This document shows positions 1 to 64,000 of a stretch of DNA of 64,000 nucleotides, one piece after another. Where the stretch lies: contig CBDDTI010000746.1 in NCBI GenBank assembly GCA_965233585.1, forward strand, positions 320,001-384,000, written 5' to 3'. Within the stretch, counting starts at the first letter, position 1. Every line of letters starts with the position of its first letter. The notes under the pieces are model-generated. The model made no database searches. It saw nothing but the letters and a program-made list of their open reading frames with translations, and was not told the DNA's origin. Position numbers and translations under genes: made by a program. This DNA is from a bacterium. GTDB lineage: Bacteria; SAR324; NAC60-12.

Positions 1-1
1 G

Positions 2-1078
2 TTGCTGAAAGAGGATTTAAAGACATTTCAACAAAGGTTGCTGGAGTGGTTTGCACAAGAACAGAGACCTTTGCCTTGGAGAAGAAAATATCTGCCTTAT
101 GAAGTTTGGATTTCTGAGGTCATGCTTCAACAAACTCAAGTGGCGGTGGTCATTCCCTATTTTAACCGATGGATGCAAACGTTCCCGACTATTCAACCTC
201 TGGCAAAGGCATCAGAACAAGAGGTTTTAAAACTTTGGGAGGGTCTTGGATACTATCGCAGGGCAAGGTTTATTCATCAATCTGCCAAGTTGATTGACGA
301 GCAATTTGCAGGAGTGTTCCCAGAAAGGTTTGAAGACATTCTTTCGTTGCCCGGTGTTGGACGCTACAACGCAGGTGCGATTGCAAGCATTGCCTTTGGT
401 CAAGATGCTCCGATTGTTGACGGAAACGTGGCAAGGGTTGCCGCTAGATTGATGTTGTGGAAAGAACCAGTCAATTCTCCAACGCTGAACAAAAAACTTT
501 GGAGTCTTGCAAAAGATTGGATTCCCAGCGGGCAAGCAAGGTTTTTTAACCAAGCCATCATGGAACTTGGGGCAACCATCTGCCTACCTAAAAAGCCATT
601 GTGTTTAACATGCCCCGTGAGGCAGTTTTGCTTGGCATATCATCAGGGCATGACGCATCTGCTGCCAACCCCAAAGACCCCTAAAAAAAGCAAAGAACAA
701 CAACAAATCATTGGCATCATTCAGTCTGCTCATCAAATCTATCTTTGTTATGCCAAGTGGGGTCAGGCGTTAGGCGGACTTTGGCAGCTGCCAACATGGG
801 CTTTGGATTCAAGTCAAAGTGCTGAAGAACAATTTGTGAACATCATCAAAAAAGAATGGGGTCAAATGCCCAAAAATTTGAAGTCTTTGGGACAAGCCAC
901 GCATTGCTACACTTCCAATCGTATTCAACTCTCTATTTTTGCATGTCATCTGGCACAAACGACCATTCCCCAAGAACATTCTCAAAAATATCATCAAACT
1001 CAATGGGTGGCTTGGCAGGACTTCAAGGGTCTGACTCTGCCCAGCGTTCACAATGATTGCATTCTTAAAAGTCTTTGA
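2..1078 (+). CDS. mutY: A/G-specific adenine DNA glycosylase (start at window edge, may extend upstream)
   Basis: WISEVMLQQTQV, LPGVGRY HhH motif, VDGNVARV, 4Fe-4S motif CLPKKPLCLTCPVRQFC, C-terminal NUDIX-like part. Confidence 0.95.
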   Translation: MLKEDLKTFQQRLLEWFAQEQRPLPWRRKYLPYEVWISEVMLQQTQVAVVIPYFNRWMQTFPTIQPLAKASEQEVLKLWEGLGYYRRARFIHQSAKLIDEQFAGVFPERFEDILSLPGVGRYNAGAIASIAFGQDAPIVDGNVARVAARLMLWKEPVNSPTLNKKLWSLAKDWIPSGQARFFNQAIMELGATICLPKKPLCLTCPVRQFCLAYHQGMTHLLPTPKTPKKSKEQQQIIGIIQSAHQIYLCYAKWGQALGGLWQLPTWALDSSQSAEEQFVNIIKKEWGQMPKNLKSLGQATHCYTSNRIQLSIFACHLAQTTIPQEHSQKYHQTQWVAWQDFKGLTLPSVHNDCILKSL

Positions 1079-1122
1079 CATTCACTCATCAAGATTTATC
1101 AAAGGAATCAATGAAAAAATAT

Positions 1123-1882
1123 GGCATTGTTAAGTAATAAGTGATAGCTGATTATTCCGTTTTGCCATGAACAAAAGAACAGAATATTGTAATGCTTTAA
1201 GAGACTTGCTGTAACATTTGGTTTTCCTTCTCATTCTTGCCAAGAAATGTCTCAAGAGAGAATTATACCCTTCTATCGTGTATGTTTCTGCCTTGGAACA
1301 TGTATGAATTTCTTTGGGAATGACTTGTTTGTAAGCCTTGCAGTGATCAGTCATCACCTGAAGAGGTTTTGTTTCCTTGACCTTGTCCCATAAATGCCTA
1401 CAGGCTTTTGAGTCTCTGTTTCCAAGCACACAATTGATAAATTGCTTCCCACATCTATCAACAGCAATCCAGAGCCAGCAGTAGTTTTTTTTGACTGGAT
1501 GTAGGTGTGCATTTCATCAATTTCCATAATTTCAATGTCTGTGTCCTTTCTTAATGCCTTGAGCTGTTCGCCAAAACTACAGACCCAATTATAAACTGAA
1601 ACATGAGAACAATTCAGCAAACGACCGATTGACCTGAAACCAAGACCCTCCAAATACAACTCTAATGCTCTTCTTTTGATCTGTGGTGAGATTTGACCAC
1701 GATAGGACTTGGTATATTGATAGTTGCAGGCATTGCAACGCCTCCTCGGTTTACCATATAAAAAACCATTCTTAACCATCTTCTCACTTTCACATCTAGG
1801 ACACGACTTCATTGCTACACCATGACTATCAATTCAATTAAATGAACTTAATATCGCATATCACTTATAGTTTAACAATACC
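1123..1882 (-). mobile_element. Complete IS1-family element (760 bp)
   Basis: 24-bp imperfect terminal IRs GGCATTGTTAAGTAATAAGTGATA / GGTATTGTTAAACTATAAGTGATA; 8-bp target duplication AAAAATAT at 1115-1122 and 1883-1890. Confidence 0.95.
1130..1812 (-). CDS. insAB: IS1-family transposase InsAB, produced by programmed -1 frameshift
   Basis: InsA Zn-ribbon CPRC..CNAC plus HTH and EIDEMHTY; A8C slippery run at 1485-1492; the -1 frame continues NYCWLWIAVDR into InsB (TDH, IEGYNSLLRHFLAR). Confidence 0.92.
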
Positions 1883-1901
1883 AAAAATATTATTTTAAAA
1901 G

Positions 1902-1931
1902 TTGCATTTGTTTTTCAAGGTCTGCTAGAAT
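1902..1931 (+). promoter_or_regulatory. Putative sigma70 promoter of lipoprotein copy 1
   Basis: TTGCAT-18nt-TAGAAT with extended TG; same motif is conserved upstream of copies 2 and 3. Confidence 0.6.
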
Positions 1932-1992
1932 CCTTAACTCTCTTTTATTTCTTTTTTTTCATTCTGATTTAACCATGATTTAGGAGTTTTTT

Positions 1993-3227
1993 ATGTTAGA
2001 ACAAATCAAATCCATTCAAACCCTTTTTATCAGGGGGGGGCTTTTTATGACAAGATAATCGTTTTCTTGACACTTCTGGTCTTAGCAGGTTGCACACCTC
2101 CTGCTGAAGAAAATAAGGAGGGAGAGACGAAGAAGGGTGAAGCTACGTGCGAGGTCAACTCAAACAGTTCTGTCTCAACAGGTCAAGAATTGGTTGCCAA
2201 TTTCACTTGCACTACCACATCAATTTATCAAGGCAAAAAATTAAACATCACTTACGATGAAAGTTTGACTTCCTTGAAGCTGGTCGTCTCAGGTGAAGAA
2301 ACAACGGGGCAAAGTGGAAAACTCACCTACACCTTACCTAAACAAGAAGAATTTCAAGCCAAACTGAAGTTAACAGGAGTCACAACAGGCAAGGGACAAC
2401 TCAAGTTTAAGATTTTGAGCAAAAAATCAAACTGGGATTTTACAGTGGTACAAGGGGGACCAAAAGCATTGACGTTGGGTGCAGCGGTTGCGTCAACTGC
2501 TTTTACCAAGATGCAAGACACATCAGGCAAAGCTTATGGACGTTCGGTGATGAGGCTAGACACTTCTCAAACCCTCCTTTCCAATGACGAGACAGTTTGC
2601 AAAGATGCCCCTTTGAATGCACTGCTTGTCTCATCAGATGACTTTGTCACTTGTGAGAAAGTGTTTGTTCAAAAAGGTGATAACACCAATTATGTCATCA
2701 TTCCCAAACAAACTTGGGGCTTAAACGAAACTTACAAAGTTGCAGTGAGAACAGCAAGTGGTGCTTCTGCCTTCAATCGTTCTGGCAATGCCGTTTCCTT
2801 CACTACCAACAATGCCAACCACAACACGGTAGCTCACATTACCAGATTTGATGTTGGGTCAAGACCTAAAGTGCTAAACAATCACTTCCACTTAGAAAAA
2901 GATGGAGAACTCTGGTACTTCATCAACAAAGGCACTACGATGCCGAACTATGATGCGAGTGAATGTCAGGCAATCAACTACAAGGCAACAGATGACAAAC
3001 AATTTAAAAATCTTGCTGACAACAATCAGGATGACAGAGTCTTTGCCAGAACTATTTTAAACGGCAATACTAGTGCGTTTATCGCTAATATTTCTGGACC
3101 CAATGTCGTAGGATATTTACTCAGAGCATCAAGTGATGGTAGAGCAGGATTGAATTTTACAGCGGGAAGAAGGTACGGCCAACCTTTCTATTATCTTTGT
3201 TCTGTGAAGATTCCAGAACGTGCTTAA
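1993..3227 (+). CDS. Surface lipoprotein copy 1 with C-terminal C-type-lectin-like domain; signal peptide out of frame at a G8 tract (phase OFF or homopolymer error)
   Basis: AGGAG RBS and ATG at 1993; G8 at 2033-2040; one extra G gives MLEQIKSIQTLFIRGGAFYDKIIVFLTLLVLAGC fused to ORF 2067-3227 (lipobox LAGC). Confidence 0.75.
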
Positions 3228-3254
3228 AGGTTTTCTTTTTTCCTCCCCCCTTCT

Positions 3255-3480
3255 TCATTGCGGGCTTGTTTTTTTGTCATTCCTGCGAAAGCAGGAATCT
3301 ATCCTCTAACTGCTGATGGATTCCGTGTCAAGCACGGAATGACGTCAGGACTTTGCTCACCTTGACCCGCAATCTCTTCTTTTCTGAATCGCTCCGTTTT
3401 TTGAAATTCCGTGTCAAGCACTCAAATGACGTGAGGATTTTGCTCACCTTGAAAACTGTCATTGCTGACCTTGACCCTCA
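3255..3480. repeat. Array of GTCATT...AATC palindromic elements (REP/dRS3-like)
   Basis: GTCATTCCTGCGAAAGCAGGAATCT, GATTCCGTGTCAAGCACGGAATGAC and variants. Confidence 0.9.
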
Positions 3481-3610
3481 GGTTTTAAATTTCTCATTTT
3501 TCAAAAGCTGCCCCGCCTGTTTCTTTTTGTGATTGCCCAAGTCATGCTTATTTCTTTTTTTGAGAATCGTGTTAAAATGGCGTCTTTAGACTTGACAAAC
3601 TGACAGCCTT

Positions 3611-3898
3611 ATGATTGCCATAGACACCCTTGCATATACCAAAGCCTTGATTGCAGGAGGCTTCACAGCAGAACAAGCAGAAGTCCAAGCCAACACTTTG
3701 AATCAAACACTCAATGAGTCTTTGAAAGAAGAAATTGCAACCAAAGCAGACATAGCAAAAGTGGAATCAAGAATAGACTCGGTAGAGTCCAAAATAGACT
3801 TGGTAGAATCTAAGATAGACTCAACTCGCTGGGTGTTAGGCATGATTTTAGCTGTGAATGTCGTCATGTTAGGTGTGATTTTAAGCAAATTTTATTAA
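3611..3898 (+). CDS. DUF1640/CCDC90-like coiled-coil membrane-anchored protein
   Basis: IDTLAYTKALIAGGFTAEQAE head, IATKADI neck, VESKID heptad repeats, RW followed by a C-terminal TM helix. Confidence 0.85.
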   Translation: MIAIDTLAYTKALIAGGFTAEQAEVQANTLNQTLNESLKEEIATKADIAKVESRIDSVESKIDLVESKIDSTRWVLGMILAVNVVMLGVILSKFY

Positions 3899-3917
3899 GA
3901 AAAGTCTTTTTCCTTTC

Positions 3918-3990
3918 GTCATTGCAGACTTGCCCTTTCATCACCTGCAGGGCTTGTCTTTCCGTCATTGCTGACCTTGACCCGCAATCT
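3918..3990. repeat. Degenerate GTCATT palindromic elements
   Basis: GTCATTGCAGACTTG and GTCATTGCTGACCTTGACCCGCAATCT. Confidence 0.7.
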
Positions 3991-4072
3991 GACTCTTGTT
4001 TAGAGATTGCTTTTAGAAAGATTATCGTGTCATAATCTTCTCTTTTCGTTCAGGGTTTTCAGATTTCGGGCA

Positions 4073-4453
4073 ATGCAAGCACCACACGGATTTTACAAAA
4101 AGCTAGTTTCCAACGGCTTTACAAGAGAACAAGCAGAAGGACTCACAGAAGCGCATACCGAATTTTTTGAAGAAGTCTTGGAACGAGAGACCAAACTCAT
4201 CAAAGTAGATTTTAAAAGTGAGCTTGCCACCAAGGAAGATGTCCAGAATGTCAAAGATGAGCTGAAACATGTCAGAGATGAACTGAAAGAAGACATTCAA
4301 AATGTCAGAGATGAGCTGAAAGAAGACATCTATTTTTTAAAAGGGGACCAGAAACTCCTTAAATAGATGGTTGCTTTTGGCATTTCTTTAAATCTAATCA
4401 CACTTGGGGTGTTATTAGCCTTTTTGTTCTCTTTTCTTCCTCCTGCCAAATAA
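4073..4453 (+). pseudogene. DUF1640-like protein with TAG at the Trp codon before the TM anchor
   Basis: GFTREQAE and LATKEDV motifs, 33-bp internal repeat; TAG at 4364-4366 is followed in frame by MVAFGISLNLITLGVLLAFLFSFLPPAK-stop. Confidence 0.75.
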
Positions 4454-4485
4454 AACCCTGTCTTTTTTAGTCACGCTTGTTTTTG

Positions 4486-4560
4486 AGATTACGTGTCAAG
4501 CACTCAAGTGACTGATGACGTTTGCAGGCTTGTTTTTCTTCATTGCTGACCTTGGCCTTC
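4486..4560. repeat. Palindromic repeat elements
   Basis: AGATTACGTGTCAAGCACTCAAGTGAC and TCATTGCTGACCTTG variants of the same family. Confidence 0.7.
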
Positions 4561-4660
4561 AGGTTTTAAATTTCTCATTTTTCTTTTAGGGATTAGTATG
4601 TTGGCGGTGTTCTTGTTCTTGAGCTAGGCGTCAATACCTGTGGACTGCCGTCATTGTCTC

Positions 4661-4959
4661 TCAAATCGCTTTGAGTTCAATGAATGTCAGAGGAAGGGAT
4701 TGGTTTTTCTTGAATTTGATCCAATATTTTTGGTAGGTCGTCTGGTAAATCTGCAAGTCTGTATCTAATGCTTGTAAATGTTTGCTTTGTTTTAAAGACT
4801 GAAACTTGAGATGCAAATAACAAAAGACATCACATAACAAATCCTTTTCTTCATCAGCAAAGAATGAAAAAAATCTAATGCTCCTGTGTGTGGGTAAAAT
4901 TTACAAACTTTTGCCTCATTTTTACAAAGATAATGGTCTTGCGCTGTCTTATATTCCAA
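4661..4959 (-). pseudogene. Putative ~100-aa toxin partner of the Panacea antitoxin (RelE-like size), frameshifted
   Basis: TTG start overlaps the antitoxin stop; MEYKTAQDHYLCKNEAKVCKFYPHTGALDFF continues after a 1-nt shift near the T7 run (4867-4873) as ADEEKDLLCDVFCYLHLKFQSLKQSKHLQALDTDLQIYQTTYQKYWIKFKKNQSLPLTFIELKAI-stop. Confidence 0.45.
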
Positions 4960-5491
4960 AATAAGATTCTATCTTTTTCATGCGTTCAGAGTCGGGTTTG
5001 TAGTTTGGCAAAACAACAGACACAGGCTTTTCTTTGAGTTCAATATAAACCTCAACAAACTCATCTTTCATTGCAAACTCACTTTGAAAAAAGTTTAGCA
5101 AAGACTCATGGGTTATTGGGACGTTTTGACCCTCTTGGTAAGAATTTAGCCAAGGCGATTCTTCGTGAGTCATTTGAAATAACTTGATTGCGTCAATCTG
5201 CATGTAAGTCTCTTTGATGGCGTCAAGGATCGGGCAAGTTTTTTGTGATTCATAATCAATCAAGATGGCAGATTGTCCATATTTCTTAAAATGATGATAG
5301 ACATCTGGCACGACAGGTCCCAATTCCCACGCTTCTAAACCCTCTAAAAAGAGCGGTTTTTTCTCTATCGCCAATGAAAATCCTTGGGCATAATAAAGGA
5401 ACTTTTGTAACTTCAAATTGGAGATGACCTGACCCAAATCAGGTTGACTCCTTGCTATGATTTCTTTGGCAATCTCTATAGCACTTAGCAT
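4949..5491 (-). CDS. Panacea-domain antitoxin (DUF4065/GepA/SocA family)
   Basis: ISNLKLQKFLYYAQG, EAWELGPVVPDVY, THEESPW motifs. Confidence 0.9.
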   Translation of the reverse strand: MLSAIEIAKEIIARSQPDLGQVISNLKLQKFLYYAQGFSLAIEKKPLFLEGLEAWELGPVVPDVYHHFKKYGQSAILIDYESQKTCPILDAIKETYMQIDAIKLFQMTHEESPWLNSYQEGQNVPITHESLLNFFQSEFAMKDEFVEVYIELKEKPVSVVLPNYKPDSERMKKIESYFGI

Positions 5492-5607
5492 CGCAGACTC
5501 CTTAAATAAATTTTAAAATGACGATTAAAAGAATAGCATGACTCTTAAACCCAATGCCATACAAGCCACTCTTAAATCTCTCACAAACCAAAAATTATAA
5601 TTTCAAG

Positions 5608-5637
5608 TTGCATTTGTTTTTCAAGGTTTGCTAAAAT
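5608..5637 (+). promoter_or_regulatory. Putative sigma70 promoter of lipoprotein copy 2
   Basis: TTGCAT-18nt-TAAAAT with extended TG, conserved across the three paralogs. Confidence 0.6.
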
Positions 5638-5690
5638 TGTCATCTTGCTTTTGTTCATTTTCATTTAACCACTACCATAAGGAGATTTTT

Positions 5691-6922
5691 ATGTTAGAAC
5701 AAATCAAATCCATTCAATCCCTTCTGTCAGGGGGGGGGCTTTTTATGACAAGATAATCGTTTTCTTGACGCTTCTGGTCTTGACAGCTTGAACACCACCT
5801 AATAAAGAAAGTGAGGACGAAGACACTCAGAATCAAGCTACTTGCGAGGTTAACTCAAACAGTTCTTTGACAACAGGTCAAGAATTGGTCACCAACCTTA
5901 CATGTACCGTATCAGAGACCCATCAAGGCGAAAAATTAAACATCACTTACGACCAAAGTTTGACGTCTTTGAAGCTGATTGTTGGAGAAAAAGAAACAGT
6001 CGCACAAAGCGGAAAACTCACCTACACCTTGCCTAAACAAGAAAAATTTCAAGCCAAGTTGAAGTTGACAGGGGGCACAGCAGGCAAAGGGCAACTCAAC
6101 TTCAAGATATTGAGTCAAGAATCGGACTGGTCATTCACCGTGGTACAAGGTAGACCAAAGTCATGGACTCTGGGTGCTGCAGTTACAGCATCGGCTTTTA
6201 CTAAGATGCAGGATACATCAGGCAAAGCATACGGACGTTCGGTGATGAGGCTAGACACTTCCCAAGCCCTCCTTTCTAATGACGAGGAACATTGCGAAGA
6301 TGCTCCTTTGAACGCCTTGCTTGTCTCATCGGACAACTTTGTAACTTGTGAGAAAGTGCATGTGCAGAAAGGCGACAACACCAATCATGTCATCATTCCT
6401 AAACAAACTTGGGACTTGAACAAAACCTACAAAGTGTCGGTCAGAACGGCTGGCGGTGCTTCTGCTTTCAATCGCTCTGGCAATCCCGTTTCCTTCACCA
6501 CCAACAATGCCAATCACAACACTGCCGCACACGTCACCAGATTTGATGTTGGGTCAAGACCTAAAGTGCTAAACAATCACTTCCACTTAGAAAAAGATGG
6601 AGAACTCTGGTATTACATCAACAAAGGCAAGATAATACCGAGCTATGATAGCAGTGAGTGTCAAGCAATCAACTACAAGGCAATAAATAACAAACAATTT
6701 AAAAATCTTAATAGCAACAATCAGGCTGATAGAGAGTTTGCCAGAACTCTTTTAGATGCCAACAGCTACTATCTTTCTGGTGGCAACACTGACACTAATG
6801 TCCGTCAACTCGACGTAGGAGACGACGGTCGTGGTCGTGTACCGTATGCTGTTGCACCGGGATATGTAGCAAGATATTCTGCTTATTATCTTTGTTTTGT
6901 GAAGATTCCAGAACGTACTTAA
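5691..6922 (+). pseudogene. Surface lipoprotein copy 2; G9 tract out of frame and lipobox Cys codon mutated to TGA
   Basis: ATG at 5691, G9 at 5730-5738; the restored frame reads ...LLVLTA-TGA-TPP where the paralogs have LAG-C; body ORF 5867-6922 is intact. Confidence 0.8.
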
Positions 6923-6935
6923 ACGTTTTCTTTTC

Positions 6936-8041
6936 GTCATTGCGGGCTTGTGTTTAGGTCATTCCTGCGAAAGCAGGAATCCATGCTTGGTTTGGTGATA
7001 GATTCCGTGTCAAGCACTCAAGTGACTGATGACGTTTGCAGACTTGTTTTTTGTCATTGCGGGCTTGACCCGCAATCTCTCTCTTTTTCTCATTCATTCT
7101 TTCTCGTCATTCGGAGTGAAAGCAGGAATCCATGCCCTGATTGACGATAGATTCCGTGTCAAGCACGGAATGACGGGAGGATTTTGCCACCTTGAAAACT
7201 GTCATTGCGGGCTTGACCCGCAATCTCTCTACAACCGTCATTGCAAGGCTTGCCTTTCCGTCATTGCGTGCTTGACCCGCAATCTCATCTTGTTTTTTTG
7301 AGATTCCGCATCAAGCACGGAATGACGTGAGGAGTTTGCCACCTTGAGAACTGTCATTGCGTGCTTGACCCGCAATCTCTCTCTTTTTCATTCTGTTTTC
7401 ACTCTTTTTTGAGATTCCGTATCAAGCACGGAATGACGTGAGGAGTTTACCACCTTGAGAACTGTCATTGCTCACCTTGACCCGCAATCTCATCTTGTTT
7501 TTTTGAGATTCCGCATCAAGCACGGAATGACAAAAGTTATCATTCTTGCAAAAGCAGAAATCCATGCTTGGTTTGGTGAGAGATTCCGTGTCAAGCACGG
7601 AATGACAGAGGAGTTTGCTCACTTTGAAAACTGTCATTGCTCACCTTGACCCGCAAGCTCTCTCTTTTTCATTCTGTTTTCACTCTTTTTTGAGATTCTG
7701 TGTCAAGCACAGAATGACAGAGGAGTTTGCTCACTTTGAGAACTGTCATTGCTCATCTTGACCTGCAATCTCAAGAAAGTTCTTAATCGCTTCCGTTGTT
7801 TTTTGAGATTCTGTGTCAAGCACAGAATGACAAAAGTTGTCATTCTTGCAAAAGCAGGAATCCATGCTTGGTTTGGTGAGAGATTCTGAATCAAGTTCAA
7901 AATGACTAAGAGGGTCACAGAATGACGGGAGGATTTTGCTCACTTTGAAAACTGTCATTGCTCACCTTGACCCGCAATCTCTCTTTTGTTTTTTGAGATT
8001 CTGTGTCAAGCACTCAAGTGACTGATGACGTTTACAGACTT
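6936..8041. repeat. ~1.1-kb mosaic array of inverted palindromic elements (BIME/NIME-like)
   Basis: Many GTCATTGCGGGCTTGACCCGCAATCT-type, AGATTCCGTGTCAAGCACGGAATGAC-type and GTCATTC.TGC.AAAGCAGGAATCC-type units with repeated linkers. Confidence 0.95.
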
Positions 8042-8091
8042 GCTTTTTTGCTCAAACCACTAAAAATAATCAAAATTCATCATTTTAAAAG

Positions 8092-8121
8092 TTGCATTTG
8101 TTTTTGAAAATTTGCTAAAAT
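8092..8121 (+). promoter_or_regulatory. Putative sigma70 promoter of lipoprotein copy 3
   Basis: TTGCAT-18nt-TAAAAT with extended TG. Confidence 0.6.
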
Positions 8122-8175
8122 CGCCATCTTGCTTTTGTTCTTTTTCTTTTCAACCATTTATCAAAGGAGTTTCTT

Positions 8176-9472
8176 ATGTTAGAACAAATCAAATCCATTC
8201 AAAACCTCTTGTCAGGGGGGGTCTTTTTATGACAAGATAATCATTTTCCTGACAATGCTTGTTTTAGCAGGTTGTGTGCCACCTGCTGAAGAAAATGAGG
8301 AGGACGCCGCACAGAACCAAGCCACCTGCGAGGTGGACTCTAGCAGTTCTTTGACAACAGGTCAAGAACTGGTTGCCAACCTCACCTGCACCGTGTCAAC
8401 TATTTATCAAGGCAAGCGGTTGAGCATCGCTTACGATGAAAGCCTGACGTCTTTGAAGCTGGTCGTGTTAGGGGACAAAGCGGTTGGGCAGATTGAAGGA
8501 GAAACAGTTGGGCAAAGTGGAAAGTTGTCTTACATTTTGCCGAGGAAGGCTGAATTTCAAGCCAAGCTGAAGTTGACAGGCGTCACAGCAGGCAAAGGGC
8601 AACTGCAATTCAAAATCTTGAGAAAAAAATCAAACTGGGCTTTTACAGTGGTCAATGGGGGTTCTAACCCGTCGCCAAATTCCGGTGGAGGGTCAACGCC
8701 ATCTACTCCAAAGGCATTAACGTTGGGTGTTGCTGTTACAGCAACCGCTTTTACTAAGATGCAAGACACATCAGACAAAGCTTATGGACGTTCAGTGATG
8801 AGACTGGATACTTCTCAAACTCTAGTCTCCAATGACAAAACGGTTTGTGAAGATACCCCTTTGAATGCCTTGCTTGTCTCATCAGACGATTTCCTAAACT
8901 GTGAAAAAGTTTATGTGCAGAAAGGAAACAAAACGAATCACGTCATCATTCCCAAGCAAACTTGGGGCTTGAACAAAACCTACAAAGTGGCAATTAAAAC
9001 GGCTGGCGGGGCTTCTGCTTTTAATCGCTCTGGCAATCCTGTCTCTTTTGCCACTAACAATGCCAATCATAACACAGTGGCTCACATCACAGGCTTTGAT
9101 GTAGATTCGTTCTCTCAAGTCCTAACTGATGACTTCCATTTGGAAAAAGATGGAGAACTCTGGTATTACATTGACAAAGGCGACAGGATACCAAGATATG
9201 ACAGTAGTGAATGTCAAGCCGTCGACTATCAAAATACAAAGAGCGTCAAATTTAAAAATCTTAACAATGATAACTCTGGTAATAGAGCGTTAGCCCAAGC
9301 TGTTTTCGGAGATACTCAACGTCATTACGTTGGTAGAGCTTTCACTGCCACAGTTACTGTTATATGGACACTCAATGGTATCAGACCTTCCGGCTACAGT
9401 ATAAATAATAAGATCGCCGGTATAAACAATATTTATTATTTTTGTTCTGTGACAATTCCAGAACGTACTTGA
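8176..9472 (+). CDS. Surface lipoprotein copy 3; signal peptide out of frame at a G7 tract
   Basis: AGGAG and ATG at 8176; G7 at 8215-8221; G6 or G9 fuses it to ORF 8255-9472 (lipobox LAGC); extra G/S/P linker. Confidence 0.75.
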
Positions 9473-9505
9473 ACGTTTTCGTTTCTTCTTCCTTTCTTCC
9501 TTTTT

Positions 9506-9670
9506 GTCACTGCGGGCTTGTGTTTAAGTCATTGCTCGCCTTGAGTGAGCAATCTCTCTTTTGTTTTTGAGATTCCGTGTCAGGCACTCAAGTGACGGGA
9601 GGATTTTGCTCACTTTGAAAACTGTCATTGTGGGCTTGACCCGCAATGACAGTTTTCAAGGTGAGCGATG
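9506..9670. repeat. Palindromic repeat array
   Basis: GTCATTGCTCGCCTTGAGTGAGCAATCT, GTCATTGTGGGCTTGACCCGCAATGAC within a longer inverted repeat. Confidence 0.85.
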
Positions 9671-9801
9671 ACGAAAAAGGTGAGAAAAAAGAAACCTCAG
9701 AAATTGAGGAGAAAAACAGAATGAGGAAAAGAAAATTGAGAAACTTGCAAAGTCATTCCCCTCCAGTAGAAGGGAATGAAAAGACCCTGCTTTGTGAAGG
9801 G

Positions 9802-11559
9802 TTAGGGGAGTCTGATATTTTCCACCATCTCTTGCACTTTTTCAGGTGGGGCAGGGGTGAAGAGAGACACGACCATTGAGACAACCAAGTTAGTGACCAT
9901 GGCAATCGTTCCAAATCCTTCTGGAGAGATACCAAACCACCAATCACTTGGGGAGGTGGGTCCGAATAGATTAAACTTGAACTTGAGCATGTAGAAGATC
10001 ATGAGTAAAAGCCCAACGACCATGCCTGTAATTGCCCCCTCTTTATTCATTCGTTTGTAAAAGATGCCAAGAATGATGGCAGGGAAGAAAGAGGCTGCAG
10101 CTAGTCCAAATGCTAATGCGACCACAGCGGCAACAAATCCCGGTGGATTGATTCCAAAGTATCCTGCCACAATGACAGCAACCCCTGCGGCAATTCTAGC
10201 GACCAATAACTCCTGCTTGTCTGTCAAATCTGGTTTGATTTGAGATTTGATTAAATCGTGGGAGACAGAAGAAGAGATCACAAGCAACAATCCTGCAGCA
10301 GTGGAAAGTGCGGCAGCTAGTCCACCTGCGGCAACCAAAGCAATGACCCAATTTGGAAGTTGAGCAATTTCAGGATTAGCAAGCACCATAATATCACGAT
10401 CAATGTAGAGTTCGTTGGAACCGCTTGTCGCTTGATTGGTGATTAAAATTTGTCCATGTTTGCCTCGTTCTGGGTCTCCTGATTCATTGAGTTTTTGTTG
10501 TGGCTTCCCAATAAATGCGTTGCCTGCAGTGTACTTAACTTGACCATCATCGTCTTTGTCCACCCATGCAATGAGGTTGGTTGCCTCCCACTTTTTAAAC
10601 CATTCAGGCAAGATGCGATATTCTTTTTGAGATACAGTTTCAATCAAATTGACTCTGGCAAAGGAGGCAATAGCAGGGGCTGTTGTGTAAAGAATGGCGA
10701 TAAAAACCAATGCCCAGCCTGCTGACTTTCTGGCATCACGGACTCTGGGAACTGTGAAGAAACGAATGATGACATGAGGCAATCCTGCAGTACCAACCAT
10801 CAAAGCAAATGTGATGGCAAAGACATCAATGACGCTTTTAGAACCTGATGTGTATTCTGCAAATCCCAATTCTCGGTGCAATCCGTCCAGCTTGTCCAGC
10901 AAATAAGAACCATCTTGCAAAGTTGAACCAAAGCCAGAGTGAGGCAAAATGTGTCCCGTTAATTGAAACGAGATGAAAAAGGCAGGTAGCATGTATGCAA
11001 AAATCAGGACACAATATTGAGCAACTTGCGTGTAAGTAATCCCTTTCATACCACCCAGCACGGCATAGAAGAAAACGATAATCATACCAATCACGACGCC
11101 TGTATTGATAGGGACTTCAAGAAATCTGGAAAAGACGACTCCAACACCCCTCATCTGACCTGCAATGTAGGTGAACGACACGACCAATGCACAAACCACT
11201 CCTACTGTTCTAGCAATTTCAGAATAATACCGATCCCCAATGAAGTCAGGCACTGTAAACTTCCCAAACTTCCGTAGATAAGGGGCAAGTAGCAATGCTA
11301 ACAAGACGTAGCCACCTGTCCAGCCCATTAGAAACACGCTGCCATCATATCCTGCAAAGGAGATGATTCCTGCCATAGAAATAAACGATGCCGCAGACAT
11401 CCAATCTGCGGCAGTTGCCATGCCATTTGCCACTGCTGGCACAGATTTACTTGCCACATAAAAATCACCAGTAGATTCTGCACGTGACCTCAAAGCAATC
11501 CAGATATAAAGCATAAAAGTAATGCTTACGATGAGATAAGTCCAAATTTGTACTGACAT
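9802..11559 (-). CDS. Sodium:solute symporter, ActP-like cation/acetate permease
   Basis: NGMATAADWMSAASF, GTAGLPHVIIRFFTV, many TM helices. Confidence 0.92.
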   Translation of the reverse strand: MSVQIWTYLIVSITFMLYIWIALRSRAESTGDFYVASKSVPAVANGMATAADWMSAASFISMAGIISFAGYDGSVFLMGWTGGYVLLALLLAPYLRKFGKFTVPDFIGDRYYSEIARTVGVVCALVVSFTYIAGQMRGVGVVFSRFLEVPINTGVVIGMIIVFFYAVLGGMKGITYTQVAQYCVLIFAYMLPAFFISFQLTGHILPHSGFGSTLQDGSYLLDKLDGLHRELGFAEYTSGSKSVIDVFAITFALMVGTAGLPHVIIRFFTVPRVRDARKSAGWALVFIAILYTTAPAIASFARVNLIETVSQKEYRILPEWFKKWEATNLIAWVDKDDDGQVKYTAGNAFIGKPQQKLNESGDPERGKHGQILITNQATSGSNELYIDRDIMVLANPEIAQLPNWVIALVAAGGLAAALSTAAGLLLVISSSVSHDLIKSQIKPDLTDKQELLVARIAAGVAVIVAGYFGINPPGFVAAVVALAFGLAAASFFPAIILGIFYKRMNKEGAITGMVVGLLLMIFYMLKFKFNLFGPTSPSDWWFGISPEGFGTIAMVTNLVVSMVVSLFTPAPPEKVQEMVENIRLP

Positions 11560-11588
11560 AAAAGCCTCCTATAAATTGAGTTGAAACG

Positions 11589-11843
11589 TTAGTCTTCTGA
11601 AACTTGATGCTTATCTTCCAATTTTTCCATCAAATTGGAATAGACAAAAATCAAGATGACAAACACATAGATTGACCCTTGTTGTGCAATCCAAAATCCC
11701 AGCTTGAACCCTGCAAGCCGTATAGAGTTGAGTGCATCGGCAAAGAAGATGCCCAGTACACAAGAAACAACAAACCAAATGCCTAGCAACCATGCAAGGT
11801 ATTTGAGATTAGAGTTCCAATACTCCAAATGTTCTTTTTTCAT
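11589..11843 (-). CDS. DUF4212 small membrane partner of the symporter
   Basis: GFKLGFWIAQQGSIYVFV motif, directly upstream of the SSS gene. Confidence 0.9.
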   Translation of the reverse strand: MKKEHLEYWNSNLKYLAWLLGIWFVVSCVLGIFFADALNSIRLAGFKLGFWIAQQGSIYVFVILIFVYSNLMEKLEDKHQVSED

Positions 11844-12102
11844 AATTTTCTCCTTATATGATGATTATGATTAATGAAAAAACAGAAATTAGCATGAGTT
11901 TTTATCAGTTGCAAGTGTTATTTTAAATTTTTTATTGTGATTTTTAGGCGTCATTTTGAATGATTCACGCGGCAGAGTCGGTAGATGGTCATTTTTGAAA
12001 AGAATCAAAAAGGATTTTTTGAAGAATTTGAAGGAAGATTTGGAATGGTGTTGACAATCGGGGGTTGTCTTTATATTCTGTTGTGTTTTTTTTCAAGGTT
12101 GC

Positions 12103-14004
12103 ATGTCCCAAGAAATCATACAAAAGGCAGTAGAGCTTTATGGAATGGATAAATGGGGAGAAGGCTTTTTTGACGTCAACGAACAAGGGAATCTTACTGT
12201 CACTCCCCTTGAGGGACAGCATCACATTGACTTAAAAGTTCTGGCAGATGAGATTCAAAACAGGGGGCTAGAGCTTCCTGTTTTGGTGAGGTTCTCAAAC
12301 ATTTTGCAACAGAGGATTTTGACGATTTGCAAGGCATTCCAGAGTGCATCAGAAAGTTATGGCTATCATGGAAAGTATTACGGGGTCTATCCTGTCAAAG
12401 TCAATCCACACCGCCAAGTTGTTAAAGATGTCATCAAATTTGGCAATCCCTATCATTTTGGGGTAGAAGCGGGGTCAAAGCCAGAGCTTTACGCCACGCT
12501 TGCCATGATGGAATCCCCAAACGCTCCAATCATTTGTAATGGATACAAAGATGAGACTTACATCCGTATGGCACTCATCGGTCAAAAGCTCAACAGAACT
12601 ATTTTCATAGTCGTTGAAAAACTCCACGAGCTGAACCTCATCATCAAACAAGCTAAGACTCTTAACATTAAGCCGCGTATTGGGTTGCGTGTGAGGTTGT
12701 CTTCATCAGCGATTGGCAGGTGGGGGAAATCAGGTGGGGATTTTTCAAAGTTTGGTTTGACTGTAGCTGAGGTGATGAATGCTGTCAATACTGCCAAAGC
12801 TGAAGGATTTTTGGACTGCCTTCAGCTCATTCATTTTCATCTAGGTAGTCAAGTGGGCAGGATTGGTTGCATCAAAAATGCTCTGCGGGAAGTCAGGCGG
12901 TTTTATGTGGAATTGCGGAAGCTGGATTGTCCAATAGACTTCATAGATGTTGGCGGAGGTCTTGGGGTCAATTATGGGGAACAAGCCAATGCTAGTGTGA
13001 ATTATACCATTCAAGAATACGCCAACGATGTCGTGTATTACATTTACGAGGCATGTGAAGAAGAAAATCTGCCTCACCCTCATTTGATTTCAGAGTCAGG
13101 ACGTGCTTTGACGGCTCATCATTCTGTGATGATTTTTAACATTCTTGATGCCACACATTCAGTCTCTTGGAACGAAGAAGAAAGCCTTGAAGGCGAAAAA
13201 GACCCTACCATTCTTGACCTCCATGAAATCTTGCATGATGTTAACCAAGATAATCTGATGGAGTCATGGCATGATGCTTTGGAACTGCGAGAACAGTCTT
13301 TGATGAAGTTTAATTTGGGACTGATGGATTTGAAGGGCAAGGCACAGGTGGAACGTATGTTCTGGCAAATTGCCAAAAGTTGCTGCGACCATGCACAACA
13401 ATTAGACCCTTGTCCTGCTGAACTCAATGAAATCCGAAAAAAGCTAGCAGATAAATATTTTTGCAACTTTTCCATCTTCCAATCCCTTCCTGATTCGTGG
13501 GCAATAGACCACCTCTTCCCCATCACTCCCATTCATCGTTTGAATGAAGAACCTACCAAAGAAGTTGTGCTACAAGACATCACTTGCGATTCAGACGGTA
13601 AGCTAGACCAGTTTGTTTTGGGGCAAAGTGTCTCTTCGGTACTGCCAGCGCATGAGTTTCGTTTGGGAGAACCTTATCTTTTTGGGGCGTATCTTGTGGG
13701 GGCGTATCAGGAGATTCTTGGAGATTTGCATAATTTGTTTGGGGACACTCACACAGTCCATGTGGTGCTGAATCAAAATGGTGAATGGTCTTATGAACAA
13801 GTAGTGGAAGGAGAAGATGTGAGCGATGTTTTGAAGTATGTCCAATATGATGCTGATAATTTACTGCAAAAAGTGTCAAGGCACATCGGCGTTAGTCAAG
13901 GGCAAAACGGCATCTCTCCTGAAGAAGCAGAAGAATTTATGAGGCTTTATCGGCAAGGCTTGCGTGGCTATACTTATCTCATTGAAAAATCACAGCAATC
14001 TTGA
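12103..14004 (+). CDS. speA: Biosynthetic arginine decarboxylase
   Basis: YPVKVN PLP lysine, EAGSKPEL, HFHLGSQ, DITCDSDG. Confidence 0.97.
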   Translation: MSQEIIQKAVELYGMDKWGEGFFDVNEQGNLTVTPLEGQHHIDLKVLADEIQNRGLELPVLVRFSNILQQRILTICKAFQSASESYGYHGKYYGVYPVKVNPHRQVVKDVIKFGNPYHFGVEAGSKPELYATLAMMESPNAPIICNGYKDETYIRMALIGQKLNRTIFIVVEKLHELNLIIKQAKTLNIKPRIGLRVRLSSSAIGRWGKSGGDFSKFGLTVAEVMNAVNTAKAEGFLDCLQLIHFHLGSQVGRIGCIKNALREVRRFYVELRKLDCPIDFIDVGGGLGVNYGEQANASVNYTIQEYANDVVYYIYEACEEENLPHPHLISESGRALTAHHSVMIFNILDATHSVSWNEEESLEGEKDPTILDLHEILHDVNQDNLMESWHDALELREQSLMKFNLGLMDLKGKAQVERMFWQIAKSCCDHAQQLDPCPAELNEIRKKLADKYFCNFSIFQSLPDSWAIDHLFPITPIHRLNEEPTKEVVLQDITCDSDGKLDQFVLGQSVSSVLPAHEFRLGEPYLFGAYLVGAYQEILGDLHNLFGDTHTVHVVLNQNGEWSYEQVVEGEDVSDVLKYVQYDADNLLQKVSRHIGVSQGQNGISPEEAEEFMRLYRQGLRGYTYLIEKSQQS

Positions 14005-14070
14005 AGCATCGCAGTCATTTGATTTTTTCATCTAACTTTTCTAATCTATTTGTTTTTAAGGCTAAAAAAC

Positions 14071-14295
14071 ATGATAGACACACTTGCTTACACCAAAGAA
14101 CTGACGGCTGTCGGCTTCACTCCTGAACAAGCAGAAGTCCAAGCCACTGCACTTAAAAATGCAGTGGAAGAAGACACTGCCAATGTCAAGTCTGAAATTG
14201 CTGAATTAAAAGGAGAAATGAAACTCAACCGTTGAATGCTTGGCTTTGTTCTGGTGATGGTTTCTGGCATCTTTGTTAAGTTATTCACGGGTTAA
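14071..14295 (+). pseudogene. DUF1640-like tandem copy A with TGA at the Trp codon before the TM helix and an 18-bp deletion
   Basis: Near-identical to 14390-14632; CGT-TGA-ATG versus CGC-TGG-ATG; hydrophobic tail continues to TAA at 14293-14295. Confidence 0.8.
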
Positions 14296-14389
14296 AATTT
14301 TAACGTTTAGAACTTCTCTTACAATCCTTTCAGCCATTTGATTTTTTCATCTAACTTTTCTAATCTATTTGTTTTTAAGGCTAAAAGAC

Positions 14390-14632
14390 ATGATAGATAC
14401 ACTTGCTTATACCAAAGAACTGACGGCTGTTGGCTTCACTCCTGAACAAGCAGAAGTCCAAGCCACTGCACTTAAAAATGCAGTGGAAAAAGGCACTGCC
14501 ACCAAAGAGGACATTGCCAATGTCAAGTCTGAAATTGCTGAATTAAAAGGAGAAGTCAAATTGAATCGCTGGATGATAGGATTCTCTATTGCCTTGAACG
14601 TTGCTGTTTTCCTCAAATTATTTATGGGTTAA
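14390..14632 (+). CDS. DUF1640/CCDC90-like protein, tandem copy B
   Basis: IDTLAYTKEL..GFTPEQAE, ATKEDI, RW plus TM helix. Confidence 0.85.
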   Translation: MIDTLAYTKELTAVGFTPEQAEVQATALKNAVEKGTATKEDIANVKSEIAELKGEVKLNRWMIGFSIALNVAVFLKLFMG

Positions 14633-14650
14633 AGTCTTTTGTATGGCAAG

Positions 14651-15463
14651 ATGAATCATTTAACCTCAAAGCATCAAAAACTCATCAACTTGTTTGAAAG
14701 GCTGGAGAGTGTGATTATTGCATTTTCTGGTGGGATTGATAGTTCGTTGGTGGGATACGTGGCGCATCAGGTTTTGGGAGGCAAAGCGTTGGCTGTGACC
14801 TCTGCCTCAAAAAGTCTGAAAACTGCAGATTTGGAATTGACGAAAAAGCTGGCTTGGTCATGGGGAATGCAACATCAAGTGATTGAAACTGATGAATTGC
14901 AAAATCCTAATTACGTCAAAAATCCAGCCAATCGCTGTTATTTTTGCAAGCAGACTCTTTACGAACATCTTAAAAAAATTGCGTTGCTACAAGGATATGC
15001 TTACATTGTCAATGGCACAAATGGTGATGATTTGCAAGATTACCGACCGGGCTTAGAAGCCGCATCAGAGTTTCAGGTGCAATCACCTCTTGCAGAATGT
15101 GGGTTTTCTAAGGCAGACGTCCGCCAGCTGGCAAAAGTTCTTGAGTTAGAAAATGCAGACAAACCCCAATCTGCATGCTTGTCTAGCCGTATTCCCTATG
15201 GTTCAGAAGTCTCTGCACAGAAACTTGGTCAAATTGAGCAAGCTGAGAACATTCTAATCCGCCTTGGATTTAAGCAATGCCGAGTCCGACACCATGAAAA
15301 CCTTGCTAGAATAGAAGTGCCAAAAGAAGATTTTACAAAACTGATGGCACTGACAGACCTGATTCAGAAACGTCTCAAAGGCTGTGGATACACCTACGTG
15401 GCACTAGACCTGTCAGGGTTTCGTTCTGGTTCGCTCAATCAAACTTTGTCTAATTCAGTATGA
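14651..15463 (+). CDS. larE: ATP-dependent sacrificial sulfur transferase LarE (PP-loop)
   Basis: FSGGIDS, NRCYFCK, DYRPG, ACLSSRIPYG, GFRSGSLN. Confidence 0.9.
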   Translation: MNHLTSKHQKLINLFERLESVIIAFSGGIDSSLVGYVAHQVLGGKALAVTSASKSLKTADLELTKKLAWSWGMQHQVIETDELQNPNYVKNPANRCYFCKQTLYEHLKKIALLQGYAYIVNGTNGDDLQDYRPGLEAASEFQVQSPLAECGFSKADVRQLAKVLELENADKPQSACLSSRIPYGSEVSAQKLGQIEQAENILIRLGFKQCRVRHHENLARIEVPKEDFTKLMALTDLIQKRLKGCGYTYVALDLSGFRSGSLNQTLSNSV

Positions 15464-15674
15464 CGGGTTCTGTCATCAATTCAGCAAGGTTGTCTAGCAT
15501 CTTGGCAAAGACATGAGTTGCATAAGAGACTTTGGTTTCATGGTCAGTGGGATTTTGTTGCATCGCATTTGCCAGCTGTGAGACGGCATCAAAGACTTCT
15601 GCCTCAAATTTCTCACTACTTTCATAACCGATTAAGGATTGCATTTTTTCAATTTTTTCGTCTATTTGGTTCAT
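15450..15674 (-). CDS. Small hypothetical helical protein
   Basis: AGGAG RBS before ATG at 15674; 74-aa ORF. Confidence 0.6.
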   Translation of the reverse strand: MNQIDEKIEKMQSLIGYESSEKFEAEVFDAVSQLANAMQQNPTDHETKVSYATHVFAKMLDNLAELMTEPVILN

Positions 15675-15821
15675 GGTGATACTCCTAAATTGTGCTGAAA
15701 TGAAGAGACTAAACTTTGACAAGCAAGGTTTAGTTTCCTCCAAAGTTGAATCTCCTTTCATTATCGGCAGTGGTGTCAAAACCTTGAGTTGCTTCTAAAC
15801 ATTTTTTGTAATAAATGAACT

Positions 15822-16559
15822 ATGAACATGGATTCTGATGAGTTAGAGGACTCTTTTTTAGACTCTAAACTCTTGGGTGAGATGATGGCTGATACTTTTG
15901 CACAACGTCAGGAACGCAAAACGGAGGCAATCCCAGCTGATGAGTTAATTGAGCAGTTCTCACCAAAACTACAACCGCTCCTTTCTGACATTGAGTGGTT
16001 TTTTCAAAGACATGTTAATCCAGATGCCACCATTGACTCAAATGTTTTAGAAGTTCTCATGTTTCATCAATTTAAAAAACGTAGTGTCTCCCATGAATCC
16101 ATTGCAGAATTGGGAGACCATGCTTTGAGCTTCCTACAGTGTTCGCAACGCACTCAAGCCCCACAATTCAGAAACTTTGCAGAATCTGTTTTTCAATTAT
16201 TTGCTAGATTGGCTCAAGTCCCGCTCAAGTCTATCGCTCACAGCTTTCCTTATGAACATGTTGCTGATGAAGTCTCTTTTATTCAATGGAAGTTCCAAAC
16301 ATCTTGCCATGAAAACATCATGCTTTTGTTGCCTGCTAGCTTGGCAGAATCGTTGGACAAAACAAGCCAGATTTGCATCACCATTGGAGAATGCCCTATG
16401 ACATTGGAAGAGTGGCAGAAGGTGGAAGCTGGGACAGTGATTAGGCTTAATCAAAAACTCAATGCGACACTTTCTGCTGTGTGCGAAGGGGAACAAATCA
16501 GCGGAAAGTTAGGGAAAGTGGGGCGTCATTATGCCTTTCGTGTAGAGACTTCCGAATAA
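15822..16559 (+). CDS. Protein with C-terminal FliM/FliN (SpoA) domain
   Basis: ITIGECPMTLEEWQKVEAGTVIRL...GKLGKVGRHYAFRV. Confidence 0.65.
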   Translation: MNMDSDELEDSFLDSKLLGEMMADTFAQRQERKTEAIPADELIEQFSPKLQPLLSDIEWFFQRHVNPDATIDSNVLEVLMFHQFKKRSVSHESIAELGDHALSFLQCSQRTQAPQFRNFAESVFQLFARLAQVPLKSIAHSFPYEHVADEVSFIQWKFQTSCHENIMLLLPASLAESLDKTSQICITIGECPMTLEEWQKVEAGTVIRLNQKLNATLSAVCEGEQISGKLGKVGRHYAFRVETSE

Positions 16560-16691
16560 ATTACAATCCATTGTTTCTCATGTTTTTAAACCATCACTTG
16601 TTTTTTAGTAGCATTTTTAGGCTAAAAACTCATTTTGAAAGAATAAGTTAAAAGACAAGTTTAAAAATCATGTTTCTTTAAAAAATTAACG

Positions 16692-18188
16692 ATGTCCGAC
16701 CTTTTATCTGTTGCTGTGCCTTTCAAGGCTGTTGCCATCACTCTAGTCCTTTTGCTTTTATTTTGTAGCTTGCTGGTTTGGTTTGTGATGAAAAAGTTAT
16801 ATCAAGCTCAACATGCTCACCTTTTGCAACAAATTGACTCCCAAAACAACGAAAATCAACAACTCTCCCAAGAGCGAGAAACCTATCAAAAGCAGAGTCA
16901 AGAATTATTAATCCAACTCAAAGAATTGGAGGTTTTGCAAGCGACAAATCAAACAGAACAGGAGTACTACGTTAAAGCAATAGAGGAGAAGCAAAAATCC
17001 TTACAAAAGATTGAGTCAGAGAATCGCGAGCAAGCGAATTTTTTGGAAGTGAAAAAAGAAGAGTTAGCTAAGGCAAATGAAACGATTGAGACGATGAAGG
17101 TTCAGCAAGCAGAACAACTCAAACGTTTTGAAGAAAAAGAACAGTTTTTGAAAGACCAAGAACAACAAATGCGTGAGACTTTTGAAAACTTAGCCAATCA
17201 GATTTTGGAAAAGAAGGGCAAGCAGTTTTCAGAACAACAAAATAAAGAACTGAATGAACTGTTAAAACCTTTTCAACATGACTTAGCCACTTTTAAACAA
17301 GAAGCAGAAACGGCAAGGAAGCATGAAATAGAAAAGCAAGGTCAGCTTGGGCAAGAGTTAAAGCAGTTGATGGAACTCAACCAAAAACTGAGTCAAGATG
17401 CCAATAACCTCACCAAGGCTTTGAAAAATGAAAGTCAGACACAAGGTGCATGGGGAGAGATGATTTTGGAGAAAGTGTTGGAAAGTGTGGGACTCACCAA
17501 AGGAAGAGAGTACAAAGTGCAAGAATCCTTTCAAGATGAACAAGACCGAAGAAAACGTCCTGATGCACTCGTCTATTTGCCTGAAAATAAAGTCATCATC
17601 ATAGACGCTAAAACATCACTAGAAGCATATACTGATTTTTGCAATGCAACCAATGAAGACACACGGCAAGAATCGCTCAAAGCACATGTCAAATCAGTTG
17701 AAAATCATATCAAAGACTTGGCAAAGAAAGAGTATGCCAGCTTGCCTGATTTGCAAGATAAGACTCTTGACATGGTGTTAATGTTCGTTCCGATAGAAGG
17801 TGCTTTTTCTGTGGCTTTGCAACATCAAACGTCATTGTGCAATGACGCTTTTCAAAAACGAATCTTCCTTGTCTCACCAACGACTTTATTTGTCAGCTTG
17901 TATGCCGTCAAAGCCTTATGGAATATGGAAGACCAAGCTAAAAATGTCAGAGAGATTGCAGAACGTGCTTCAAAAATGCTGGACAAATTCAGTAGCTTTG
18001 CCCAAGACCTAGAAAAAGTTGGCAAACAAATAGGACTGACTCAACAAACTTATGATGAGGCGTGCAAAAAACTCAAGACAGGCAAAGGGAATTTAATCAG
18101 CCAAGCCACACAAATTCAAGCACTAGGAGTGCCTCATAAAAAGCAACTTCCAAACTCTTTTCTTGAAGAAGCAAAAATTGACGAATGA
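16692..18188 (+). CDS. rmuC: DNA recombination protein RmuC
   Basis: N-terminal TM and coiled coil; QGAWGEMILE, RPD..V.LP, IIDAK, MFVPIEGA, SPTTL. Confidence 0.95.
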   Translation: MSDLLSVAVPFKAVAITLVLLLLFCSLLVWFVMKKLYQAQHAHLLQQIDSQNNENQQLSQERETYQKQSQELLIQLKELEVLQATNQTEQEYYVKAIEEKQKSLQKIESENREQANFLEVKKEELAKANETIETMKVQQAEQLKRFEEKEQFLKDQEQQMRETFENLANQILEKKGKQFSEQQNKELNELLKPFQHDLATFKQEAETARKHEIEKQGQLGQELKQLMELNQKLSQDANNLTKALKNESQTQGAWGEMILEKVLESVGLTKGREYKVQESFQDEQDRRKRPDALVYLPENKVIIIDAKTSLEAYTDFCNATNEDTRQESLKAHVKSVENHIKDLAKKEYASLPDLQDKTLDMVLMFVPIEGAFSVALQHQTSLCNDAFQKRIFLVSPTTLFVSLYAVKALWNMEDQAKNVREIAERASKMLDKFSSFAQDLEKVGKQIGLTQQTYDEACKKLKTGKGNLISQATQIQALGVPHKKQLPNSFLEEAKIDE

Positions 18189-18328
18189 GAACAGATGAGA
18201 ACACAATGCAGGTTTTGAATGAAACAATTTTTTCAATCAACGGGGCTATGACTTCTAGGTCAGTCATGGCATAATCTTTTGACTTGAATCTAGGAGACTA
18301 TTTTTACAATTTTGAGGAGTAACAGATT

Positions 18329-19018
18329 ATGCAAAAAAGGCAAGTTCATACAATTAATGTGATTTCTAATTTATTTGGTCAAGCAGCAGTAGATTTGATG
18401 GAAAGGGCGGCAGGGGTCAAAGTCCGCTTATCTACAACTTTGCAAAAGACGTCAGGTTTAAAGATGCGTCCAGACATTGCAACCTTTGTCCATTTTAGGG
18501 GAGACTACTTTGGCTTGATGGTTTTGAATTTAAGCAAAGAAGCCGCCATGACCTATTATCGGCATTCCTTGCTTAAGATGGGTATGCCAGAAGAAGAGCT
18601 TGCAACTAATCACACCTCAAAAGATGTGATTGATTGTATTGGTGAATTGATGAATCAAGTCATTGGTTCTGTCCGTTCTACGATTGAGGAAAGGTATGAA
18701 CTTTCTGCCTCAAACAACCCACCTCAAGCGATTTGTCTGCTTGATGCCATCTCTCTTTCGCTGGAAGGCACGGCGATGACCACAAGGCAATGTAGAAGGA
18801 TTTCTTTGCGAATTGACGGACATGAGTTTCACATTGAAGTCTTTTTGGAAAACACAGAGTTTGTGTCACTGAAGTCAGAAAGTACTGAAAGAGTAGAAGA
18901 CGTAGATGCCTTTGAAGCGGCGTTGGCACAGCATCAAGCACAAGAAGGTCAGCAAACCCTTCAGCCAGAAGAAGAGCTTGACGTTGATGCACTCATTGCA
19001 CTCAGAGACCAGTCATAA
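18329..19018 (+). CDS. DUF3334 / CheX-like chemotaxis phosphatase family protein
   Basis: PDIATFVHFRGDYFGL and DCIGELMNQVIG (ExxN motif). Confidence 0.7.
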   Translation: MQKRQVHTINVISNLFGQAAVDLMERAAGVKVRLSTTLQKTSGLKMRPDIATFVHFRGDYFGLMVLNLSKEAAMTYYRHSLLKMGMPEEELATNHTSKDVIDCIGELMNQVIGSVRSTIEERYELSASNNPPQAICLLDAISLSLEGTAMTTRQCRRISLRIDGHEFHIEVFLENTEFVSLKSESTERVEDVDAFEAALAQHQAQEGQQTLQPEEELDVDALIALRDQS

Positions 19019-19021
19019 TTT

Positions 19022-20944
19022 TTAGGGTTTGAGAGGCTTGGACTGAAGAAATTCAAGAAATTCTTCAGCATCAGAAGTCAAGCCTGTTTTGGTTGCTACA
19101 ACTTGATTTTGTGGTGTGAGAATGACGTAAAACGGTAGTGCCACAGTCTGAAAACGTTGAATCTGAAGTTCCTGCCATCGTTGATAATCTTTGCCACCAT
19201 CTGTGTACAAACGAACCAGCACAAAATCCTTTTCTAAGACCTCTCGGATTTTGGGTTGTGGAAAGATGTTTTTTTCCATCCAACGGCAGTTGACGCAAGT
19301 GTAACCTGTGAAGTCTATGAACACCAATTTTCCCAACCGTTCAGCTTCTTTCATACCTGCTTCTGGGGTTTCTAACCACTCAAAAAGTTCTTCTTCGTTT
19401 TGATTTTGTGAGACATTGACAGGCAAATAAGCCTCTATCCAGCCGTGAATAGGTTGACTGAAACCAACGAACAAATACGTCCCAAGTACAGCGAAAAAAA
19501 CCACCCAAACGCCACGAATCCAAGGGACTCTTTGAGTCAAAGATAATCTTGTCAAGCGGTATTTGAAAATAGGGACTAATCCAAAAAGAAATGCTGCTGC
19601 ATACAAGGACACAGCACCCCAGATGGCAAGCATCACATGGCGATTCACAAATCCCAATCCTAAAATCACATCAGCATTGCTGATAAACTTCACTGCTACC
19701 GCTAACTCTAGCAACCCCAAGACTTTTTTAAGGGCTTCCACCCAACTTTTTGTTTGCCAAACTTTCTTCAGTTGAGGGAAGCATGCCAAGACTAAAAAAG
19801 GCGTTGCAAACGCAATAGAAAACATCAGCATTCCAAGAGTTGGCAGAAGCCAATGTCCAAACATTGCAGTCACCAGCAAAGTCCCAACAAACTGCATGGT
19901 ACAGGTAAAGGCAATCAAGGTGAAAGCAATCCCCATCAACACAGCACCCCAAGACGTTGAAGACTTGTCATCAACCCATTTCTTTCTGCCAATGATGTCC
20001 AAATGGTGTCCAAACGAAAAATTGATTTGGGTTTGAAAACCCATCAAACCCAGAGCAAACCAGATAAACAAAATGCCAATGCCCAAATTCACAAAAGGAT
20101 TAGAGGCAATGTCTGAAATTGCACCTGCCCCTACCAAAGATGACACTCCCACACCTAGCAAGACGTAAGTCCCAATCATTCCCACTGCAAACAAAACAAC
20201 TGCTTGCCACAGTGAAGACTTGTTTTGTTTTTGGAAGTATCCCACCGTGATTGGAAACATTGGGAATACGCACGGAGTCAGCAGTGCCAAAAGTCCTGAT
20301 GAAAAGGCTAAAATCAAAAACTGGACTGTCTGCCAAGACCATTCAAAGTCTGGGGTGACCCTTTCTACATCGTAGCGAGGTTGAGAAAAGTCAGACCGCA
20401 CGTCTCCATCTTCTACCAAAAAAGAATCCTGAAGGTTGATTTGTGTTGGGGGCAGGCATACTTTTTCAGAACAGATTTGGTATTCCACAGAAACAGACGC
20501 TTCGCTTTGACGTGAAGTGGGACGTTTTGGCATTCTGAAATTATGATAAAAGACTGCCTTTTGACGATGGTAACTTAGAGGGATTTCAAAAAGAGGAGAA
20601 TGTTTGACGATGGCTTGCGTCTCGTAAAAGACGCCTTCTGCAATACCGTCACCTTGCAAGGTCAATTCTAGTTTGGTTGGTAGTGGTGCAGCATCTTCCT
20701 CAATGGGGGCAATGGAATACAGAGACCAGCCTTTTTCAAGCGTTGCTTCTACTTTAATCCTGCCGTATTCTTCAGGTCTGATGATTTCAGGGGTAGAAGA
20801 GATGGAAAAGGTGATTTGATTGCTTGCAGGAGGGGATTCAGGAAAAAAGTTTTGAGCATAGAAGTTATGAAGTGGGAGAAAAGAGATGAAGATGAAGATG
20901 AAAATGTGTTTGAGTGGTAATTTCAAAAGATGATACAATTTCAA
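19022..20944 (-). CDS. dsbD: Thiol:disulfide interchange protein DsbD
   Basis: YQICSEKVCLPP, LTPCVFPM, FTCT, DFTGYTCVNCRWME. Confidence 0.93.
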   Translation of the reverse strand: MKLYHLLKLPLKHIFIFIFISFLPLHNFYAQNFFPESPPASNQITFSISSTPEIIRPEEYGRIKVEATLEKGWSLYSIAPIEEDAAPLPTKLELTLQGDGIAEGVFYETQAIVKHSPLFEIPLSYHRQKAVFYHNFRMPKRPTSRQSEASVSVEYQICSEKVCLPPTQINLQDSFLVEDGDVRSDFSQPRYDVERVTPDFEWSWQTVQFLILAFSSGLLALLTPCVFPMFPITVGYFQKQNKSSLWQAVVLFAVGMIGTYVLLGVGVSSLVGAGAISDIASNPFVNLGIGILFIWFALGLMGFQTQINFSFGHHLDIIGRKKWVDDKSSTSWGAVLMGIAFTLIAFTCTMQFVGTLLVTAMFGHWLLPTLGMLMFSIAFATPFLVLACFPQLKKVWQTKSWVEALKKVLGLLELAVAVKFISNADVILGLGFVNRHVMLAIWGAVSLYAAAFLFGLVPIFKYRLTRLSLTQRVPWIRGVWVVFFAVLGTYLFVGFSQPIHGWIEAYLPVNVSQNQNEEELFEWLETPEAGMKEAERLGKLVFIDFTGYTCVNCRWMEKNIFPQPKIREVLEKDFVLVRLYTDGGKDYQRWQELQIQRFQTVALPFYVILTPQNQVVATKTGLTSDAEEFLEFLQSKPLKP

Positions 20945-21013
20945 AAAATTGATACAATGTTGAACTTTATCAAAAAGTTTAATTCAACTCCGTTAAAAGA
21001 CCAATTTTAAAAT

Positions 21014-21901
21014 ATGGCAAAAAAGCAAAAGAAAGCAGGAATGCTGAAACGTAAGACCCAAAAAAACATCAAAAAGACCAAGCAACGCAAAGCCTATTCT
21101 AGCCGCGCTCAAAGCAATTTCAATTCCCAAAAAAACATCACACAGCTTCTTGTCAAAGTCCCCTATCTTATCTATGAACCAGAATTAGAAGACTTTGAGC
21201 TAGACCGAGACAAAATCCAGCAATATCAAGCACAAGGCATGAGTTCTCCCCAAATCATCTTGGAATTGATGGACGAAGAAAGACAAGATGCCTTGTTTGC
21301 AGAATTGGAAAAAATTCAAAGTCGCTATCAAGGGAATCGTTCAAAGTCTCTTATGATTCAAGGGCTTTATCATTTTTTTGGGCAAAACATTCCTCCTTTT
21401 GTCAATCCAATCGTTGTTGCCATCTATTTACAAACCTGTGCAAGAATGGCAGGGGAAAGCATTCCTTCTTCAGAACTCACCAAAAAGATTTCAGAATATG
21501 AGGAAGTCAATCAGCCTATCATTGAACAACTTGCCAGTGAAATCAAAGCCAATGCTGATGAAGCAACAGAGGAGACTTTGGAAGGTGAAGATGAGGAGAT
21601 TGAAGACATCAAACCGCTGATGGTGCCAAGCGAAGTGATGCAAGCCTTCCACAAAACAACTTCTGATGAGGTGTATGACGACGTAGAGGTATTTACAGAA
21701 GACTATGCAGAAAAAGCACTTGCAGAATGGGATTTGGAGATGGTTGAGAATTTTCAAAGTTGGTTCAAGCAAAATATGGCGCCTCTGGAAGAAGATGTTG
21801 CCAACATGCAAGCGTCTCTTAAACAATTCTTTTTCTATCTCAACGATAATCAACACCTTTCTGAAAATCAAAAACAAACAATCCTTCCTTTTTTTGAATA
21901 A
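21014..21901 (+). CDS. Hypothetical protein (basic N-terminus, acidic C-terminus)
   Basis: 295-aa ORF at the head of a co-oriented gene cluster. Confidence 0.75.
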   Translation: MAKKQKKAGMLKRKTQKNIKKTKQRKAYSSRAQSNFNSQKNITQLLVKVPYLIYEPELEDFELDRDKIQQYQAQGMSSPQIILELMDEERQDALFAELEKIQSRYQGNRSKSLMIQGLYHFFGQNIPPFVNPIVVAIYLQTCARMAGESIPSSELTKKISEYEEVNQPIIEQLASEIKANADEATEETLEGEDEEIEDIKPLMVPSEVMQAFHKTTSDEVYDDVEVFTEDYAEKALAEWDLEMVENFQSWFKQNMAPLEEDVANMQASLKQFFFYLNDNQHLSENQKQTILPFFE

Positions 21902-21926
21902 AACAAATTTTTAAGTAAAACAAATT

Positions 21927-23162
21927 ATGAGACTTGATTTCGTCAGACGTTTTTTGTGTCATCTGGTTTTATTGGGTTTGATGGTCGGTTGTTCTGCAAC
22001 CACTGAAACCCGCAAGCCTTCTGCTGCATTGGATACCCCTGAACATCATTTGTTGCGTGCAAATGATTTCATTGCACAAAATAACTGGGTCAATGCACGT
22101 CGTTCTGTTCGGTTGGCTCAAGAAATTGCATCGCAAGACCCTGTTGTCCTTTCTATGCAAGCCTTAATCACTGCACAACAATCCACACTTGCAGGGAAAA
22201 CTCCCACCGAAAAACAGACACTTTATTTGCAAAGTGAAGAATTTTTAGACAATGCGTCAGACCGTGCTTCTACTCCAAAAGAACAAGTTCAGGTCTTGGC
22301 AAACTCCATTCGCACACAGGCTTTTTTAAAAGACAAGCCCAACTGGTATGAACAAGCCCAAAACGCCTTTGAAGAGGCTCAAGGGGTCATTGGAGAAAAC
22401 TCAACGCTTTATCCGTTCACGGTTTCTTTGGAGTATTACATGGGTCAAGCACATGAGGCATCTTTTAAGTTTGAACAGGCATTGACGTCATACAGAGCTG
22501 TTGTCAGACAAAGGGGGGCGTTTCTGCAACAAGCGACAAGAGCGTTGGAACGAGTTGAACAGGTTTTGCGTGCTGCACCTATCACAGACAGAGGCAACCG
22601 CATTGCCACACTACGTGCCTTGACCCGTGCAGATATGGCAGCGTTGCTGGTTGAAGAATTTGAATTAGCCAAGTTGAGGCAATCTTCTACAACTCAAGCA
22701 AACTCCAATCAATTCCAAGTCCCTGAATCACAACAAAAGTTCCAACCTACTCAAGGCAACCAAACCAGTCTAGCCCTTGATATTGCAGAACACCCTTTGC
22801 AAGCAGACATTGAAGAAGTCATCAAGCATGGCATCAGAGGCATGCAACCAGACCCACGTCAATTATTCTATCCTAACGAAGTTGTCACACGTGCAGAATA
22901 TGCGATGATTTTGGAAGACATCTTAATCAGTCTGACCAACGATGAATCCCTTGCCACGCGTTTTATTGGAGAGTCTTCTCCTTGGCAAGATGTGCGACCT
23001 GATGCCTTTTATTACAATGCCTCGCGTGTTCTTGTCTCACGGGGGATTATGTCTTTGAATGACAAACTTGGGGCAAGGTTTGAGCCACAAAAACCCATCA
23101 GTGGTTCGCAAGCCTTGCTTGGTTTGCGTCTTCTGGCTAACGAAGTTCGCACGGTACGTTAA
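21927..23162 (+). CDS. TPR-like plus S-layer homology (SLH) lipoprotein
   Basis: Lipobox MVGC; SLH-like LTRADMAALL, DIAEHP, VTRAEYA, WQDV. Confidence 0.75.
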   Translation: MRLDFVRRFLCHLVLLGLMVGCSATTETRKPSAALDTPEHHLLRANDFIAQNNWVNARRSVRLAQEIASQDPVVLSMQALITAQQSTLAGKTPTEKQTLYLQSEEFLDNASDRASTPKEQVQVLANSIRTQAFLKDKPNWYEQAQNAFEEAQGVIGENSTLYPFTVSLEYYMGQAHEASFKFEQALTSYRAVVRQRGAFLQQATRALERVEQVLRAAPITDRGNRIATLRALTRADMAALLVEEFELAKLRQSSTTQANSNQFQVPESQQKFQPTQGNQTSLALDIAEHPLQADIEEVIKHGIRGMQPDPRQLFYPNEVVTRAEYAMILEDILISLTNDESLATRFIGESSPWQDVRPDAFYYNASRVLVSRGIMSLNDKLGARFEPQKPISGSQALLGLRLLANEVRTVR

Positions 23163-23384
23163 ATGTCTGCTTCTTCATCTTCTTACTCAAATCATTCAAA
23201 GGAATCTGAACAGTTGACCGTTCCTTGTCCTCAATGTCAAAAACTCATCATCTTGCAACAATCACAACACCGCCCTTTTTGCTCAAAACGTTGTCAAATG
23301 ATTGACAGAGGTGCTTGGGTCTCTGGTGAGTATTTCATTGTAGGAGACCAAGAATCGTCTCATCAAAACTTGAGTGATGAATGA
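23163..23384 (+). CDS. yacG: DNA gyrase inhibitor YacG
   Basis: CPQC...RPFCSKRCQMID.GAW. Confidence 0.9.
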   Translation: MSASSSSYSNHSKESEQLTVPCPQCQKLIILQQSQHRPFCSKRCQMIDRGAWVSGEYFIVGDQESSHQNLSDE

Positions 23385-25192
23385 CACGAATGATGAATGA
23401 CATTCAAATTCTGCCTGAAGAAATCATTAATCAAATCTCTGCTGGTGAGGTGGTAGACCGTCCCGCTTCTGTGGTGAAAGAGTTTGCAGAAAACTCTCTT
23501 GATGCAGGAGCGACGCAGATTTACGTCACCATTCAAAACGGAGGCAAAGAGTTAATCTCGGTGGCAGACAATGGGCATGGCATGACTGAAGACAATGCCA
23601 AGCTGGCAATAGAAAGGCATGCCACTAGCAAAATTTCTGTGACTTCTGACCTTGACCATATTCAGACGATGGGTTTTCGTGGGGAGGCATTGGCGGCGAT
23701 TGCCTCTGTTTCTCGGCTGGAATTGCTGACCTGTGCCAAAGAGGGTCAAGCAGGTACAAGGCTTGAGGTAGAGGGAGGGAGGTTGAAGCAGTGCCACCAA
23801 GTGGGGTTTCCTCAAGGCACAAAGGTTGTGGTCAAGCAACTTTTTTTCAATACGCCTGCACGGTTGAAGTTTATGAAGACGGTGGCGACAGAGTTCCGTG
23901 CCATTCAAGAGCAGTTTTTATCGCTGGCACTTCTTTATCATCATGTCCACTTCCGATTGACTCACAACAACAAACTTTCATTTGACCTGCCTGCCAAAGA
24001 CAACCTGTCAGCAAGGGCTTATCAGCTGTTCCAAGAAGACTTTGGAGCATCGGTATTTCCACTTTGGCATGAAGAATCTTATTTGAAATTGGAGGGGTTG
24101 TTTTCCTTACCTTCCCGCACCAAACGTTCTAGGTCTAAGCAATATCTTTTTGTCAATGGACGCTACATTCGTTCACCTGAGATGGTCAGTAGTGTGTATC
24201 AGTCTTATGGTGCATTGATTGAAAGGGGAAGCCACCCGCTTTTTATTTTAAAAATCTCTCTTGACCCTTCTGAAATTGATGTCAACGTCCACCCTGCCAA
24301 AACTCAAATCCGCTTTAGGAACCTCAAAGTCGTGACAACGATTATTGAAGAACAGCTGACCCAACAAATTAGAAAGCAATCTGACCAAAGATATTTTTCA
24401 GACCAAACCAAGCCCCGTGTTTCTGGGTCTCAATATCCGTCTGTTCAAAGTGCAGTTCAAAATCCCGATGTGGTTTCTGACTCAGCCTTGTCTTCTGCCA
24501 AGCCAAGTCATTTGACTATCTTGCAACACCCCTCGTCAAACGAAGCAGGACAGCTCAAGTTTCAACTACCAAAGGTAGTCTTGCCTAAACCGAAGGTCAA
24601 AAAAGAGCCAAAAGAGCAGTGGACTGCCATCGTTCAACTGCAAGACCGCTACATTTTGGCTCAAACTCCCAAAGGGTTGTTGTGCATAGACCAAGAAGTG
24701 GCAAGCCAGACAATTTTAGAACAGCGATTGCACCTTGAAATCAAGAATGACACCTTGCTCATTCATACCTTTCATTCTCCGATTCTGCTGGAACTTGCAC
24801 CGCATCTTGATTTGGCACTGGCTAAAAATTTACCCCTTTTCCAAAAACAAGGCTTCACGTTAGAAGAGTTTGGCAGAAACACCTATCGCTTGTTAACAGC
24901 ACCAGATTTTTTGAAGTATCTGGACTGTGCCACGATGATTCAAAACGTCCTGACTCAAGTCATAGAACAGCATCAACTCAATGACCCTGAACAAATGGCG
25001 GGGCATCTCACAAGTCAAGCTGCGAAGTTAGGGGCTTATTCTGTGGGCAGGGTGTTGTCTCTTTCCCAAATGAATCAGTTGCTTCAAGCTATGCAACAAC
25101 TTCAAATGTCAGCAACAGATTCCCATCGTCAACTTCTTTTTATAGAATGGAGATATGAAGATTTGGACAAGCAATTTGCTAAAAAATTATAG
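23381..25192 (+). CDS. mutL: DNA mismatch repair protein MutL
   Basis: ISAGEVVDRPASVVKE, RHATSK, GFRGEAL, DVNVHPAK. Confidence 0.96.
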   Translation: MTRMMNDIQILPEEIINQISAGEVVDRPASVVKEFAENSLDAGATQIYVTIQNGGKELISVADNGHGMTEDNAKLAIERHATSKISVTSDLDHIQTMGFRGEALAAIASVSRLELLTCAKEGQAGTRLEVEGGRLKQCHQVGFPQGTKVVVKQLFFNTPARLKFMKTVATEFRAIQEQFLSLALLYHHVHFRLTHNNKLSFDLPAKDNLSARAYQLFQEDFGASVFPLWHEESYLKLEGLFSLPSRTKRSRSKQYLFVNGRYIRSPEMVSSVYQSYGALIERGSHPLFILKISLDPSEIDVNVHPAKTQIRFRNLKVVTTIIEEQLTQQIRKQSDQRYFSDQTKPRVSGSQYPSVQSAVQNPDVVSDSALSSAKPSHLTILQHPSSNEAGQLKFQLPKVVLPKPKVKKEPKEQWTAIVQLQDRYILAQTPKGLLCIDQEVASQTILEQRLHLEIKNDTLLIHTFHSPILLELAPHLDLALAKNLPLFQKQGFTLEEFGRNTYRLLTAPDFLKYLDCATMIQNVLTQVIEQHQLNDPEQMAGHLTSQAAKLGAYSVGRVLSLSQMNQLLQAMQQLQMSATDSHRQLLFIEWRYEDLDKQFAKKL

Positions 25193-25862
25193 TGTTTTAC
25201 TGATTTTGGGGCTGACCACAGCCTCGCTCATTGCCAAGACGCCAACACTGGTGCAGGTGCAGTCCATAGAAAATCAGGCACTTTACCGCCAAGCCTCTCA
25301 TCAACAATGGCAAAATTTAACAGAAGGCACAACGCTCAAAGCAGGTGATGAAATCAAAACTTTGCAAGACACTCGTTTAGTCATCAGCTTTGGCAAGTAT
25401 GGAGTAGTGAGAATTGCCCCAAAAAGTCAGTTGAAAATCAACCCACCTCCTTTTATAGACGAAGAGGCTTTTGAGCTTTCTCTTGTGTTTGGCAAGGTCT
25501 GGGCAAAGATTAAAAACCAACTGCAAACCTCCCGTTCAAGATTGATTTTGAAGACACGCAACGCTGCCATTCGCATTAAAGGCACTACTTATGAGGCATC
25601 ATTTGAAGACGAACAAACACAAGTAAGAGTCTTTACAGGCAAGGTTGATGTGAGTGCTGAACAGGAGCAAAGTGCCTCCCTTGAACCCACTGAGATTCAA
25701 GGACCGCATGAGGTGTCTCGGCAAGAATGGTCTGTCATTGTCAGTGCCTTTGAAACAGTCATCGTGTCTGGGAACAACCCACCTGCACAACCCCGCACCT
25801 TTCAACTAGATTCTTCTGACAGCTGGGCAAGCTGGAATCTCCAACAAGATGAGTCTTTTTAA
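25155..25862 (+). CDS. FecR-domain exported protein
   Basis: Signal-like N-terminus; LKAGDEIKT, AAIRIKGT, VRVFTGKV. Confidence 0.75.
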   Translation: MKIWTSNLLKNYSVLLILGLTTASLIAKTPTLVQVQSIENQALYRQASHQQWQNLTEGTTLKAGDEIKTLQDTRLVISFGKYGVVRIAPKSQLKINPPPFIDEEAFELSLVFGKVWAKIKNQLQTSRSRLILKTRNAAIRIKGTTYEASFEDEQTQVRVFTGKVDVSAEQEQSASLEPTEIQGPHEVSRQEWSVIVSAFETVIVSGNNPPAQPRTFQLDSSDSWASWNLQQDESF

Positions 25863-25955
25863 AAAACATCAACAAAGAATCAAAGAAGAACTTATAAAAG
25901 AGACCTCCAAACAAATGAAATCTTGTTGTTGTTTATTTTAAAACCAACATTAAAC

Positions 25956-27932
25956 CTATTTGCTATTAATGTCTTTAAAAGTTGGTTTACCATTGCTCAA
26001 GGTGGCTGTTTCGCTGTTGAGTAAATAGCACTCTTTATAGTCCCAAGTGACTGCTATAAATTTACGATGGTATCCATAATTTAGACTATCAGGTTCATTA
26101 ATGATCTTTTGCTGCCAGTTTTTCATACTAGAATATTGACTTGTTTTTTGAAAGTCTTTCAATAGTGTTTTTATATCTTTGTTTATTAGTTTAAAAATTA
26201 ATTCTTTTAAATAATTTTTATCTTTATCTTTACTAAAGTTTCTTAAAGCTTGAATATCTTCAACAATGCAGAATCTGCGACCGCCAATGTGTTTGTAACT
26301 GTTACCTACATGGAAGAATTTACAAAAAAACCAACCATCCTTAATCGTAAAAAGAGCGGCTCTTAACTCATTTGAAACTAAATGATCTTTTTCTTCAAGG
26401 TATTGGAGAACTTCTTGAATTTCTAAGAGCTTACTACTATTAAAAGAATCTAAATTTTCTTTATCAAAATCAATACAATAAAGAGCGAACTCTATATCTC
26501 CCTGACAAAAATTGGTGTCTTCTGTTTTAAAAATAGAATCTCTGTTTTGAGCATTATGAACAATCAATTTTGCCTTTAATACTTCTTGTTGTACTTGTTT
26601 TGATGCAAAGCCTGACTTGATTTGACTTGTTGCTAAATGGTTGTAAATATCAAAACAACCTGCCACAAGTTCGTTTATCAAATTGATTGCTAATCTAAAT
26701 GTTCGTGGGCTGTCTATTGTAGAATGATGGACGATATTCTGAACAACCCGCATCCAATCTTGAAATTTTTCTCCATTAAAATTTTCATTTTCTTTTTGTA
26801 ATTTTAATAGATATTGAGTTTGAGCAAAAAACAAAACTTGTTCATGGTAGCTTGTGTATTCAATACTACTTTTAAATAGTTGTTTTTTATGTCCTAACCA
26901 AGATTTGATATTGCTTTCAAGTTCATCAGCGAGCTTGTTATCATATCTTTTATTTTTATCAGAATAAAGATCAAAGCATTGTTTTAAATAATCAAAAGAT
27001 TCTTGATTCGTAAAATGTTCTGGTTGAGTATCATTTGGATTATTGTAAAGGTTTTGAATTGTTGTATTTTCATCACCTTGATATTCATAAAGACAAATGG
27101 CTTGCATGGCAATTCTTGAGATAAACTTCATAAATTGGTTATCCACTAGGTTATCTTTATCTCTATATTTCCAAAACAAATCTAACCAAACTGTATCAAT
27201 TTTATGAGAAAATTTATCTGTCTCTGGAATATCATCATCTTCTAAATGATTTTCTCCTATATGCTTTTGAAAGCTGGCTTTAAAGTTTTCAAAGTCAGTC
27301 AATGCTTTTCCTCGTGCATTCATTTTGATATAGAGGTCATCGGTGAGACCAAAATGTTCCATTTGTAGAAATTCAAAACTAATGTTTTGTAGTCTTTCAA
27401 AGCCATTTTTAATGTCTTTAAATTCGTCATGAATCGCTTTGTTATGAATAGCGTCTATCATGGTCAACATAGACTGCACGGTCGGGTCTTTTTCCCAATA
27501 AGTTAAAAACCAAGAAAAGTCTTTGATTTGTCCACTGAGTAGTTCGCCATGTGAAAAGCAACTTTCAGAATCTACTAGAGCTTGACAAAACTCTCTGGAA
27601 CTGGCTCTCGTTGCATAATTGAATTTTTTTAAATCTTGAATATGTTTACCTTCTTTTTTTCCAAAATACCAATGAAGTAGAAACAAAGTGGTCAATCGTT
27701 GTTGTCCATCAAGAGGGATAAATTGATTGCACTCAATACTTCCATAGACAAAATCTAAATGAAGTTCTTGATTAGTTTCTAATGCCTTAAAAATAGCATT
27801 TAAAAACTTGTTTCTTATTTGTTCAATTTTTCCATCTTTTCTCCCTTGAGCATAGTCTCTTTGGATGATAGGAATTTCAATTTCATTTGCTTTGATAATC
27901 TCTTGAAAAGTTTTTTTAGTTGAATCACTCAT
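25956..27932 (-). CDS. DUF262 (GmrS-like NTPase) protein with a long C-terminal region lacking a clear HNH motif
   Basis: IPIIQRDYAQGR, LDGQQRLTT, YIKMNARGKALT. Confidence 0.88.
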   Translation of the reverse strand: MSDSTKKTFQEIIKANEIEIPIIQRDYAQGRKDGKIEQIRNKFLNAIFKALETNQELHLDFVYGSIECNQFIPLDGQQRLTTLFLLHWYFGKKEGKHIQDLKKFNYATRASSREFCQALVDSESCFSHGELLSGQIKDFSWFLTYWEKDPTVQSMLTMIDAIHNKAIHDEFKDIKNGFERLQNISFEFLQMEHFGLTDDLYIKMNARGKALTDFENFKASFQKHIGENHLEDDDIPETDKFSHKIDTVWLDLFWKYRDKDNLVDNQFMKFISRIAMQAICLYEYQGDENTTIQNLYNNPNDTQPEHFTNQESFDYLKQCFDLYSDKNKRYDNKLADELESNIKSWLGHKKQLFKSSIEYTSYHEQVLFFAQTQYLLKLQKENENFNGEKFQDWMRVVQNIVHHSTIDSPRTFRLAINLINELVAGCFDIYNHLATSQIKSGFASKQVQQEVLKAKLIVHNAQNRDSIFKTEDTNFCQGDIEFALYCIDFDKENLDSFNSSKLLEIQEVLQYLEEKDHLVSNELRAALFTIKDGWFFCKFFHVGNSYKHIGGRRFCIVEDIQALRNFSKDKDKNYLKELIFKLINKDIKTLLKDFQKTSQYSSMKNWQQKIINEPDSLNYGYHRKFIAVTWDYKECYLLNSETATLSNGKPTFKDINSK

Positions 27933-29663
27933 TTAGTTTTCTCCTTTTGAATTTAAAAATTTGTTTAATGTGTCTGACATAGATTCAAGATAATCTTGTC
28001 TATTTTTTTCACTCCAAAAATAGAGGTTTCTATCATCTGGACTGTAATATTTTAAAAAGACATTTTTGGTGTAGATAGGAATAAAAGCACCATTTTGATC
28101 TTTCTCTATGATTCTTTTTCTCTTGGTAGGAAATAAAGCATTACTTAAAGAAGAATTGTTTTTTCCCGTCAATAAAGTTAAATTCTCAATCCCATCTGAA
28201 GATTCAGCCCCAAAAAGATTGAATATCTTATCTTTTAATTCGTTAAATTCTGTTTCATTTTTGTCATCAATTTGTTCTGATTTTAACAAACTTTCAATTT
28301 CTTTCAATATACTTTCTTTGGTTGGTTTTTCTTCATCTTTCAGCTTTTCAAATCTCTTTTTGAACTCTTCAGCAGGTATTAATCCAATTTGTTCTTTGGC
28401 TTCTTTTAACCAACCTATTTTATCTTTTATTTTAGAATCAGCTTGAGGATGGATATGTTCTAAACTCCAGTTTTCTTGACGAAACCTATCAAAAGCAAAT
28501 CTAAGGTGACTGCTTTTTTCATTTAAGAGTGTCGCAATGTTGAACAGTAAAAGAATTTTTTCAATTTTTTCTCTGTTGTTGGGGTAATCTGATTCTCTAA
28601 TCTCTTCAATTTCTATTTGGTTATACAACCAGCTTTTAAACTCTGTTTTTGTTCTTTGTCTAGCTTCTTCATAAATTGTCTTTACATCTGAACCAATAGT
28701 AATTAAAAACCCAATGAGATGATACAATTTTCTATCTTCAAACCAATGTTTCAAGGTCAAAAAAACTTTCTTGATATTATTTGTGTCTTCTGACCATAAT
28801 TTGACAATGCCTTCATCTTTTTTCCCTTGAAACCATCTATAAACAGCTAGTTCATCATTTTCTGTTTTCTTTTGACCAGAAAAGATTTCAAAAATCAATT
28901 CTATTCTGGATTGGTAAGGCTTTTCTGCTGTTAAAAAGTACCAAAACTCATCATTTTGTAAGGTTTGTTCTATGTCGTCCCATTCTTTAGCTATTTCTAT
29001 TTGTTTGATGTTTTTTTCGTTGTCCCTAAAATTTTTACTATTTAAAAAGAGAGATTTGATTAACTCTGCACTGGTTAAAGGAATCTTCCCCATATTCAAT
29101 CGGGTAAAAACATCTATCTCATCGTTTTGAATTTCATACCAGATTACTTTAGTATGATGTTTAAATTTAGATTGAAAATCGTTATTGTCTAAATCCTTAC
29201 CTTTCTTTTCAACCCATTTATGAATAGCTTGATAAGCTTTAGACATATGATGATAATCTATATTACTGTCATCTATTTTTATAGAATTTTCATCTATCTT
29301 TAAATCTTTAAGAAACTCAAAACTTCCCTTTCTTGTTCCATATTCTATTTGAAACTCTTGAACTTTTTGTTTACCGACCCACATTTCATTTGCGTAGTGA
29401 ATGATCATAAAAATAGTCGTCAATCTCTGCTGTCCATCAATCACTTCATATTGACCATCTTGCCCTTCCTTAACAACGATAGGTTGAAGACAATAAAATT
29501 CATCACGACCTTTTTCGGGCTTTTGTATAAATTCCCAAATGTCATCTAACAAATCTGTGACATTTTGTTCTTTCCAGCGGTAGCCCCTTTGATAAGAGGG
29601 TATGAAAAATTTTTTATCCAACAAGTCTTGGATAGGTGTCAGTTTTAAATTGTCTGTTGTCAT
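27933..29663 (-). CDS. GmrSD-like DUF262-DUF1524 (HNH) restriction nuclease
   Basis: IPSYQRGYRW, IDGQQRLTT, FTRLNMGKIPL; EHIHPQ...IENLTLLTGKNNSSLSN. Confidence 0.92.
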   Translation of the reverse strand: MTTDNLKLTPIQDLLDKKFFIPSYQRGYRWKEQNVTDLLDDIWEFIQKPEKGRDEFYCLQPIVVKEGQDGQYEVIDGQQRLTTIFMIIHYANEMWVGKQKVQEFQIEYGTRKGSFEFLKDLKIDENSIKIDDSNIDYHHMSKAYQAIHKWVEKKGKDLDNNDFQSKFKHHTKVIWYEIQNDEIDVFTRLNMGKIPLTSAELIKSLFLNSKNFRDNEKNIKQIEIAKEWDDIEQTLQNDEFWYFLTAEKPYQSRIELIFEIFSGQKKTENDELAVYRWFQGKKDEGIVKLWSEDTNNIKKVFLTLKHWFEDRKLYHLIGFLITIGSDVKTIYEEARQRTKTEFKSWLYNQIEIEEIRESDYPNNREKIEKILLLFNIATLLNEKSSHLRFAFDRFRQENWSLEHIHPQADSKIKDKIGWLKEAKEQIGLIPAEEFKKRFEKLKDEEKPTKESILKEIESLLKSEQIDDKNETEFNELKDKIFNLFGAESSDGIENLTLLTGKNNSSLSNALFPTKRKRIIEKDQNGAFIPIYTKNVFLKYYSPDDRNLYFWSEKNRQDYLESMSDTLNKFLNSKGEN

Positions 29664-29672
29664 GGTGACTCC

Positions 29673-30155
29673 TTAATTATTTTGATTTTGTAAGTGGATT
29701 TGAAACAGCTTTGCACAGGCTTTCGCATCGCTCAAAGCATCGTGATGATTGAGAGGGATATGATAATGATGACACAGCGAAGACAAGTCTTTTTTGAATA
29801 TTCTGTAAGTGCAAAACTTTTGATATGGTGGTTCTTTCATTCCGTAGTATTCAAGGGTTTTGCTCAAAACGTCAAAATCAAAACTAAAACCATTGTGTGC
29901 AACAACATTTTGGTTTGTGATGTAGGGTTCTATCTTGTGCCAAATTTGATTGAAAGTTGGGGATTGAGCGGTCTTTTTTGAGTCTATGCCGTGAATATCA
30001 GTAAAGTCGCCCCAATAATAATTATCAGGTGGCTTGACCAATAAACTCATTTCTTGAGTGACACACCCCTGTTCTACCCGAACCAGTCCGACTTGGCAAA
30101 TACTGAAACGATACCCTTGGGCTGTTTCAAAATCTATTGCTGTAAAATTTTCCAT
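29673..30155 (-). CDS. DEDDh 3'-5' exonuclease (DnaQ-like)
   Basis: AIDFETA, VAHN..FD, HHDALSDA. Confidence 0.92.
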   Translation of the reverse strand: MENFTAIDFETAQGYRFSICQVGLVRVEQGCVTQEMSLLVKPPDNYYWGDFTDIHGIDSKKTAQSPTFNQIWHKIEPYITNQNVVAHNGFSFDFDVLSKTLEYYGMKEPPYQKFCTYRIFKKDLSSLCHHYHIPLNHHDALSDAKACAKLFQIHLQNQNN

Positions 30156-30163
30156 CAATCTAA

Positions 30164-30339
30164 CTCCTGAAATTAAAAAAGCTCCTATTCTATCTCTTTT
30201 GAAAAAAAACGCAAGTTGTGGGTTTAGGTTAGCAATGGATGCAGGTTGTCATTGCAGGCTTTTCCTCAAAGTTTTCTACCATTTCAACCTCCTGAAATTC
30301 AAAAAGCTCCTATTCTGTCTCTTTTGAAAAAAAGTCAAG
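30164..30339 (-). repeat. Direct duplication (~50 bp) of promoter plus RBS
   Basis: CTCCTGAAATT.AAAAAGCTCCTATTCT.TCTCTTTTGAAAAAAA starting at 30164 and 30289; minus strand reads TTGCGT-16nt-TAGAAT and AGGAG. Confidence 0.85.
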
Positions 30340-30384
30340 AGTTTAAGCAAAGGTTTGTTTCATAGGTGTTTTTTGGGTAGGAAT

Positions 30385-31605
30385 TTAAAGGTTTTGGATT
30401 TGTTGTTTGGAAAGTCCAGTAGCAAGGCAAATGGTTTCAATGTCAATGCCTTGAGCAAGCATGTTTCGGGCAATGTCAAGTTTCTCTGCTTGCCTTCCTT
30501 TTTCCATTCCTTTTTCCATTCCTTTTTCCATTCCTTTTTCCATTCCTTTTTCCATTCCTTTTTCCATTCCTTTTTCCATTCCTTTTTCCATTCCTTTTTC
30601 CATTCCTTTTTCCATTCCTTTTTCCATTCCTTTTTCCATTCCTTTTTCCATTCCTTTTTCCATTCCTTTTTCCATTCCTTTTTCCATTCCTTTTTCCATT
30701 CCTTTTTCCATTCCTTTTTCCATTCCTTTTTCCATTCCTTTTTCCATTCCTTTTTCCATTCCTTTTTCCATTCCTTTTTCCATTCCTTTTTCCATTCCTT
30801 GCTGAAGACCTTCTTCTTTGCCTTCTTGCCTTCCCTTTTCCATTCCTTTTTCCATTCCTTGTTGGAGACCTCTTGCCATTCCTTTTTGAAACCCTTGTTT
30901 AAGTTGAAGTTGTTCAGCACCTTTGATGATGGCAACAAACTCTTGTCTTTTATAGACGACCTCTAATTCTTCAGGAGATAGCCCTGCTTGATTGACCAGA
31001 TGCAAGGCTTCTTGAATGGTTGGGTCAAAAGTTTGGGGAATCTCTTGTAACCCTTCTGCATGCTTGATGCAATAAATCCACTCTTCTTGCAACTCTTTGA
31101 GTTCATCTAAAGGCTTTTGAAACTTTGGGAGTTCCACAAAAATCAATTCAATGTCATCAGAATACTGACTTAAATTCTTCTTCTCTAACAACTTGAAAAC
31201 ATTGATGATTTGGTCGTTGTCTTCAAACATGATGAAATCAAGGATATTGAGTGCAATGACAGGATTGAGCAGATGATACTCGTTGCCTTTCACCAGTTGC
31301 ATAGAGTAGTTTTTACAAGCATTGTAGAGGATTCTCTTCTCAAAGCCTTCATGGTTGACGACCTGCATCTCAATCAGAACTTGCTGACCTGTGTCAAGTT
31401 TCGCTTTGACATCAACAAAGGTGATTTTCATACCCTCTAACAAAGGTGGATTATAAGGGTCTTGAATCGTCAGGTCTTGAATGGTCTGCTGATGAGGGAA
31501 CTCAATCAGCGAATTGAGAAAGCTGATGAGTAGGTCTTTGTTCTTCTCATCTCCAAACAGCATCTTAAAGGCGTAATCTGTTTTAAGGTCTAAAAATTTC
31601 ATCAT
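30385..31605 (-). CDS. Rpn family PD-(D/E)XK nuclease / putative transposase
   Basis: DYAFKMLFG, VDVKAKL, LIEMQ, FVELPKF, C-terminal IARNML..G......TGLS. Confidence 0.92.
   Translation of the reverse strand: MMKFLDLKTDYAFKMLFGDEKNKDLLISFLNSLIEFPHQQTIQDLTIQDPYNPPLLEGMKITFVDVKAKLDTGQQVLIEMQVVNHEGFEKRILYNACKNYSMQLVKGNEYHLLNPVIALNILDFIMFEDNDQIINVFKLLEKKNLSQYSDDIELIFVELPKFQKPLDELKELQEEWIYCIKHAEGLQEIPQTFDPTIQEALHLVNQAGLSPEELEVVYKRQEFVAIIKGAEQLQLKQGFQKGMARGLQQGMEKGMEKGRQEGKEEGLQQGMEKGMEKGMEKGMEKGMEKGMEKGMEKGMEKGMEKGMEKGMEKGMEKGMEKGMEKGMEKGMEKGMEKGMEKGMEKGMEKGMEKGMEKGMEKGMEKGMEKGRQAEKLDIARNMLAQGIDIETICLATGLSKQQIQNL
30499..30798 (-). repeat. 25 perfect copies of a 12-bp coding tandem repeat (GGAATGGAAAAA = GMEK)
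   Basis: TTTTTCCATTCC x25 on the + strand, plus two more units at 30835-30858. Confidence 0.97.
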
Positions 31606-31959
31606 GTTTCTATCTCATCTCATCTACAAAAGTAGATATTTGAAAAGGTTATCAAAATTTCCATTATTGAGTAGGGAGTAGAATCTGTCAAGATTTTGGG
31701 AGCGAGAGGAAACCTCTCAAAAGAAGAAAGGAAATCAAGCAGAACCCTTTCGTCATTGAGGTCTACCGCAATCTCACTTGACTGATGGCTTGTCATTGGC
31801 GTGTACTTAGTTTCATTCTACCAAAAACTATTTTTGTCTCAGAAAGATTCAATAGTGTTCTACTGACTGAACCTTTGGCTTTTCAAACAATGATATTGAA
31901 AGAATGTGATGAAAGTCTTAACATCATTGGTCAAACTGAATCCTCAAAAAAAATCATCT

Positions 31960-32592
31960 ATGAATCCATTTGACGCTATTGCTTTTGACTTTGACGGGGT
32001 CATTTTAGACACAGAGGTCATTAAAACAGAAGGTTTCCAAGTCATCTACCCTGAATTGGGGGCTGAAGAAAAGGCTTTTATTGCCGACTATCACAGAGAA
32101 CATCTGGGAGTTTCTAGGTTCACCAAATTTGCTTTTTTTGAACAGCATTTTTTTCAGAGAGAACTCACACTCCAAAGACGTGAGGAATTGAGCCAACGTT
32201 TTACAGATTACACCTTCCAAAAGGTGGTAGAAGCAGACTTTATCCCAGGAGTGATGGAATTTTTAGAGAGGCAGACGTCTCATATCAAATTCACAGCTTC
32301 TGGGTCATGGCAAAAGGAGTTGGTAGAAATTTTAGACCAGCGCCAAATCAGTCAGTATTTTCAAGAAATTGGAGGTTCACCCAGAACGAAAGTGGAGATC
32401 ATCAATGAGACCATTGCCAAATATCAACTGAAGCCAGAACGCGTGGTCATGCTTGGTGATGCGATGGCAGACTACGATGCGGCTCACCAAACAGGAATCG
32501 CTTTTATTGGCATTTGCTACCAAAAAGACTCTCCTTTTGTTGAAGGCACAAAGGTTCTTGAAGATTTGCGTGAGTTGCATCAATTTGTCTAG
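31960..32592 (+). CDS. HAD family hydrolase
   Basis: FDFDGVILDT and MLGDAMAD. Confidence 0.9.
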   Translation: MNPFDAIAFDFDGVILDTEVIKTEGFQVIYPELGAEEKAFIADYHREHLGVSRFTKFAFFEQHFFQRELTLQRREELSQRFTDYTFQKVVEADFIPGVMEFLERQTSHIKFTASGSWQKELVEILDQRQISQYFQEIGGSPRTKVEIINETIAKYQLKPERVVMLGDAMADYDAAHQTGIAFIGICYQKDSPFVEGTKVLEDLRELHQFV

Positions 32593-32651
32593 TGAATCAT
32601 CAACAATCTCATCAAACGCATCTCTATTTTTAAAAGTAGAATCTATCATCT

Positions 32652-33656
32652 ATGGAATTAATGGAATCATTTGAATTACTTGCCAAAGTCTATCGTGGGG
32701 GGCATGTTGAAAGCTGTCATTTGGGAGTGATTTATGCTGTGGATTCCAAAGGGCATGTGCTTTACCAAAAAGGCAGTGCTGAAAAGTGTTTCTTTCCCCG
32801 TTCTTCTTGCAAAATGTTTCAAGCGACTGCACTGGTTGCTTCTGGTGCAATGGAACATTATCAACTCCCTGAACATTACCTTGCCTTAGCCTGTGCCTCG
32901 CACCTTGGGGAAGACTTGCACCAGCAAACGGTTGATGAATGGCTACAACATTTGAAACTCAAACAAGAACAGTTGCTTTGTGGGGCAGACTATCCTCAAC
33001 GCAAAAGCGACCTCATTCGTGTTGTTCAAACAGGCATTTCCAAACGAAGTGTTTATCATAATTGTTCAGGCAAACATGTTGGAATGCTGACCGCCTGCTT
33101 GATGAATCAGTGGGATTTGGAAAGTTATGCAGACCTTGAACATCCTGTCCAAAAAGAATGGCAAACATGGTTTTCAGAGTTTTTGGGATATGATGCCAGC
33201 CAAATAGATTATGCGATTGATGGCTGCACCTTGCCAACGCCTTATTTGAAGATTCAAGATTTTGCTTTAGCACTGGCACGTTTTGCAAAGCCTGAGGCTT
33301 TAAGTCCCAAAGCACAACGCATCGCCAAGCAAATCTCTCAGGCGATTGGTAACTTTCCAACCTACGTTGCAGGAACAAAAACTTTGGTAGAAGCCCTCCC
33401 GCAGGCAACTGATGGACGCATTCTTTGTAAAAATGGAGCAGAAGCCGTTTATGCCGCATGGGAGCAAGAGTTAGGAATCGGGCTTGTCATTAAAATTGCG
33501 GACGGGTCAACAAGGGCGTTAGATTGCATTCTTGTCAATGCTTTGGACACGCTTGGTTTGCTGAAAGATGAAGAACTTCAAAAATTAGAAGATTTTTTGC
33601 ACTATTCCATCACGAATAGTCAAAACAAAAAAGTTGGACATCTGGAAGTGGTGTGA
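32652..33656 (+). CDS. Rhizobium-type (class 3) L-asparaginase
   Basis: RSSCK, ACASH.GE, HNCSGKH, DGC, KNGAEAV. Confidence 0.9.
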   Translation: MELMESFELLAKVYRGGHVESCHLGVIYAVDSKGHVLYQKGSAEKCFFPRSSCKMFQATALVASGAMEHYQLPEHYLALACASHLGEDLHQQTVDEWLQHLKLKQEQLLCGADYPQRKSDLIRVVQTGISKRSVYHNCSGKHVGMLTACLMNQWDLESYADLEHPVQKEWQTWFSEFLGYDASQIDYAIDGCTLPTPYLKIQDFALALARFAKPEALSPKAQRIAKQISQAIGNFPTYVAGTKTLVEALPQATDGRILCKNGAEAVYAAWEQELGIGLVIKIADGSTRALDCILVNALDTLGLLKDEELQKLEDFLHYSITNSQNKKVGHLEVV

Positions 33657-33734
33657 TACTCTGAAGTGGACTAAAAATTTTATTCTTTTCGCAAAACTTT
33701 TTCAAAAAACAATATTTTTTAACAAACAATCAAA

Positions 33735-35189
33735 ATGAGGAAAACAATGAATAGACTTTTGAAACTTAAAAAACATTTTTTTGCTGTAAGCCTGTTGATT
33801 TTTATTGTCAGTTGTAATGGTAAATCAGGGGACAGTTCAGACAGCGAAAAGGACGATTCAGCAGAGCCAAATTCTCCCCAAACCCCAAAAAAAGTTTTAG
33901 ATGTGAGTCAACCTGCAGACCGTGCGTTGTTGGGAAAATCCTTTCAAATCAATTTTAAAATCTCTTCAGCCAAAACACTCGCAGGAATGTCTGCTGCTGA
34001 CATTGTCACTTTTGCTCACCCCCTTCAAAAAAATAATCCAACCTTTGCACAACAGCATGGAATCCCTACCCAAAACTTTAAAACGAGGAACACATTAGAC
34101 GTTCAATTTTCTGTCACGTCTCGGGCAGAATCAGGTCAGTTTTATACCTTGAAAAATTATGATATTTTTTATGAAGATTTTAAAAATACTTCTACTCCAC
34201 TGAATTTAGCTAGTGCCAAGATAGAAAATAAAATTGAGAATGTCAAACTTTGGAAAAGGCAGTCTGGTGTGACGTTCAGTTCAGCATTTTTCAGTCAAAA
34301 TACAGGCAAAATGATGGACAGAGCCAATGGCAGACCTTTGATTTTTTACGTGAAAATTGACAATCAATTAAGCAATGGCATGCAAATTCTCAATTTGCCT
34401 AGAACCAACCCGTACCTTACTGTGAACACAGGTGATTGCTCAAGAATTGAAAACTCTGACCAAGTGGAGTTAGAAGGTTTTTTACAACGAACCTGTGTGG
34501 AAGCACACGGCTATAAAATCCCCATTTTAATTGAAGACAAAGACAAGGAACGTTCGGCTGACAAAATTCCTCACATCAGAAAGATTTTTAAATTCTATCT
34601 TGATTTTTTCCCAAAAGAAATCACAGAAACAATCGCAGAAAATCAAGCAACACTTGCTCTTTTCTATGATGACGACTGGACAGATAGGCAAGAAGAAGAC
34701 CATAATAATTCTGCAGAGAAACATCTGGTTTTCCAAGATTTGTCTGCAGCAGAATCCATGCCTCATCTACCGAAAGGGGAAAGAGATGCCAGCTTTGAAG
34801 AAATTCTGCACCTTGTTCACGATTATGGCATCATGGCAAATGCTGTTAAAAACCCCTCTTCAAAATGGGCAGGATTCCAAAAAGAGCTTGAAGCATTGAT
34901 GACTCAAGCAATTCAAAATGGTGCGTTTTATCCAAATCAAAAAGACCCAGCTGGAGACGCTGAACTTGATGCAGAATCTTATGACCAAGAATACCTTGCT
35001 TATTCTTTACAAGCCTATTATGACTTTAATTACAAAGGCTATGTTGCACCTGAATTAAATTCAGGAAACTATGATGAGCTAAAAAACAATGATCCTGATA
35101 TGGTAAAGTTTATGGAAAAATATTTTCCAAAACGTCAAGATGCCAAACGACTTTTCCCCGGCTATCCTTTGGATGGCAAAGATGACTAA
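33735..35189 (+). CDS. Lipoprotein with possible zincin-like domain
   Basis: Lipobox IVSC; EEILHLVH...QEYLA resembles a variant HExxH...E motif. Confidence 0.6.
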   Translation: MRKTMNRLLKLKKHFFAVSLLIFIVSCNGKSGDSSDSEKDDSAEPNSPQTPKKVLDVSQPADRALLGKSFQINFKISSAKTLAGMSAADIVTFAHPLQKNNPTFAQQHGIPTQNFKTRNTLDVQFSVTSRAESGQFYTLKNYDIFYEDFKNTSTPLNLASAKIENKIENVKLWKRQSGVTFSSAFFSQNTGKMMDRANGRPLIFYVKIDNQLSNGMQILNLPRTNPYLTVNTGDCSRIENSDQVELEGFLQRTCVEAHGYKIPILIEDKDKERSADKIPHIRKIFKFYLDFFPKEITETIAENQATLALFYDDDWTDRQEEDHNNSAEKHLVFQDLSAAESMPHLPKGERDASFEEILHLVHDYGIMANAVKNPSSKWAGFQKELEALMTQAIQNGAFYPNQKDPAGDAELDAESYDQEYLAYSLQAYYDFNYKGYVAPELNSGNYDELKNNDPDMVKFMEKYFPKRQDAKRLFPGYPLDGKDD

Positions 35190-35221
35190 CTCCTTTTGTT
35201 CCTCTTGTCTCTCTCTCTTCA

Positions 35222-36172
35222 ATGTATCTCATCACAGGTTCTGCAGGTTTTATCGGATTTCATACCAGCTTGAAATTGCTTGAGCAAGGTCAAGCTGTTG
35301 TTGGAGTTGACAATTTAAATGATTATTATGATGTCAACTTAAAAAAGGCACGTCTCCAAATTCTTCAAGATTTTGACAACTTTGTGTTTTATCAGACAAG
35401 TCTTGAAGATTTGGAAGGTTTGCAAACTGTGTTTCAAAAACACACCATTCAATCTGTCTGCAACCTTGCCGCACAAGCAGGGGTTCGGTATTCTCTCAAA
35501 AATCCCTTTGCCTACCAAAAAAGCAATCTGGAAGGTTTTTTGAACATCATTGAGCTTTCTAAAAGAAGCCAAGTTCAAAACTTTGTCTATGCCTCCTCTT
35601 CTTCTGTTTATGGGAACAATCCAAAACTGCCTTTTGCTGTTAGCGACCGTGTGGATAATCCTATCTCTCTTTATGCCGCAACCAAAAAAGCCAATGAATT
35701 GATTGCCCATAGTTACAGTCATTTGTTTGGTTTGCCAACGACTGGCTTGCGTTTTTTCACAGTCTATGGAACTTGGGGAAGACCAGATATGGCATTGTTT
35801 CTTTTCACTGAAGCTATTTTGGCAGGGCGTCCAATCCAAGTGTTTAACTATGGCAAGATGAAGCGGGATTTTACATACATTGATGACATTGTGCAGGGCG
35901 TGTTGATGTGCCTAGACAATCCCCAAAGCTATGAACTTTTGAACATTGGCAATCACCGTGCTGAAAATTTGATGGATTTTATTGCGGTGATTGAATCTTG
36001 TTTGGGCAAGAAGGCAGAAATAGAGTTACTTCCCCTTCAAGCAGGAGACGTCCCAGAGACTTTTGCAGACATTAGCCGCATTCAAGAACTTTATCATTTT
36101 GACCCCAAAACCAGCATTCAAGAAGGCATTCCAAAATTCATCAAGTGGTACCTTGAGTTTTATCAGCCTTGA
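35222..36172 (+). CDS. NAD-dependent UDP-glucuronate 4-epimerase
   Basis: TGSAGFIG, LAAQAGVRYS, YAATK, GRPDMA. Confidence 0.92.
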   Translation: MYLITGSAGFIGFHTSLKLLEQGQAVVGVDNLNDYYDVNLKKARLQILQDFDNFVFYQTSLEDLEGLQTVFQKHTIQSVCNLAAQAGVRYSLKNPFAYQKSNLEGFLNIIELSKRSQVQNFVYASSSSVYGNNPKLPFAVSDRVDNPISLYAATKKANELIAHSYSHLFGLPTTGLRFFTVYGTWGRPDMALFLFTEAILAGRPIQVFNYGKMKRDFTYIDDIVQGVLMCLDNPQSYELLNIGNHRAENLMDFIAVIESCLGKKAEIELLPLQAGDVPETFADISRIQELYHFDPKTSIQEGIPKFIKWYLEFYQP

Positions 36173-36285
36173 GCAAAACAACTCTTTGAGTAAAAAAATT
36201 TTAGCAAAAAATTGGAAAGACTTGAGGCGACCCAGAAGACTTACTTTAGGAAAGAACGAACTGGGCAGACTTTTTTTGAAGAAAC

Positions 36286-36369
36286 TACCGAAGGCGGGAT
36301 TTGAACCCGCACGAGCTTTCGCTCACTGCCCCCTCAAGACAGCGTGTCTACCAACTCCACCACTTCGGC
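36286..36369 (-). tRNA. tRNA-Leu (anticodon GAG), CCA not encoded
   Basis: Reverse complement GCCGAAGTGGTGGAGTTGGTAGACACGCTGTCTTGAGGGGGCAG...GGTTCAAATCCCGCCTTCGGTA; long variable arm. Confidence 0.95.
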
Positions 36370-36469
36370 AAAAACGGAAGATTCTAACATTTGAAGTTTT
36401 AACTTGCAAGGACGTTTTGGTCTAGTAAACTAGTCTGTTTTTTCTCTTCCACGATGCCCCTTTGATCCA

Positions 36470-37933
36470 ATGACATCTTTATCTATTGACAATCTTCAGC
36501 AATCTGTTCAATCAGGACAACTTCAAGTCTGCCAGCTTGTAGAATCCCTTTTTTCTCACATTGAGGCACTAGATGACCAACTGCAAGCCTATCGCTTTTT
36601 AATCTCCAAAGAAAATGCCATCAAACAGGCATCAAGAATTGACCAAAAAGTCAAACAAGGACAACCTGTTGGCAAGTTTGCAGGTTCATTGATTGCTGTC
36701 AAAAACAACATTTGCATCAACGATTCAGACCTCCCCACAGAATGCTGCTCTAAAATGCTACAAGGGTTTGTGTCCCCATACACTGCCACTGCTATTAAGT
36801 TGCTTCAAGCAGAAGATGCAATCGTCATAGGAACAACCAACATGGACGAGTTTGCAATGGGTGGTTCAACAGAGTATTCAGCCTTCCAAAAAACACGCAA
36901 TCCTTGGGATTTGGAACGTGTCCCCGGAGGCAGTAGCGGCGGGTCTGCTGTGGCTGTTGCGGCACAAATGGCAACGTTCGCCTTAGGGTCAGACACAGGG
37001 GGGTCTATCAGACAACCTGCCTCTTTTTGTGGAGTCACAGGATTCAAACCGAGTTATGGCGCCATCTCTCGCTATGGACTTGTGGCACACGGTTCCTCTC
37101 TTGACCAAATTGGTGTCTTTGCCAAGACAGCTCAAGATGTCACTTCAGTCTTTTCTACACTTCGTCAGCATGATGCCCACGACAACACTTCTGCCGTTAA
37201 AGAGTATCCCAAATCGTTCTCTACTGAACTAGAGACTTTGAAGTGTTGCATCATCAAAGAATTTGTAGAACATGAGGCATTTGAGCCTGCTACAAGAAAG
37301 AGTTTTGAGCAGTTTACAGATTTTTTAAGCAAGCAAGGAGTGCAAATAGAAATGGCAAGTTTAGCAACCACGCCATATCTGTTGCCTGTTTATTACATTT
37401 TGTCTTTTGCAGAAAGTAGCTCTAATTTAAGTCGTTTTGACGGCATTCGTTATGGATTGCGTGCAGCAGACCAAGGCAATCTTGAATCTCTCTACCGTGC
37501 CTCAAGAAGTCAAGGTTTTGGTGATGAAGTGAAAAGACGCATCATGCTGGGGTCTTTTGTGTTAAGTGCAGGATACTACGACCAGTACTACGGCAAAGCC
37601 TCTTATGCTAGAAATCAGATTGTCAAAGAAGTTGGTGCTTTATTGAACCACTATGATTTGATTCTTGCCCCAGTCTCTCCTTTCCAAGCCTTCCGTTTTG
37701 GTGAAAAGACAAGCGACCCGTTGTCTATGTATCTGGCAGACGTTTATTCTACTTTGCCCAACCTTGTCTATGCACCTGCCATCTCTATTCCTTCTGAACT
37801 GGCTGACGGCTTACCTGTGGGTGTTCAGTTGATGGCTAAGCCAATGCAAGACTTCCGATTGCTTGCCATTGCAGAAAAACTCCAACAGCAGTCTGACTTT
37901 CATCTCAAACAACCTTCTCTGCTTCACAAATAG
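36470..37933 (+). CDS. gatA: Glu/Asp-tRNA amidotransferase subunit A
   Basis: NMDEFAMG, GGSSGGS, GSDTGGSIRQPA, SNLSRFDGIRYG, EVKRRIMLG. Confidence 0.95.
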   Translation: MTSLSIDNLQQSVQSGQLQVCQLVESLFSHIEALDDQLQAYRFLISKENAIKQASRIDQKVKQGQPVGKFAGSLIAVKNNICINDSDLPTECCSKMLQGFVSPYTATAIKLLQAEDAIVIGTTNMDEFAMGGSTEYSAFQKTRNPWDLERVPGGSSGGSAVAVAAQMATFALGSDTGGSIRQPASFCGVTGFKPSYGAISRYGLVAHGSSLDQIGVFAKTAQDVTSVFSTLRQHDAHDNTSAVKEYPKSFSTELETLKCCIIKEFVEHEAFEPATRKSFEQFTDFLSKQGVQIEMASLATTPYLLPVYYILSFAESSSNLSRFDGIRYGLRAADQGNLESLYRASRSQGFGDEVKRRIMLGSFVLSAGYYDQYYGKASYARNQIVKEVGALLNHYDLILAPVSPFQAFRFGEKTSDPLSMYLADVYSTLPNLVYAPAISIPSELADGLPVGVQLMAKPMQDFRLLAIAEKLQQQSDFHLKQPSLLHK

Positions 37934-37936
37934 TCT

Positions 37937-38383
37937 ATGACTCTTCCTACTCTCAAAGTTAAAAAATTACACCCAAAGGCAGTGATTCCCTCCCGCGGGC
38001 ATTCATCAGATGCAGGTTGCGACCTGACTGTCATTGACTTTAAAATCCGTGAAAATGGAGTCTTCTTGTTCCAAACAGGGCTTGCTGTCTCTATTTCAGA
38101 AGGTTTTTACACAGAGATTGTGCCCCGTTCCAGCATCATTAAAACAGACTTTGCCCTTGCCAATAGCATTGGCATCATTGACCCTGACTATCGGGGAGAA
38201 CTGATGATTCCTTTTCGTTTTCTTGGCAAGACAGAAGACGCAGAAGCCAGAGCCAAAGAATTAGTGGGAACTCGCGTAGCTCAACTGCTTGTCAGACGCC
38301 TAGAACTTTGCAAGATTGAGGAATGCGAAGAATTAGATGAGACCGCCCGTGGCACAGGAGGCTTTGGAAGCACAGGGTCTTGA
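37937..38383 (+). CDS. dut: dUTP pyrophosphatase
   Basis: AGCDL, PRSS, GIIDPDYRGE, RGTGGFGSTG. Confidence 0.95.
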   Translation: MTLPTLKVKKLHPKAVIPSRGHSSDAGCDLTVIDFKIRENGVFLFQTGLAVSISEGFYTEIVPRSSIIKTDFALANSIGIIDPDYRGELMIPFRFLGKTEDAEARAKELVGTRVAQLLVRRLELCKIEECEELDETARGTGGFGSTGS

Positions 38384-38384
38384 T

Positions 38385-39320
38385 TCACTTCACTTCTTTT
38401 CTTTTGATTTCGCTTAATTTTTTTGACTTCTCTTTAAGTGTTTGCAAAAATTTTGACGATGAGAAGTTGCCAACCATTGGCAAAGTCTGAAACTCTCCCC
38501 CCCATGATTCTAAGAGTTGTTGCTCTTCCAAAACTCTTTCCTTTTCATAAGAACCCCCTTTGATATGTAAATGAGGCTTGAGCAGAGAAAGCATGTTCAA
38601 AGGCGTGTCTCCAAAAAAAGGCAACACATAGTCCACTGCTTTTAAGCAAGCAAGCGTTTTTAGACGTGATTGCAGTGAAAAAATAGGACGAGTTGTCCCT
38701 TTTCTTTCACGGACAGATTCATCGCTATTGACCAACACCATCAACACATCTCCTTGCTCTTTCGCTTGTTGAAGGTAGCGAACATGCCCAAGATGCAACC
38801 AATCAAAACTGCCATTGGTCGTGACAAGTGTTTTTGAATCAAATTGCTGGCAAAGCCTCAAGGCTTCTTGTTCATTCAAAATGTTCTCAAGGGGTGCTTG
38901 GGTCTTCAACATTTGCAACGGACTTTGATTGGAAACCTTTTTTAAAAGCAGATGATGACTCATTGCCTCTGAAATGGGGAAGGGGTGCAATGGATTTTGC
39001 AACAAATGCTCTAATTTTAGGAGTTTCAAGATGGCAGGTGTTTCTGGGGTTTGAATGACCTCCCAATGCTTTGAAGGCTCAAGATGCCTTGCCTCTGACA
39101 CAGCACCAACACATTGCAAAGACTGCAATAGCTCGCACCTTTCTTGGAGAGGCAAAATGGGTTCAATGCCTAATGCCTGCTTGGCTTCTTCTTCACTTAG
39201 AACAACAGCCATCACGGGTTGTTGCGGTGTCAGTTGAGTCTTCAGACGCAAAAACATTTCAACGGTGTTGGCATGAATCCCATCAAACACACCAAAAAAG
39301 ACAGAAAAAGTTTGGTTCAT
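38385..39320 (-). CDS. RfaE domain II-like (heptose-1-phosphate adenylyltransferase) with a degenerate N-terminal nucleotidyltransferase domain
   Basis: TNGSFDWLHLGHVRYL, NSDESVR..KG..RP; N-terminal FGVFDGIH. Confidence 0.8.
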   Translation of the reverse strand: MNQTFSVFFGVFDGIHANTVEMFLRLKTQLTPQQPVMAVVLSEEEAKQALGIEPILPLQERCELLQSLQCVGAVSEARHLEPSKHWEVIQTPETPAILKLLKLEHLLQNPLHPFPISEAMSHHLLLKKVSNQSPLQMLKTQAPLENILNEQEALRLCQQFDSKTLVTTNGSFDWLHLGHVRYLQQAKEQGDVLMVLVNSDESVRERKGTTRPIFSLQSRLKTLACLKAVDYVLPFFGDTPLNMLSLLKPHLHIKGGSYEKERVLEEQQLLESWGGEFQTLPMVGNFSSSKFLQTLKEKSKKLSEIKRKEVK

Positions 39321-39386
39321 TTTTTGCTTTTGTCTTGATTTCTTGTTTTGATGCTGGCTTTAAACCAGCATTTGAGTTTTGAAACA

Positions 39387-40955
39387 ATGAGCTTATTATC
39401 TTATCAAAAAACTATCACCTTTTTTGTTTCGTTTGTCTTAGTCCTCACGTCTTTTGAAGTCTTTGGCAAAGATTCTGGCAAAAATGCCTTGTTCCCAACT
39501 TCCACAGTGATTAAATTGCAGGTGTATTTTTGGAAGCGGATTTATACAGATTTTTCAGTCAATGAAGGGGTGTTGCATGACAGACAATTAATCTTGCCTA
39601 TTTATGAACGTGTCCCACTTCATGGCTTGAGTCGTCGGCAGGTCAGTGATTTTATTGCACAGCGAAAACGTTCGGTTGCCCAGAAACTTCATCAACTAGC
39701 CGATGCCCTAGAAAAGAAGCAAACACTTTCACAAGACCAGCAAAATTTGTTGAGAAAGTTTTACAAAGGCGTCACTCCTAAAGTCTTGCGTGGTGCTTCG
39801 GGACGAATCCGTTTTCAAAGGGGATTGATGGAACGTTTTCGGCAGGGAATCGCACGTTCTGGTGCTTATCTCAAGCATTTTCGCCAAGTGTTCCAAAAGA
39901 GAAATCTGCCTGAAGAATTAGTTTTTTTGCCTCATGTAGAGTCTTCTTTTAACCCGATGGCAGTTTCACGGTCTGGTGCATTGGGTGTGTGGCAATTTAT
40001 GCGCAGAACAGGGGCAGAATTTATGACAGTCAACAACACGATTGACGAACGACGAGACCCCTGGATCGCCACAGAATCTGCCGCAAAACTCTTGCAAAGA
40101 AATTACGATGCACTGGGGTCATGGCCTCTTGCCATCACTGCTTACAATTACGGTCATAACGGGCTTAAACGGATTGTCAAGAGAATGCAGTCTTCTGATT
40201 TGGGATACTTAATTCGCTACTACCAATACCCCGCATTTGGATTTGCCGCAAAGAACTTTTATGCAGAATTTCTTGCCGCCAAAGAGGTTGCAGAGAATTA
40301 TCAACTTTATTTTGGTCACATTGAATTGGAAAAGCCCCCGACTTTTCGCATTGTCCGCTTGCCTAAAACTGCCTCTATTTACAAGATTGCCAAGCAGTTT
40401 GCTGTCCCCCCAAGAAAAATTTCTGAATACAATCTGGCGTTTCAAGCCTCCATCGTCAAGGGGAAGTCTTTCATTCCCAAAAACTATGCGGTCAAACTTC
40501 CTTTGAACCCTGAAAAATATCTTGTCCATGACACCATTCTCATCAAAAAAGGACACACGTTGTATGCTGTGGCAAGGCAGTGTGGTATGTCAGTCGCACA
40601 ATTTCAAAAACTCAACAACCTCAAAACTCAAACCATTCACCCGGGACAACGTTTCCAGTGTAGCCCCTCGAAACCCTCCAAAACTGCTCCTTCAATCGCT
40701 CAAAACTCACTCGTTCAAAAGCTAAGGCAGCCCCAAACAAAGAAGCCTTCAAACGTCATTAAAAAATCTTCAACTCCTAAAAAATCTGCAAATTTGACGC
40801 AAGCTAACTTGACCAAAACCATCATTGTTCAAAAAGGAGATACCCTGTATTCTCTGGCACGCAAGCATCGGATTCCTGTCAAAGACTTGATTGCACTCAA
40901 CCAGCTGGAACAATCTACCATCTACCCCGGTCAAGAAATTCTTGTCAAACTTTAA
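39387..40955 (+). CDS. MltD-like lytic transglycosylase with LysM domains
   Basis: VESSF, A.GVWQFM, AYNYG, LysM repeats (QKGDTLYSLA); start uncertain (39348 or 39387). Confidence 0.9.
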   Translation: MSLLSYQKTITFFVSFVLVLTSFEVFGKDSGKNALFPTSTVIKLQVYFWKRIYTDFSVNEGVLHDRQLILPIYERVPLHGLSRRQVSDFIAQRKRSVAQKLHQLADALEKKQTLSQDQQNLLRKFYKGVTPKVLRGASGRIRFQRGLMERFRQGIARSGAYLKHFRQVFQKRNLPEELVFLPHVESSFNPMAVSRSGALGVWQFMRRTGAEFMTVNNTIDERRDPWIATESAAKLLQRNYDALGSWPLAITAYNYGHNGLKRIVKRMQSSDLGYLIRYYQYPAFGFAAKNFYAEFLAAKEVAENYQLYFGHIELEKPPTFRIVRLPKTASIYKIAKQFAVPPRKISEYNLAFQASIVKGKSFIPKNYAVKLPLNPEKYLVHDTILIKKGHTLYAVARQCGMSVAQFQKLNNLKTQTIHPGQRFQCSPSKPSKTAPSIAQNSLVQKLRQPQTKKPSNVIKKSSTPKKSANLTQANLTKTIIVQKGDTLYSLARKHRIPVKDLIALNQLEQSTIYPGQEILVKL

Positions 40956-41782
40956 AAAATGGCAAGTTCGCTGTAGGCACCGAGTAGATGATATTCAAAT
41001 TTTTTAATCCGCATGACTTCAAGGCAGTCTTGAATCCTTTCTGAATTAAACAAATCTATGAAAAAGACGTAATTCCAAGCAGTTTGTTTGGAAGGGCGTG
41101 ATTCTAACCTGCACAAATTAATTTCAAACAGATGAAAGATGCTTAACAAGTCATAAAGCAAGCCCGGTCTGTCGTTTGGGAATCTGACTTGAATAGATGT
41201 TTTTTTGTGTGAAAAATCGGGTTGTTCTTCCTGAAGACGAGGTTTGATGAGAATGAAGCGGGTCGTGTTGTGTTGATAATCTTGGATTTGAGAATGCGAA
41301 ATATAGTGGGGGACTCCTTTGGCAAAAGAGGGCGGGACAATGGCGGCAACCTCTTTGTTTTGATTGATGCACTCCAGAAAAAGTTGCCCTGATGCCACAT
41401 TGCTTGCTGTCAGTTCAATGCTGGCATGGGGAAGATGCTTTGCCAAAAATTCTCTGGTCTGCCCTCCCGCTTGTTCATGGGTGAACACTTTTTGAACAAG
41501 TGCTAACGGAACAAGAGACAAAAGCTCATAACTGACGGGTCTGTTGAGTTCTCCACAGATGACAAAATCTTCACTCACCAACAAATCTTGCACAGCTGTT
41601 ACAACTCCCTCTACTGAATTTTCAATGGGAACCATGGCATGGCATCGCTTGGATTTGGCAAGCAACAATGTTTCAATCAGGGTGGAGGCATACTGAATTT
41701 GTGAGGCTTGCGGAACAATCAATCTTGTTGCCTCATCGCTAAAAGTCCCCGGCGGTCCTAGCGTGATGACGTGTTCTAACAT
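40952..41782 (-). CDS. pheA: Prephenate dehydratase (PDT plus ACT)
   Basis: LGPPGTFS, PIENSVEG, NTTRF, LESRPS. Confidence 0.93.
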   Translation of the reverse strand: MLEHVITLGPPGTFSDEATRLIVPQASQIQYASTLIETLLLAKSKRCHAMVPIENSVEGVVTAVQDLLVSEDFVICGELNRPVSYELLSLVPLALVQKVFTHEQAGGQTREFLAKHLPHASIELTASNVASGQLFLECINQNKEVAAIVPPSFAKGVPHYISHSQIQDYQHNTTRFILIKPRLQEEQPDFSHKKTSIQVRFPNDRPGLLYDLLSIFHLFEINLCRLESRPSKQTAWNYVFFIDLFNSERIQDCLEVMRIKKFEYHLLGAYSELAIF

Positions 41783-42049
41783 TTTTCTAAAAAATTATTG
41801 TCTAAAAAATTAATTTCTAAAATTTCTAAAAAATCGTTGAGTTGAGGGGGTTGATGGTAGATGTTCAATAAAGAACGTTTGGAAGTTAAGAAAAATTTCA
41901 TTTGCCCGTCATTGTAGCACTTGATGCCGAACCTTTCTAGGAAGGTAGAATCAAGAAACCTTCAGTCGTTGAATGCCTTGAGTTATGAGGCAAGCAGTGG
42001 TATAGTGCTTGTCTTTTAAGTTTTTTAATCAAAAAGAGAAGGAACAAAC

Positions 42050-43612
42050 ATGACAGGAAGTGAACAGCGAGAAAAATTACAAAGGTAAATTTGGCAAATT
42101 GCTAACGAGGTCAGAGGGGCAGTTGATGGCTGGGATTTTAAGCAATATGTGCTTGGCACGTTGTTTTATCGCTTTATCAGCGAACACTTTGCCAGCTATA
42201 TTGAAGCAGGCGATAAAAGCATCAATTATGCTGAAACTTCTGACAGCGTCATCACAACAGCCATCAAAAACGATGCCATTCAAACCAAAGGTTATTTTAT
42301 CTATCCAAGCCGGCTTTTTGCTAATGTTGTCAACAATGCTGACACTAACGGCAGCCTCAATACCGACTTAGCCAACATCTTCAGCCAGATTGAAAACTCT
42401 GCTACTGGTTACCCTTCTGAACAACACATCAAAGGGTTATTTGCTGATTTTGACACCACCAGCAACCGCTTAGGGGGTACAGTGCAAGCCAAGAATGAAC
42501 GTTTGGCGAAGGTCTTGAAAGGGGTAGCAGGTTTAAGATTAGATGATTTTCAAGGCAATCAAATTGACCTCTTCGGTGATGCTTATGAGTTTTTAATCCA
42601 CAACTACGCCGCCAATGCAGGTAAGTCAGGAGGTGAGTTTTTTACTCCGCAAAATGTCTCTAAATTGATTGCACAGCTTGCCATGCACGGGAAAGATGAG
42701 ACAAACAAAGTCAACAAAATCTATGACCCCGCTTGCGGTTCTGGCTCATTACTGCTACAAGCCAAAAAGCAGTTTGATGAGCATCTTGTAGAAGATGGCT
42801 TTTTTGGTCAAGAGATTAATCACACGACTTACAACCTTGCCCGTATGAACATGTTCTTGCATAACATCAATTACGACAAGTTTCACATTCAGCAAGGCAA
42901 CACTTTAACAAGCCCATATTTTGGCAACGACAAACCTTTTGACGCCATTGTTTCAAATCCTCCCTATTCTATCAAATGGGTTGGTTCTGATGACCCGACC
43001 TTGATTAATGACGACCGCTTTGCTCCTGCAGGCGTTCTTGCTCCCAAGTCCAAAGCAGATTTTGCTTTTATCATGCACGCTTTAAGTTACTTGTCAGCCA
43101 AGGGAAGGGCTGCCATTGTCTGCTTTCCCGGTATCTTTTACCGCGGCGGTGCAGAGCAGAAAATCCGTCAGTATTTAGTGGACATGAACCACGTTGAAAC
43201 CGTCATCGCCCTTGCTCCTAATTTATTTTACGGCACTTCTATTGCCGTGACTATTTTAGTGCTTGCCAAAAATAAAATTGACACAAACATTCAATTCATT
43301 GATGCCAGCGGCGAACAATTTTTCAAAAAAGGAACCAACAATAATGTCCTGACCGATGAGTATATAAAGCAGCTTATTGAGCTATTTGCCAACAAAAAAG
43401 ACGTGCCGCATATTGCCCAATCCGTTACTTTAGAGGCTATCAAAGCCAACGACTACAACCTATCAGTCGCAAGCTATGTAGAAGCCAAAGACACCCGCGA
43501 AGTCATTGACATTACAATGCTCAATGCTGACTTAAAAAATACCGTTGCTAAGATTGACAATTTACGCACTGATATTGACGCCATCGTTGCAGAGATTGAG
43601 GGGGAAGCATAA
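42050..43612 (+). pseudogene. hsdM: Type I R-M methyltransferase subunit M with TAA at codon 13 (an internal restart at 42149 is possible)
   Basis: AAGGA RBS and ATG at 42050: [55 protein letters not shown]. Confidence 0.88.
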
Positions 43613-43640
43613 CCGAGAGCTAAACATCAAAGACTAAACC

Positions 43641-44687
43641 ATGACCAAAGAACTACAATTTTTCATCTACCAAACCTCAGACGAAAGCATCACCGTTGAT
43701 GTAATGATGCAAGACGAGACCATTTGGCTAAGCCAAAGACAAATGGGGGAGTTGTTTGGGATTGACCGTACAGGCATTAGCAGACATTTAAAAAATATTT
43801 TTGAATCGGGAGAATTGGACGAAAAAGTGGTCTGTGCAAATTTTACACATACCACTCAACATGGTGCAATTCAGGGGAAAACCCAAGACAGAAATGTCAC
43901 TTATTACAACCTAGATGCAATCATTTCCCTTGGCTATCGGGTCAACTCTGCTAAAGCCACCCAATTTAGAATCTGGGCAACGGGCGTTTTAAAGGAATAC
44001 ATCAAAAAGGGTTTTGTCTTAGATGACGAACGTCTCAAGCAAGGTGAATCTGTTTTTGGCAAAGATTATTTTCGTGAACTCTTAGACCGCATTCGTTCCA
44101 TTCGCAGCAGCGAACGCAGAATCTGGCAACAAATCACTGACATCTTTGCTGAATGCAGTCTGGACTATGACAAAAATTCTCAAATTACCCACGATTTTTA
44201 TGCGATGGTTCAAAATAAATTTCATTTTGCCATCACTGGGCAAACAGCGGCAGAAATTGTCTATTCCAACGCAGACCAAAATCAAGAAAATATGGGATTA
44301 AAAACATGGAAAAACGCCCCTGACGGACGCATTCTAAAATCTGATGTAACCATTGCCAAAAATTATCTATCAGAAAAAGAAATCAAACAATTAGAACGTA
44401 CCGTAACAGGATATTTTGATTATGTAGAGGATTTGGTAGAGCGGGAAAATACCTTCACTATGCAACAATTTGCTGACAGCATCAACGCCTTTCTAGCATT
44501 TAGACAATATAAGATTTTATCAGGCAAAGGAACAATATCTAAAAAGCAAGCAGATTTAAAAGCAGGTGAAGCATACAATGCTTTTAATAAAACCCAAAAA
44601 ATCAACTCTGACTTTGACAAAACCATCAAAGCCATTAAAAACAAAACTGCCAAAAATAACACCACAAATACAGATGAACAATCATAA
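43641..44687 (+). CDS. RhuM family (virulence_RhuM) DNA-binding protein
   Basis: ETIWLSQ, YNLDAIISLGYRVNS, FRIWAT, VQNKFHFAITGQTAAE. Confidence 0.9.
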   Translation: MTKELQFFIYQTSDESITVDVMMQDETIWLSQRQMGELFGIDRTGISRHLKNIFESGELDEKVVCANFTHTTQHGAIQGKTQDRNVTYYNLDAIISLGYRVNSAKATQFRIWATGVLKEYIKKGFVLDDERLKQGESVFGKDYFRELLDRIRSIRSSERRIWQQITDIFAECSLDYDKNSQITHDFYAMVQNKFHFAITGQTAAEIVYSNADQNQENMGLKTWKNAPDGRILKSDVTIAKNYLSEKEIKQLERTVTGYFDYVEDLVERENTFTMQQFADSINAFLAFRQYKILSGKGTISKKQADLKAGEAYNAFNKTQKINSDFDKTIKAIKNKTAKNNTTNTDEQS

Positions 44688-44765
44688 AATCTCAGAGAAC
44701 TTTGCACAAATAGACACACAAGAACTAGAAATCAATTTATTATCACAAAAATTGAGGGAGGTAAT

Positions 44766-45098
44766 ATGTACTTTCTTGTAGAACATAACCGAGACACCAA
44801 GCACACTGAAGTTGGGGAATTTACAGATTTTGATGAGGCAAAGAAGCAATTCTTTAAACGAGAACAACATTATTTGCAACAGGGGCAAGATGAAATGGAA
44901 GTTGTCCTTTTTGAATCAGAGTCACTAGATACTTTAACGGCAACACATAGTCGCTATTTTGTCAATGACTATGAAAAAAATAATGAAAAAAAAGGAGGCA
45001 AAATAGGCGATGCTCTGATAGCAACAGGCGTTGCTTTCATAGCAGTTGGTTTAGTCTCATTAGCCGTTGGAATCCTTACTAAACATTTAGACGAGTAA
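44766..45098 (+). CDS. Hypothetical protein with a C-terminal TM helix
   Basis: GGAGG RBS; 110-aa ORF. Confidence 0.7.
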
Positions 45099-45132
45099 AA
45101 TATCTCAAATTTTTTCAAACCGCTCATTGCCG

Positions 45133-45596
45133 ATGGTCTTACCTAACAAACTCAACCTTGCCAATCAAGTTGACCTTGCCAAAGCAGAAGAAAAAATCGG
45201 CAAACAACAGGCAAAAAAGCTCTTTGATTCTGGTGAAATAGACAAGGTAGAAGTTGGCACTTTCAAAGGGTTGGCGTGCATTCACGCTTATTTGTTTGGT
45301 CAAATCTATGACTTTGCAGGCATCATGCGCACCGTCAACCTCAGCAAAGGCGACTTCCGCTTTGCACCTGTCATATATCTCCAACAAGCCTTACAACATA
45401 TTGACCAAATGCCTCAACACACCTTTGACCAAATCATTCAAAAATATGTTGAGATGAACATCGCCCACCCTTTCCGTGAAGGCAACGGACGCACAACACG
45501 CATCTGTCTTGACCTCATGCTTAAAAAACACCTCAAACAAGTCATTGATTGGAACGCCATAGACAAAGACGACTACCTTTCTGCCATGCAACGAAG
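45133..45596 (+). pseudogene. fic: Fic-domain AMPylase truncated by IS1
   Basis: [12 protein letters not shown] motif; the reading frame runs into the IS end after AMQR. Confidence 0.88.
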
Positions 45597-46367
45597 GCAG
45601 TGTTCACTTGATATTGGCATGATATTTTTCAAACCTTTTATAGTCAAAGAAGAGTTGTAGAGAGTGTTCCAGCATGTCAAAAGTTTTGGAATGTCGTTTA
45701 GATTTTCTCATCAAGCGAGCTAGGTTATCTCTGATGGAAGAATTAGAAGATTCAATGAGATGAGTGTTGTCCTTGCCTATCTGATGCTTTTGTGGAATTT
45801 GGAGTTGTGCAAATGCCACTTGATAGCATGAGTTGGCATCTGTATAAATCGTTTCAATTCTAGCTCGTTGTGCTTTGACTAGTGCATACAGCTGCTTTGC
45901 TGCTGCTAATCCTTTGCCTATCACAAAGGCAATCACACATTGTTCTTGACGAGAATAGGCTGTCCAAACAGCTACTCTTTGGCTTTTTTTTGAACAAAAG
46001 TGTAGATCTCATCCATCTCTATACTATCTACTTGTGCATGGAAACTTGGTGCGTCTTTTGGAAGTTGAGACACTCTAGCTTTTTTGATCCAGTTGACAAT
46101 TGAAGCGGGAGACACCTGCAAAAAACGAGCGATCTTTCTGATGCCTACACTATTGACATACATCTCTAAGGCTTGACGCTTGGTCTCTAGTGGGATTCTC
46201 AAACCATTTGAGGTGAATGCTCTCTGACATGACTTGCAACGATACCTCTGAACCCCTTTGTAACTTCCATTCTTGATATAAGTCTGACTCCCACAATGAT
46301 GACAACTTCTCATTTCCATTCCTCAAATTCACTCTCACATGCAATGACAATACCAACTAAACACTGC
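45597..46367 (-). mobile_element. IS1-family element (distinct from the first), no target duplication
   Basis: IRs GCAGTGTTCACTTGATATTGGCAT / GCAGTGTTTAGTTGGTATTGTCAT; flanks are not duplicated. Confidence 0.9.
45604..46319 (-). CDS. insAB: IS1-family transposase (InsA/InsB, -1 frameshift)
   Basis: [18 protein letters not shown]8 run at 45984-45991; -1 frame [10 protein letters not shown]..., [13 protein letters not shown]. Confidence 0.9.
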
Positions 46368-46504
46368 TCCTTAGCAGTGGCTTACTCACGTCAAGCAAGG
46401 TAATTTTATTTTGGCAGATTCCCAAATTGGGAGAAACAATAAAAGATTTTGCAAGAAAGAGAATTAGGCAAGAGGTAGTTTTTGAGATTAGTGTTGCATT
46501 TGTC

Positions 46505-47071
46505 TCACATTTTATTCACCTTAAAAATGAGAAGGGATAAGGATTTATCAAAGCTTTGATAAATCTTCTCTTGTTTTTTCTGTTGAAGTATTGTGTATTT
46601 AAACCCTTTTTCCTGAAAACTTCCGCCAGTGACAATGTTTTTGTACTGGTAACGGAAGTTTTTTATCTCTTCAAACTCCTTTTGAAAGATATTTTTGTGA
46701 GAATACTCAGATAGTGTAATTATTGTATCAAGTTGGTGTGCGATAGTAGTAAATAAGTGAATCAAATGGGATTCCCTGTCTTTTGAAACTGCTGACTTTC
46801 GCACACATTCTGTGACAACACGATTGACACTTGTAACAGTTTCTTGCAGTGTTTCAATTTTTCGGATGATAACATTTTTTTCACTTCGCTTATTGTGCAT
46901 ACTTTTTTCTAGAAAGTTTGGAATATAAACAGCTAGAAAAATTGTGACGAGTAATGTCGCAAACTCTACAATGTCAATTTGTTCTTCAAAGGGGAAAGCT
47001 GGGTAGTAATGTTGCGTCCCTACTCCAATAACAATACCTAATAGCAGACTTACGATAATAAGTTTTGTCAT
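46505..47071 (-). CDS. Two-TM membrane protein with a helical C-terminal domain
   Basis: Two hydrophobic N-terminal segments; TAATG overlap with the upstream gene. Confidence 0.75.
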   Translation of the reverse strand: MTKLIIVSLLLGIVIGVGTQHYYPAFPFEEQIDIVEFATLLVTIFLAVYIPNFLEKSMHNKRSEKNVIIRKIETLQETVTSVNRVVTECVRKSAVSKDRESHLIHLFTTIAHQLDTIITLSEYSHKNIFQKEFEEIKNFRYQYKNIVTGGSFQEKGFKYTILQQKKQEKIYQSFDKSLSLLIFKVNKM

Positions 47072-47400
47072 TAGGCATTAGCTTCTTTGATATATTCAGT
47101 TATATCTCCTTCTAAAAAAGGATCATCTTTTGATTTAAATTCTAAATTAGCGAGAACGATTTTCCAATCCTTATATTCTCTTACTAATCCGCCAAAAGCC
47201 GCCTCCAAAAATGAAGTGGCATACCCAGCTGTATCATCAAGATCAATAAACACCTTTTTCTTTTCGGAAAGAGCTTGCTTAAACTTTGGAAGGAGGATTC
47301 TTGATAGAAACTCTTCACCTGAGTAATCACCTTCTTCTGATTCCCGTACACCCGGAGTCGTCGTGTAATCATACGCTATTTTGATAGTTATTTTATCCAT
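47071..47400 (-). CDS. DUF4325-like STAS (anti-anti-sigma-like) protein
   Basis: PG.R....G.YSGEEF and IDLDDTAGYATSFLEAAFGGL. Confidence 0.8.
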   Translation of the reverse strand: MDKITIKIAYDYTTTPGVRESEEGDYSGEEFLSRILLPKFKQALSEKKKVFIDLDDTAGYATSFLEAAFGGLVREYKDWKIVLANLEFKSKDDPFLEGDITEYIKEANA

Positions 47401-48371
47401 TTGTTTGTTTTGTTTAATTCCCAATAAATAAATGTCCCACTAAATTCTTTTGATAGCTTTTCATACTTTCCCATGCTTAAATCAGCCTTGACATCATTTG
47501 AGACAATTTTTAGGTTACTGTAGGCATTTCTTTTTGATGCTCCCAGATAAATACTCGGTAATCCCTTTCCTCTATAACGAAGCTGCGTACTCGACATTTT
47601 ACGACCCTCAATGATTTTCTTCAATACCTCCCGATTATCGGTAAAACCGAAACGATCAGTCAATTTCTCTTTAAGAGATATCACTTTTTTAGTCTTAAAA
47701 ATACCTACTCCCATATCAACGAAAGCGAAAGACGCCTTCTTGGCAGATTCATTATAATAAACAGTTAACCACCATGTTTCATGTCCAACCTGATCTGGCT
47801 TTGCATGGTAACACGTATTTGCCATACACTCCATCAATGCTCTATAAACACCTTGACACCTAGCTTCATGATCAAAAACAAATTTAGTTGTTTGTTTTAT
47901 AATTTCATTAGCTATAGCTCCGTCTGCTTTCTTATTTTGCTGAGTAAGAATGTAGTTTTTGTGTTTGTTCTTTGTATTCGCACCAAAAATCCCACTTTCT
48001 ATAAAAATTCTCCTCAGTTTTTTCTTTCTTGGAGAATTACCTTGTATTGACACGCCTTGCTTAATTGAGAGGCTCTGGACAGTTGCAAGCAATAAGACAA
48101 TAGCATCATTAGTTAGTTTATCAATACTTTTAAGGTCTATGAGTACCGATACGTCTTTATCAATATGGGAACGAATTTTTTTCAGGTAGGAAATCACCCC
48201 TGCGGTATTTTCAATAAATGAAAAGTTGCGTGGTGCAGGCAGTTTTTTAAAATGGTCGGTAGATTGACGTGTTTTGTTACGTCTTTTTTTACTTAATCGT
48301 TGTTTTAAACAATCTTTAGCGTGTTTGGTATTGCGTTTTTTGTACTCATCCGTTGAGTAAAGTTTTTTCAC
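47388..48371 (-). CDS. STAS-like plus GHKL (HATPase_c) kinase-like protein
   Basis: IDLKSIDKL STAS-like strand; N box ECMANTCYHA, G1 DMGVGI, G2 RGKGL, terminal GT; no HisKA seen. Confidence 0.75.
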   Translation of the reverse strand: MKKLYSTDEYKKRNTKHAKDCLKQRLSKKRRNKTRQSTDHFKKLPAPRNFSFIENTAGVISYLKKIRSHIDKDVSVLIDLKSIDKLTNDAIVLLLATVQSLSIKQGVSIQGNSPRKKKLRRIFIESGIFGANTKNKHKNYILTQQNKKADGAIANEIIKQTTKFVFDHEARCQGVYRALMECMANTCYHAKPDQVGHETWWLTVYYNESAKKASFAFVDMGVGIFKTKKVISLKEKLTDRFGFTDNREVLKKIIEGRKMSSTQLRYRGKGLPSIYLGASKRNAYSNLKIVSNDVKADLSMGKYEKLSKEFSGTFIYWELNKTNKWIK

Positions 48372-48602
48372 AACTAAATTTCTTCGCTACCCTTCAACCT
48401 CATAACGCCTGCTATTCCACACACCAGCTAACACACTCTATCATTTAAGAAATGATAGATTCAACCGAAAAAATCTTTTTTGAACACCAAAGCCCCAATA
48501 CACAGGCGCAGCTGATACAGTAGCAAGAGTATTTGAGTTTCTTGATGCAACCGTCCCAAATCTTTATTAATCCTGATGCTGTCAGAGGAATAGGTAATGA
48601 CT

Positions 48603-49286
48603 TCAAAATTTGGTTTTGAGCTTTAAAGAGATGCGGGCTTTGTCTACGTAAGGAGTAAGAGAATACTTTGAGGTGTGGTCTGTCAAAAAGTATAAGGCAG
48701 AAGAGCCAATCAAAGCACCTGCAACAACATCATCGTTCAGTGATTGTTGAGCTTGGACTGGACGGGATTTGATACGATTTTTGTCAGTGTGAGGAATAGA
48801 TGAATAGTCTGAATGGTTGTCGGTCAAAAAATAGGCAGAAGCCGAACCAATCAAAGCACCTGCAACAACATCAATGAGAAAGTGTTTTTTGGCATAGACA
48901 CGGCTGAATGCTGTGAAAGTAGCCGCAAGGTAAGGGATTTCAGCCGCTTGAAATCCGTAGCGAACATGTAAATAAGTGGCACTGTGAAAAGTCATGGACG
49001 TATGTGCAGAAGGGAACGATTCTTCATCTGATTGGTCTGGACGTTCTTTGTCAATGGCTTTTTTCAAACCAAACGTGACTAGTGCATTAACTCCCAGAGA
49101 TTTGAACCACATCATGCCTCCTTCTTCATCTCCTTTGTCCAAACTACTGCCTATCGCCCATGCTGGCAAGGTCACAAGAATCACATCACCTGCTCGCTGT
49201 ATGCTACCTTTCTCGGATTCTTGTGCGAAAGTTAACGACACAAATAATGACGTTATCAGGGTAAGAATACTAAATTTTTGATACAT
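48603..49286 (-). CDS. PAP2 family phosphatase (LpxE-like)
   Basis: K.....ERP, SFPSAH, SRVYAKKH..DV. Confidence 0.88.
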   Translation of the reverse strand: MYQKFSILTLITSLFVSLTFAQESEKGSIQRAGDVILVTLPAWAIGSSLDKGDEEGGMMWFKSLGVNALVTFGLKKAIDKERPDQSDEESFPSAHTSMTFHSATYLHVRYGFQAAEIPYLAATFTAFSRVYAKKHFLIDVVAGALIGSASAYFLTDNHSDYSSIPHTDKNRIKSRPVQAQQSLNDDVVAGALIGSSALYFLTDHTSKYSLTPYVDKARISLKLKTKF

Positions 49287-49380
49287 GATTGACCCAACAA
49301 AGAAAAATAAATCTCCCGATTATAAAACATCTGAAAAGATTGTCAATGTCTATCTATTAGACAAATTTTTGAACGAACGG

Positions 49381-50250
49381 TTACCTTGCTTGTGACATTT
49401 GTAAAAATTGTCCTATGGAATACACCGCCAAGCCACACCATATCAAAACAAAGGAAACCAGTAAGTCTGTGTTTAAAGGTTGCTTGAACCAGAAAAGACC
49501 TTCTAAGAATTGTAGTGATGGGGTCAGGTAGCTGATTAATCCTAAATGAGCTAAAGGTATAAGCCTTGAAATTGATGCAAAAATGATCAATGGCAAAATG
49601 GTGATTCCCCCGCCAATCAACAACAGTAAGATGTCATAACGATTTGTGCCAAAAACTGGCTCACCATTGAAAAACATGAAGACTAGAGTTATCAAAAAAA
49701 ATGGTGCAATCGTCATCATCTCTACGGTGAAACAAACACGCACGTCACCTTTTGAGGTTTTTCGCAAGACGCTATAAGCACAAAGCGACCCTGCCAACCC
49801 GATTGCAATCCATGAGAAACTCCCTATTTTTAAAACTTGATAGCCCAGAGAAAGTGATGCACAAAGAATCGCAAAGGTCAGGTTCCACCTCAGCTTTTCC
49901 TGAAAAAACACAATTCCAATCAGCATGTTTAAAAGCGGTAAAATGAAGTATCCCATGCTGACTTCCAACACATAGCCTTGCTCCAAAGCGGCTAAAAAAA
50001 TCAGCCAATTTGTTGCAATCAAAACCCCGCAACCCATATTGGTTAAGACACTTTTTTTGTCTTTTAAGTGCAGTTCTTTCAGCCGACCAATGCTTTTTAA
50101 AATCATAAGCATTAAACATGTGGCAACCAACCCCCTGTACATTAGAATCACCAGAGGCGGAAGATGTTTCATCAACGTAAAATAAAGAGGAAAGAATCCC
50201 CACATCAAGAATCCAGAGAAGGCTAAAAGGTAAACTCGCATGCAATTCAA
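49381..50250 (-). CDS. rarD: EamA-family RarD permease
   Basis: WG.FPLYF, NWLIF, SMGYFILPL, YLTPSLQF. Confidence 0.85.
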   Translation of the reverse strand: MNCMRVYLLAFSGFLMWGFFPLYFTLMKHLPPLVILMYRGLVATCLMLMILKSIGRLKELHLKDKKSVLTNMGCGVLIATNWLIFLAALEQGYVLEVSMGYFILPLLNMLIGIVFFQEKLRWNLTFAILCASLSLGYQVLKIGSFSWIAIGLAGSLCAYSVLRKTSKGDVRVCFTVEMMTIAPFFLITLVFMFFNGEPVFGTNRYDILLLLIGGGITILPLIIFASISRLIPLAHLGLISYLTPSLQFLEGLFWFKQPLNTDLLVSFVLIWCGLAVYSIGQFLQMSQAR

Positions 50251-51161
50251 GTGTAATACGGATTTTCACCTGTTGTATGGTCAGTCGCATCAATGATTTC
50301 TTTCACATCAGGAATGTTTTCTTTCAACGTTTTTTCTACTCCCAACTTCAAAGTTTGTGCAGACATACTACACCCATGGCAGCCACCACCAAAAATCAAG
50401 TAAATGTTCCCTTCTTCTGCTTTCAAAAATTCCACATACCCCCCATGCCCTGCAACCATCGGGTTAATCTCTTCTGCTAGTAAACGATTGGTCACCGACT
50501 CTATCGTTTCACCTTCTTTGAGTGGAGGCACTTCCCAAGTTTGATTTGAAGCAATAAGTTCATTGTTGCAAACATCAATCTTGGTTTGTTTGAGGTAAAG
50601 CAATGTTTCATGGGTTGTGCATAAAGACATGCCCTCATGTTCAAGAATCAATTCATGGCTTGCCAAATCTTGCTTGTCTTTCAGAAAGCACTCATAGCTT
50701 GCCCGTTTGGGAGAGATTGGCTGTGCTGCCAAATAAACCCATTGAGACGCATCTGCCTTTTGCACAAACTCCTTAGCTTCAGCTGTGATTTCAAAGGTAG
50801 CTTGCATCAAAAAATCAATCAGGTCATCATAAGACTCAATGAATGCAAAGACATCAAAACCGTTCTCGTAAAGCATTTCTCCTGCCTTTTCTACCTCGCC
50901 ACGACCATTGCCATACAGCAGTAAATCGCCTTGATAGGGCATCTGATAGATAGAGCTTTCAAAATATTCAAAAGGCAGGTTATACGAACCTGACAAATGT
51001 GATTCTTCGTATTCTTCTGGTGAACGGAGGTCAAACACAAAGGGACGTTCTGAGGTTCTTCTTCTTTCAAGAAAATCTTCAAAACTGACGCGATAGTCTC
51101 CAGGGTTGTAAACCTCTTCTTCCGCCTGTGATGATTCTGATAAATTAGTGAAATTAAACAT
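50247..51161 (-). CDS. Rhodanese-like plus NfuA-like Fe-S biogenesis fusion
   Basis: DLRSPEEYEESHLSGS (rhodanese), FEITAEA (A-type-like), INPMVAGHGG..GGCHGC (NifU C-terminal). Confidence 0.8.
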   Translation of the reverse strand: MFNFTNLSESSQAEEEVYNPGDYRVSFEDFLERRRTSERPFVFDLRSPEEYEESHLSGSYNLPFEYFESSIYQMPYQGDLLLYGNGRGEVEKAGEMLYENGFDVFAFIESYDDLIDFLMQATFEITAEAKEFVQKADASQWVYLAAQPISPKRASYECFLKDKQDLASHELILEHEGMSLCTTHETLLYLKQTKIDVCNNELIASNQTWEVPPLKEGETIESVTNRLLAEEINPMVAGHGGYVEFLKAEEGNIYLIFGGGCHGCSMSAQTLKLGVEKTLKENIPDVKEIIDATDHTTGENPYYT

Positions 51162-51246
51162 AAAGCCTCTATAAGTGGAAGGGTTAAAAGTCAAATTGTA
51201 TTCTATGGGAGTTGCTGTAAGTTGACAAGGTGTGAAGGTTTTGACA

Positions 51247-52293
51247 TCAAATTTTGTGATGCTGGACTCTAGCTTTTCTGCTTAAATTGAGCAAAAAAGT
51301 TGCTTGTTCCAAAACCTGTTCAGGGGCAATGCCTGACAAACATTCAAGGTGGCATTTTGGATACATACAAGCATTTTTACAACCCGGGTCATACTCAGCC
51401 GCCTGATGAATTTGTGAGTTTGGAGGATTCCAATTTTTGGCATGAGGTTTTCCAAAGATAGCTAGTGATGGTGTGTTGGCACAAATCGCCAAATGTCTGA
51501 TGCCATTGTCATTGCCAAGATGCAGGTGCGTTTTTTCTAAAATCGCAACAGTTTGCGGAAGCGTTGGAATGTCAAATGCAGGCAAAGGCTGGTAAGTCAT
51601 TGCATTTTTGACTGCATTGATCTGGTCTTCTTCTCCGTATCCGTATAAAAATAAGATTTTTGCATCATAGTTTTTGATGAAATAGTCTGCAAGAGTGGCA
51701 AAGTGTTGAGGATTCCATCTTTTGTAAGGTTGCCTAGAAACAGGAGACATGGAAATCACAAGGTCATCGTGTTGGATTCCCAATGACTCAAATAAAACTC
51801 CTGCATCATGCCTTGCTTGTTCATCAATGAAAAAATCCAAATCTGCTGACCGAGACGTCACGCCTAAAGGTTGCAATAACTCCAGTTTATGCAGCGCAGA
51901 ATAATCACCAAATTTGCCATGTTGAATACTTTCACTATACAAAAAACGACGGCTCACTCGGAAGCCAATCCGACGTTTTGCCCCAGAAAACCACGCAATC
52001 AATGCACTGCTAGAACTTCCTGAAAAATCAATCACTACATCAAATCTTGCTTGCCGAATATTACTGAAAAATAAAATTTTTTTGAGAACATGCTGTTTGC
52101 GAGGATACAACCAAACTTTTTGAACATAAGGACTATGCTGGAAGATTTGGTCGCATGGTTTGTCAGTCAAAAAATGAATTTCTGCATCTGGCAAATGGCA
52201 AGCCAGTTCTCTCAAAGCAGGTGTCGTCATCAGTGTATCACCAATCCGTTTGAGCTGAATGAGCAAGAATTTAGGATTTGTTTTTGGCGTCAA
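51247..52293 (-). CDS. Glycosyltransferase family 9 (heptosyltransferase-like)
   Basis: RIGDTLMTTP, KRW, GNDNGIRHLA. Confidence 0.9.
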   Translation of the reverse strand: MTPKTNPKFLLIQLKRIGDTLMTTPALRELACHLPDAEIHFLTDKPCDQIFQHSPYVQKVWLYPRKQHVLKKILFFSNIRQARFDVVIDFSGSSSSALIAWFSGAKRRIGFRVSRRFLYSESIQHGKFGDYSALHKLELLQPLGVTSRSADLDFFIDEQARHDAGVLFESLGIQHDDLVISMSPVSRQPYKRWNPQHFATLADYFIKNYDAKILFLYGYGEEDQINAVKNAMTYQPLPAFDIPTLPQTVAILEKTHLHLGNDNGIRHLAICANTPSLAIFGKPHAKNWNPPNSQIHQAAEYDPGCKNACMYPKCHLECLSGIAPEQVLEQATFLLNLSRKARVQHHKI

Positions 52294-52585
52294 GAGTCGG
52301 TGCAGAAATCAGTTTTTGTAAACGTTCACGAGATGAAGTAATTTTAGAAATACGGGCACCAACTTTTTCTTGACTGCTGACAAGAGTGGCTTCTGCAAGT
52401 AAGCGGTCATTGATGCGCAGTTTAAAGGGTTGGTCTGTTTTGGTATCAAGCTCAAGGATTGAGCCTTGTGTCATGTCTAACAGATTGCTGATTGGCAAAG
52501 ACACTTCGCCCAGCACAAAACGCACTGTGAGCTTCATCTCTAATAACTGTTTGACAATGTGCTGGTTAGGAGTTTCTTTTTTCAA
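52271..52585 (-). CDS. FliN/FliM C-terminal (SpoA) domain protein
   Basis: LGEVSLPISNLLDMTQGSILELD...INDRLLAEA. Confidence 0.8.
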   Translation of the reverse strand: MKKETPNQHIVKQLLEMKLTVRFVLGEVSLPISNLLDMTQGSILELDTKTDQPFKLRINDRLLAEATLVSSQEKVGARISKITSSRERLQKLISAPTLDAKNKS

Positions 52586-53132
52586 AATGTTCTAAAACTG
52601 TGTAAATCATAGATTGCTGATAAAATGCGACACATTTTTCGTTACATGCAAAGCATAAGCAATAGAGTTTAAGTTGATGTTGTTCATAAATGAGTTTAAC
52701 CTGTGGGTCTCGGCTTAATGCTCGGAAGGACGAAAGTGTTGCCTCCTGATAGACTGATTCCACCAGATTTTTCAAAGATTCTTCAGACTGAAAGTCAATA
52801 GGAAATTCTAACACAAAAGAAAAGGGTTCTTCTTTCTTTTGAATATGAGTGGTTTTTTGAAAAATAGTGCTGTTTGGTATCCAAAGCAGAGTACCAGATT
52901 GAAGTCTGACCCCCAAATGAGTCAATTTTTGCATCTTGATTTCACCTGCTCCTTCTGGCAACTTGAGCCAATCTCCAAGATGGATTTTCAACACATAGCG
53001 AAGGCAAAATGCCGCCATCATTTCTTTGAACAAAGGCATCAGCAAAAAGACTGCAACTAACAACACGACAAGGAAAAAAACTTCTGTTCCGTCTATCGTC
53101 AGTGTGAAAATGTCAGCAAGTTTAGAAGTCAT
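52566..53132 (-). CDS. Divergent MscS-like small mechanosensitive channel domain protein
   Basis: TM segment followed by LGDWLKL..GEI...WIPNS; ATGA overlap with the upstream gene. Confidence 0.6.
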   Translation of the reverse strand: MTSKLADIFTLTIDGTEVFFLVVLLVAVFLLMPLFKEMMAAFCLRYVLKIHLGDWLKLPEGAGEIKMQKLTHLGVRLQSGTLLWIPNSTIFQKTTHIQKKEEPFSFVLEFPIDFQSEESLKNLVESVYQEATLSSFRALSRDPQVKLIYEQHQLKLYCLCFACNEKCVAFYQQSMIYTVLEHFEKRNS

Positions 53133-55945
53133 TGGAGCAATGCAGATTGTTTCAACGATTGATACACAACCTGATAGGATTTGGGGTTGATGGTCAACAT
53201 AGAATCTTTTGTGCAAATCAAAGATTGGTCTGTAAGGTAGTGTATGCAGATTTGCAGATTTTGAATCAACCGACTTTCTTTGAGAGACTTTAAAGACACA
53301 GCACCTTGTGTCAAGATCATACGAAGAATTAAAAGTTCATCTTGTTCTAATTGGCAGAATTGTTGTTGTTCAAACGGCATGAGTACAATTTGCTTATGAC
53401 TTGCCCGACTTTGATGTGTCCAAAGTTGCATGGCTATTGACGGGTTGCCCTGACTCCTTTGCATTAATTCTTTGAAAAAAAGATTTTCTGCCCAACATTG
53501 ACAAAAATGAGGAGCGATTTTGTGCAACAAATAATAAATTCGCTTTTTAGGTGATATAAAGTGAAGTGAGTATCCCACGACATGATGCCTTTGATAAATC
53601 AACTGCTTCAACGTAGATTGATCCATAGGGGCAATCGCTTTGATCTCTGTAAACATTTTTTTAATTTGTGGAATGAGTGAAAAAGACTTCCAAACAAATT
53701 CATGAAAGTGAAAGAGATAAAGATGAATTGTAGGGGTGCAATGCAACTGCTGCAAAAAATCACAAAGTGCGTGGATTTGAACATTGCCCATAAAAGAATG
53801 TTCTGCAAGTTGAAGTGAGACAACCTGCATCTGGTCAGTGTCTAGCCGTTGAAAAAAGTCATCAGCCTGTAACTCACTTTCCCCGGTGAATAATTTGAGA
53901 CGTTCCTCTTGAAAAGTTAACTTCACCTTCAGTAAATGATGATGATGTTTTTGTGTAAAATGTTCTATCAAACTTCTAATTCCAACACCCGGGACACCAA
54001 ACAACACAATCATTTGACGTTGCTTAGATTTTGCACAATTTTTCAAATATTCCAACTCTTCAGTTCTACCAACAAATAGTGAGCTAACCTCCAAAGTATC
54101 AGGGACAAAAACATGTGCATAATAATTGGGAGTAGCATGTGTTTTCGGCATGTCATAAGTCCGCCATGAGATTTTGAACCGACGCCATTTCAGCCAAAAG
54201 GATTTATTAATTCTCCAAAGCCAACGCAAAGACCGATATTGTTTAAAAGGCTTGCTATACTGAAATTGCAATAAAAACCTTCTTAAAAACCCTTGAATGC
54301 TTTGACCCTGCAAGGTGACATTCAAAAAACCAGACCGCATCTCAGGGTCAAAAATCAAATTTCTAAAGTCCACAATCAGCTCATTGATAATGGCTTGCAC
54401 TTGACCTTGAAACTCACGAAACTCTGCATCTAACTCTGCAAGAATCTGCTGCACTTGACTTTCAAACGGAATCAAAATGTGGTGCAAAGTTTGATAAAGC
54501 TCTTCTGAATGAAAACTGTCTGTCTTAGATTTGCTATTTTCCCACTCTTGCAAAGTCGTGTGTACACTCAATTTAAAAAACTGCTCTTGTTGTTCCAGCT
54601 CTCTTAACCATCTGGCAATGGAATCCAACCATCTCTGATGAATGGGAATCATTTTTTCAACTCGCTGTAAAAAAAGCTGTTCTGCAGGGAATCGGAGCGG
54701 AGTTGCAACATCTACCTCTATTTTGCTCTTACTCCATGACCATAGTTTTTGGAAGTGAATGATGTCTGCATGTTCAGGCAAAGATTGAGCAATAAAGTCA
54801 TACTTGCCTGAGATAAGTTTGGGGAAATGATTAGTCCGTGGATTCTCTTTGACCAATCTAAACACCCTTGTCATGCTTGCAACTTCTCTGTAAAAGAACT
54901 GTTCTATTTTGGCAATTTTTTGGGAAGATTCTTGATAAGTCCATTGCTGTTGTTCATCATCTTTGGTTTTTTGGAGCAAATGAGAGGTTGCAGCAAGGGC
55001 TTTTTGTAACACATTTTGAATCCTTTGTTTTTGAGTATCAAAAGTATTGATTTCAAAAAATGCTGTGTTTTTCAAATTCAACTGCATCTGAATACAACGA
55101 AGATACAAATGAAAGCCTTCCAGCATTTTTTCAATGGCATCTTCATAACGATTGAGCTTGAATTGCTCGTTTGCTTGGAGTTGGGGAAGTTTTTTTAATT
55201 TCCAACGAATATGTTGGTACCTTGCCAGATACGAAAAAGAGTGGGCGCAACGATACAACTCATTTTGCAAACCATGATACAAATAAGACAGGTGTGAGCG
55301 ATGAGATTTGATTAAGTTCTCACAAAGTTGGTTCACATCATCAAGAAGTTCTTGACAAATCTCAGTCGTGTTGTCTTTAGGACGGAAGTCAAAAAAACGT
55401 TGCAAGGTTCGCAAAAACACAAAATACATGTCCCCTGCTTCCCGTAGTGTGCCAAGCATTTGATAATGATGCTCAAAGTTAAACCAATACAATGCAATTT
55501 CCCGCAATGGAATCTTGCGACAGCTAGAGTTATTGGTTTCTATGACAATATGAGAGGCAAAAGTGTTGGGAATGTCTTTAAGCGGTGCGAAAAGCTCCAT
55601 GTACATACTCACAGAGTACTGTTGAGAGATGGCAAAAAACTTTCCAAAAATCTCTCCCATGATGCGGTCATTGCCTTGTGTTGTCCATTCTTCAGGTAAC
55701 TCTGAGACAATTTTTTTAAGCGATTGACTGGTCTGTCTCGCCCATTGGTCTGCAGCAGCTGAAGCATCTTCAATGACACGATACGACCTTAAAAAAGGGC
55801 GTGTCAATTTCCCCATGTTCCAATCAGGACGTTCTAACAGCAGTTGATCATGAGACGGAGCATCGTCATCAATCAACTCTGCTAGTAAATTAATCTCTCC
55901 TGTGTAGTTGGCTTGCATTTGTATTAATTCTTCATCTTGACACAA
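53129..55945 (-). CDS. Large helical protein with a C-terminal degenerate P-loop ATPase domain
   Basis: FVGRTEEL, GVPGVGIRS (Walker A Lys replaced), SQGNP. Confidence 0.65.
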   Translation of the reverse strand: MCQDEELIQMQANYTGEINLLAELIDDDAPSHDQLLLERPDWNMGKLTRPFLRSYRVIEDASAAADQWARQTSQSLKKIVSELPEEWTTQGNDRIMGEIFGKFFAISQQYSVSMYMELFAPLKDIPNTFASHIVIETNNSSCRKIPLREIALYWFNFEHHYQMLGTLREAGDMYFVFLRTLQRFFDFRPKDNTTEICQELLDDVNQLCENLIKSHRSHLSYLYHGLQNELYRCAHSFSYLARYQHIRWKLKKLPQLQANEQFKLNRYEDAIEKMLEGFHLYLRCIQMQLNLKNTAFFEINTFDTQKQRIQNVLQKALAATSHLLQKTKDDEQQQWTYQESSQKIAKIEQFFYREVASMTRVFRLVKENPRTNHFPKLISGKYDFIAQSLPEHADIIHFQKLWSWSKSKIEVDVATPLRFPAEQLFLQRVEKMIPIHQRWLDSIARWLRELEQQEQFFKLSVHTTLQEWENSKSKTDSFHSEELYQTLHHILIPFESQVQQILAELDAEFREFQGQVQAIINELIVDFRNLIFDPEMRSGFLNVTLQGQSIQGFLRRFLLQFQYSKPFKQYRSLRWLWRINKSFWLKWRRFKISWRTYDMPKTHATPNYYAHVFVPDTLEVSSLFVGRTEELEYLKNCAKSKQRQMIVLFGVPGVGIRSLIEHFTQKHHHHLLKVKLTFQEERLKLFTGESELQADDFFQRLDTDQMQVVSLQLAEHSFMGNVQIHALCDFLQQLHCTPTIHLYLFHFHEFVWKSFSLIPQIKKMFTEIKAIAPMDQSTLKQLIYQRHHVVGYSLHFISPKKRIYYLLHKIAPHFCQCWAENLFFKELMQRSQGNPSIAMQLWTHQSRASHKQIVLMPFEQQQFCQLEQDELLILRMILTQGAVSLKSLKESRLIQNLQICIHYLTDQSLICTKDSMLTINPKSYQVVYQSLKQSALLQ

Positions 55946-56096
55946 GTAGTCATCATTTTATTTTGTCAGACTCTACCATTCCTGCAAGGTTTATCAAAGG
56001 TTTATCAGCTGAATTGTAGCTAAACCAATATCATTTGATTTGTTATTTTTTTATTATTGCCCTTGCATGATATAGGATTTCTCCGTCAAGTCCTTT

Positions 56097-57306
56097 GTCA
56101 TTGCTTACCTTGACCCGCAATCTCCCTTTTTTCCAAACGACCCCGTCATTGCGGGCTTGACCCGCAATCTGTGCTTTGTTTGGTGATAGATTCCACATCA
56201 AGTGGGGAATGACAAAGAGAGTTTGCAGACTTGTTTTGTCGTCATTGCTGACCTTGCCCCGCAATCTCATTCTTCTTAAAACACAGGACAAACTTGGGTT
56301 TGTCCCTACGTTGTCATTGCGGGCTTGACCCGCAATCTCACCTTTTTCATTGTGTTGACATTCTTTTTTGAGATTCCGCATCAAGTGCGGAATGACTACG
56401 ACCGTCATTCCTGCGAAAGCAGGAATCCATGCGATGTTGACGATGGATTCCGTGTCAGGTACGGAATGACAGAAAAAAGAGGGGAATTGAAACACCCCGT
56501 TCCTGCGTCATTGCTCACCTTGAACTTAGTCATTGCTCATCTTGTCCGCAATCTCATTTTTTCCCGATTTTACCAGAGCGACTCTTTTTTTGAGATTCCG
56601 TGTTCCCCCGTCATTGCGTGCTTGTGTTTCCGTCATTGCTCACCTTGACCCGCAATCTCTCTTGTTTTCTATCCGCGTCATTGCTTAATTTGAAAACCGT
56701 CATTGCGGGCTTGACCCGCAATCTCACCTTTTTCATTGTGTTGACATTCTTTTTTGAGATTCCGCATCAAGTGCGGAATGACTACGACCGTCATTCCTGC
56801 GAAAGCAGGAATCCATGCGATGTTGACGATGGATTCCGTGTCAGGTACGGAATGACAGAAAAAAGAGGGGAATTGAAACACCCCGTTCCTGCGTCATTGC
56901 TCATTTTGAAAACCGTCATTGCTCACCTTGACCCGCAATCTCTCTTGTTTTCTTCGTTCACTTTTTTTAGAAACGACTCGCTTTTTGAAATTCCGCATCA
57001 AGCACTCAAGTGACAGAAAAAAAGAGAGGGAAATTGAAACACCCCGTTCCCCCGTCATTGCTCACCTTGACCCGCAATCTCTCTTGTTTTCTATCCGCGT
57101 CATTGCGGGACTTGACCCGCAATCTCCCTCGTCTTCTTCCAAACAACTCCTTTTTTTGAGATTCCGCATCAAGTGCGGAATGACTGAGAGGTTTTGTAGG
57201 CGTGTCTTTTTGTCATTGCGGGACCTGACCCGCAATCTCTCTTGTTTTCTATCCGCGTCATTGCTTAATTTGAAAACCGTCATTGCGGGACCTGACCCGC
57301 AATCTC
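56097..57306. repeat. ~1.2-kb mosaic array of GTCATT palindromic elements
   Basis: Same unit family as 6936-8041; includes a 205-bp exact duplication (56313-56517 / 56699-56903). Confidence 0.95.
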
Positions 57307-57425
57307 ATTTTTTTTCAAACTACCTTCAAACCCGCATCTTTCCTGACTTCCTGATCTTCCTCTTTTTTACAAAAAATCTTCAAAATTCCTTAAAAAACCA
57401 AAAAAATTTCCTCAAATCCTGAGTC

Positions 57426-57458
57426 TTGACTTGTTTTTTTTTTTTGTACGTGCATAAT
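57426..57458 (+). promoter_or_regulatory. Putative promoter with a T12 tract between -35 and -10
   Basis: TTGACT, T12 at 57434-57445, CATAAT. Confidence 0.5.
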
Positions 57459-57537
57459 GCCCGTTTTGGTTTTTCTCAAAAACTCTTATCTTGAAGAGAA
57501 ATCAATTTTTCATTTCAAGAGGGGAGTTTTTCGTGTC

Positions 57538-57568
57538 ACAGCACCCGCAGGGGTGCTGTTGTTTTGTT
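57538..57568 (+). terminator. Terminator-like hairpin in the 5' leader
   Basis: ACAGCACCC-GCAG-GGGTGCTGT followed by TGTTTTGTT. Confidence 0.55.
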
Positions 57569-57621
57569 GATTTTGTAATTTTTCTTCATCTTGTTCAATT
57601 TTGTTTAATAGGTAGGTTTTT

Positions 57622-60600
57622 ATGCAAAAGCTCATCAATCGTTGTCTTGTTCATTTGGCATCTGTTGTCAAACCTTCTGTTGTCCAGACAGGTGTTTGCC
57701 TGCTGTGCATCACGACTCTCTTTGCTTGCAGTAGTGACGATGGTGGTGCGTCTTCAGGAGCGAACACCCCAGCTGCCATCTCATCAAAGGAAGCAGAAAA
57801 AGAAACAGAAGCACAGGGGGGGCAATGTTTGCAGATTCCCAAAACACAGACGCAAGGCACAGGCAACCTTGCCATCTTCAACTCACTAGATGAAGATGTG
57901 CTGCTGTCGTATTCCAGCAGTCTGAATGCTGATGATGTGATGGCTGTCATTGGTGGCAAGCAAAATGGGGTGAAAGTGGACATTTCAAAACGCATCTCTT
58001 CCACGGTCATGGTGTTTGGATTCAAGATGCCAGCAGTCAAGGACTATCTGAAAGCAGATTGCGATGAGACCAAGATGCCAACAGCTTTTGTGCAAAGTGA
58101 GTTCATTCCAACAGCCGAATCCAGCTTTGTGCTGGAAGCCAGCGAGCTGAAACAAGATTACGGAACATTGCTGGTCAAAAACAATCGTTCTGGATTGGTG
58201 TCTATTTTTCAAGGCAGTTCAAGGAACAAGCAAATCGGAGTGATTCAAGGCAACCAAGCAAACTATCGCATTCAAATCCCCATCGGCTACAAGCAGTTGT
58301 TGTTTTACCTACACAACCCATCAGGAGGCATTGACTTTACAAAACCTGTCTTTTCCAAAAATCTAGTTTTTAACAAAGGAGATGAGAAGTTTGTGTTCAT
58401 TCCCAAAACGACCATCCTCACTGGTGCGAAGATCAAGTTTCTCAATGCCTCTGCTCAAGATGTGATGCTGATGGTGAGAAAGAGCGACCAACCTTTGTCT
58501 AATCTGGAGTGCGGTTGCAAATTCTTTGGCAAGGAATCGGCTAAAGCTGTGATGATTCTGGTGCAAGACAAATATTATGCAGATGATTTCTTCTTTTCTG
58601 TCATCAGTTCAGACACAGGTCAGCCCTTGAAACAAAGTGAAACTTTTCAGTTGAACAAGAACACGAATGTGCAATTTGAATTGAGAGCAGATTTGACTCT
58701 GAAGAAGACAGATTTGGGCAAGGGTCAAGTTGTTGTGCCAAATGAAAAACCCAGCACGCCAAGTGAAGTGAAAACAAGCGAGGTCAAAGCCAGCAGTGTC
58801 AAAGTCAGCTGGTTGCCTTCAGCAGATTCAGATGGTCAAGTGGAAGGTTATGAAGTCTCTTACAAGACAAGTAGCGGGTCATGGACTGGCACACAAACCA
58901 CCACTCAAACCAATTTGATTGTATCAGGACTTCAACCTGAAACCAGCTACACTTTCCGCATTCGTGCCAAAGATGATGAAGATGCTTGGAGTGATTATGC
59001 AGAAAGTGCGAGTGTTAAAACACCAGCCCCTAAAAATCTAGCCCCCAGCAAGCCCAGCACGATTCAAACCAGCAACATCACTGCCTCCAGCATCAAGGTT
59101 TCATGGTCTGCTGCCACCTCTGACGGCAGCATTGCAGGTTATGAAATCTCTTATCAGACAGGTAATGGATTTTGGAAAGGGGCAAGGACGATTACTGGCA
59201 CCACTTACACTTTTTACTCACTGCAGTCTGAAACTAGCTACACTTTCCGTGTTCGTGCCAAAGATGATGAAGATGCTTGGAGTGCTTACAAAGAGAGTTA
59301 CACTGTCAAGACTGCACCTGCCAAACCGTCTTCTCTTGCTGTCTCTGGCAGAACACTCACTTTTGCCACTGCTTCAGGCAAGAGTTATCAATGTAGCAAA
59401 GATGGCGGTACAAATGTCAGTGATTGCAACAGCCCCTTTGCTTTTGGCAACAATGCCATTGCGTCAGGCAAGCTGTGTGTTCGTGTCAAAGCTACTGGTA
59501 ACACTCCTGCATCAGATTGGAGTTGCTACACGCAAGCGATTAATGCTGTCAACCAAGCACCAAGCAAGCCAACTAACTTTACAGCAACAGAAATTAAGAC
59601 TAAAGTTATCAAATTGTCGTGGACAGCTGGCCAAGATTCAGATGGCTCAATCATAGGCTATGAACTCAAATACACCAAGCAAGGACAAGCAAACTACATT
59701 AACCTAAAGCTAGGCAGTGAGACGAATAAAACGCTCACTAATCTTGTTCCCGATACTACTTATGACTTGAAGCTAAGAGCAAAAGATAATAAAAATACCT
59801 TTTCGGATTATACTAGCTTGCAAGTCAAAACGAAGTCAGTAAGAAGCACCAAACCCAAACAAACGGGACAGACTAAAAGCTATGATGCTAGAGGTGCTGA
59901 GGTCAGTGATGGCAGTATTAAAGATGATGGCTACTATAAAAAAGGGGTTGCTCATAACTATTCAAGGGATAATGATATTGTTATCGATAATATTACGGGG
60001 CTGCAATGGCAGGATAATTTGCGTGACGCTGGTCGTAAAAATCAGAATGATGCCTCGATCTATTGCAATAACCTTAGTCTGGGAGGATATAGCGACTGGC
60101 GTCTGCCTCGTAGAAAAGATTTACTCAGTATTATAAGTTACGGTAGGCATCCCGCAGCGGATCCAGTCTTTAAAAATATTAAAAATCGCGGGAATTGGTC
60201 TAGCACTACTGCTTATACAGGTCCATTAAATGAAGAGAATGATTCATGGGTTATTGATTTTGGTGATGGAAGTATCTCTCATAGAAATAAGAGCAGCAAT
60301 AGTTACGATTTTCTCTGCGTGCGTCTTGATATGTCAAGTGTAAGTTATAGTTTTACCAGAAACAACGACATTGTAACAAACACTAAGACTAATCTACAAT
60401 GGCAAGATGATGCAGTTGTTAACAGCAACAAAAAAACTTGGATTGAAGCGATCAACTATTGTGAAAATCTTAATCTAGGTGGATTTAGTGATTGGCGGTT
60501 ACCCAACATTAAAGAGCTAGACACTATCATAGACGGTACTATACGTTATTACTGGAATAACCCCTATTACTACAGTGTTTTTCAATATGGTAGATTAGGA

Positions 60601-60732
60601 TTTTTTTATTCCAGTACTACCACTTACAATTCTAGTGGCAACAGGACTAATACTGCATGGGTTGCTTCAACCAGAGGCAGATACATAAATGGCAAAAAGA
60701 ACATTGGCTATTCTGTGCGTTGTGTCAGGTAG
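57622..60732 (+). CDS. Large surface lipoprotein with three FN3 domains and two DUF1566 (Lcl, C-type-lectin fold) domains
   Basis: Lipobox LFAC; FN3 motifs (VSW..., L.PETSYTFRIRAKD); TGLQWQ / WRLP motifs twice; terminal VRCVR. Confidence 0.9.
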   Translation: MQKLINRCLVHLASVVKPSVVQTGVCLLCITTLFACSSDDGGASSGANTPAAISSKEAEKETEAQGGQCLQIPKTQTQGTGNLAIFNSLDEDVLLSYSSSLNADDVMAVIGGKQNGVKVDISKRISSTVMVFGFKMPAVKDYLKADCDETKMPTAFVQSEFIPTAESSFVLEASELKQDYGTLLVKNNRSGLVSIFQGSSRNKQIGVIQGNQANYRIQIPIGYKQLLFYLHNPSGGIDFTKPVFSKNLVFNKGDEKFVFIPKTTILTGAKIKFLNASAQDVMLMVRKSDQPLSNLECGCKFFGKESAKAVMILVQDKYYADDFFFSVISSDTGQPLKQSETFQLNKNTNVQFELRADLTLKKTDLGKGQVVVPNEKPSTPSEVKTSEVKASSVKVSWLPSADSDGQVEGYEVSYKTSSGSWTGTQTTTQTNLIVSGLQPETSYTFRIRAKDDEDAWSDYAESASVKTPAPKNLAPSKPSTIQTSNITASSIKVSWSAATSDGSIAGYEISYQTGNGFWKGARTITGTTYTFYSLQSETSYTFRVRAKDDEDAWSAYKESYTVKTAPAKPSSLAVSGRTLTFATASGKSYQCSKDGGTNVSDCNSPFAFGNNAIASGKLCVRVKATGNTPASDWSCYTQAINAVNQAPSKPTNFTATEIKTKVIKLSWTAGQDSDGSIIGYELKYTKQGQANYINLKLGSETNKTLTNLVPDTTYDLKLRAKDNKNTFSDYTSLQVKTKSVRSTKPKQTGQTKSYDARGAEVSDGSIKDDGYYKKGVAHNYSRDNDIVIDNITGLQWQDNLRDAGRKNQNDASIYCNNLSLGGYSDWRLPRRKDLLSIISYGRHPAADPVFKNIKNRGNWSSTTAYTGPLNEENDSWVIDFGDGSISHRNKSSNSYDFLCVRLDMSSVSYSFTRNNDIVTNTKTNLQWQDDAVVNSNKKTWIEAINYCENLNLGGFSDWRLPNIKELDTIIDGTIRYYWNNPYYYSVFQYGRLGFFYSSTTTYNSSGNRTNTAWVASTRGRYINGKKNIGYSVRCVR

Positions 60733-60777
60733 GTTGATGTGGAGTTAAAAGGAGTGTTTGGAGTATAATTTTGTCCC

Positions 60778-60801
60778 CAGCAAGTGTTTTCATACTTGCT
60801 G
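60778..60801 (+). terminator. Hairpin downstream of the DUF1566 gene
   Basis: CAGCAAGT-GTTTTCAT-ACTTGCTG. Confidence 0.45.
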
Positions 60802-60814
60802 TCAAAAGTCATCA

Positions 60815-61158
60815 GTCATTGCTGACCTTGAGTGAGCAATCTCACTTGTCTTTTTCCCAACAACTCTTGTTTTTGAGATTCTGAATCAAGTTCAGAATGA
60901 CGAAAGGAGTTTGATCTTTTCCTCATTCCCCTGTCATGGCTCACTTTGACCCGCAATCTCATTCTTCTTTGTTGAGATTCCGTATCAAGTGCGGAATGAC
61001 AAAGAGAGGTACGGAATGACGAGAGAACGTTTGAGATTGCGGGTCAAGCCCGCAATGACGGAAAGACTGCTGGAGATTCCGCATCAAGTGCGGAATGACT
61101 GGGGGAGACACGGAATGACGAGAGGACGTTTGAGATTCTGCATCAAGTGCGGAATGAC
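60815..61158. repeat. Palindromic repeat array
   Basis: AGATTCCGCATCAAGTGCGGAATGAC, AGATTGCGGGTCAAGCCCGCAATGAC and half-elements. Confidence 0.9.
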
Positions 61159-61345
61159 GAAAGGACTGTCATTTAATTTTATAGACTTGGCAGGAACAGG
61201 CAAGAGGAAGATTAAAGGAAAATTGAACGTAGGTTGATGATGTACAAAGAGAGCCTTTAGTCAATTTGCTTGTTTTTCTTTTTTTGTGTTATCCTACAAA
61301 ATTCTGTTCGTTCGTTTTTGATTCATTTTTTAGTATAAGGAAATT

Positions 61346-62509
61346 ATGGCAAGTTCTTTGTTTACTTCTGAAAGTGTGACGGAGGGTCACCCTGATAAAA
61401 TCTGTGACAAGATTTCAGACTCTGTTCTTGATGCGATGTTTAAGCAAGACCCTCATAGTCGTGTGGCTTGTGAAACCTTTGTGACAACAGGTCTGGTCTT
61501 AGTCGGTGGAGAAGTCAGTACAAAAGCATACGTTGATGTGCAAGGGATTGCACGTCAGACTGTGCAAGAGATTGGTTATACAGACTCTTCAATGGGTTTT
61601 GACTCTAAAACTTGTGGCGTCATTGTAACTTTAGATGAGCAGTCTCCAGACATTGCACAAGGTGTGGACTCCCAAGAACAACAAGGTAAAGAGCAAGGGG
61701 CTGGAGACCAAGGTTTGATGTTTGGCTTTGCCTGTGAAGAGACCGAAACCTTGATGCCTTTGCCTATTTTGTTGTCTCATCAGTTGACACAAAATTTAAC
61801 AAACCTCCGCAAAAGTGGTGAGCTTCCCTACCTCAGACCTGATGGCAAAGCACAAGTGACAGTGCGATATGTTGATGGAAAACCTGTTGAAGTGACAGCA
61901 ATCGTTGTCAGTACGCAACATGCCGAAGATGTGTCTCAGGAGCAGATTCGTCAAGATTTGATAGAAAAACTTGCCAAAGCTACCATTCCCAGCAATTTGC
62001 TTTCTTCCAATGTTGTCTATCATATCAATCCGACTGGAAAGTTTGTGATTGGTGGACCTCATGGAGATGCAGGATTGACAGGTCGCAAAATCATTGTGGA
62101 CACTTACGGGGGCATGGGCAGGCACGGAGGCGGTGCATTTTCAGGCAAAGACCCTTCTAAAGTAGACCGTTCTGCCGCATACAATGCACGTTATATTGCC
62201 AAAAACGTTGTTGCCGCAAAATTGGCGTCTCGTTGTGAAGTCCAGCTTGCTTATGCCATTGGCGTTGCTGAACCTGTTTCTGTCTCAGTGGATACATTTG
62301 GCACAGGTCAGGTTGATGAAACCAAGATTGCACAGCTCATCAGAGACCACTTTGCTCTCAAACCCAAAGAAATCATTGAGTCCCTAGATTTGTTGCGTCC
62401 CATTTATGCACAAACTGCGGCGTACGGGCATTTTGGCAGAGAACTTCCAGAATTTAGCTGGGAGAAAACGGACAAAGCAGACATTTTAAGAAGCCAAGCA
62501 GGTCTATAA
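61346..62509 (+). CDS. metK: S-adenosylmethionine synthetase
   Basis: [28 protein letters not shown]. Confidence 0.98.
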
Positions 62510-63361
62510 TTGCTCAACAGTCAAACGGAGATTTACGGAGTACTAGGCTATCCTGTCAAGCATTCCTTGTCTCCTTCCTTCCATAATTCCGCATTGAGGC
62601 ATCTAGGAATCAATGCTGTCTATCTTGCTTTTGAAGTTGCTCCTTCAAATCTTTCAGATGCGATTAACGGAATCCAAAGTTTAGGGATTCAAGGTTGCAA
62701 TCTGACTGTTCCCCACAAAACAAAAGTCATTCCCCTGCTTGACCAAATCAGCCCAGAAGCCCAAATCATTGGAGCAGTCAATACTGTGAGTCTTGACAAA
62801 AACAGGCATCTGACAGGATATAACACCGATGGCATTGGCTTTCTTCGTTCTCTAAACGCTTTGAATTGCAAGGTTCTCAAGCAAAAGGTGTTGATTTTGG
62901 GTGCAGGAGGTTCAACACGTGCGATTGCTTATACTTTGGCAAAGTCTATGGTCTCACAAATCACGATTGTGAATCGCACTGTTCAAAAAGCGGAGAACCT
63001 TGCAGAAGAATTTGCACCTTTGTTCCCAGAGGTTTTTTTTGAAGGAAAAAAAATTGAGGACTTGCAAGGTCAATCTTTTGATTTAGTGGTCAATACCACA
63101 ACAGTTGGAATGGACGGACAATCGTCCATCTTGGATTTAAAACAGCTTTCTCAAGTTGGATCAGTGGTTGACATCATTTACACTCCTGCAAAAACTCCAT
63201 TGATGAAACAAGCGGAACGTTTGAAAATTCCTACCATCAACGGAATTGGCATGTTGCTCCATCAAGGGGCGAAATCCTTTGAGATTTGGACAAAGCAATC
63301 TGCACCGATTGACATCATGCAAAATGCTTTGCTTCAACAACTTTCTCAAAGAAAAATATGA
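62510..63361 (+). CDS. aroE: Shikimate dehydrogenase
   Basis: HSLSP, NLTVPHK, GAVNT, NTDG, GAGG, NRT. Confidence 0.95.
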   Translation: MLNSQTEIYGVLGYPVKHSLSPSFHNSALRHLGINAVYLAFEVAPSNLSDAINGIQSLGIQGCNLTVPHKTKVIPLLDQISPEAQIIGAVNTVSLDKNRHLTGYNTDGIGFLRSLNALNCKVLKQKVLILGAGGSTRAIAYTLAKSMVSQITIVNRTVQKAENLAEEFAPLFPEVFFEGKKIEDLQGQSFDLVVNTTTVGMDGQSSILDLKQLSQVGSVVDIIYTPAKTPLMKQAERLKIPTINGIGMLLHQGAKSFEIWTKQSAPIDIMQNALLQQLSQRKI

Positions 63362-63466
63362 TGGAAAACTTGAAGAGAATCAAGATGGAAGAATGCCTCA
63401 AAAATTGTCTATGGTTCATTAAAGCAAACGTTGAGAGCAAACTTTGAATGAACCTAGACAAAAAAA

Positions 63467-64000
63467 TTAATTTGAGAAAAGAGGTTTCACCTCAGAATGC
63501 AGATTGGCTCGTGCAGGTCTGACTTGAATGGAGTCAATTACGCCACAATCTGTCCGCATGTCTGAAATGAGAACGACTTCATCATCTGGAGTGATATGAC
63601 TGATTTTGTGCAAGATACGGAATGCACGCATCAGTGTTTCTTCATGGTCTGAACTAAATTCAATGAAGATGGGTCTGATATTCCGCATGATAGTCATCAG
63701 TTGATGAGTCTTTCTGTTGTTTGTAAAAGCGAAAGTGTCTTGTTTAGAGCGGCAATTTGAGACAAACCTTGCAGTTGTGCCAAATTGAGTCAAGATAATT
63801 AGCCCCTTGCAACCGTAATCTTCAGCAAATCTCACTGCAGTTTGAGCCAGACGTTGCTTTCTGCTTGTCACTTCAAGACCTTTCCCAAGCTCTAAACTTT
63901 CATGAACTTCTGTGGTTTTGGCAATTCTTGAAAGATACTTGACACATTGTTCAGGGTATTTGCCAACGGCAGTTTCACCTGAAAGCATAATCGCATCTAC
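63467..64000 (-). CDS. pyk: Pyruvate kinase, C-terminal part (5' end outside the window)
   Basis: DAIMLSGETAVGKYP and an alpha/beta C domain. Confidence 0.9.
   Translation of the reverse strand, partial: VDAIMLSGETAVGKYPEQCVKYLSRIAKTTEVHESLELGKGLEVTSRKQRLAQTAVRFAEDYGCKGLIILTQFGTTARFVSNCRSKQDTFAFTNNRKTHQLMTIMRNIRPIFIEFSSDHEETLMRAFRILHKISHITPDDEVVLISDMRTDCGVIDSIQVRPARANLHSEVKPLFSN

Follow-up and report, generated by a model that had tools for sequence, protein, structure and literature searches.

We have identified, in an uncultured bacterium of the SAR324 lineage, three genes of a 20-member, lineage-specific surface lipoprotein family that, on balance, are probably switched gene by gene through slipped-strand mispairing at a poly-G tract. 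The three genes lie near the start of a 64,000-nt stretch of contig CBDDTI010000746.1, hereafter the window. The tract and the frameshift that goes with it were overlooked in an earlier note on this DNA; they are the main feature of the locus and the most likely mechanism of its variation. Slipped-strand phase variation is a known mechanism, and the protein family and the lineage are new.

In the proposed mechanism, each gene would be read from its own promoter, Shine-Dalgarno sequence and start codon. A run of 7–9 G, about 40 nt past the start and ahead of both the lipobox (L-A/T-G-C) and the hydrophobic core of the signal, would gain or lose one G at replication, bringing the start codon into or out of register with the downstream coding sequence. 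Because such a change shifts the frame, each copy would be reversibly ON or OFF. We infer the slippage step from the layout and from comparison of the paralogs. As assembled, all three window copies are OFF, and copy 2 is also broken by a stop at the lipobox cysteine. The mature protein is predicted to begin with an Ig-like domain, continue with another beta-sandwich and end in a C-type-lectin-like domain with one disulfide. Gene conversion would keep the bodies alike while the tips remain distinct. With bodies homogenised, tips distinct and copies switched, a population could thus vary the set of binding specificities or antigens that it presents. The proteins may serve as adhesins, or in evasion of phages, grazers or hosts.

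Organization of the three genes

The ATG starts of the three paralogs were verified at 1993, 5691 and 8176, and the main open reading frames (ORFs) span 2067–3227 (copy 1), 5867–6922 (copy 2) and 8255–9472 (copy 3). The features are as follows (window coordinates; hairpin repeats are given without strand).

1902–1931, + strand: copy 1 promoter-like pair TTGCAT (1902–1907) and TAGAAT (1926–1931), 18-nt spacer, putative function
1982–1995, + strand: copy 1 Shine-Dalgarno sequence AGGAG (1982–1986) and ATG (1993–1995)
2033–2040, + strand: copy 1 poly-G tract, 8 G, ATG out of frame with the lipobox
2091–3227, + strand: copy 1 mature lipoprotein coding sequence, lipobox Cys TGC (2091) to stop (3225–3227), 378 aa
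3060–3188, + strand: copy 1 hypervariable tip, 43 aa
3279–3426: hairpin repeats 3' of copy 1, types C, B, B
5608–5637, + strand: copy 2 promoter-like pair TTGCAT (5608–5613) and TAAAAT (5632–5637), 18-nt spacer
5680–5693, + strand: copy 2 Shine-Dalgarno sequence (5680–5684) and ATG (5691–5693)
5730–5738, + strand: copy 2 poly-G tract, 9 G, ATG out of frame with the lipobox at offset 98, one G short of the in-frame length of 10 G
5789–5791, + strand: copy 2 TGA replacing the lipobox Cys codon of the paralogs, a second, independent inactivating change
5792–6922, + strand: copy 2 body and tip, 376 open codons past the TGA
6961–8018: hairpin-repeat array between copies 2 and 3, 17 matches at no more than 3 mismatches
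8092–8121, + strand: copy 3 promoter-like pair TTGCAT (8092–8097) and TAAAAT (8116–8121), 18-nt spacer
8165–8178, + strand: copy 3 Shine-Dalgarno sequence (8165–8169) and ATG (8176–8178)
8215–8221, + strand: copy 3 poly-G tract, 7 G then T, out of frame (offset 97)
8273–9472, + strand: copy 3 mature lipoprotein coding sequence, Cys TGT (8273) to stop, 399 aa
9531–9647: hairpin repeats 3' of copy 3

The promoter-like pairs of copies 2 and 3 are equivalent to that of copy 1 and equally spaced; the copy 1 pair is absent from a consensus promoter scan because it falls below the 9-of-12 threshold. The Shine-Dalgarno sequence reads AGGAG in all three copies. Pairwise protein identity among the window copies is 67–73%. 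In copy 1 the offset from ATG to lipobox is 98 nt, so that 9 G would place the two in frame; as assembled, the ATG frame meets a stop after 21 codons. For the mature copy 1 protein the predicted domains are Ig-like, beta-sandwich and C-type-lectin-like, the last beginning at 2844. The C-terminal domain begins at 6539 in copy 2 (tip 6755–6883) and at 9092 in copy 3 (tip 9308–9433). The array between copies 2 and 3 includes a composite unit of about 112 nt repeated 2.2 times (7580–7832). The earlier note described a promoter, a leader and most of a body common to the three genes; the sharing holds, but leader and body are not continuous in any of the three, since the poly-G tract between start codon and lipoprotein signal breaks the frame.

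The poly-G tract and the reading frame

The leader is common to 20 loci genome-wide. Pure tracts (at least 7 G) occur at 12 of these, of which four are in frame (all G9) and eight are out, exactly the one-third expected if tract lengths run freely. Among interrupted or short tracts, by comparison, 7/8 are in frame (binomial test against 1/3, p=0.0026; Fisher test against pure tracts, p=0.025). The residues encoded at the tract vary among the interrupted copies, which argues that the tract is conserved as DNA and not as protein. This single leader position accounts for 12 of the 32 G/C runs of at least 8 on the six largest contigs (11 in the family and one in a subfamily). In a second lipoprotein family, a (CCGCAAT)8-24 repeat occupies the equivalent place in five loci. 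Counted against a poly-G switch is that the genome encodes MutS and MutL.

It is rather unlikely, though far from negligible, that the frameshifts are no switch, being either homopolymer errors of the assembly (with all copies in frame and constitutive) or fixed pseudogene lesions, the tract having no regulatory part. All seven loci that need G10 to be ON carry 7–9 G, and no G/C run of 10–12 was found anywhere on the large contigs, from which some under-calling of long G runs may be suspected; A/T run-length counts likewise fall sharply from length 8 (597) to length 9 (43). G13 and G14 runs were nevertheless assembled. Moreover, 16/17 other coding G/C runs of at least 8 are read through by long ORFs, versus 8/12 broken in the family (p=0.0009). 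Read-through is likewise seen at 273 coding A/T runs of at least 8, and apparent frameshifts at A/T runs proved to be gene junctions or IS1 sites. Contigs from four runs (two samples, one study), among which paralog contigs confound the leader, gave no direct evidence of tract-length variation within a population. Against an assembly error, a short-read unitig present in 4/4 of these runs reproduces one OFF paralog type (C747:406675/517914) save for a single 1-nt deletion, and thus agrees on G8.

As to fixed lesions, the stop in copy 2, the loss of the ATG and truncation at C746:288736, and the interrupted, degenerate and out-of-frame tract at C745:43705 suggest that some copies may be decaying. 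The OFF copies nonetheless retain 316–412 open codons past the lipobox, and the body is under purifying selection (body dN/dS 0.16–0.28). A pure G tract is also kept at the equivalent site in paralogs that are merely 44% identical, while in an outside relative (P0013) the signal peptide is an ordinary one that lacks the tract.

A switch by slipped-strand mispairing would silence the OFF alleles. It is improbable that these are instead partly rescued by transcriptional slippage or ribosomal frameshifting, with tract length tuning the level of expression. Long homopolymers are known sites of slippage in other bacteria, and the layout, a homopolymer in the early coding region with intact frames downstream in OFF copies, would suit it. 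Known transcriptional slippage is, however, mostly at A/T runs, and we found no frameshift-stimulating structure, the leader hairpin being no more stable than shuffled sequences (z -0.44 to +0.92). Very improbable is an intrinsic terminator or attenuator formed by the poly-G, an upstream pyrimidine run and a downstream T run, with tract length setting read-through: a terminator scan listed hairpins in 3/3 leaders, but at -8.6 to -11.3 kcal/mol they are no better than shuffled sequences (65–171 of 200 shuffles fold equally well), the pyrimidine run is not conserved among paralogs, and the T run belongs to the coding sequence (Ala-Phe-Tyr when read in the ON frame).

Conserved bodies, divergent tips and hairpin repeats

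Ten full-length paralogs of the genome were aligned and compared in 20-column windows. Mean pairwise identity was 0.59–0.94 over columns 1–320 and 0.26, 0.21 and 0.15 over columns 341–400, past which it recovers in the YY(L/F)C.V.IPER end; overall, the body is about 80% identical versus 15–26% in a stretch of about 43 residues. The divergence over some 45 residues ahead of this conserved end, reported earlier from the three window copies, is thus borne out across the ten paralogs. Between tips there are indels, and synonymous change is saturated (dS about 1.25). Over the first ~480 nt, copy 1 matches C747:432679 at 100% identity; the figure then drops to 82–88%, and to 53% in the tip. For the pair C747:436962 and C746:50591, body identity is 97% and tip identity 55–57%. 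The leader and first domain are also found fused to Kelch propellers.

The palindrome array noted after each paralog was likewise confirmed, hairpin repeats beginning 17–155 nt past the stop codons. At 16/18 family loci at least one hairpin repeat lies within 1.5 kb downstream, and these 27 kb hold 76 of the 382 matches genome-wide, about 20 times the density of the large contigs.

Predicted fold of the mature protein

The family proteins had no sequence match in Pfam, NCBIfam or the PDB. The C-terminal ~125 aa are predicted to form a C-type-lectin-like domain (model pLDDT 71.2, from a shallow alignment of 16 sequences), and the Foldseek and VIA-align matches listed for it are lectin-like almost without exception. 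A structure search with the domain model gave 30 chains at Z of at least 5 in a wide search and 299 in a second look, and all rows listed from it are lectin-like domains. The best match was the Bd2740 adhesin tip (PDB 8OKS; rmsd 3.0 A over 95/111 residues); the matches are middling, with a best Z of 7.3 and a Foldseek E of 0.01. The full model matched intimin 1F00 (E 2e-6), invasin 1CWV and InvE by Foldseek. Of two invariant cysteines, helix 1 carries one and the last strand the other, the disulfide between them being itself predicted. The hypervariable stretch corresponds to strands and loops past helix 2, the ligand-binding place in such domains, and these ~43 residues are probably the ligand-binding surface. 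The prediction therefore supports the lectin fold and cysteine pair suggested earlier, and "uncharacterised adhesin or antigenic-variation system" remains a fair label.

Diversity-generating retroelements

The lead given in the earlier note, under which a diversity-generating retroelement (DGR) would use its reverse transcriptase to rewrite the tips, as its variable regions, from a template repeat, was rejected as largely refuted and is scarcely credible. The variable stretch does, like that of Mtd and TvpA, occupy the C-terminal end of a lectin-like fold, and the genome has 113 RVT_1 matches, but just one of these is on the window's contig, 25 kb off inside a type I restriction-modification operon (the sole reverse transcriptase on the large contigs), and no DGR-type enzyme is encoded nearby. 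The tip cores match nothing else in the 12-Mb assembly (92% complete) except other paralog tips at 60–72%, the differences between tips include indels and synonymous sites and show no adenine-specific pattern, and unitigs of the four runs cross all three tips without one difference.

Comparison with known systems

The layout resembles that of pilC and opa of pathogenic Neisseria, in which a simple-sequence repeat in the 5' coding region changes in repeat number and thereby shifts the frame, turning expression of a surface adhesin on or off. In pilC the tract is within the signal-peptide region, and the opa genes form a multigene family with independent switching of each copy. Unlike these, the present lipoproteins belong to an unrelated orphan family of an uncultured environmental lineage and their switch is a candidate one; their tracts are short (7–9), and what varies is a lectin-like tip instead of a beta-barrel loop. 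A phasome survey gives a modal poly-G length of 9, lists pilC G(9-20) and opa CTTCT(7-21), both as genic, and sets a threshold of 9 G in Neisseria, above the G7–G8 tracts seen here (PMC5953494).

The order of predicted parts, Ig-like domains and then a C-terminal C-type-lectin-like domain, is similar to that of intimin and invasin tips, with 1F00, 1CWV and 5N40 among the top Foldseek matches of the full model. The family has a single cysteine pair about 78 residues apart, and intimin and invasin have a corresponding pair. In contrast to them, the family has a lipobox in place of a beta-barrel or LysM anchor and no Pfam Intimin_C or Big match, and global superposition is poor (TM 0.21–0.26). 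The relation is one of architecture, not membership.

The closest structure, at 10% sequence identity, is the tip of the Bdellovibrio bacteriovorus MAT fibre Bd2740 (8OKS), characterised as a calcium-free C-type lectin variant at the tip of an adhesive fibre (PMC10769870). It differs in being a trimeric fibre and not a lipoprotein, and in having no repeat-based switch. Mtd and TvpA share the placement of variable residues at the C-terminal end of a lectin-like fold; unlike them, the family has no template repeat, cognate reverse transcriptase or adenine-specific pattern, and has indels.

In Mycoplasma, the multigene families Vlp, Vsa and others like them encode surface lipoproteins whose genes are conserved at the 5' end and whose exposed parts diverge, with homopolymer tracts switching each copy separately. 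Their tracts mostly lie in promoters, and tandem repeats make up what varies, whereas the present family has its tract in the coding leader and varies in a predicted folded lectin-like domain.

Reading frames of the lipoprotein paralogs

The three lipoprotein paralogs of the window described in the earlier note were confirmed, although the note had missed a frameshift that affects all three. Each copy is preceded by a promoter-like pair (TTGCAT-18 nt-TA(G/A)AAT) and an AGGAG Shine-Dalgarno sequence. In 3/3 copies the start codon is out of frame with the conserved part of the protein (the body), at a poly-G tract that lies 39-40 nt 3' of the ATG and ahead of the lipobox.

Features of the paralog region (window coordinates; products of the three long open reading frames are 67-73% identical)
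1900-9670, paralog region: three genes, each with a promoter-like pair, a Shine-Dalgarno sequence and an ATG, the last at 1993, 5691 and 8176 in copies 1, 2 and 3
2033-2040, poly-G tract of copy 1, 8 G
2067-3227, long open reading frame of copy 1
5730-5738, poly-G tract of copy 2, 9 G
5867-6922, long open reading frame of copy 2
8215-8221, poly-G tract of copy 3, 7 G
8255-9472, long open reading frame of copy 3

The ATG frame of the window copies ends after 18-21 codons. Depending on tract length, the offset from the ATG to the lipobox cysteine is 97, 98 or 99 nt, and the two are in frame at 99 only; the frame is restored by one additional G in copies 1 and 2, and by two additional G or one fewer in copy 3. 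No usable upstream start is present in the frame encoding the hydrophobic signal core and lipobox (…IIVFLTLLVLAGC), in which the sole candidates are a TTG in copy 1 (giving MTLLVLAGC) and an ATG in copy 3 (giving MLVLAGC). The lipobox reads LAGC in copies 1 and 3 and LTA-stop in copy 2, where a TGA at 5789-5791 replaces the cysteine codon. By reading of the sequence, the leader of in-frame copies is M-L-E-Q-...-K-I-I-V-F-L-T-L-L-V-L-A-G-C, a lipobox-type signal peptide. An attenuator hairpin in the leader was ruled out, as folding was no better than that of shuffled sequences.

The window corresponds to C746:320001-384000 of the assembly (12.0 Mb, 747 contigs). Across the assembly, the leader was found at 18 loci, all on large contigs. 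Ten of the 18 carry a body and a hypervariable tip as in the window copies, and seven join the leader and first domain (residues 1-125, 73-84% identical) to Kelch propellers. The remaining locus, C746:288736, is truncated and has ATA in place of ATG. Two members of a distant subfamily (~44% identity) have another leader peptide, yet share the same ...TGTCA-Gn-CTTTTT core, and tract statistics were calculated over all 20 loci (18 leader loci and the two distant members).

Reading frame by tract type at the 20 loci
Pure tract of at least 7 G: 12 loci, 4 in frame (all G9), 8 out of frame
Interrupted or short tract (GGAGAAGG, GGTGCGGG, GGGCGTGGTG, GAAGAAAC, GGGGGGTGG and similar): 8 loci, 7 in frame, 1 out of frame

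Tracts of G7-G9 lie 39-40 nt 3' of the ATG and ahead of the lipobox at 12 loci, and the in-frame share of these pure tracts is exactly one third, the expectation for freely drifting lengths. For the interrupted tracts, the in-frame share departs from one third (p=0.0026, binomial) and also from the pure-tract share (p=0.025, one-sided Fisher). Encoded residues at the tract differ among interrupted copies, indicating that the tract is conserved as DNA and not as protein. The 12 nt immediately 5' of the tract vary among paralogs. In the out-of-frame (OFF) copies family-wide, the ATG frame ends after 18-22 codons, and 316-412 open codons follow from the lipobox on in every OFF copy but copy 2. 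The single full-length relative outside the assembly (P0013, 49% identical) lacks the tract, its lipoprotein signal peptide being of the ordinary kind. The threshold of nine G used for Neisseria (PMC5953494) is reached by 7 of the 12 tracts.

Several members occur in tandem. A cluster of five family genes at C747:431-443 kb comprises four with lectin-like tips and one with a Kelch head, with tracts that are G9 off, G9 on, G9 on, interrupted on and G8 off. Four Kelch-headed genes are clustered at C747:984-994 kb, two with G9 on and two with interrupted tracts, also on.

Heptanucleotide repeats in a second lipoprotein family

In a second lipoprotein family, (CCGCAAT)n arrays are found at five loci directly 3' of the ATG, ahead of a signal peptide and lipobox.

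Arrays of (CCGCAAT)n
C295:101579-101697, n = 17
C745:167237-167299, n = 9
C746:71143-71268, n = 18
C746:488284-488451, n = 24
C747:156520-156575, n = 8

The arrays are a candidate heptanucleotide phase-variation switch. The CCGCAAT unit is one arm of hairpin type A, one of the repeats that follow the poly-G family genes. MutS and MutL are each present in one copy in the assembly, the MutL match being located within the window (ORF 23381-25192).

Assembly error or real frameshift

A rival explanation of the poly-G frameshifts is that they are an artefact of assembly. In keeping with a loss of bases from homopolymers, all seven loci (7/7) that need G10 for frame carry fewer G, G/C runs of length 10-12 are absent from the large contigs, and counts of A/T runs drop sharply from 597 at length 8 to 43 at length 9. 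Runs of 13 and 14 G do occur in the assembly, however, and the frameshifts are concentrated in the family. On the six largest contigs there are 32 G/C runs of at least 8, of which 12 (11 in the family and one in the subfamily) share the leader position. Of the remaining 20, ORFs with at least 60 codons on each side read through 16, one (the C14 run at C729:57424) splits a frame and three are non-coding, such that coding G/C runs are broken in 8/12 family cases versus 1/17 elsewhere (p=0.0009). A/T runs of at least 8 number 673, with 273 read through; a frameshift signature accompanies 29, and those inspected proved to be either gene junctions or the IS1 programmed-frameshift site in one of its copies. 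The heptanucleotide arrays bear on the same question, since homopolymer error cannot account for a unit of 7 nt; repeats that shift the frame therefore do exist at this position in the organism's lipoprotein genes.

Public data consisted of Logan contigs of four runs at a depth of about 2-10. No RNA run contained the stretch. One unitig, found in the contigs of 4/4 runs, matches the paralog type C747:406675/517914 and differs from copy 1 by four substitutions and a single 1-nt deletion, i.e. G8 as assembled. Contigs with an additional G numbered 4, 5, 0 and 3 in the four runs; they coincide with a paralog-specific SNP, and paralog contigs overlap in the leader, so that they carry no locus assignment. 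Likewise, a contig of run X3 is possibly G8 against G9 in the assembly, at a depth of 3.3 that permits no locus assignment.

The run of 14 C at C729:57424-57437 splits an open frame into 203 and 180 codons and may be another contingency locus, and a run of 13 C at C295:21866-21878 is intergenic. The five largest contigs (2.9 Mb) behave differently from the other 742 (9.1 Mb): 248/249 G/C runs of at least 14 are on small contigs, as are nearly all of the 113 reverse-transcriptase matches, and large contigs carry almost all of the hairpin repeats and of the lipoprotein family. The bin may be composite, or built from different data types.

Protein architecture and the C-terminal domain

No Pfam or NCBIfam family matched the proteins of the three copies. 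Relaxing Pfam to E up to 1 gave just three sub-threshold beta-sandwich matches and none to Lectin_C, Lcl_C (DUF1566), FGE-sulfatase or Intimin_C. A profile search of PDB sequences gave no match, and matches in the protein atlas scored 0.83, under the 0.9 lead level. An AlphaFold model of mature copy 1 (13 sequences, pLDDT 68.7) contains three predicted domains.

Predicted domains of mature copy 1 (residues)
19-120, Ig-like sandwich
133-250, second beta-sandwich
266-378, alpha/beta domain

Foldseek searches with the full model ranked intimin (1F00) first (E 2e-6), invasin (1CWV) third and InvE (5N40) eighth. These proteins combine Ig-like stalks with a lectin-like cap, in the same order as the copy 1 model would have them. 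The N-terminal beta-barrel of the inverse autotransporters, and the LysM domain of intimin, are absent here, and the lipobox cysteine leads directly into the Ig-like domain.

Modelled alone (16 sequences, pLDDT 71.2), the C-terminal domain is predicted to adopt an alpha/beta fold with two helices and a beta2-beta5 sheet, as in the C-type-lectin-like superfamily. No Foldseek match of this domain in the PDB library fell below E 0.001; the list is almost wholly C-type-lectin-like, with a best E of 0.01 and probabilities of 0.94-0.97. VIA-align against 48,161 chains returned 30 at Z >=5, and all 50 matches listed were lectin-like. The best was the tip of Bdellovibrio Bd2740 (8OKS_B; Z 7.3, rmsd 3.0, 95 residues), and the Legionella Lcl C-terminal domain scored Z 4.7; Z below 8 is middling and can reflect a common arrangement. 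When the Foldseek matches were re-scored with VIA-align, 299 chains had Z >=5, and the top matches in a viral structure library were C-type lectin proteins, along with a DUF1566 protein of a phage. The C-type-lectin fold proposed in the earlier note is therefore supported at the level of prediction, because the match lists are so uniform and not because of the height of any single score. Two cysteines, Cys292 and Cys370 in the numbering of mature copy 1, are invariant in 16/16 sequences at domain positions 41 and 119, which the model places in the first helix (39-42) and the last strand (110-122), presumably the canonical position of the lectin-domain disulfide. The EPN or QPD and WND motifs, by which C-type lectins bind Ca2+ and sugar, were absent from the three window domains by direct reading.

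By sequence, the C-terminal domain is an orphan. A profile search of 1.84 billion representative proteins gave 13 matches, and across this domain only proteins of the assembly itself, P0013 and a 102-aa fragment (P0027) align. A search of 5.8 billion proteins gave two outside proteins, P0013 and P0020, and no others. The family was found in 0/40 related genomes, and neither genome_contigs nor, by protein query, JGI metagenome contigs gave a match. Eight loci carrying the 21-nt leader motif in JGI metagenome contigs were each a chance match on inspection. Four giant lipoproteins of the assembly (open frames of 1241-1751 aa) end in the family's C-terminal domain, each with its own variable stretch.

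Divergence of the tips

The variable stretch corresponds to domain residues ~73-115, comprising the strands and loops that come after helix 2 and before the last strand. Divergence is indeed concentrated just before the conserved end of the proteins, as had been noted earlier, with pairwise identity among the 10 paralogs of 15-26% in the tip versus about 80% in the body. All ten tips are distinct (the closest pair is 57% identical in nucleotides), unequal in length and gapped in alignment. The body has a dN/dS ratio of 0.16-0.28 and the tip one of about 0.9; in the tip, alignment is unreliable and dN (1.19) and dS (1.25) are near saturation; tip dS is saturated in 11/45 pairs. For the first ~480 nt of mature coding sequence there is no difference between copy 1 and C747:432679; identity then drops to 82-88%, and to 53% in the tips. 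The bodies of C747:436962 and C746:50591 are 97% identical and their tips 55-57%. From these sequence comparisons, we read the pattern as gene conversion that would homogenize the 5' part and body and leave old, distinct tips in place.

A diversity-generating retroelement (DGR), which the earlier note had suggested as a source of tip variation, was rejected. Searches of the whole assembly (92% complete) by blastn with word sizes 9 and 7 gave no template repeat for the tips, only paralog tips at 60-72%. Of 113 RVT_1 matches in the assembly, 112 are on other contigs, and the only one on the window's contig, which is also the nearest (C746:294563, 25 kb upstream), belongs to a type I restriction-modification operon, where hsdS and hsdR flank it. 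The lack of a template repeat and of a cognate nearby reverse transcriptase, together with the indels and synonymous divergence of the tips, speaks against a DGR target. Unitigs of the four runs cross all three tips (2888-3216, 6583-6927, 8610-9579) with zero differences, which is weak evidence because contigs drop rare variants and the assembly may itself derive from these runs.

The region C746:286001-300000 looks like a defence island. Inserted between the subunits of its type I operon (HsdR, HsdS) are PD-(D/E)XK nucleases, a RhuM-like gene and a reverse transcriptase of 521 aa, and the truncated family member with the ATA start lies 6 kb from this operon.

Hairpin arrays

The arrays consist of three related perfect hairpins with common GTCATT…AATGAC ends, often combined into a composite unit of ~112 nt. 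At up to 3 mismatches, they number 159, 157 and 66 genome-wide, with 147, 143 and 61 of these on the three largest contigs, and 76 of the 382 matches are within 1.5 kb 3' of the 18 family loci. Rfam searches of window 1-12000 at E up to 0.1 gave no match at all, the hairpins included. A REP/RAYT origin was rejected, as no Y1_Tnp (PF01797) transposase is present in the assembly (92% complete). Candidate roles are a terminator, an mRNA stabilizer or a recombination boundary.

Proposed mechanism and significance

Judged from sequence, this modular family of putative lipoprotein adhesins most likely undergoes phase variation through slipped-strand mispairing at its poly-G tracts. The mechanism itself has precedents, and the novelty lies in the protein family and the lineage. 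ON/OFF surface adhesin families driven by repeats are textbook features of host-adapted Neisseria, Campylobacter, Helicobacter and Mycoplasma, whereas to our knowledge such switching is hardly documented in uncultured environmental lineages. A literature search found no paper linking SAR324 with phase variation.

More tentatively, and in our estimation less likely than not, the whole might amount to pathogen-style combinatorial surface variation in an uncultured environmental bacterium. At least 12 poly-G contingency loci would switch independently, and the five heptanucleotide-repeat loci, as a second set, may switch likewise. The lipoproteins would combine a common switchable leader cassette with one of two interchangeable kinds of head, a hypervariable lectin-like tip or a Kelch propeller. 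Bodies would be homogenized by gene conversion and tips spared, and the flanking hairpin arrays may serve as boundaries at which the cassettes recombine.

Should the switch prove real, ~20 genes are invested in a bet-hedging repertoire of binding tips, which would imply strong, fluctuating selection on the surface by phages, grazers, host or prey. The family may also offer a compact, sequence-orphan, predicted lectin-like domain with a natural library of putative binding loops. The claim of phase variation is directly testable from raw reads of the source samples.

Other genes of the window

Between copies 1 and 2, and directly upstream of copy 1, the following genes were observed.

Genes adjoining the paralogs (window coordinates)
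1130-1812 (-), IS1-family element, ending directly upstream of the copy 1 promoter
3611-3898 and 4007-4366 (+), CCDC90-like coiled-coil small membrane proteins
4949-5491 (-), SocA/Panacea antitoxin-like gene

A 1036-aa protein encoded at 57622-60732 (+) has at least three Fn3 domains and two Lcl_C (DUF1566) C-type-lectin-like domains, the latter a domain type that is a frequent DGR target. No reverse transcriptase was found near this gene, and hairpin arrays of the family type border it at 56148-56833 and 60977-61036. The window also encodes an arginine decarboxylase, at most 53% identical to any sequence in genome_contigs. The IS1-family element carries an A8 programmed-frameshift site and recurs at many further sites on C745-C747, and at least 14 copies share a 110/126-codon signature.

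Follow-up and report, generated by a model that had tools for sequence, protein, structure and literature searches.

What does a GHKL-type kinase paired with a STAS-domain protein control when the third gene beside them encodes a membrane protein? The question is raised by three minus-strand open reading frames, g1, g2 and g3, which together fill positions 46505-48371 exactly in a 64,000-nucleotide stretch of a SAR324 contig (the whole of this stretch is referred to here as the window). A preliminary description had taken them for a partner-switching circuit repurposed to control a membrane effector, and so for a candidate anti-phage system. It had also described the genes as overlapping and translationally coupled, which the reading frames and the sequence bear out: the g1 stop and the g2 ATG overlap by 13 nt (ATGGATAAAATAA), and the g2 stop and the g3 ATG by 1 nt (TAATG). 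The g2 start given in Table 1, the ATG at 47400, is the one aligned in 48/79 relatives; an alternative TTG start at 47424 would give a protein of 117 aa (ORF 47071-47424). Upstream of g1, where a promoter is expected, a consensus scan limited to sigma-70-type promoters detected no such site on the minus strand.

Table 1. Features of the three-gene cassette, in window coordinates.
Feature	Position	Strand	Basis
g1, 327-aa sensor kinase	47388..48371	minus	ORF list; GTG start, protein begins MKKLYS as in relatives
g2, 109-aa single-domain STAS protein, likely kinase substrate	47071..47400	minus	Pfam PF14213
g3, 188-aa membrane protein, proposed effector	46505..47071	minus	ORF; without a described family
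Intergenic stretch upstream of g1, expected place of the promoter	48372..48602	minus	not defined

By its motifs and predicted fold, g1 is clearly a member of the GHKL (Bergerat-fold) ATPase/kinase superfamily. The protein can be divided into a Lys/Arg-rich N-terminal helix (residues ~1-40), a STAS-like domain (~42-130) and a GHKL domain (~150-327). Across 40 g1 sequences, the N-box residues E181, N185 and H189, the G1 motif D219xGxG with its G221 and G223, the G2 motif G268xG270 and the G312-T313 pair are all invariant. In a Foldseek search of the PDB with the AlphaFold2 model (pLDDT 86, pTM 0.80), all three matches at E<=0.001 were GHKL proteins, as were the lower-ranked rows that we inspected; SpoIIAB (1til_E, E 1.5e-3) had the highest TM score on target, at 0.67. 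No Pfam, NCBIfam or PADLOC match was obtained for g1, searches of PDB sequences with g1 and its profile returned chance-level matches only, and among 412 homologues at E<=1e-3 a Pfam domain was present in none of the 120 listed. The preliminary description had called g1 a STAS-like domain fused to a GHKL ATPase without HisKA. The GHKL assignment stands and no HisKA/DHp domain was found, while the STAS-like part is only weakly supported, by the alternation of strands and helices in the modelled N-domain and by sub-threshold STAS-clan matches (among 40 family members, STAS 3, DUF4325 3 and STAS_2 2, next to HATPase_c 5). A comparison of the g1 and g2 families by hhalign gave no relation (probability 1.8%), and the ESM Atlas yielded nothing usable for the N-domain. 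The segment before the invariant P47 is strongly basic in 40 g1 relatives, with a median of 38% K+R and a net charge of +17.

The second protein matches Pfam DUF4325 at E 6.2e-12 and 45.5 bits, against a curated gathering cut-off of 23; it has no NCBIfam or PADLOC match, and its 109 residues comprise a STAS domain only, without a DNA-binding domain. As had been described, it carries a TS pair at the usual acceptor position (T62-S63 in ATG numbering), within the motif GY(G/A)TSFLE; S63 is invariant in 79/79 relatives and T62 is kept in 75/79. Judged from its sequence, g2 is the likely substrate of g1, with S63 as the candidate phospho-acceptor. RsbW and SpoIIAB kinases are known to phosphorylate STAS partners, and the best-known roles of GHKL and STAS pairs are in the regulation of sigma-B and sigma-F. 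The cassette resembles RsbW-RsbV and SpoIIAB-SpoIIAA in having a GHKL Ser kinase and a STAS substrate with its acceptor Ser at the start of helix 2. However, RsbW and SpoIIAB consist of a single domain (~145 aa), bind a sigma factor and are paired with a PP2C phosphatase within a conserved operon, whereas the cassette has neither sigma factor nor phosphatase, and has an extra N-terminal domain and a membrane partner.

The cassette is part of a large family, and the label 'orphan' used in the preliminary description is for that reason misleading. The order g1-g2-g3 on one strand is kept in 77/80 related loci, a degree of conservation that rules out a chance run of open reading frames. Two of the three exceptions fall at contig or locus ends. 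The third, locus L038, has a 205-aa ORF with two hydrophobic segments in the place of g3, missed by the g3 HMM. As to the suggestion to check whether the third gene varies, it is constant in kind among the related loci. The loci are patchily distributed over at least 9 phyla, and this distribution conflicts with the host phylogeny: in a quick tree the window g1 nests among Bacteroidota (SH-aLRT 100), whereas the window MetK is nearest to SAR324 metagenome-assembled genomes, at 76% identity.

The surroundings of the cassette are as variable as its interior is constant, with 722 flanking genes falling into 683 clusters. In the window, the neighbours IS1, fic, rhuM and hsdM are as first described, with two of them disrupted: an in-frame stop interrupts hsdM at codon 13, and the 3′ end of fic is cut by an IS1-family element at about 45596-46368. 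The island is thus decayed, but the cassette itself is intact. For the wider family we took the four nearest genes in each of 35 loci (140 genes). PADLOC models were matched at E<=1e-10 by a neighbour in 19/35 loci, mostly restriction-modification genes, and by 34/140 neighbours as compared with 4/46 control genes (one-sided Fisher p = 0.015), the control being a small set of 46 window genes from a single genome. Type I restriction-modification genes are adjacent in 7/35 loci, as they are in the window, and recombinases, transposases or phage genes are adjacent in 7/35; in 12/35 loci neither a PADLOC match at this threshold nor a recombinase, transposase or phage gene is among the four nearest genes. 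Where neighbours are named in the 80 genome-contig loci, they are mostly restriction-modification and other defence genes. None of g1, g2 and g3 matched a family of PADLOC-DB 2.0.0 (2023) at E<=0.01.

The same neighbour set bears on the textbook role of such pairs, that is, an ordinary stress-signalling partner switch for a sigma factor or a housekeeping target encoded elsewhere. The precedent of sigma-B and sigma-F favors such a role. Against it, a sigma-70-family sigma factor or PP2C/SpoIIE phosphatase was found in 0/140 nearest neighbours of the 35 loci and none among the 56 window ORFs scanned, in agreement with the preliminary description, and the unconserved flanks, patchy occurrence, conflict with host phylogeny and the plasmid and phage copies described below all point away from a housekeeping function. 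A sigma-factor regulatory module is rejected because of this genomic context, and the broader stress-signalling role, largely refuted already, seems to us highly improbable.

For g3, the description of a two-TM helical protein holds. Two N-terminal hydrophobic segments (residues 1-20 and 31-55) are followed in the AlphaFold2 model (pLDDT 87.8, five helices) by four long helices, and two hydrophobic regions are present in 51/55 relatives. The protein is predicted to be a membrane hairpin (helices at residues ~2-22 and ~34-55) with a four-helix bundle, and the bundle is placed in the cytoplasm by the positive-inside rule, because the loop between the membrane helices is acidic and the residues past the second are basic (EKSMHNKRSEK). 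No Pfam, NCBIfam or PADLOC family was assigned to g3, and no PIN, SLATT or other Pfam model matched it even at E<=10. Foldseek searches of the PDB and BFVD gave no match at E<=0.001 and only generic four-helix bundles, and the ESM Atlas returned only the unnamed clusters of g3 itself. A search with the g3 profile yields 1972 cluster representatives at E<=1e-3, the best 150 of which are 141-231 aa long; no longer, fused forms were found in a search that gives weak evidence on this point. Small membrane effectors are known from abortive infection, among them SLATT two-TM domains and the TM effectors of CBASS and Pycsar. Like g3, these are short, have one or two membrane helices, are encoded last in their defence operons and are presumed to damage membranes once released. 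They differ in that the soluble part of g3 is a four-helix bundle and its control would be a phospho-switch, not a nucleotide signal.

A role for g3 as effector is not the only one that its features suggest. It may instead control g1, either as a membrane anchor or by sensing that the envelope is perturbed, for example when phage DNA enters or a holin acts. In that case the output would be the phosphorylation of g2, and of host or phage proteins, by g1; alternatively, the nearly invariant Thr/Ser of g3 would itself be a kinase target. The bundle resembles four-helix sensor domains such as those of Tar, QseE and HK9 (chemoreceptors and histidine kinases), and no signature of a pore or an enzyme is recognisable in g3. 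One of its residues, T148, is nearly invariant (78/80 aligned ORFs), with a Ser counterpart in a similar GG-F motif in the third gene of L038 and in an Acinetobacter plasmid copy. However, the Foldseek matches to these sensors are weak, all lying above E = 0.04, and are generic for helical bundles; g2 consists of a STAS domain alone; and a module that crosses phyla without a conserved neighbour must bring its own output. We also know of no GHKL kinase of the g1 class that acts as a toxin. On balance it is distinctly unlikely that g3 is an anchor or a sensor and not the effector.

The closest known system, compared by described gene order and domain architecture, is VapKSC (Chambers et al., EMBO J 2026, PMC13373217), in which phosphorylation of a STAS antitoxin by a STAS-GHKL kinase sets a PIN toxin free. 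As described there, VapK, VapS (with a conserved S48) and VapC together confer roughly 2 logs of protection against phage Bas42; VapS binds the toxin VapC and the kinase does not; and 36% of vapKSC loci are within 10 kb of a PADLOC match. Like the cassette, VapKSC is a three-gene operon in the order kinase, STAS protein, effector. Its first protein combines STAS and GHKL domains without HisKA, a likeness in which the STAS part of g1 is weakly supported. Its second protein is small, with one STAS domain and a Ser/Thr that is absolutely conserved (VapS residues reach at least 116). On the published description it also works without a phosphatase, is patchy across phyla and often has defence genes nearby, notably type I restriction-modification (Dataset EV3). 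The main difference is the third gene, a PIN nuclease in VapKSC and a ~190-aa membrane protein with a helical bundle in the cassette; the long Lys/Arg-rich N-terminal helix is a further feature of g1 that sets it apart from the kinase as described. The word 'transmembrane' is absent from the main text of PMC13373217, and our literature search found no paper joining a STAS domain, a kinase, transmembrane and anti-phage. A search of PDB sequences with the g2 profile gave chance-level matches and no VapS or CapS chain, in a sequence set that may predate those entries.

The CapK-CapS pair, which regulates immune operons and is treated in the same paper (PMC13373217), is likewise a GHKL kinase with an internal STAS domain and a STAS partner phosphorylated on a conserved Ser. 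It often lies just downstream of restriction-modification genes (88/443), as type I genes adjoin 7/35 loci here. It differs in its DNA-binding parts: CapK begins with an HTH, and CapS ends in a winged HTH by which a downstream operon is repressed. We found no HTH family in g1 or g2 and no conserved operon downstream of the triad, and a CapKS-type regulator is ruled out because the HTH domains are absent. By analogy, the triad looks like a relative of the published anti-phage system VapKSC that is both widespread and mobile, is as yet undescribed and carries another killing part.

More distant triads of the same three-part layout are found on plasmids of Leptospira, Vibrio alfacsensis, Acinetobacter (two) and Novosphingobium, in a Helicobacter prophage, and in Marinobacter phage AS1, where genes 41-39 form the triad beside Cro/CI genes. 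A Francisella prophage (Fhv_0046-0048) is described as having a 293-aa hypothetical protein, a DUF4325 protein and a TM protein between repressor and integrase (PMC7924643). The distant triads match the g1 HMM at E-values between 2e-12 and 2.5e-58 and the g2 HMM at E-values between 1.5e-18 and 4e-35. Their third genes encode proteins of 134-191 aa with one or two N-terminal hydrophobic helices and, with the exception of Leptospira (E 2e-8), are too diverged for the g3 HMM. A function is assigned in none of their records. A tblastn search of plasmids and phages with g2 returned only membrane-type triads or kinase-less DUF4325 genes.

Some of these copies adjoin MazEF and RelE/ParE pairs and IS elements on small plasmids, and others lie where temperate phages have their immunity or accessory genes (for Francisella, as described in PMC7924643). 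Such positions could also suit a plasmid or prophage addiction module, or superinfection exclusion, without a role in abortive infection; g3 might for example block DNA entry at the membrane, with g1 and g2 controlling it. The named neighbours among the 80 loci, being mostly restriction-modification and other defence genes, speak against this, and we regard it as very unlikely as a separate explanation. It overlaps with the reading that we favor, because VapKSC has been presented both as a toxin-antitoxin and as a defence system (PMC13373217).

Taken together, the conserved triad, the variable and defence-rich flanks, the mobile copies and the precedent of VapKSC support the partner-switching, membrane-effector and candidate anti-phage reading of the preliminary description, and none of our results contradicts it. 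VapKSC, as published, shows the proposed logic experimentally, with a PIN nuclease in the place of the membrane protein. Homologs sit in variable surroundings, with no sigma factor among the 140 nearest neighbours, and defence-model matches near them are commoner than in the small one-genome control. We put at about 0.5 the probability that the cassette is a self-contained, horizontally mobile conflict module, either an abortive-infection or a tripartite toxin-antitoxin system, with a sensor-switch pair of the VapKSC type.

The mechanism that we infer for it is a VapKSC-type module in which a membrane effector replaces the nuclease, and includes binding of g2 to g3, toxicity of g3 and phage protection by the cassette. 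At rest, g2 would be bound to the cytoplasmic four-helix bundle of g3 and keep g3 inactive, by analogy with VapS and VapC. Infection or DNA damage would produce a nucleic-acid signal, most likely single-stranded DNA, which g1 may sense through its strongly basic N-terminus, through the groove that separates its STAS-like domain from its GHKL domain, or through both, as suggested by CapK and VapK; CapK is described as activated by ssDNA (PMC13373217). The GHKL domain of activated g1, in which the catalytic motifs are present, would then phosphorylate g2 on Ser63. Phosphorylated g2 would release g3, which would assemble in or perturb the inner membrane, and growth would be arrested before the phage cycle completes. 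The switch would be one-way because the cassette encodes no phosphatase, as expected for a suicide or arrest system.

The same components could be wired in the classical orientation, in which g1 silences g3 as RsbW holds sigma-B, and unphosphorylated g2 sequesters g1 and so frees g3. The system would then be triggered when ATP falls or the kinase is blocked during infection, rather than when the kinase is activated, and a phosphatase would be unneeded if the ATP level were the signal. This is the textbook logic of RsbW/RsbV and SpoIIAB/SpoIIAA (summarised in PMC13373217), and SpoIIAB is also the top structural match of g1 by TM score on target. However, in VapKSC, the closest tested architecture, it is the STAS protein and not the kinase that binds the toxin (PMC13373217), and the extra STAS-like domain and basic N-terminus of g1 suggest activation by a ligand. 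We therefore consider the classical orientation unlikely and retain release of g3 by phosphorylated g2 as the preferred scheme. A bolder extension of that scheme, to which we give a low probability, is that the cassette represents a large undescribed class of phospho-gated suicide or arrest systems acting at the membrane, in which a cytoplasmic, nucleic-acid-sensing GHKL kinase gates a membrane protein both through the STAS protein and by direct phosphorylation of the effector on its nearly invariant Thr/Ser. If so, the g3 family (~2000 clusters at 50% identity) would be a kinase-gated channel or a membrane-breaching assembly.

To our knowledge, a GHKL kinase and STAS pair has been recognized as an immune switch only since 2026, with outputs that are either transcriptional (CapKS) or a PIN nuclease (VapKSC), and we know of no bacterial immune effector controlled as a kinase-gated membrane protein. 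If the reading proposed here is true, the same kinase-STAS switch also drives a membrane effector, in a version of the cassette that is common, given its 1972 g3 cluster representatives and its presence in at least 9 phyla, on plasmids and in temperate phages. The kinase-STAS pair would then be a general, exchangeable sensor module of bacterial immunity, and a function would be provided for Pfam DUF4325 and for an unannotated family of ~190-aa membrane proteins. The cassette would offer a simple three-gene system for studying how cytoplasmic phosphorylation becomes membrane damage.

Three minus-strand open reading frames (ORFs) exactly fill positions 46505-48371 of the window, confirming the three-gene cassette of the preliminary description: a candidate kinase (g1), a small STAS protein (g2) and a membrane protein (g3). 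The ATG of g2, which is the aligned start in 48 of 79 relatives, lies within the final g1 codons and gives an overlap of 13 nt, while the g2 stop and the g3 ATG share one base (TAATG), so the genes had been correctly described as overlapping and translationally coupled. The cassette is intact, with every conserved residue kept.

Positions of the cassette genes and of other features in the window
Feature	Position (nt)	Strand	Remarks
g1	47388-48371	-	327-aa ORF
g2	47071-47424	-	ORF from TTG; ATG at 47400 gives 109 aa
g3	46505-47071	-	188-aa ORF
g3 T148 codon	~46628-46630		
hsdM	42050-43612	+	in-frame stop at codon 13 (42086-42088)
ORF between rhuM and fic	44766-45098	+	110 aa, hydrophobic C-terminal helix
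fic plus IS1-family element	45127-46368		
inverted ends of the element	~45596-45620, ~46344-46368		imperfect
insB-like ORF	45604-45936		split IS1 ORF
insA-like ORF	45972-46319		split IS1 ORF
terminator-like hairpin	46362-46379		part of IS1-family end
inverted-repeat pairs	within 41940-41990 and 48398-48556		imperfect; 20 nt at 85%, 23 nt at 74%
second defence islet	25959-31605		GC 0.29-0.33
SocA/Panacea protein	4952-5491	-	antitoxin domain
MetK	61346-62506		

No Pfam, NCBIfam or PADLOC model matched g1, PDB sequence searches gave no match, and none of the 120 relatives listed (of 412 at E ≤ 1e-3) has a Pfam domain. Across 40 aligned relatives, the nucleotide-binding motifs of GHKL proteins, four in all, are invariant columns: ExMxNTxxHA (E181, N185, H189), FxFxDxGxG (D219, G221, G223), GxGLP (G268, G270) and GT (G312, T313). 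When the AlphaFold2 model built with this alignment (mean pLDDT 86, pTM 0.80) was compared with the PDB by Foldseek, all three matches at E ≤ 0.001 were GHKL proteins (PDK2, TRAP1, HK853), as were the lower-ranked rows examined (e.g. BCKDK, DivL, CheA P4), and SpoIIAB had the top TM score on target (0.67, E 1.5e-3). A HisKA or DHp element is absent from g1. The earlier reading of a STAS-like domain fused to a GHKL ATPase without HisKA stands for its second half, and modest support exists for a STAS-like N-terminal domain: residues 42-130 are modelled as alternating strands and helices, and the commonest hits when 40 members were scanned singly against Pfam (E ≤ 1) were HATPase_c (5), STAS (3), DUF4325 (3) and STAS_2 (2). 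Profile comparison of g1 with g2 detected no relation. The segment before the invariant P47 is a Lys/Arg-rich helix (median 38% K+R and net charge +17 in the 40 relatives; 15% K+R in the remaining protein), which would suit nucleic-acid binding.

The second gene had been called a small DUF4325-like STAS protein with a Thr-Ser pair, and it matches Pfam DUF4325 (STAS-like domain) above the curated cut-off (E 6.2e-12). Its Ser, S63 in ATG numbering, is invariant in 79/79 relatives; in 75 of these the Thr before it is conserved too. From manual comparison we take S63 to occupy the position of the SpoIIAA phospho-Ser.

The third protein belongs to no family in Pfam, NCBIfam or PADLOC and matches only its own unnamed clusters in the ESM Atlas. 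Two N-terminal hydrophobic segments, likewise present in 51 of 55 aligned relatives, and a model (pLDDT 87.8) in which four long helices come after a helical hairpin agree with the two-TM helical protein first described. With an acidic loop joining the hydrophobic helices and a basic stretch following the second of them, the positive-inside rule would place the bundle in the cytoplasm. Foldseek searches of PDB and BFVD returned generic four-helix bundles only, with nothing at E ≤ 0.001. Searching 1.84 billion cluster representatives with the g3 profile gave 1972 relatives at E ≤ 1e-3, a number that falls to 1161 at 1e-10 and to 209 at 1e-30. The lengths of the best 150 all lie within 141-231 aa, and a search for longer, fused forms found none, which is weak evidence. 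T148, kept in 78/80 aligned ORFs, may be a second phosphorylation site. We consider it unlikely that g3 is a sensor or anchor, or itself a second kinase substrate, rather than the effector. No other polar residue of the protein is nearly invariant; the Thr (Ser in a few copies) precedes a Gly-Gly-x-Phe or Asp-Thr-Pro turn, and a similar motif occurs in diverged copies missed by the HMM, plasmid copies among them (L038, 9189-9806; L084, 3318-3785; L085, ~3330-3860).

A scan of one genome per species gave 120 g1 relatives, and the best 80 loci were searched with HMMs built from the window proteins. The order g1-g2-g3 on one strand occurs in 77/80 loci, with g3 split in two of the 77. Two exceptions (L064, L078) are cut off by the border of the contig or locus, and the other, L038, has in the g3 position a 205-aa ORF with two hydrophobic segments that the g3 HMM did not detect. 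Given the order in 77/80 loci and the comparable ORF in L038, the third gene is constant in kind; whether it varies had been raised beforehand, and we saw no such variation. More distant triads (g1 HMM E 2e-12 to 2.5e-58), whose third protein is 134-191 aa long and has one or two hydrophobic helices at its N-terminus, lie on plasmids of Leptospira (adjoining a HepT/MNT pair), Vibrio alfacsensis (adjoining MazEF), Acinetobacter (two, adjoining RelE/ParE, the g1 of one cut by an IS) and Novosphingobium, in a Helicobacter prophage and in Marinobacter phage AS1 (adjoining Cro/CI genes). In a Francisella prophage, according to a table in PMC7924643, a hypothetical protein of 293 aa, a DUF4325 protein and a TM protein are likewise encoded between repressor and integrase. 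Plasmid and prophage carriage of this kind could suit a pure addiction or exclusion module, which we think improbable given the defence genes beside the surveyed loci described below. Two Vibrio megaplasmids (L087, 2854-4240; L088, 2995-4381) show the STAS-like domain put to a different use: their DUF4325 genes have no kinase, are followed by three small genes, two with hydrophobic helices, and adjoin an ImmA/IrrE peptidase.

Clustering the 722 genes called within 6 kb of the triad in 79 loci gave 683 clusters, none with more than five members, and there is therefore no conserved neighbour. From each of 35 loci we sampled the closest two genes on either flank (140 proteins); once two near-duplicates had been removed, these were the first 35 of 61 loci in which both flanks had two genes. 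PADLOC models matched 34/140 neighbours in 19/35 loci (E ≤ 1e-10): type I and II restriction-modification, Mrr, BrxA, AbiE, AbiU, Fic (PDC-S04), RhuM (PDC-S05), PDC-M32, GajB-like and QatA-like ATPases, and a class V aminotransferase scored as SspA/DndA that may be housekeeping. Of 46 control genes from the window outside 42-48.4 kb, four matched, two as housekeeping cross-hits (MutY, RmuC) and two in a second defence islet, and the proposed defence enrichment is supported at p = 0.015 (one-sided Fisher) against this small, single-genome control. Pfam identified type I restriction-modification parts in 7/35 loci and integrases, serine recombinases, transposases, small terminase or phage lysis genes also in 7/35; in 12/35, the four nearest genes included no PADLOC match (E ≤ 1e-10), recombinase, transposase or phage gene. 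Sigma-factor contexts, which would have spoken against a defence role, did not appear: none of the 140 neighbours is a sigma-70-family protein or PP2C/SpoIIE phosphatase by Pfam. A housekeeping sigma-factor switch is accordingly very improbable. Type I restriction-modification with Fic is recurrent company matching the window, in two Bacteroidales loci whose g1 is only ~35% identical to that of the window (L006, 5341-12652; L026, 2693-12173, with RhuM as well, the same set as the window). A Panacea-domain gene adjoins the triad in L042.

The hsdM, rhuM, fic and IS1 neighbours reported earlier are present in the window, in a decayed island. Its type I restriction-modification system looks defunct, hsdM having an early stop and no hsdS or hsdR after or near it. 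The NmFic-type fic matches its model only to position 141 of 177, the 3′ end being cut by the IS1-family element. The sole match of the ORF between rhuM and fic is weak (PADLOC PDC-S33, E 1.8e-5). The inverted-repeat pairs flank the entire 6.5-kb island, which lies between pheA and a PAP2 gene, and could be chance or insertion relics. Elsewhere in the window, the second, low-GC islet encodes two adjacent GmrSD_N/DUF262 proteins, of which one matches the PADLOC models HEC-06, Orf5 and SspE, together with a DEDDh exonuclease and a member of a PD-(D/E)XK 'transposase' family, and the SocA/Panacea protein suggests that the window has another toxin-antitoxin pair. By its housekeeping genes, the host is close to the uncultured SAR324 lineage (best named MetK matches, SAR324 cluster bacterium, 76% identity; an unnamed protein, 87%), and the closest relatives of the cassette are from Bacteroidota (61-66%). 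A quick maximum-likelihood tree built from 78 g1 rows, leaving out those <300 aa, groups the window g1 with five Bacteroidota in a clade of six rows (SH-aLRT 100), and on this tree the nine labelled phyla require 14 changes or more. The tree fits horizontal movement and does not prove a donor.

The nearest published precedent is VapKSC, a three-gene operon (Chambers et al., EMBO J 2026; PMC13373217) in which phosphorylation of the STAS antitoxin VapS at S48 by VapK (STAS-GHKL) is proposed to free the PIN toxin VapC. Cells were protected by the operon against phage Bas42 by ~2 logs, and 103/289 loci had a PADLOC match within 10 kb. In the same source, CapK (HTH-STAS-GHKL) is activated by ssDNA and phosphorylates CapS (STAS-wHTH) on a conserved Ser. 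As described there, VapKSC resembles the cassette in gene order, in a GHKL kinase with a further domain (tentatively STAS-like in g1), in a small STAS protein whose Ser is invariant and in lacking a phosphatase, and the account suggests that VapS may, like g2, be a DUF4325 protein; it differs in its third gene, VapC rather than a membrane protein. The word 'transmembrane' is absent from the paper's main text. Our literature search found no paper joining 'STAS domain', anti-phage, kinase and transmembrane, and 'VapKSC' only in PMC13373217 and its preprint among the matches listed.

From the gene content and motifs observed here we infer every binding and activity step of a switch in which g2 would keep the cytoplasmic g3 bundle inactive, a nucleic-acid signal would switch on g1, g1 would phosphorylate g2 at S63, and g3, once freed, would damage or block the membrane. 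We put this VapKSC-like orientation at a probability of about 0.5. In the classical one, g1 would bind g3 until g2 set it free, which seems to us unlikely beside the VapKSC precedent. Comparative evidence and a published precedent support the candidate partner-switching circuit with a membrane effector that was first proposed from the sequence. The cassette is widespread and unannotated, and by analogy it is best viewed as a kinase-STAS immune switch with a putative membrane effector, a variant of a known switch.
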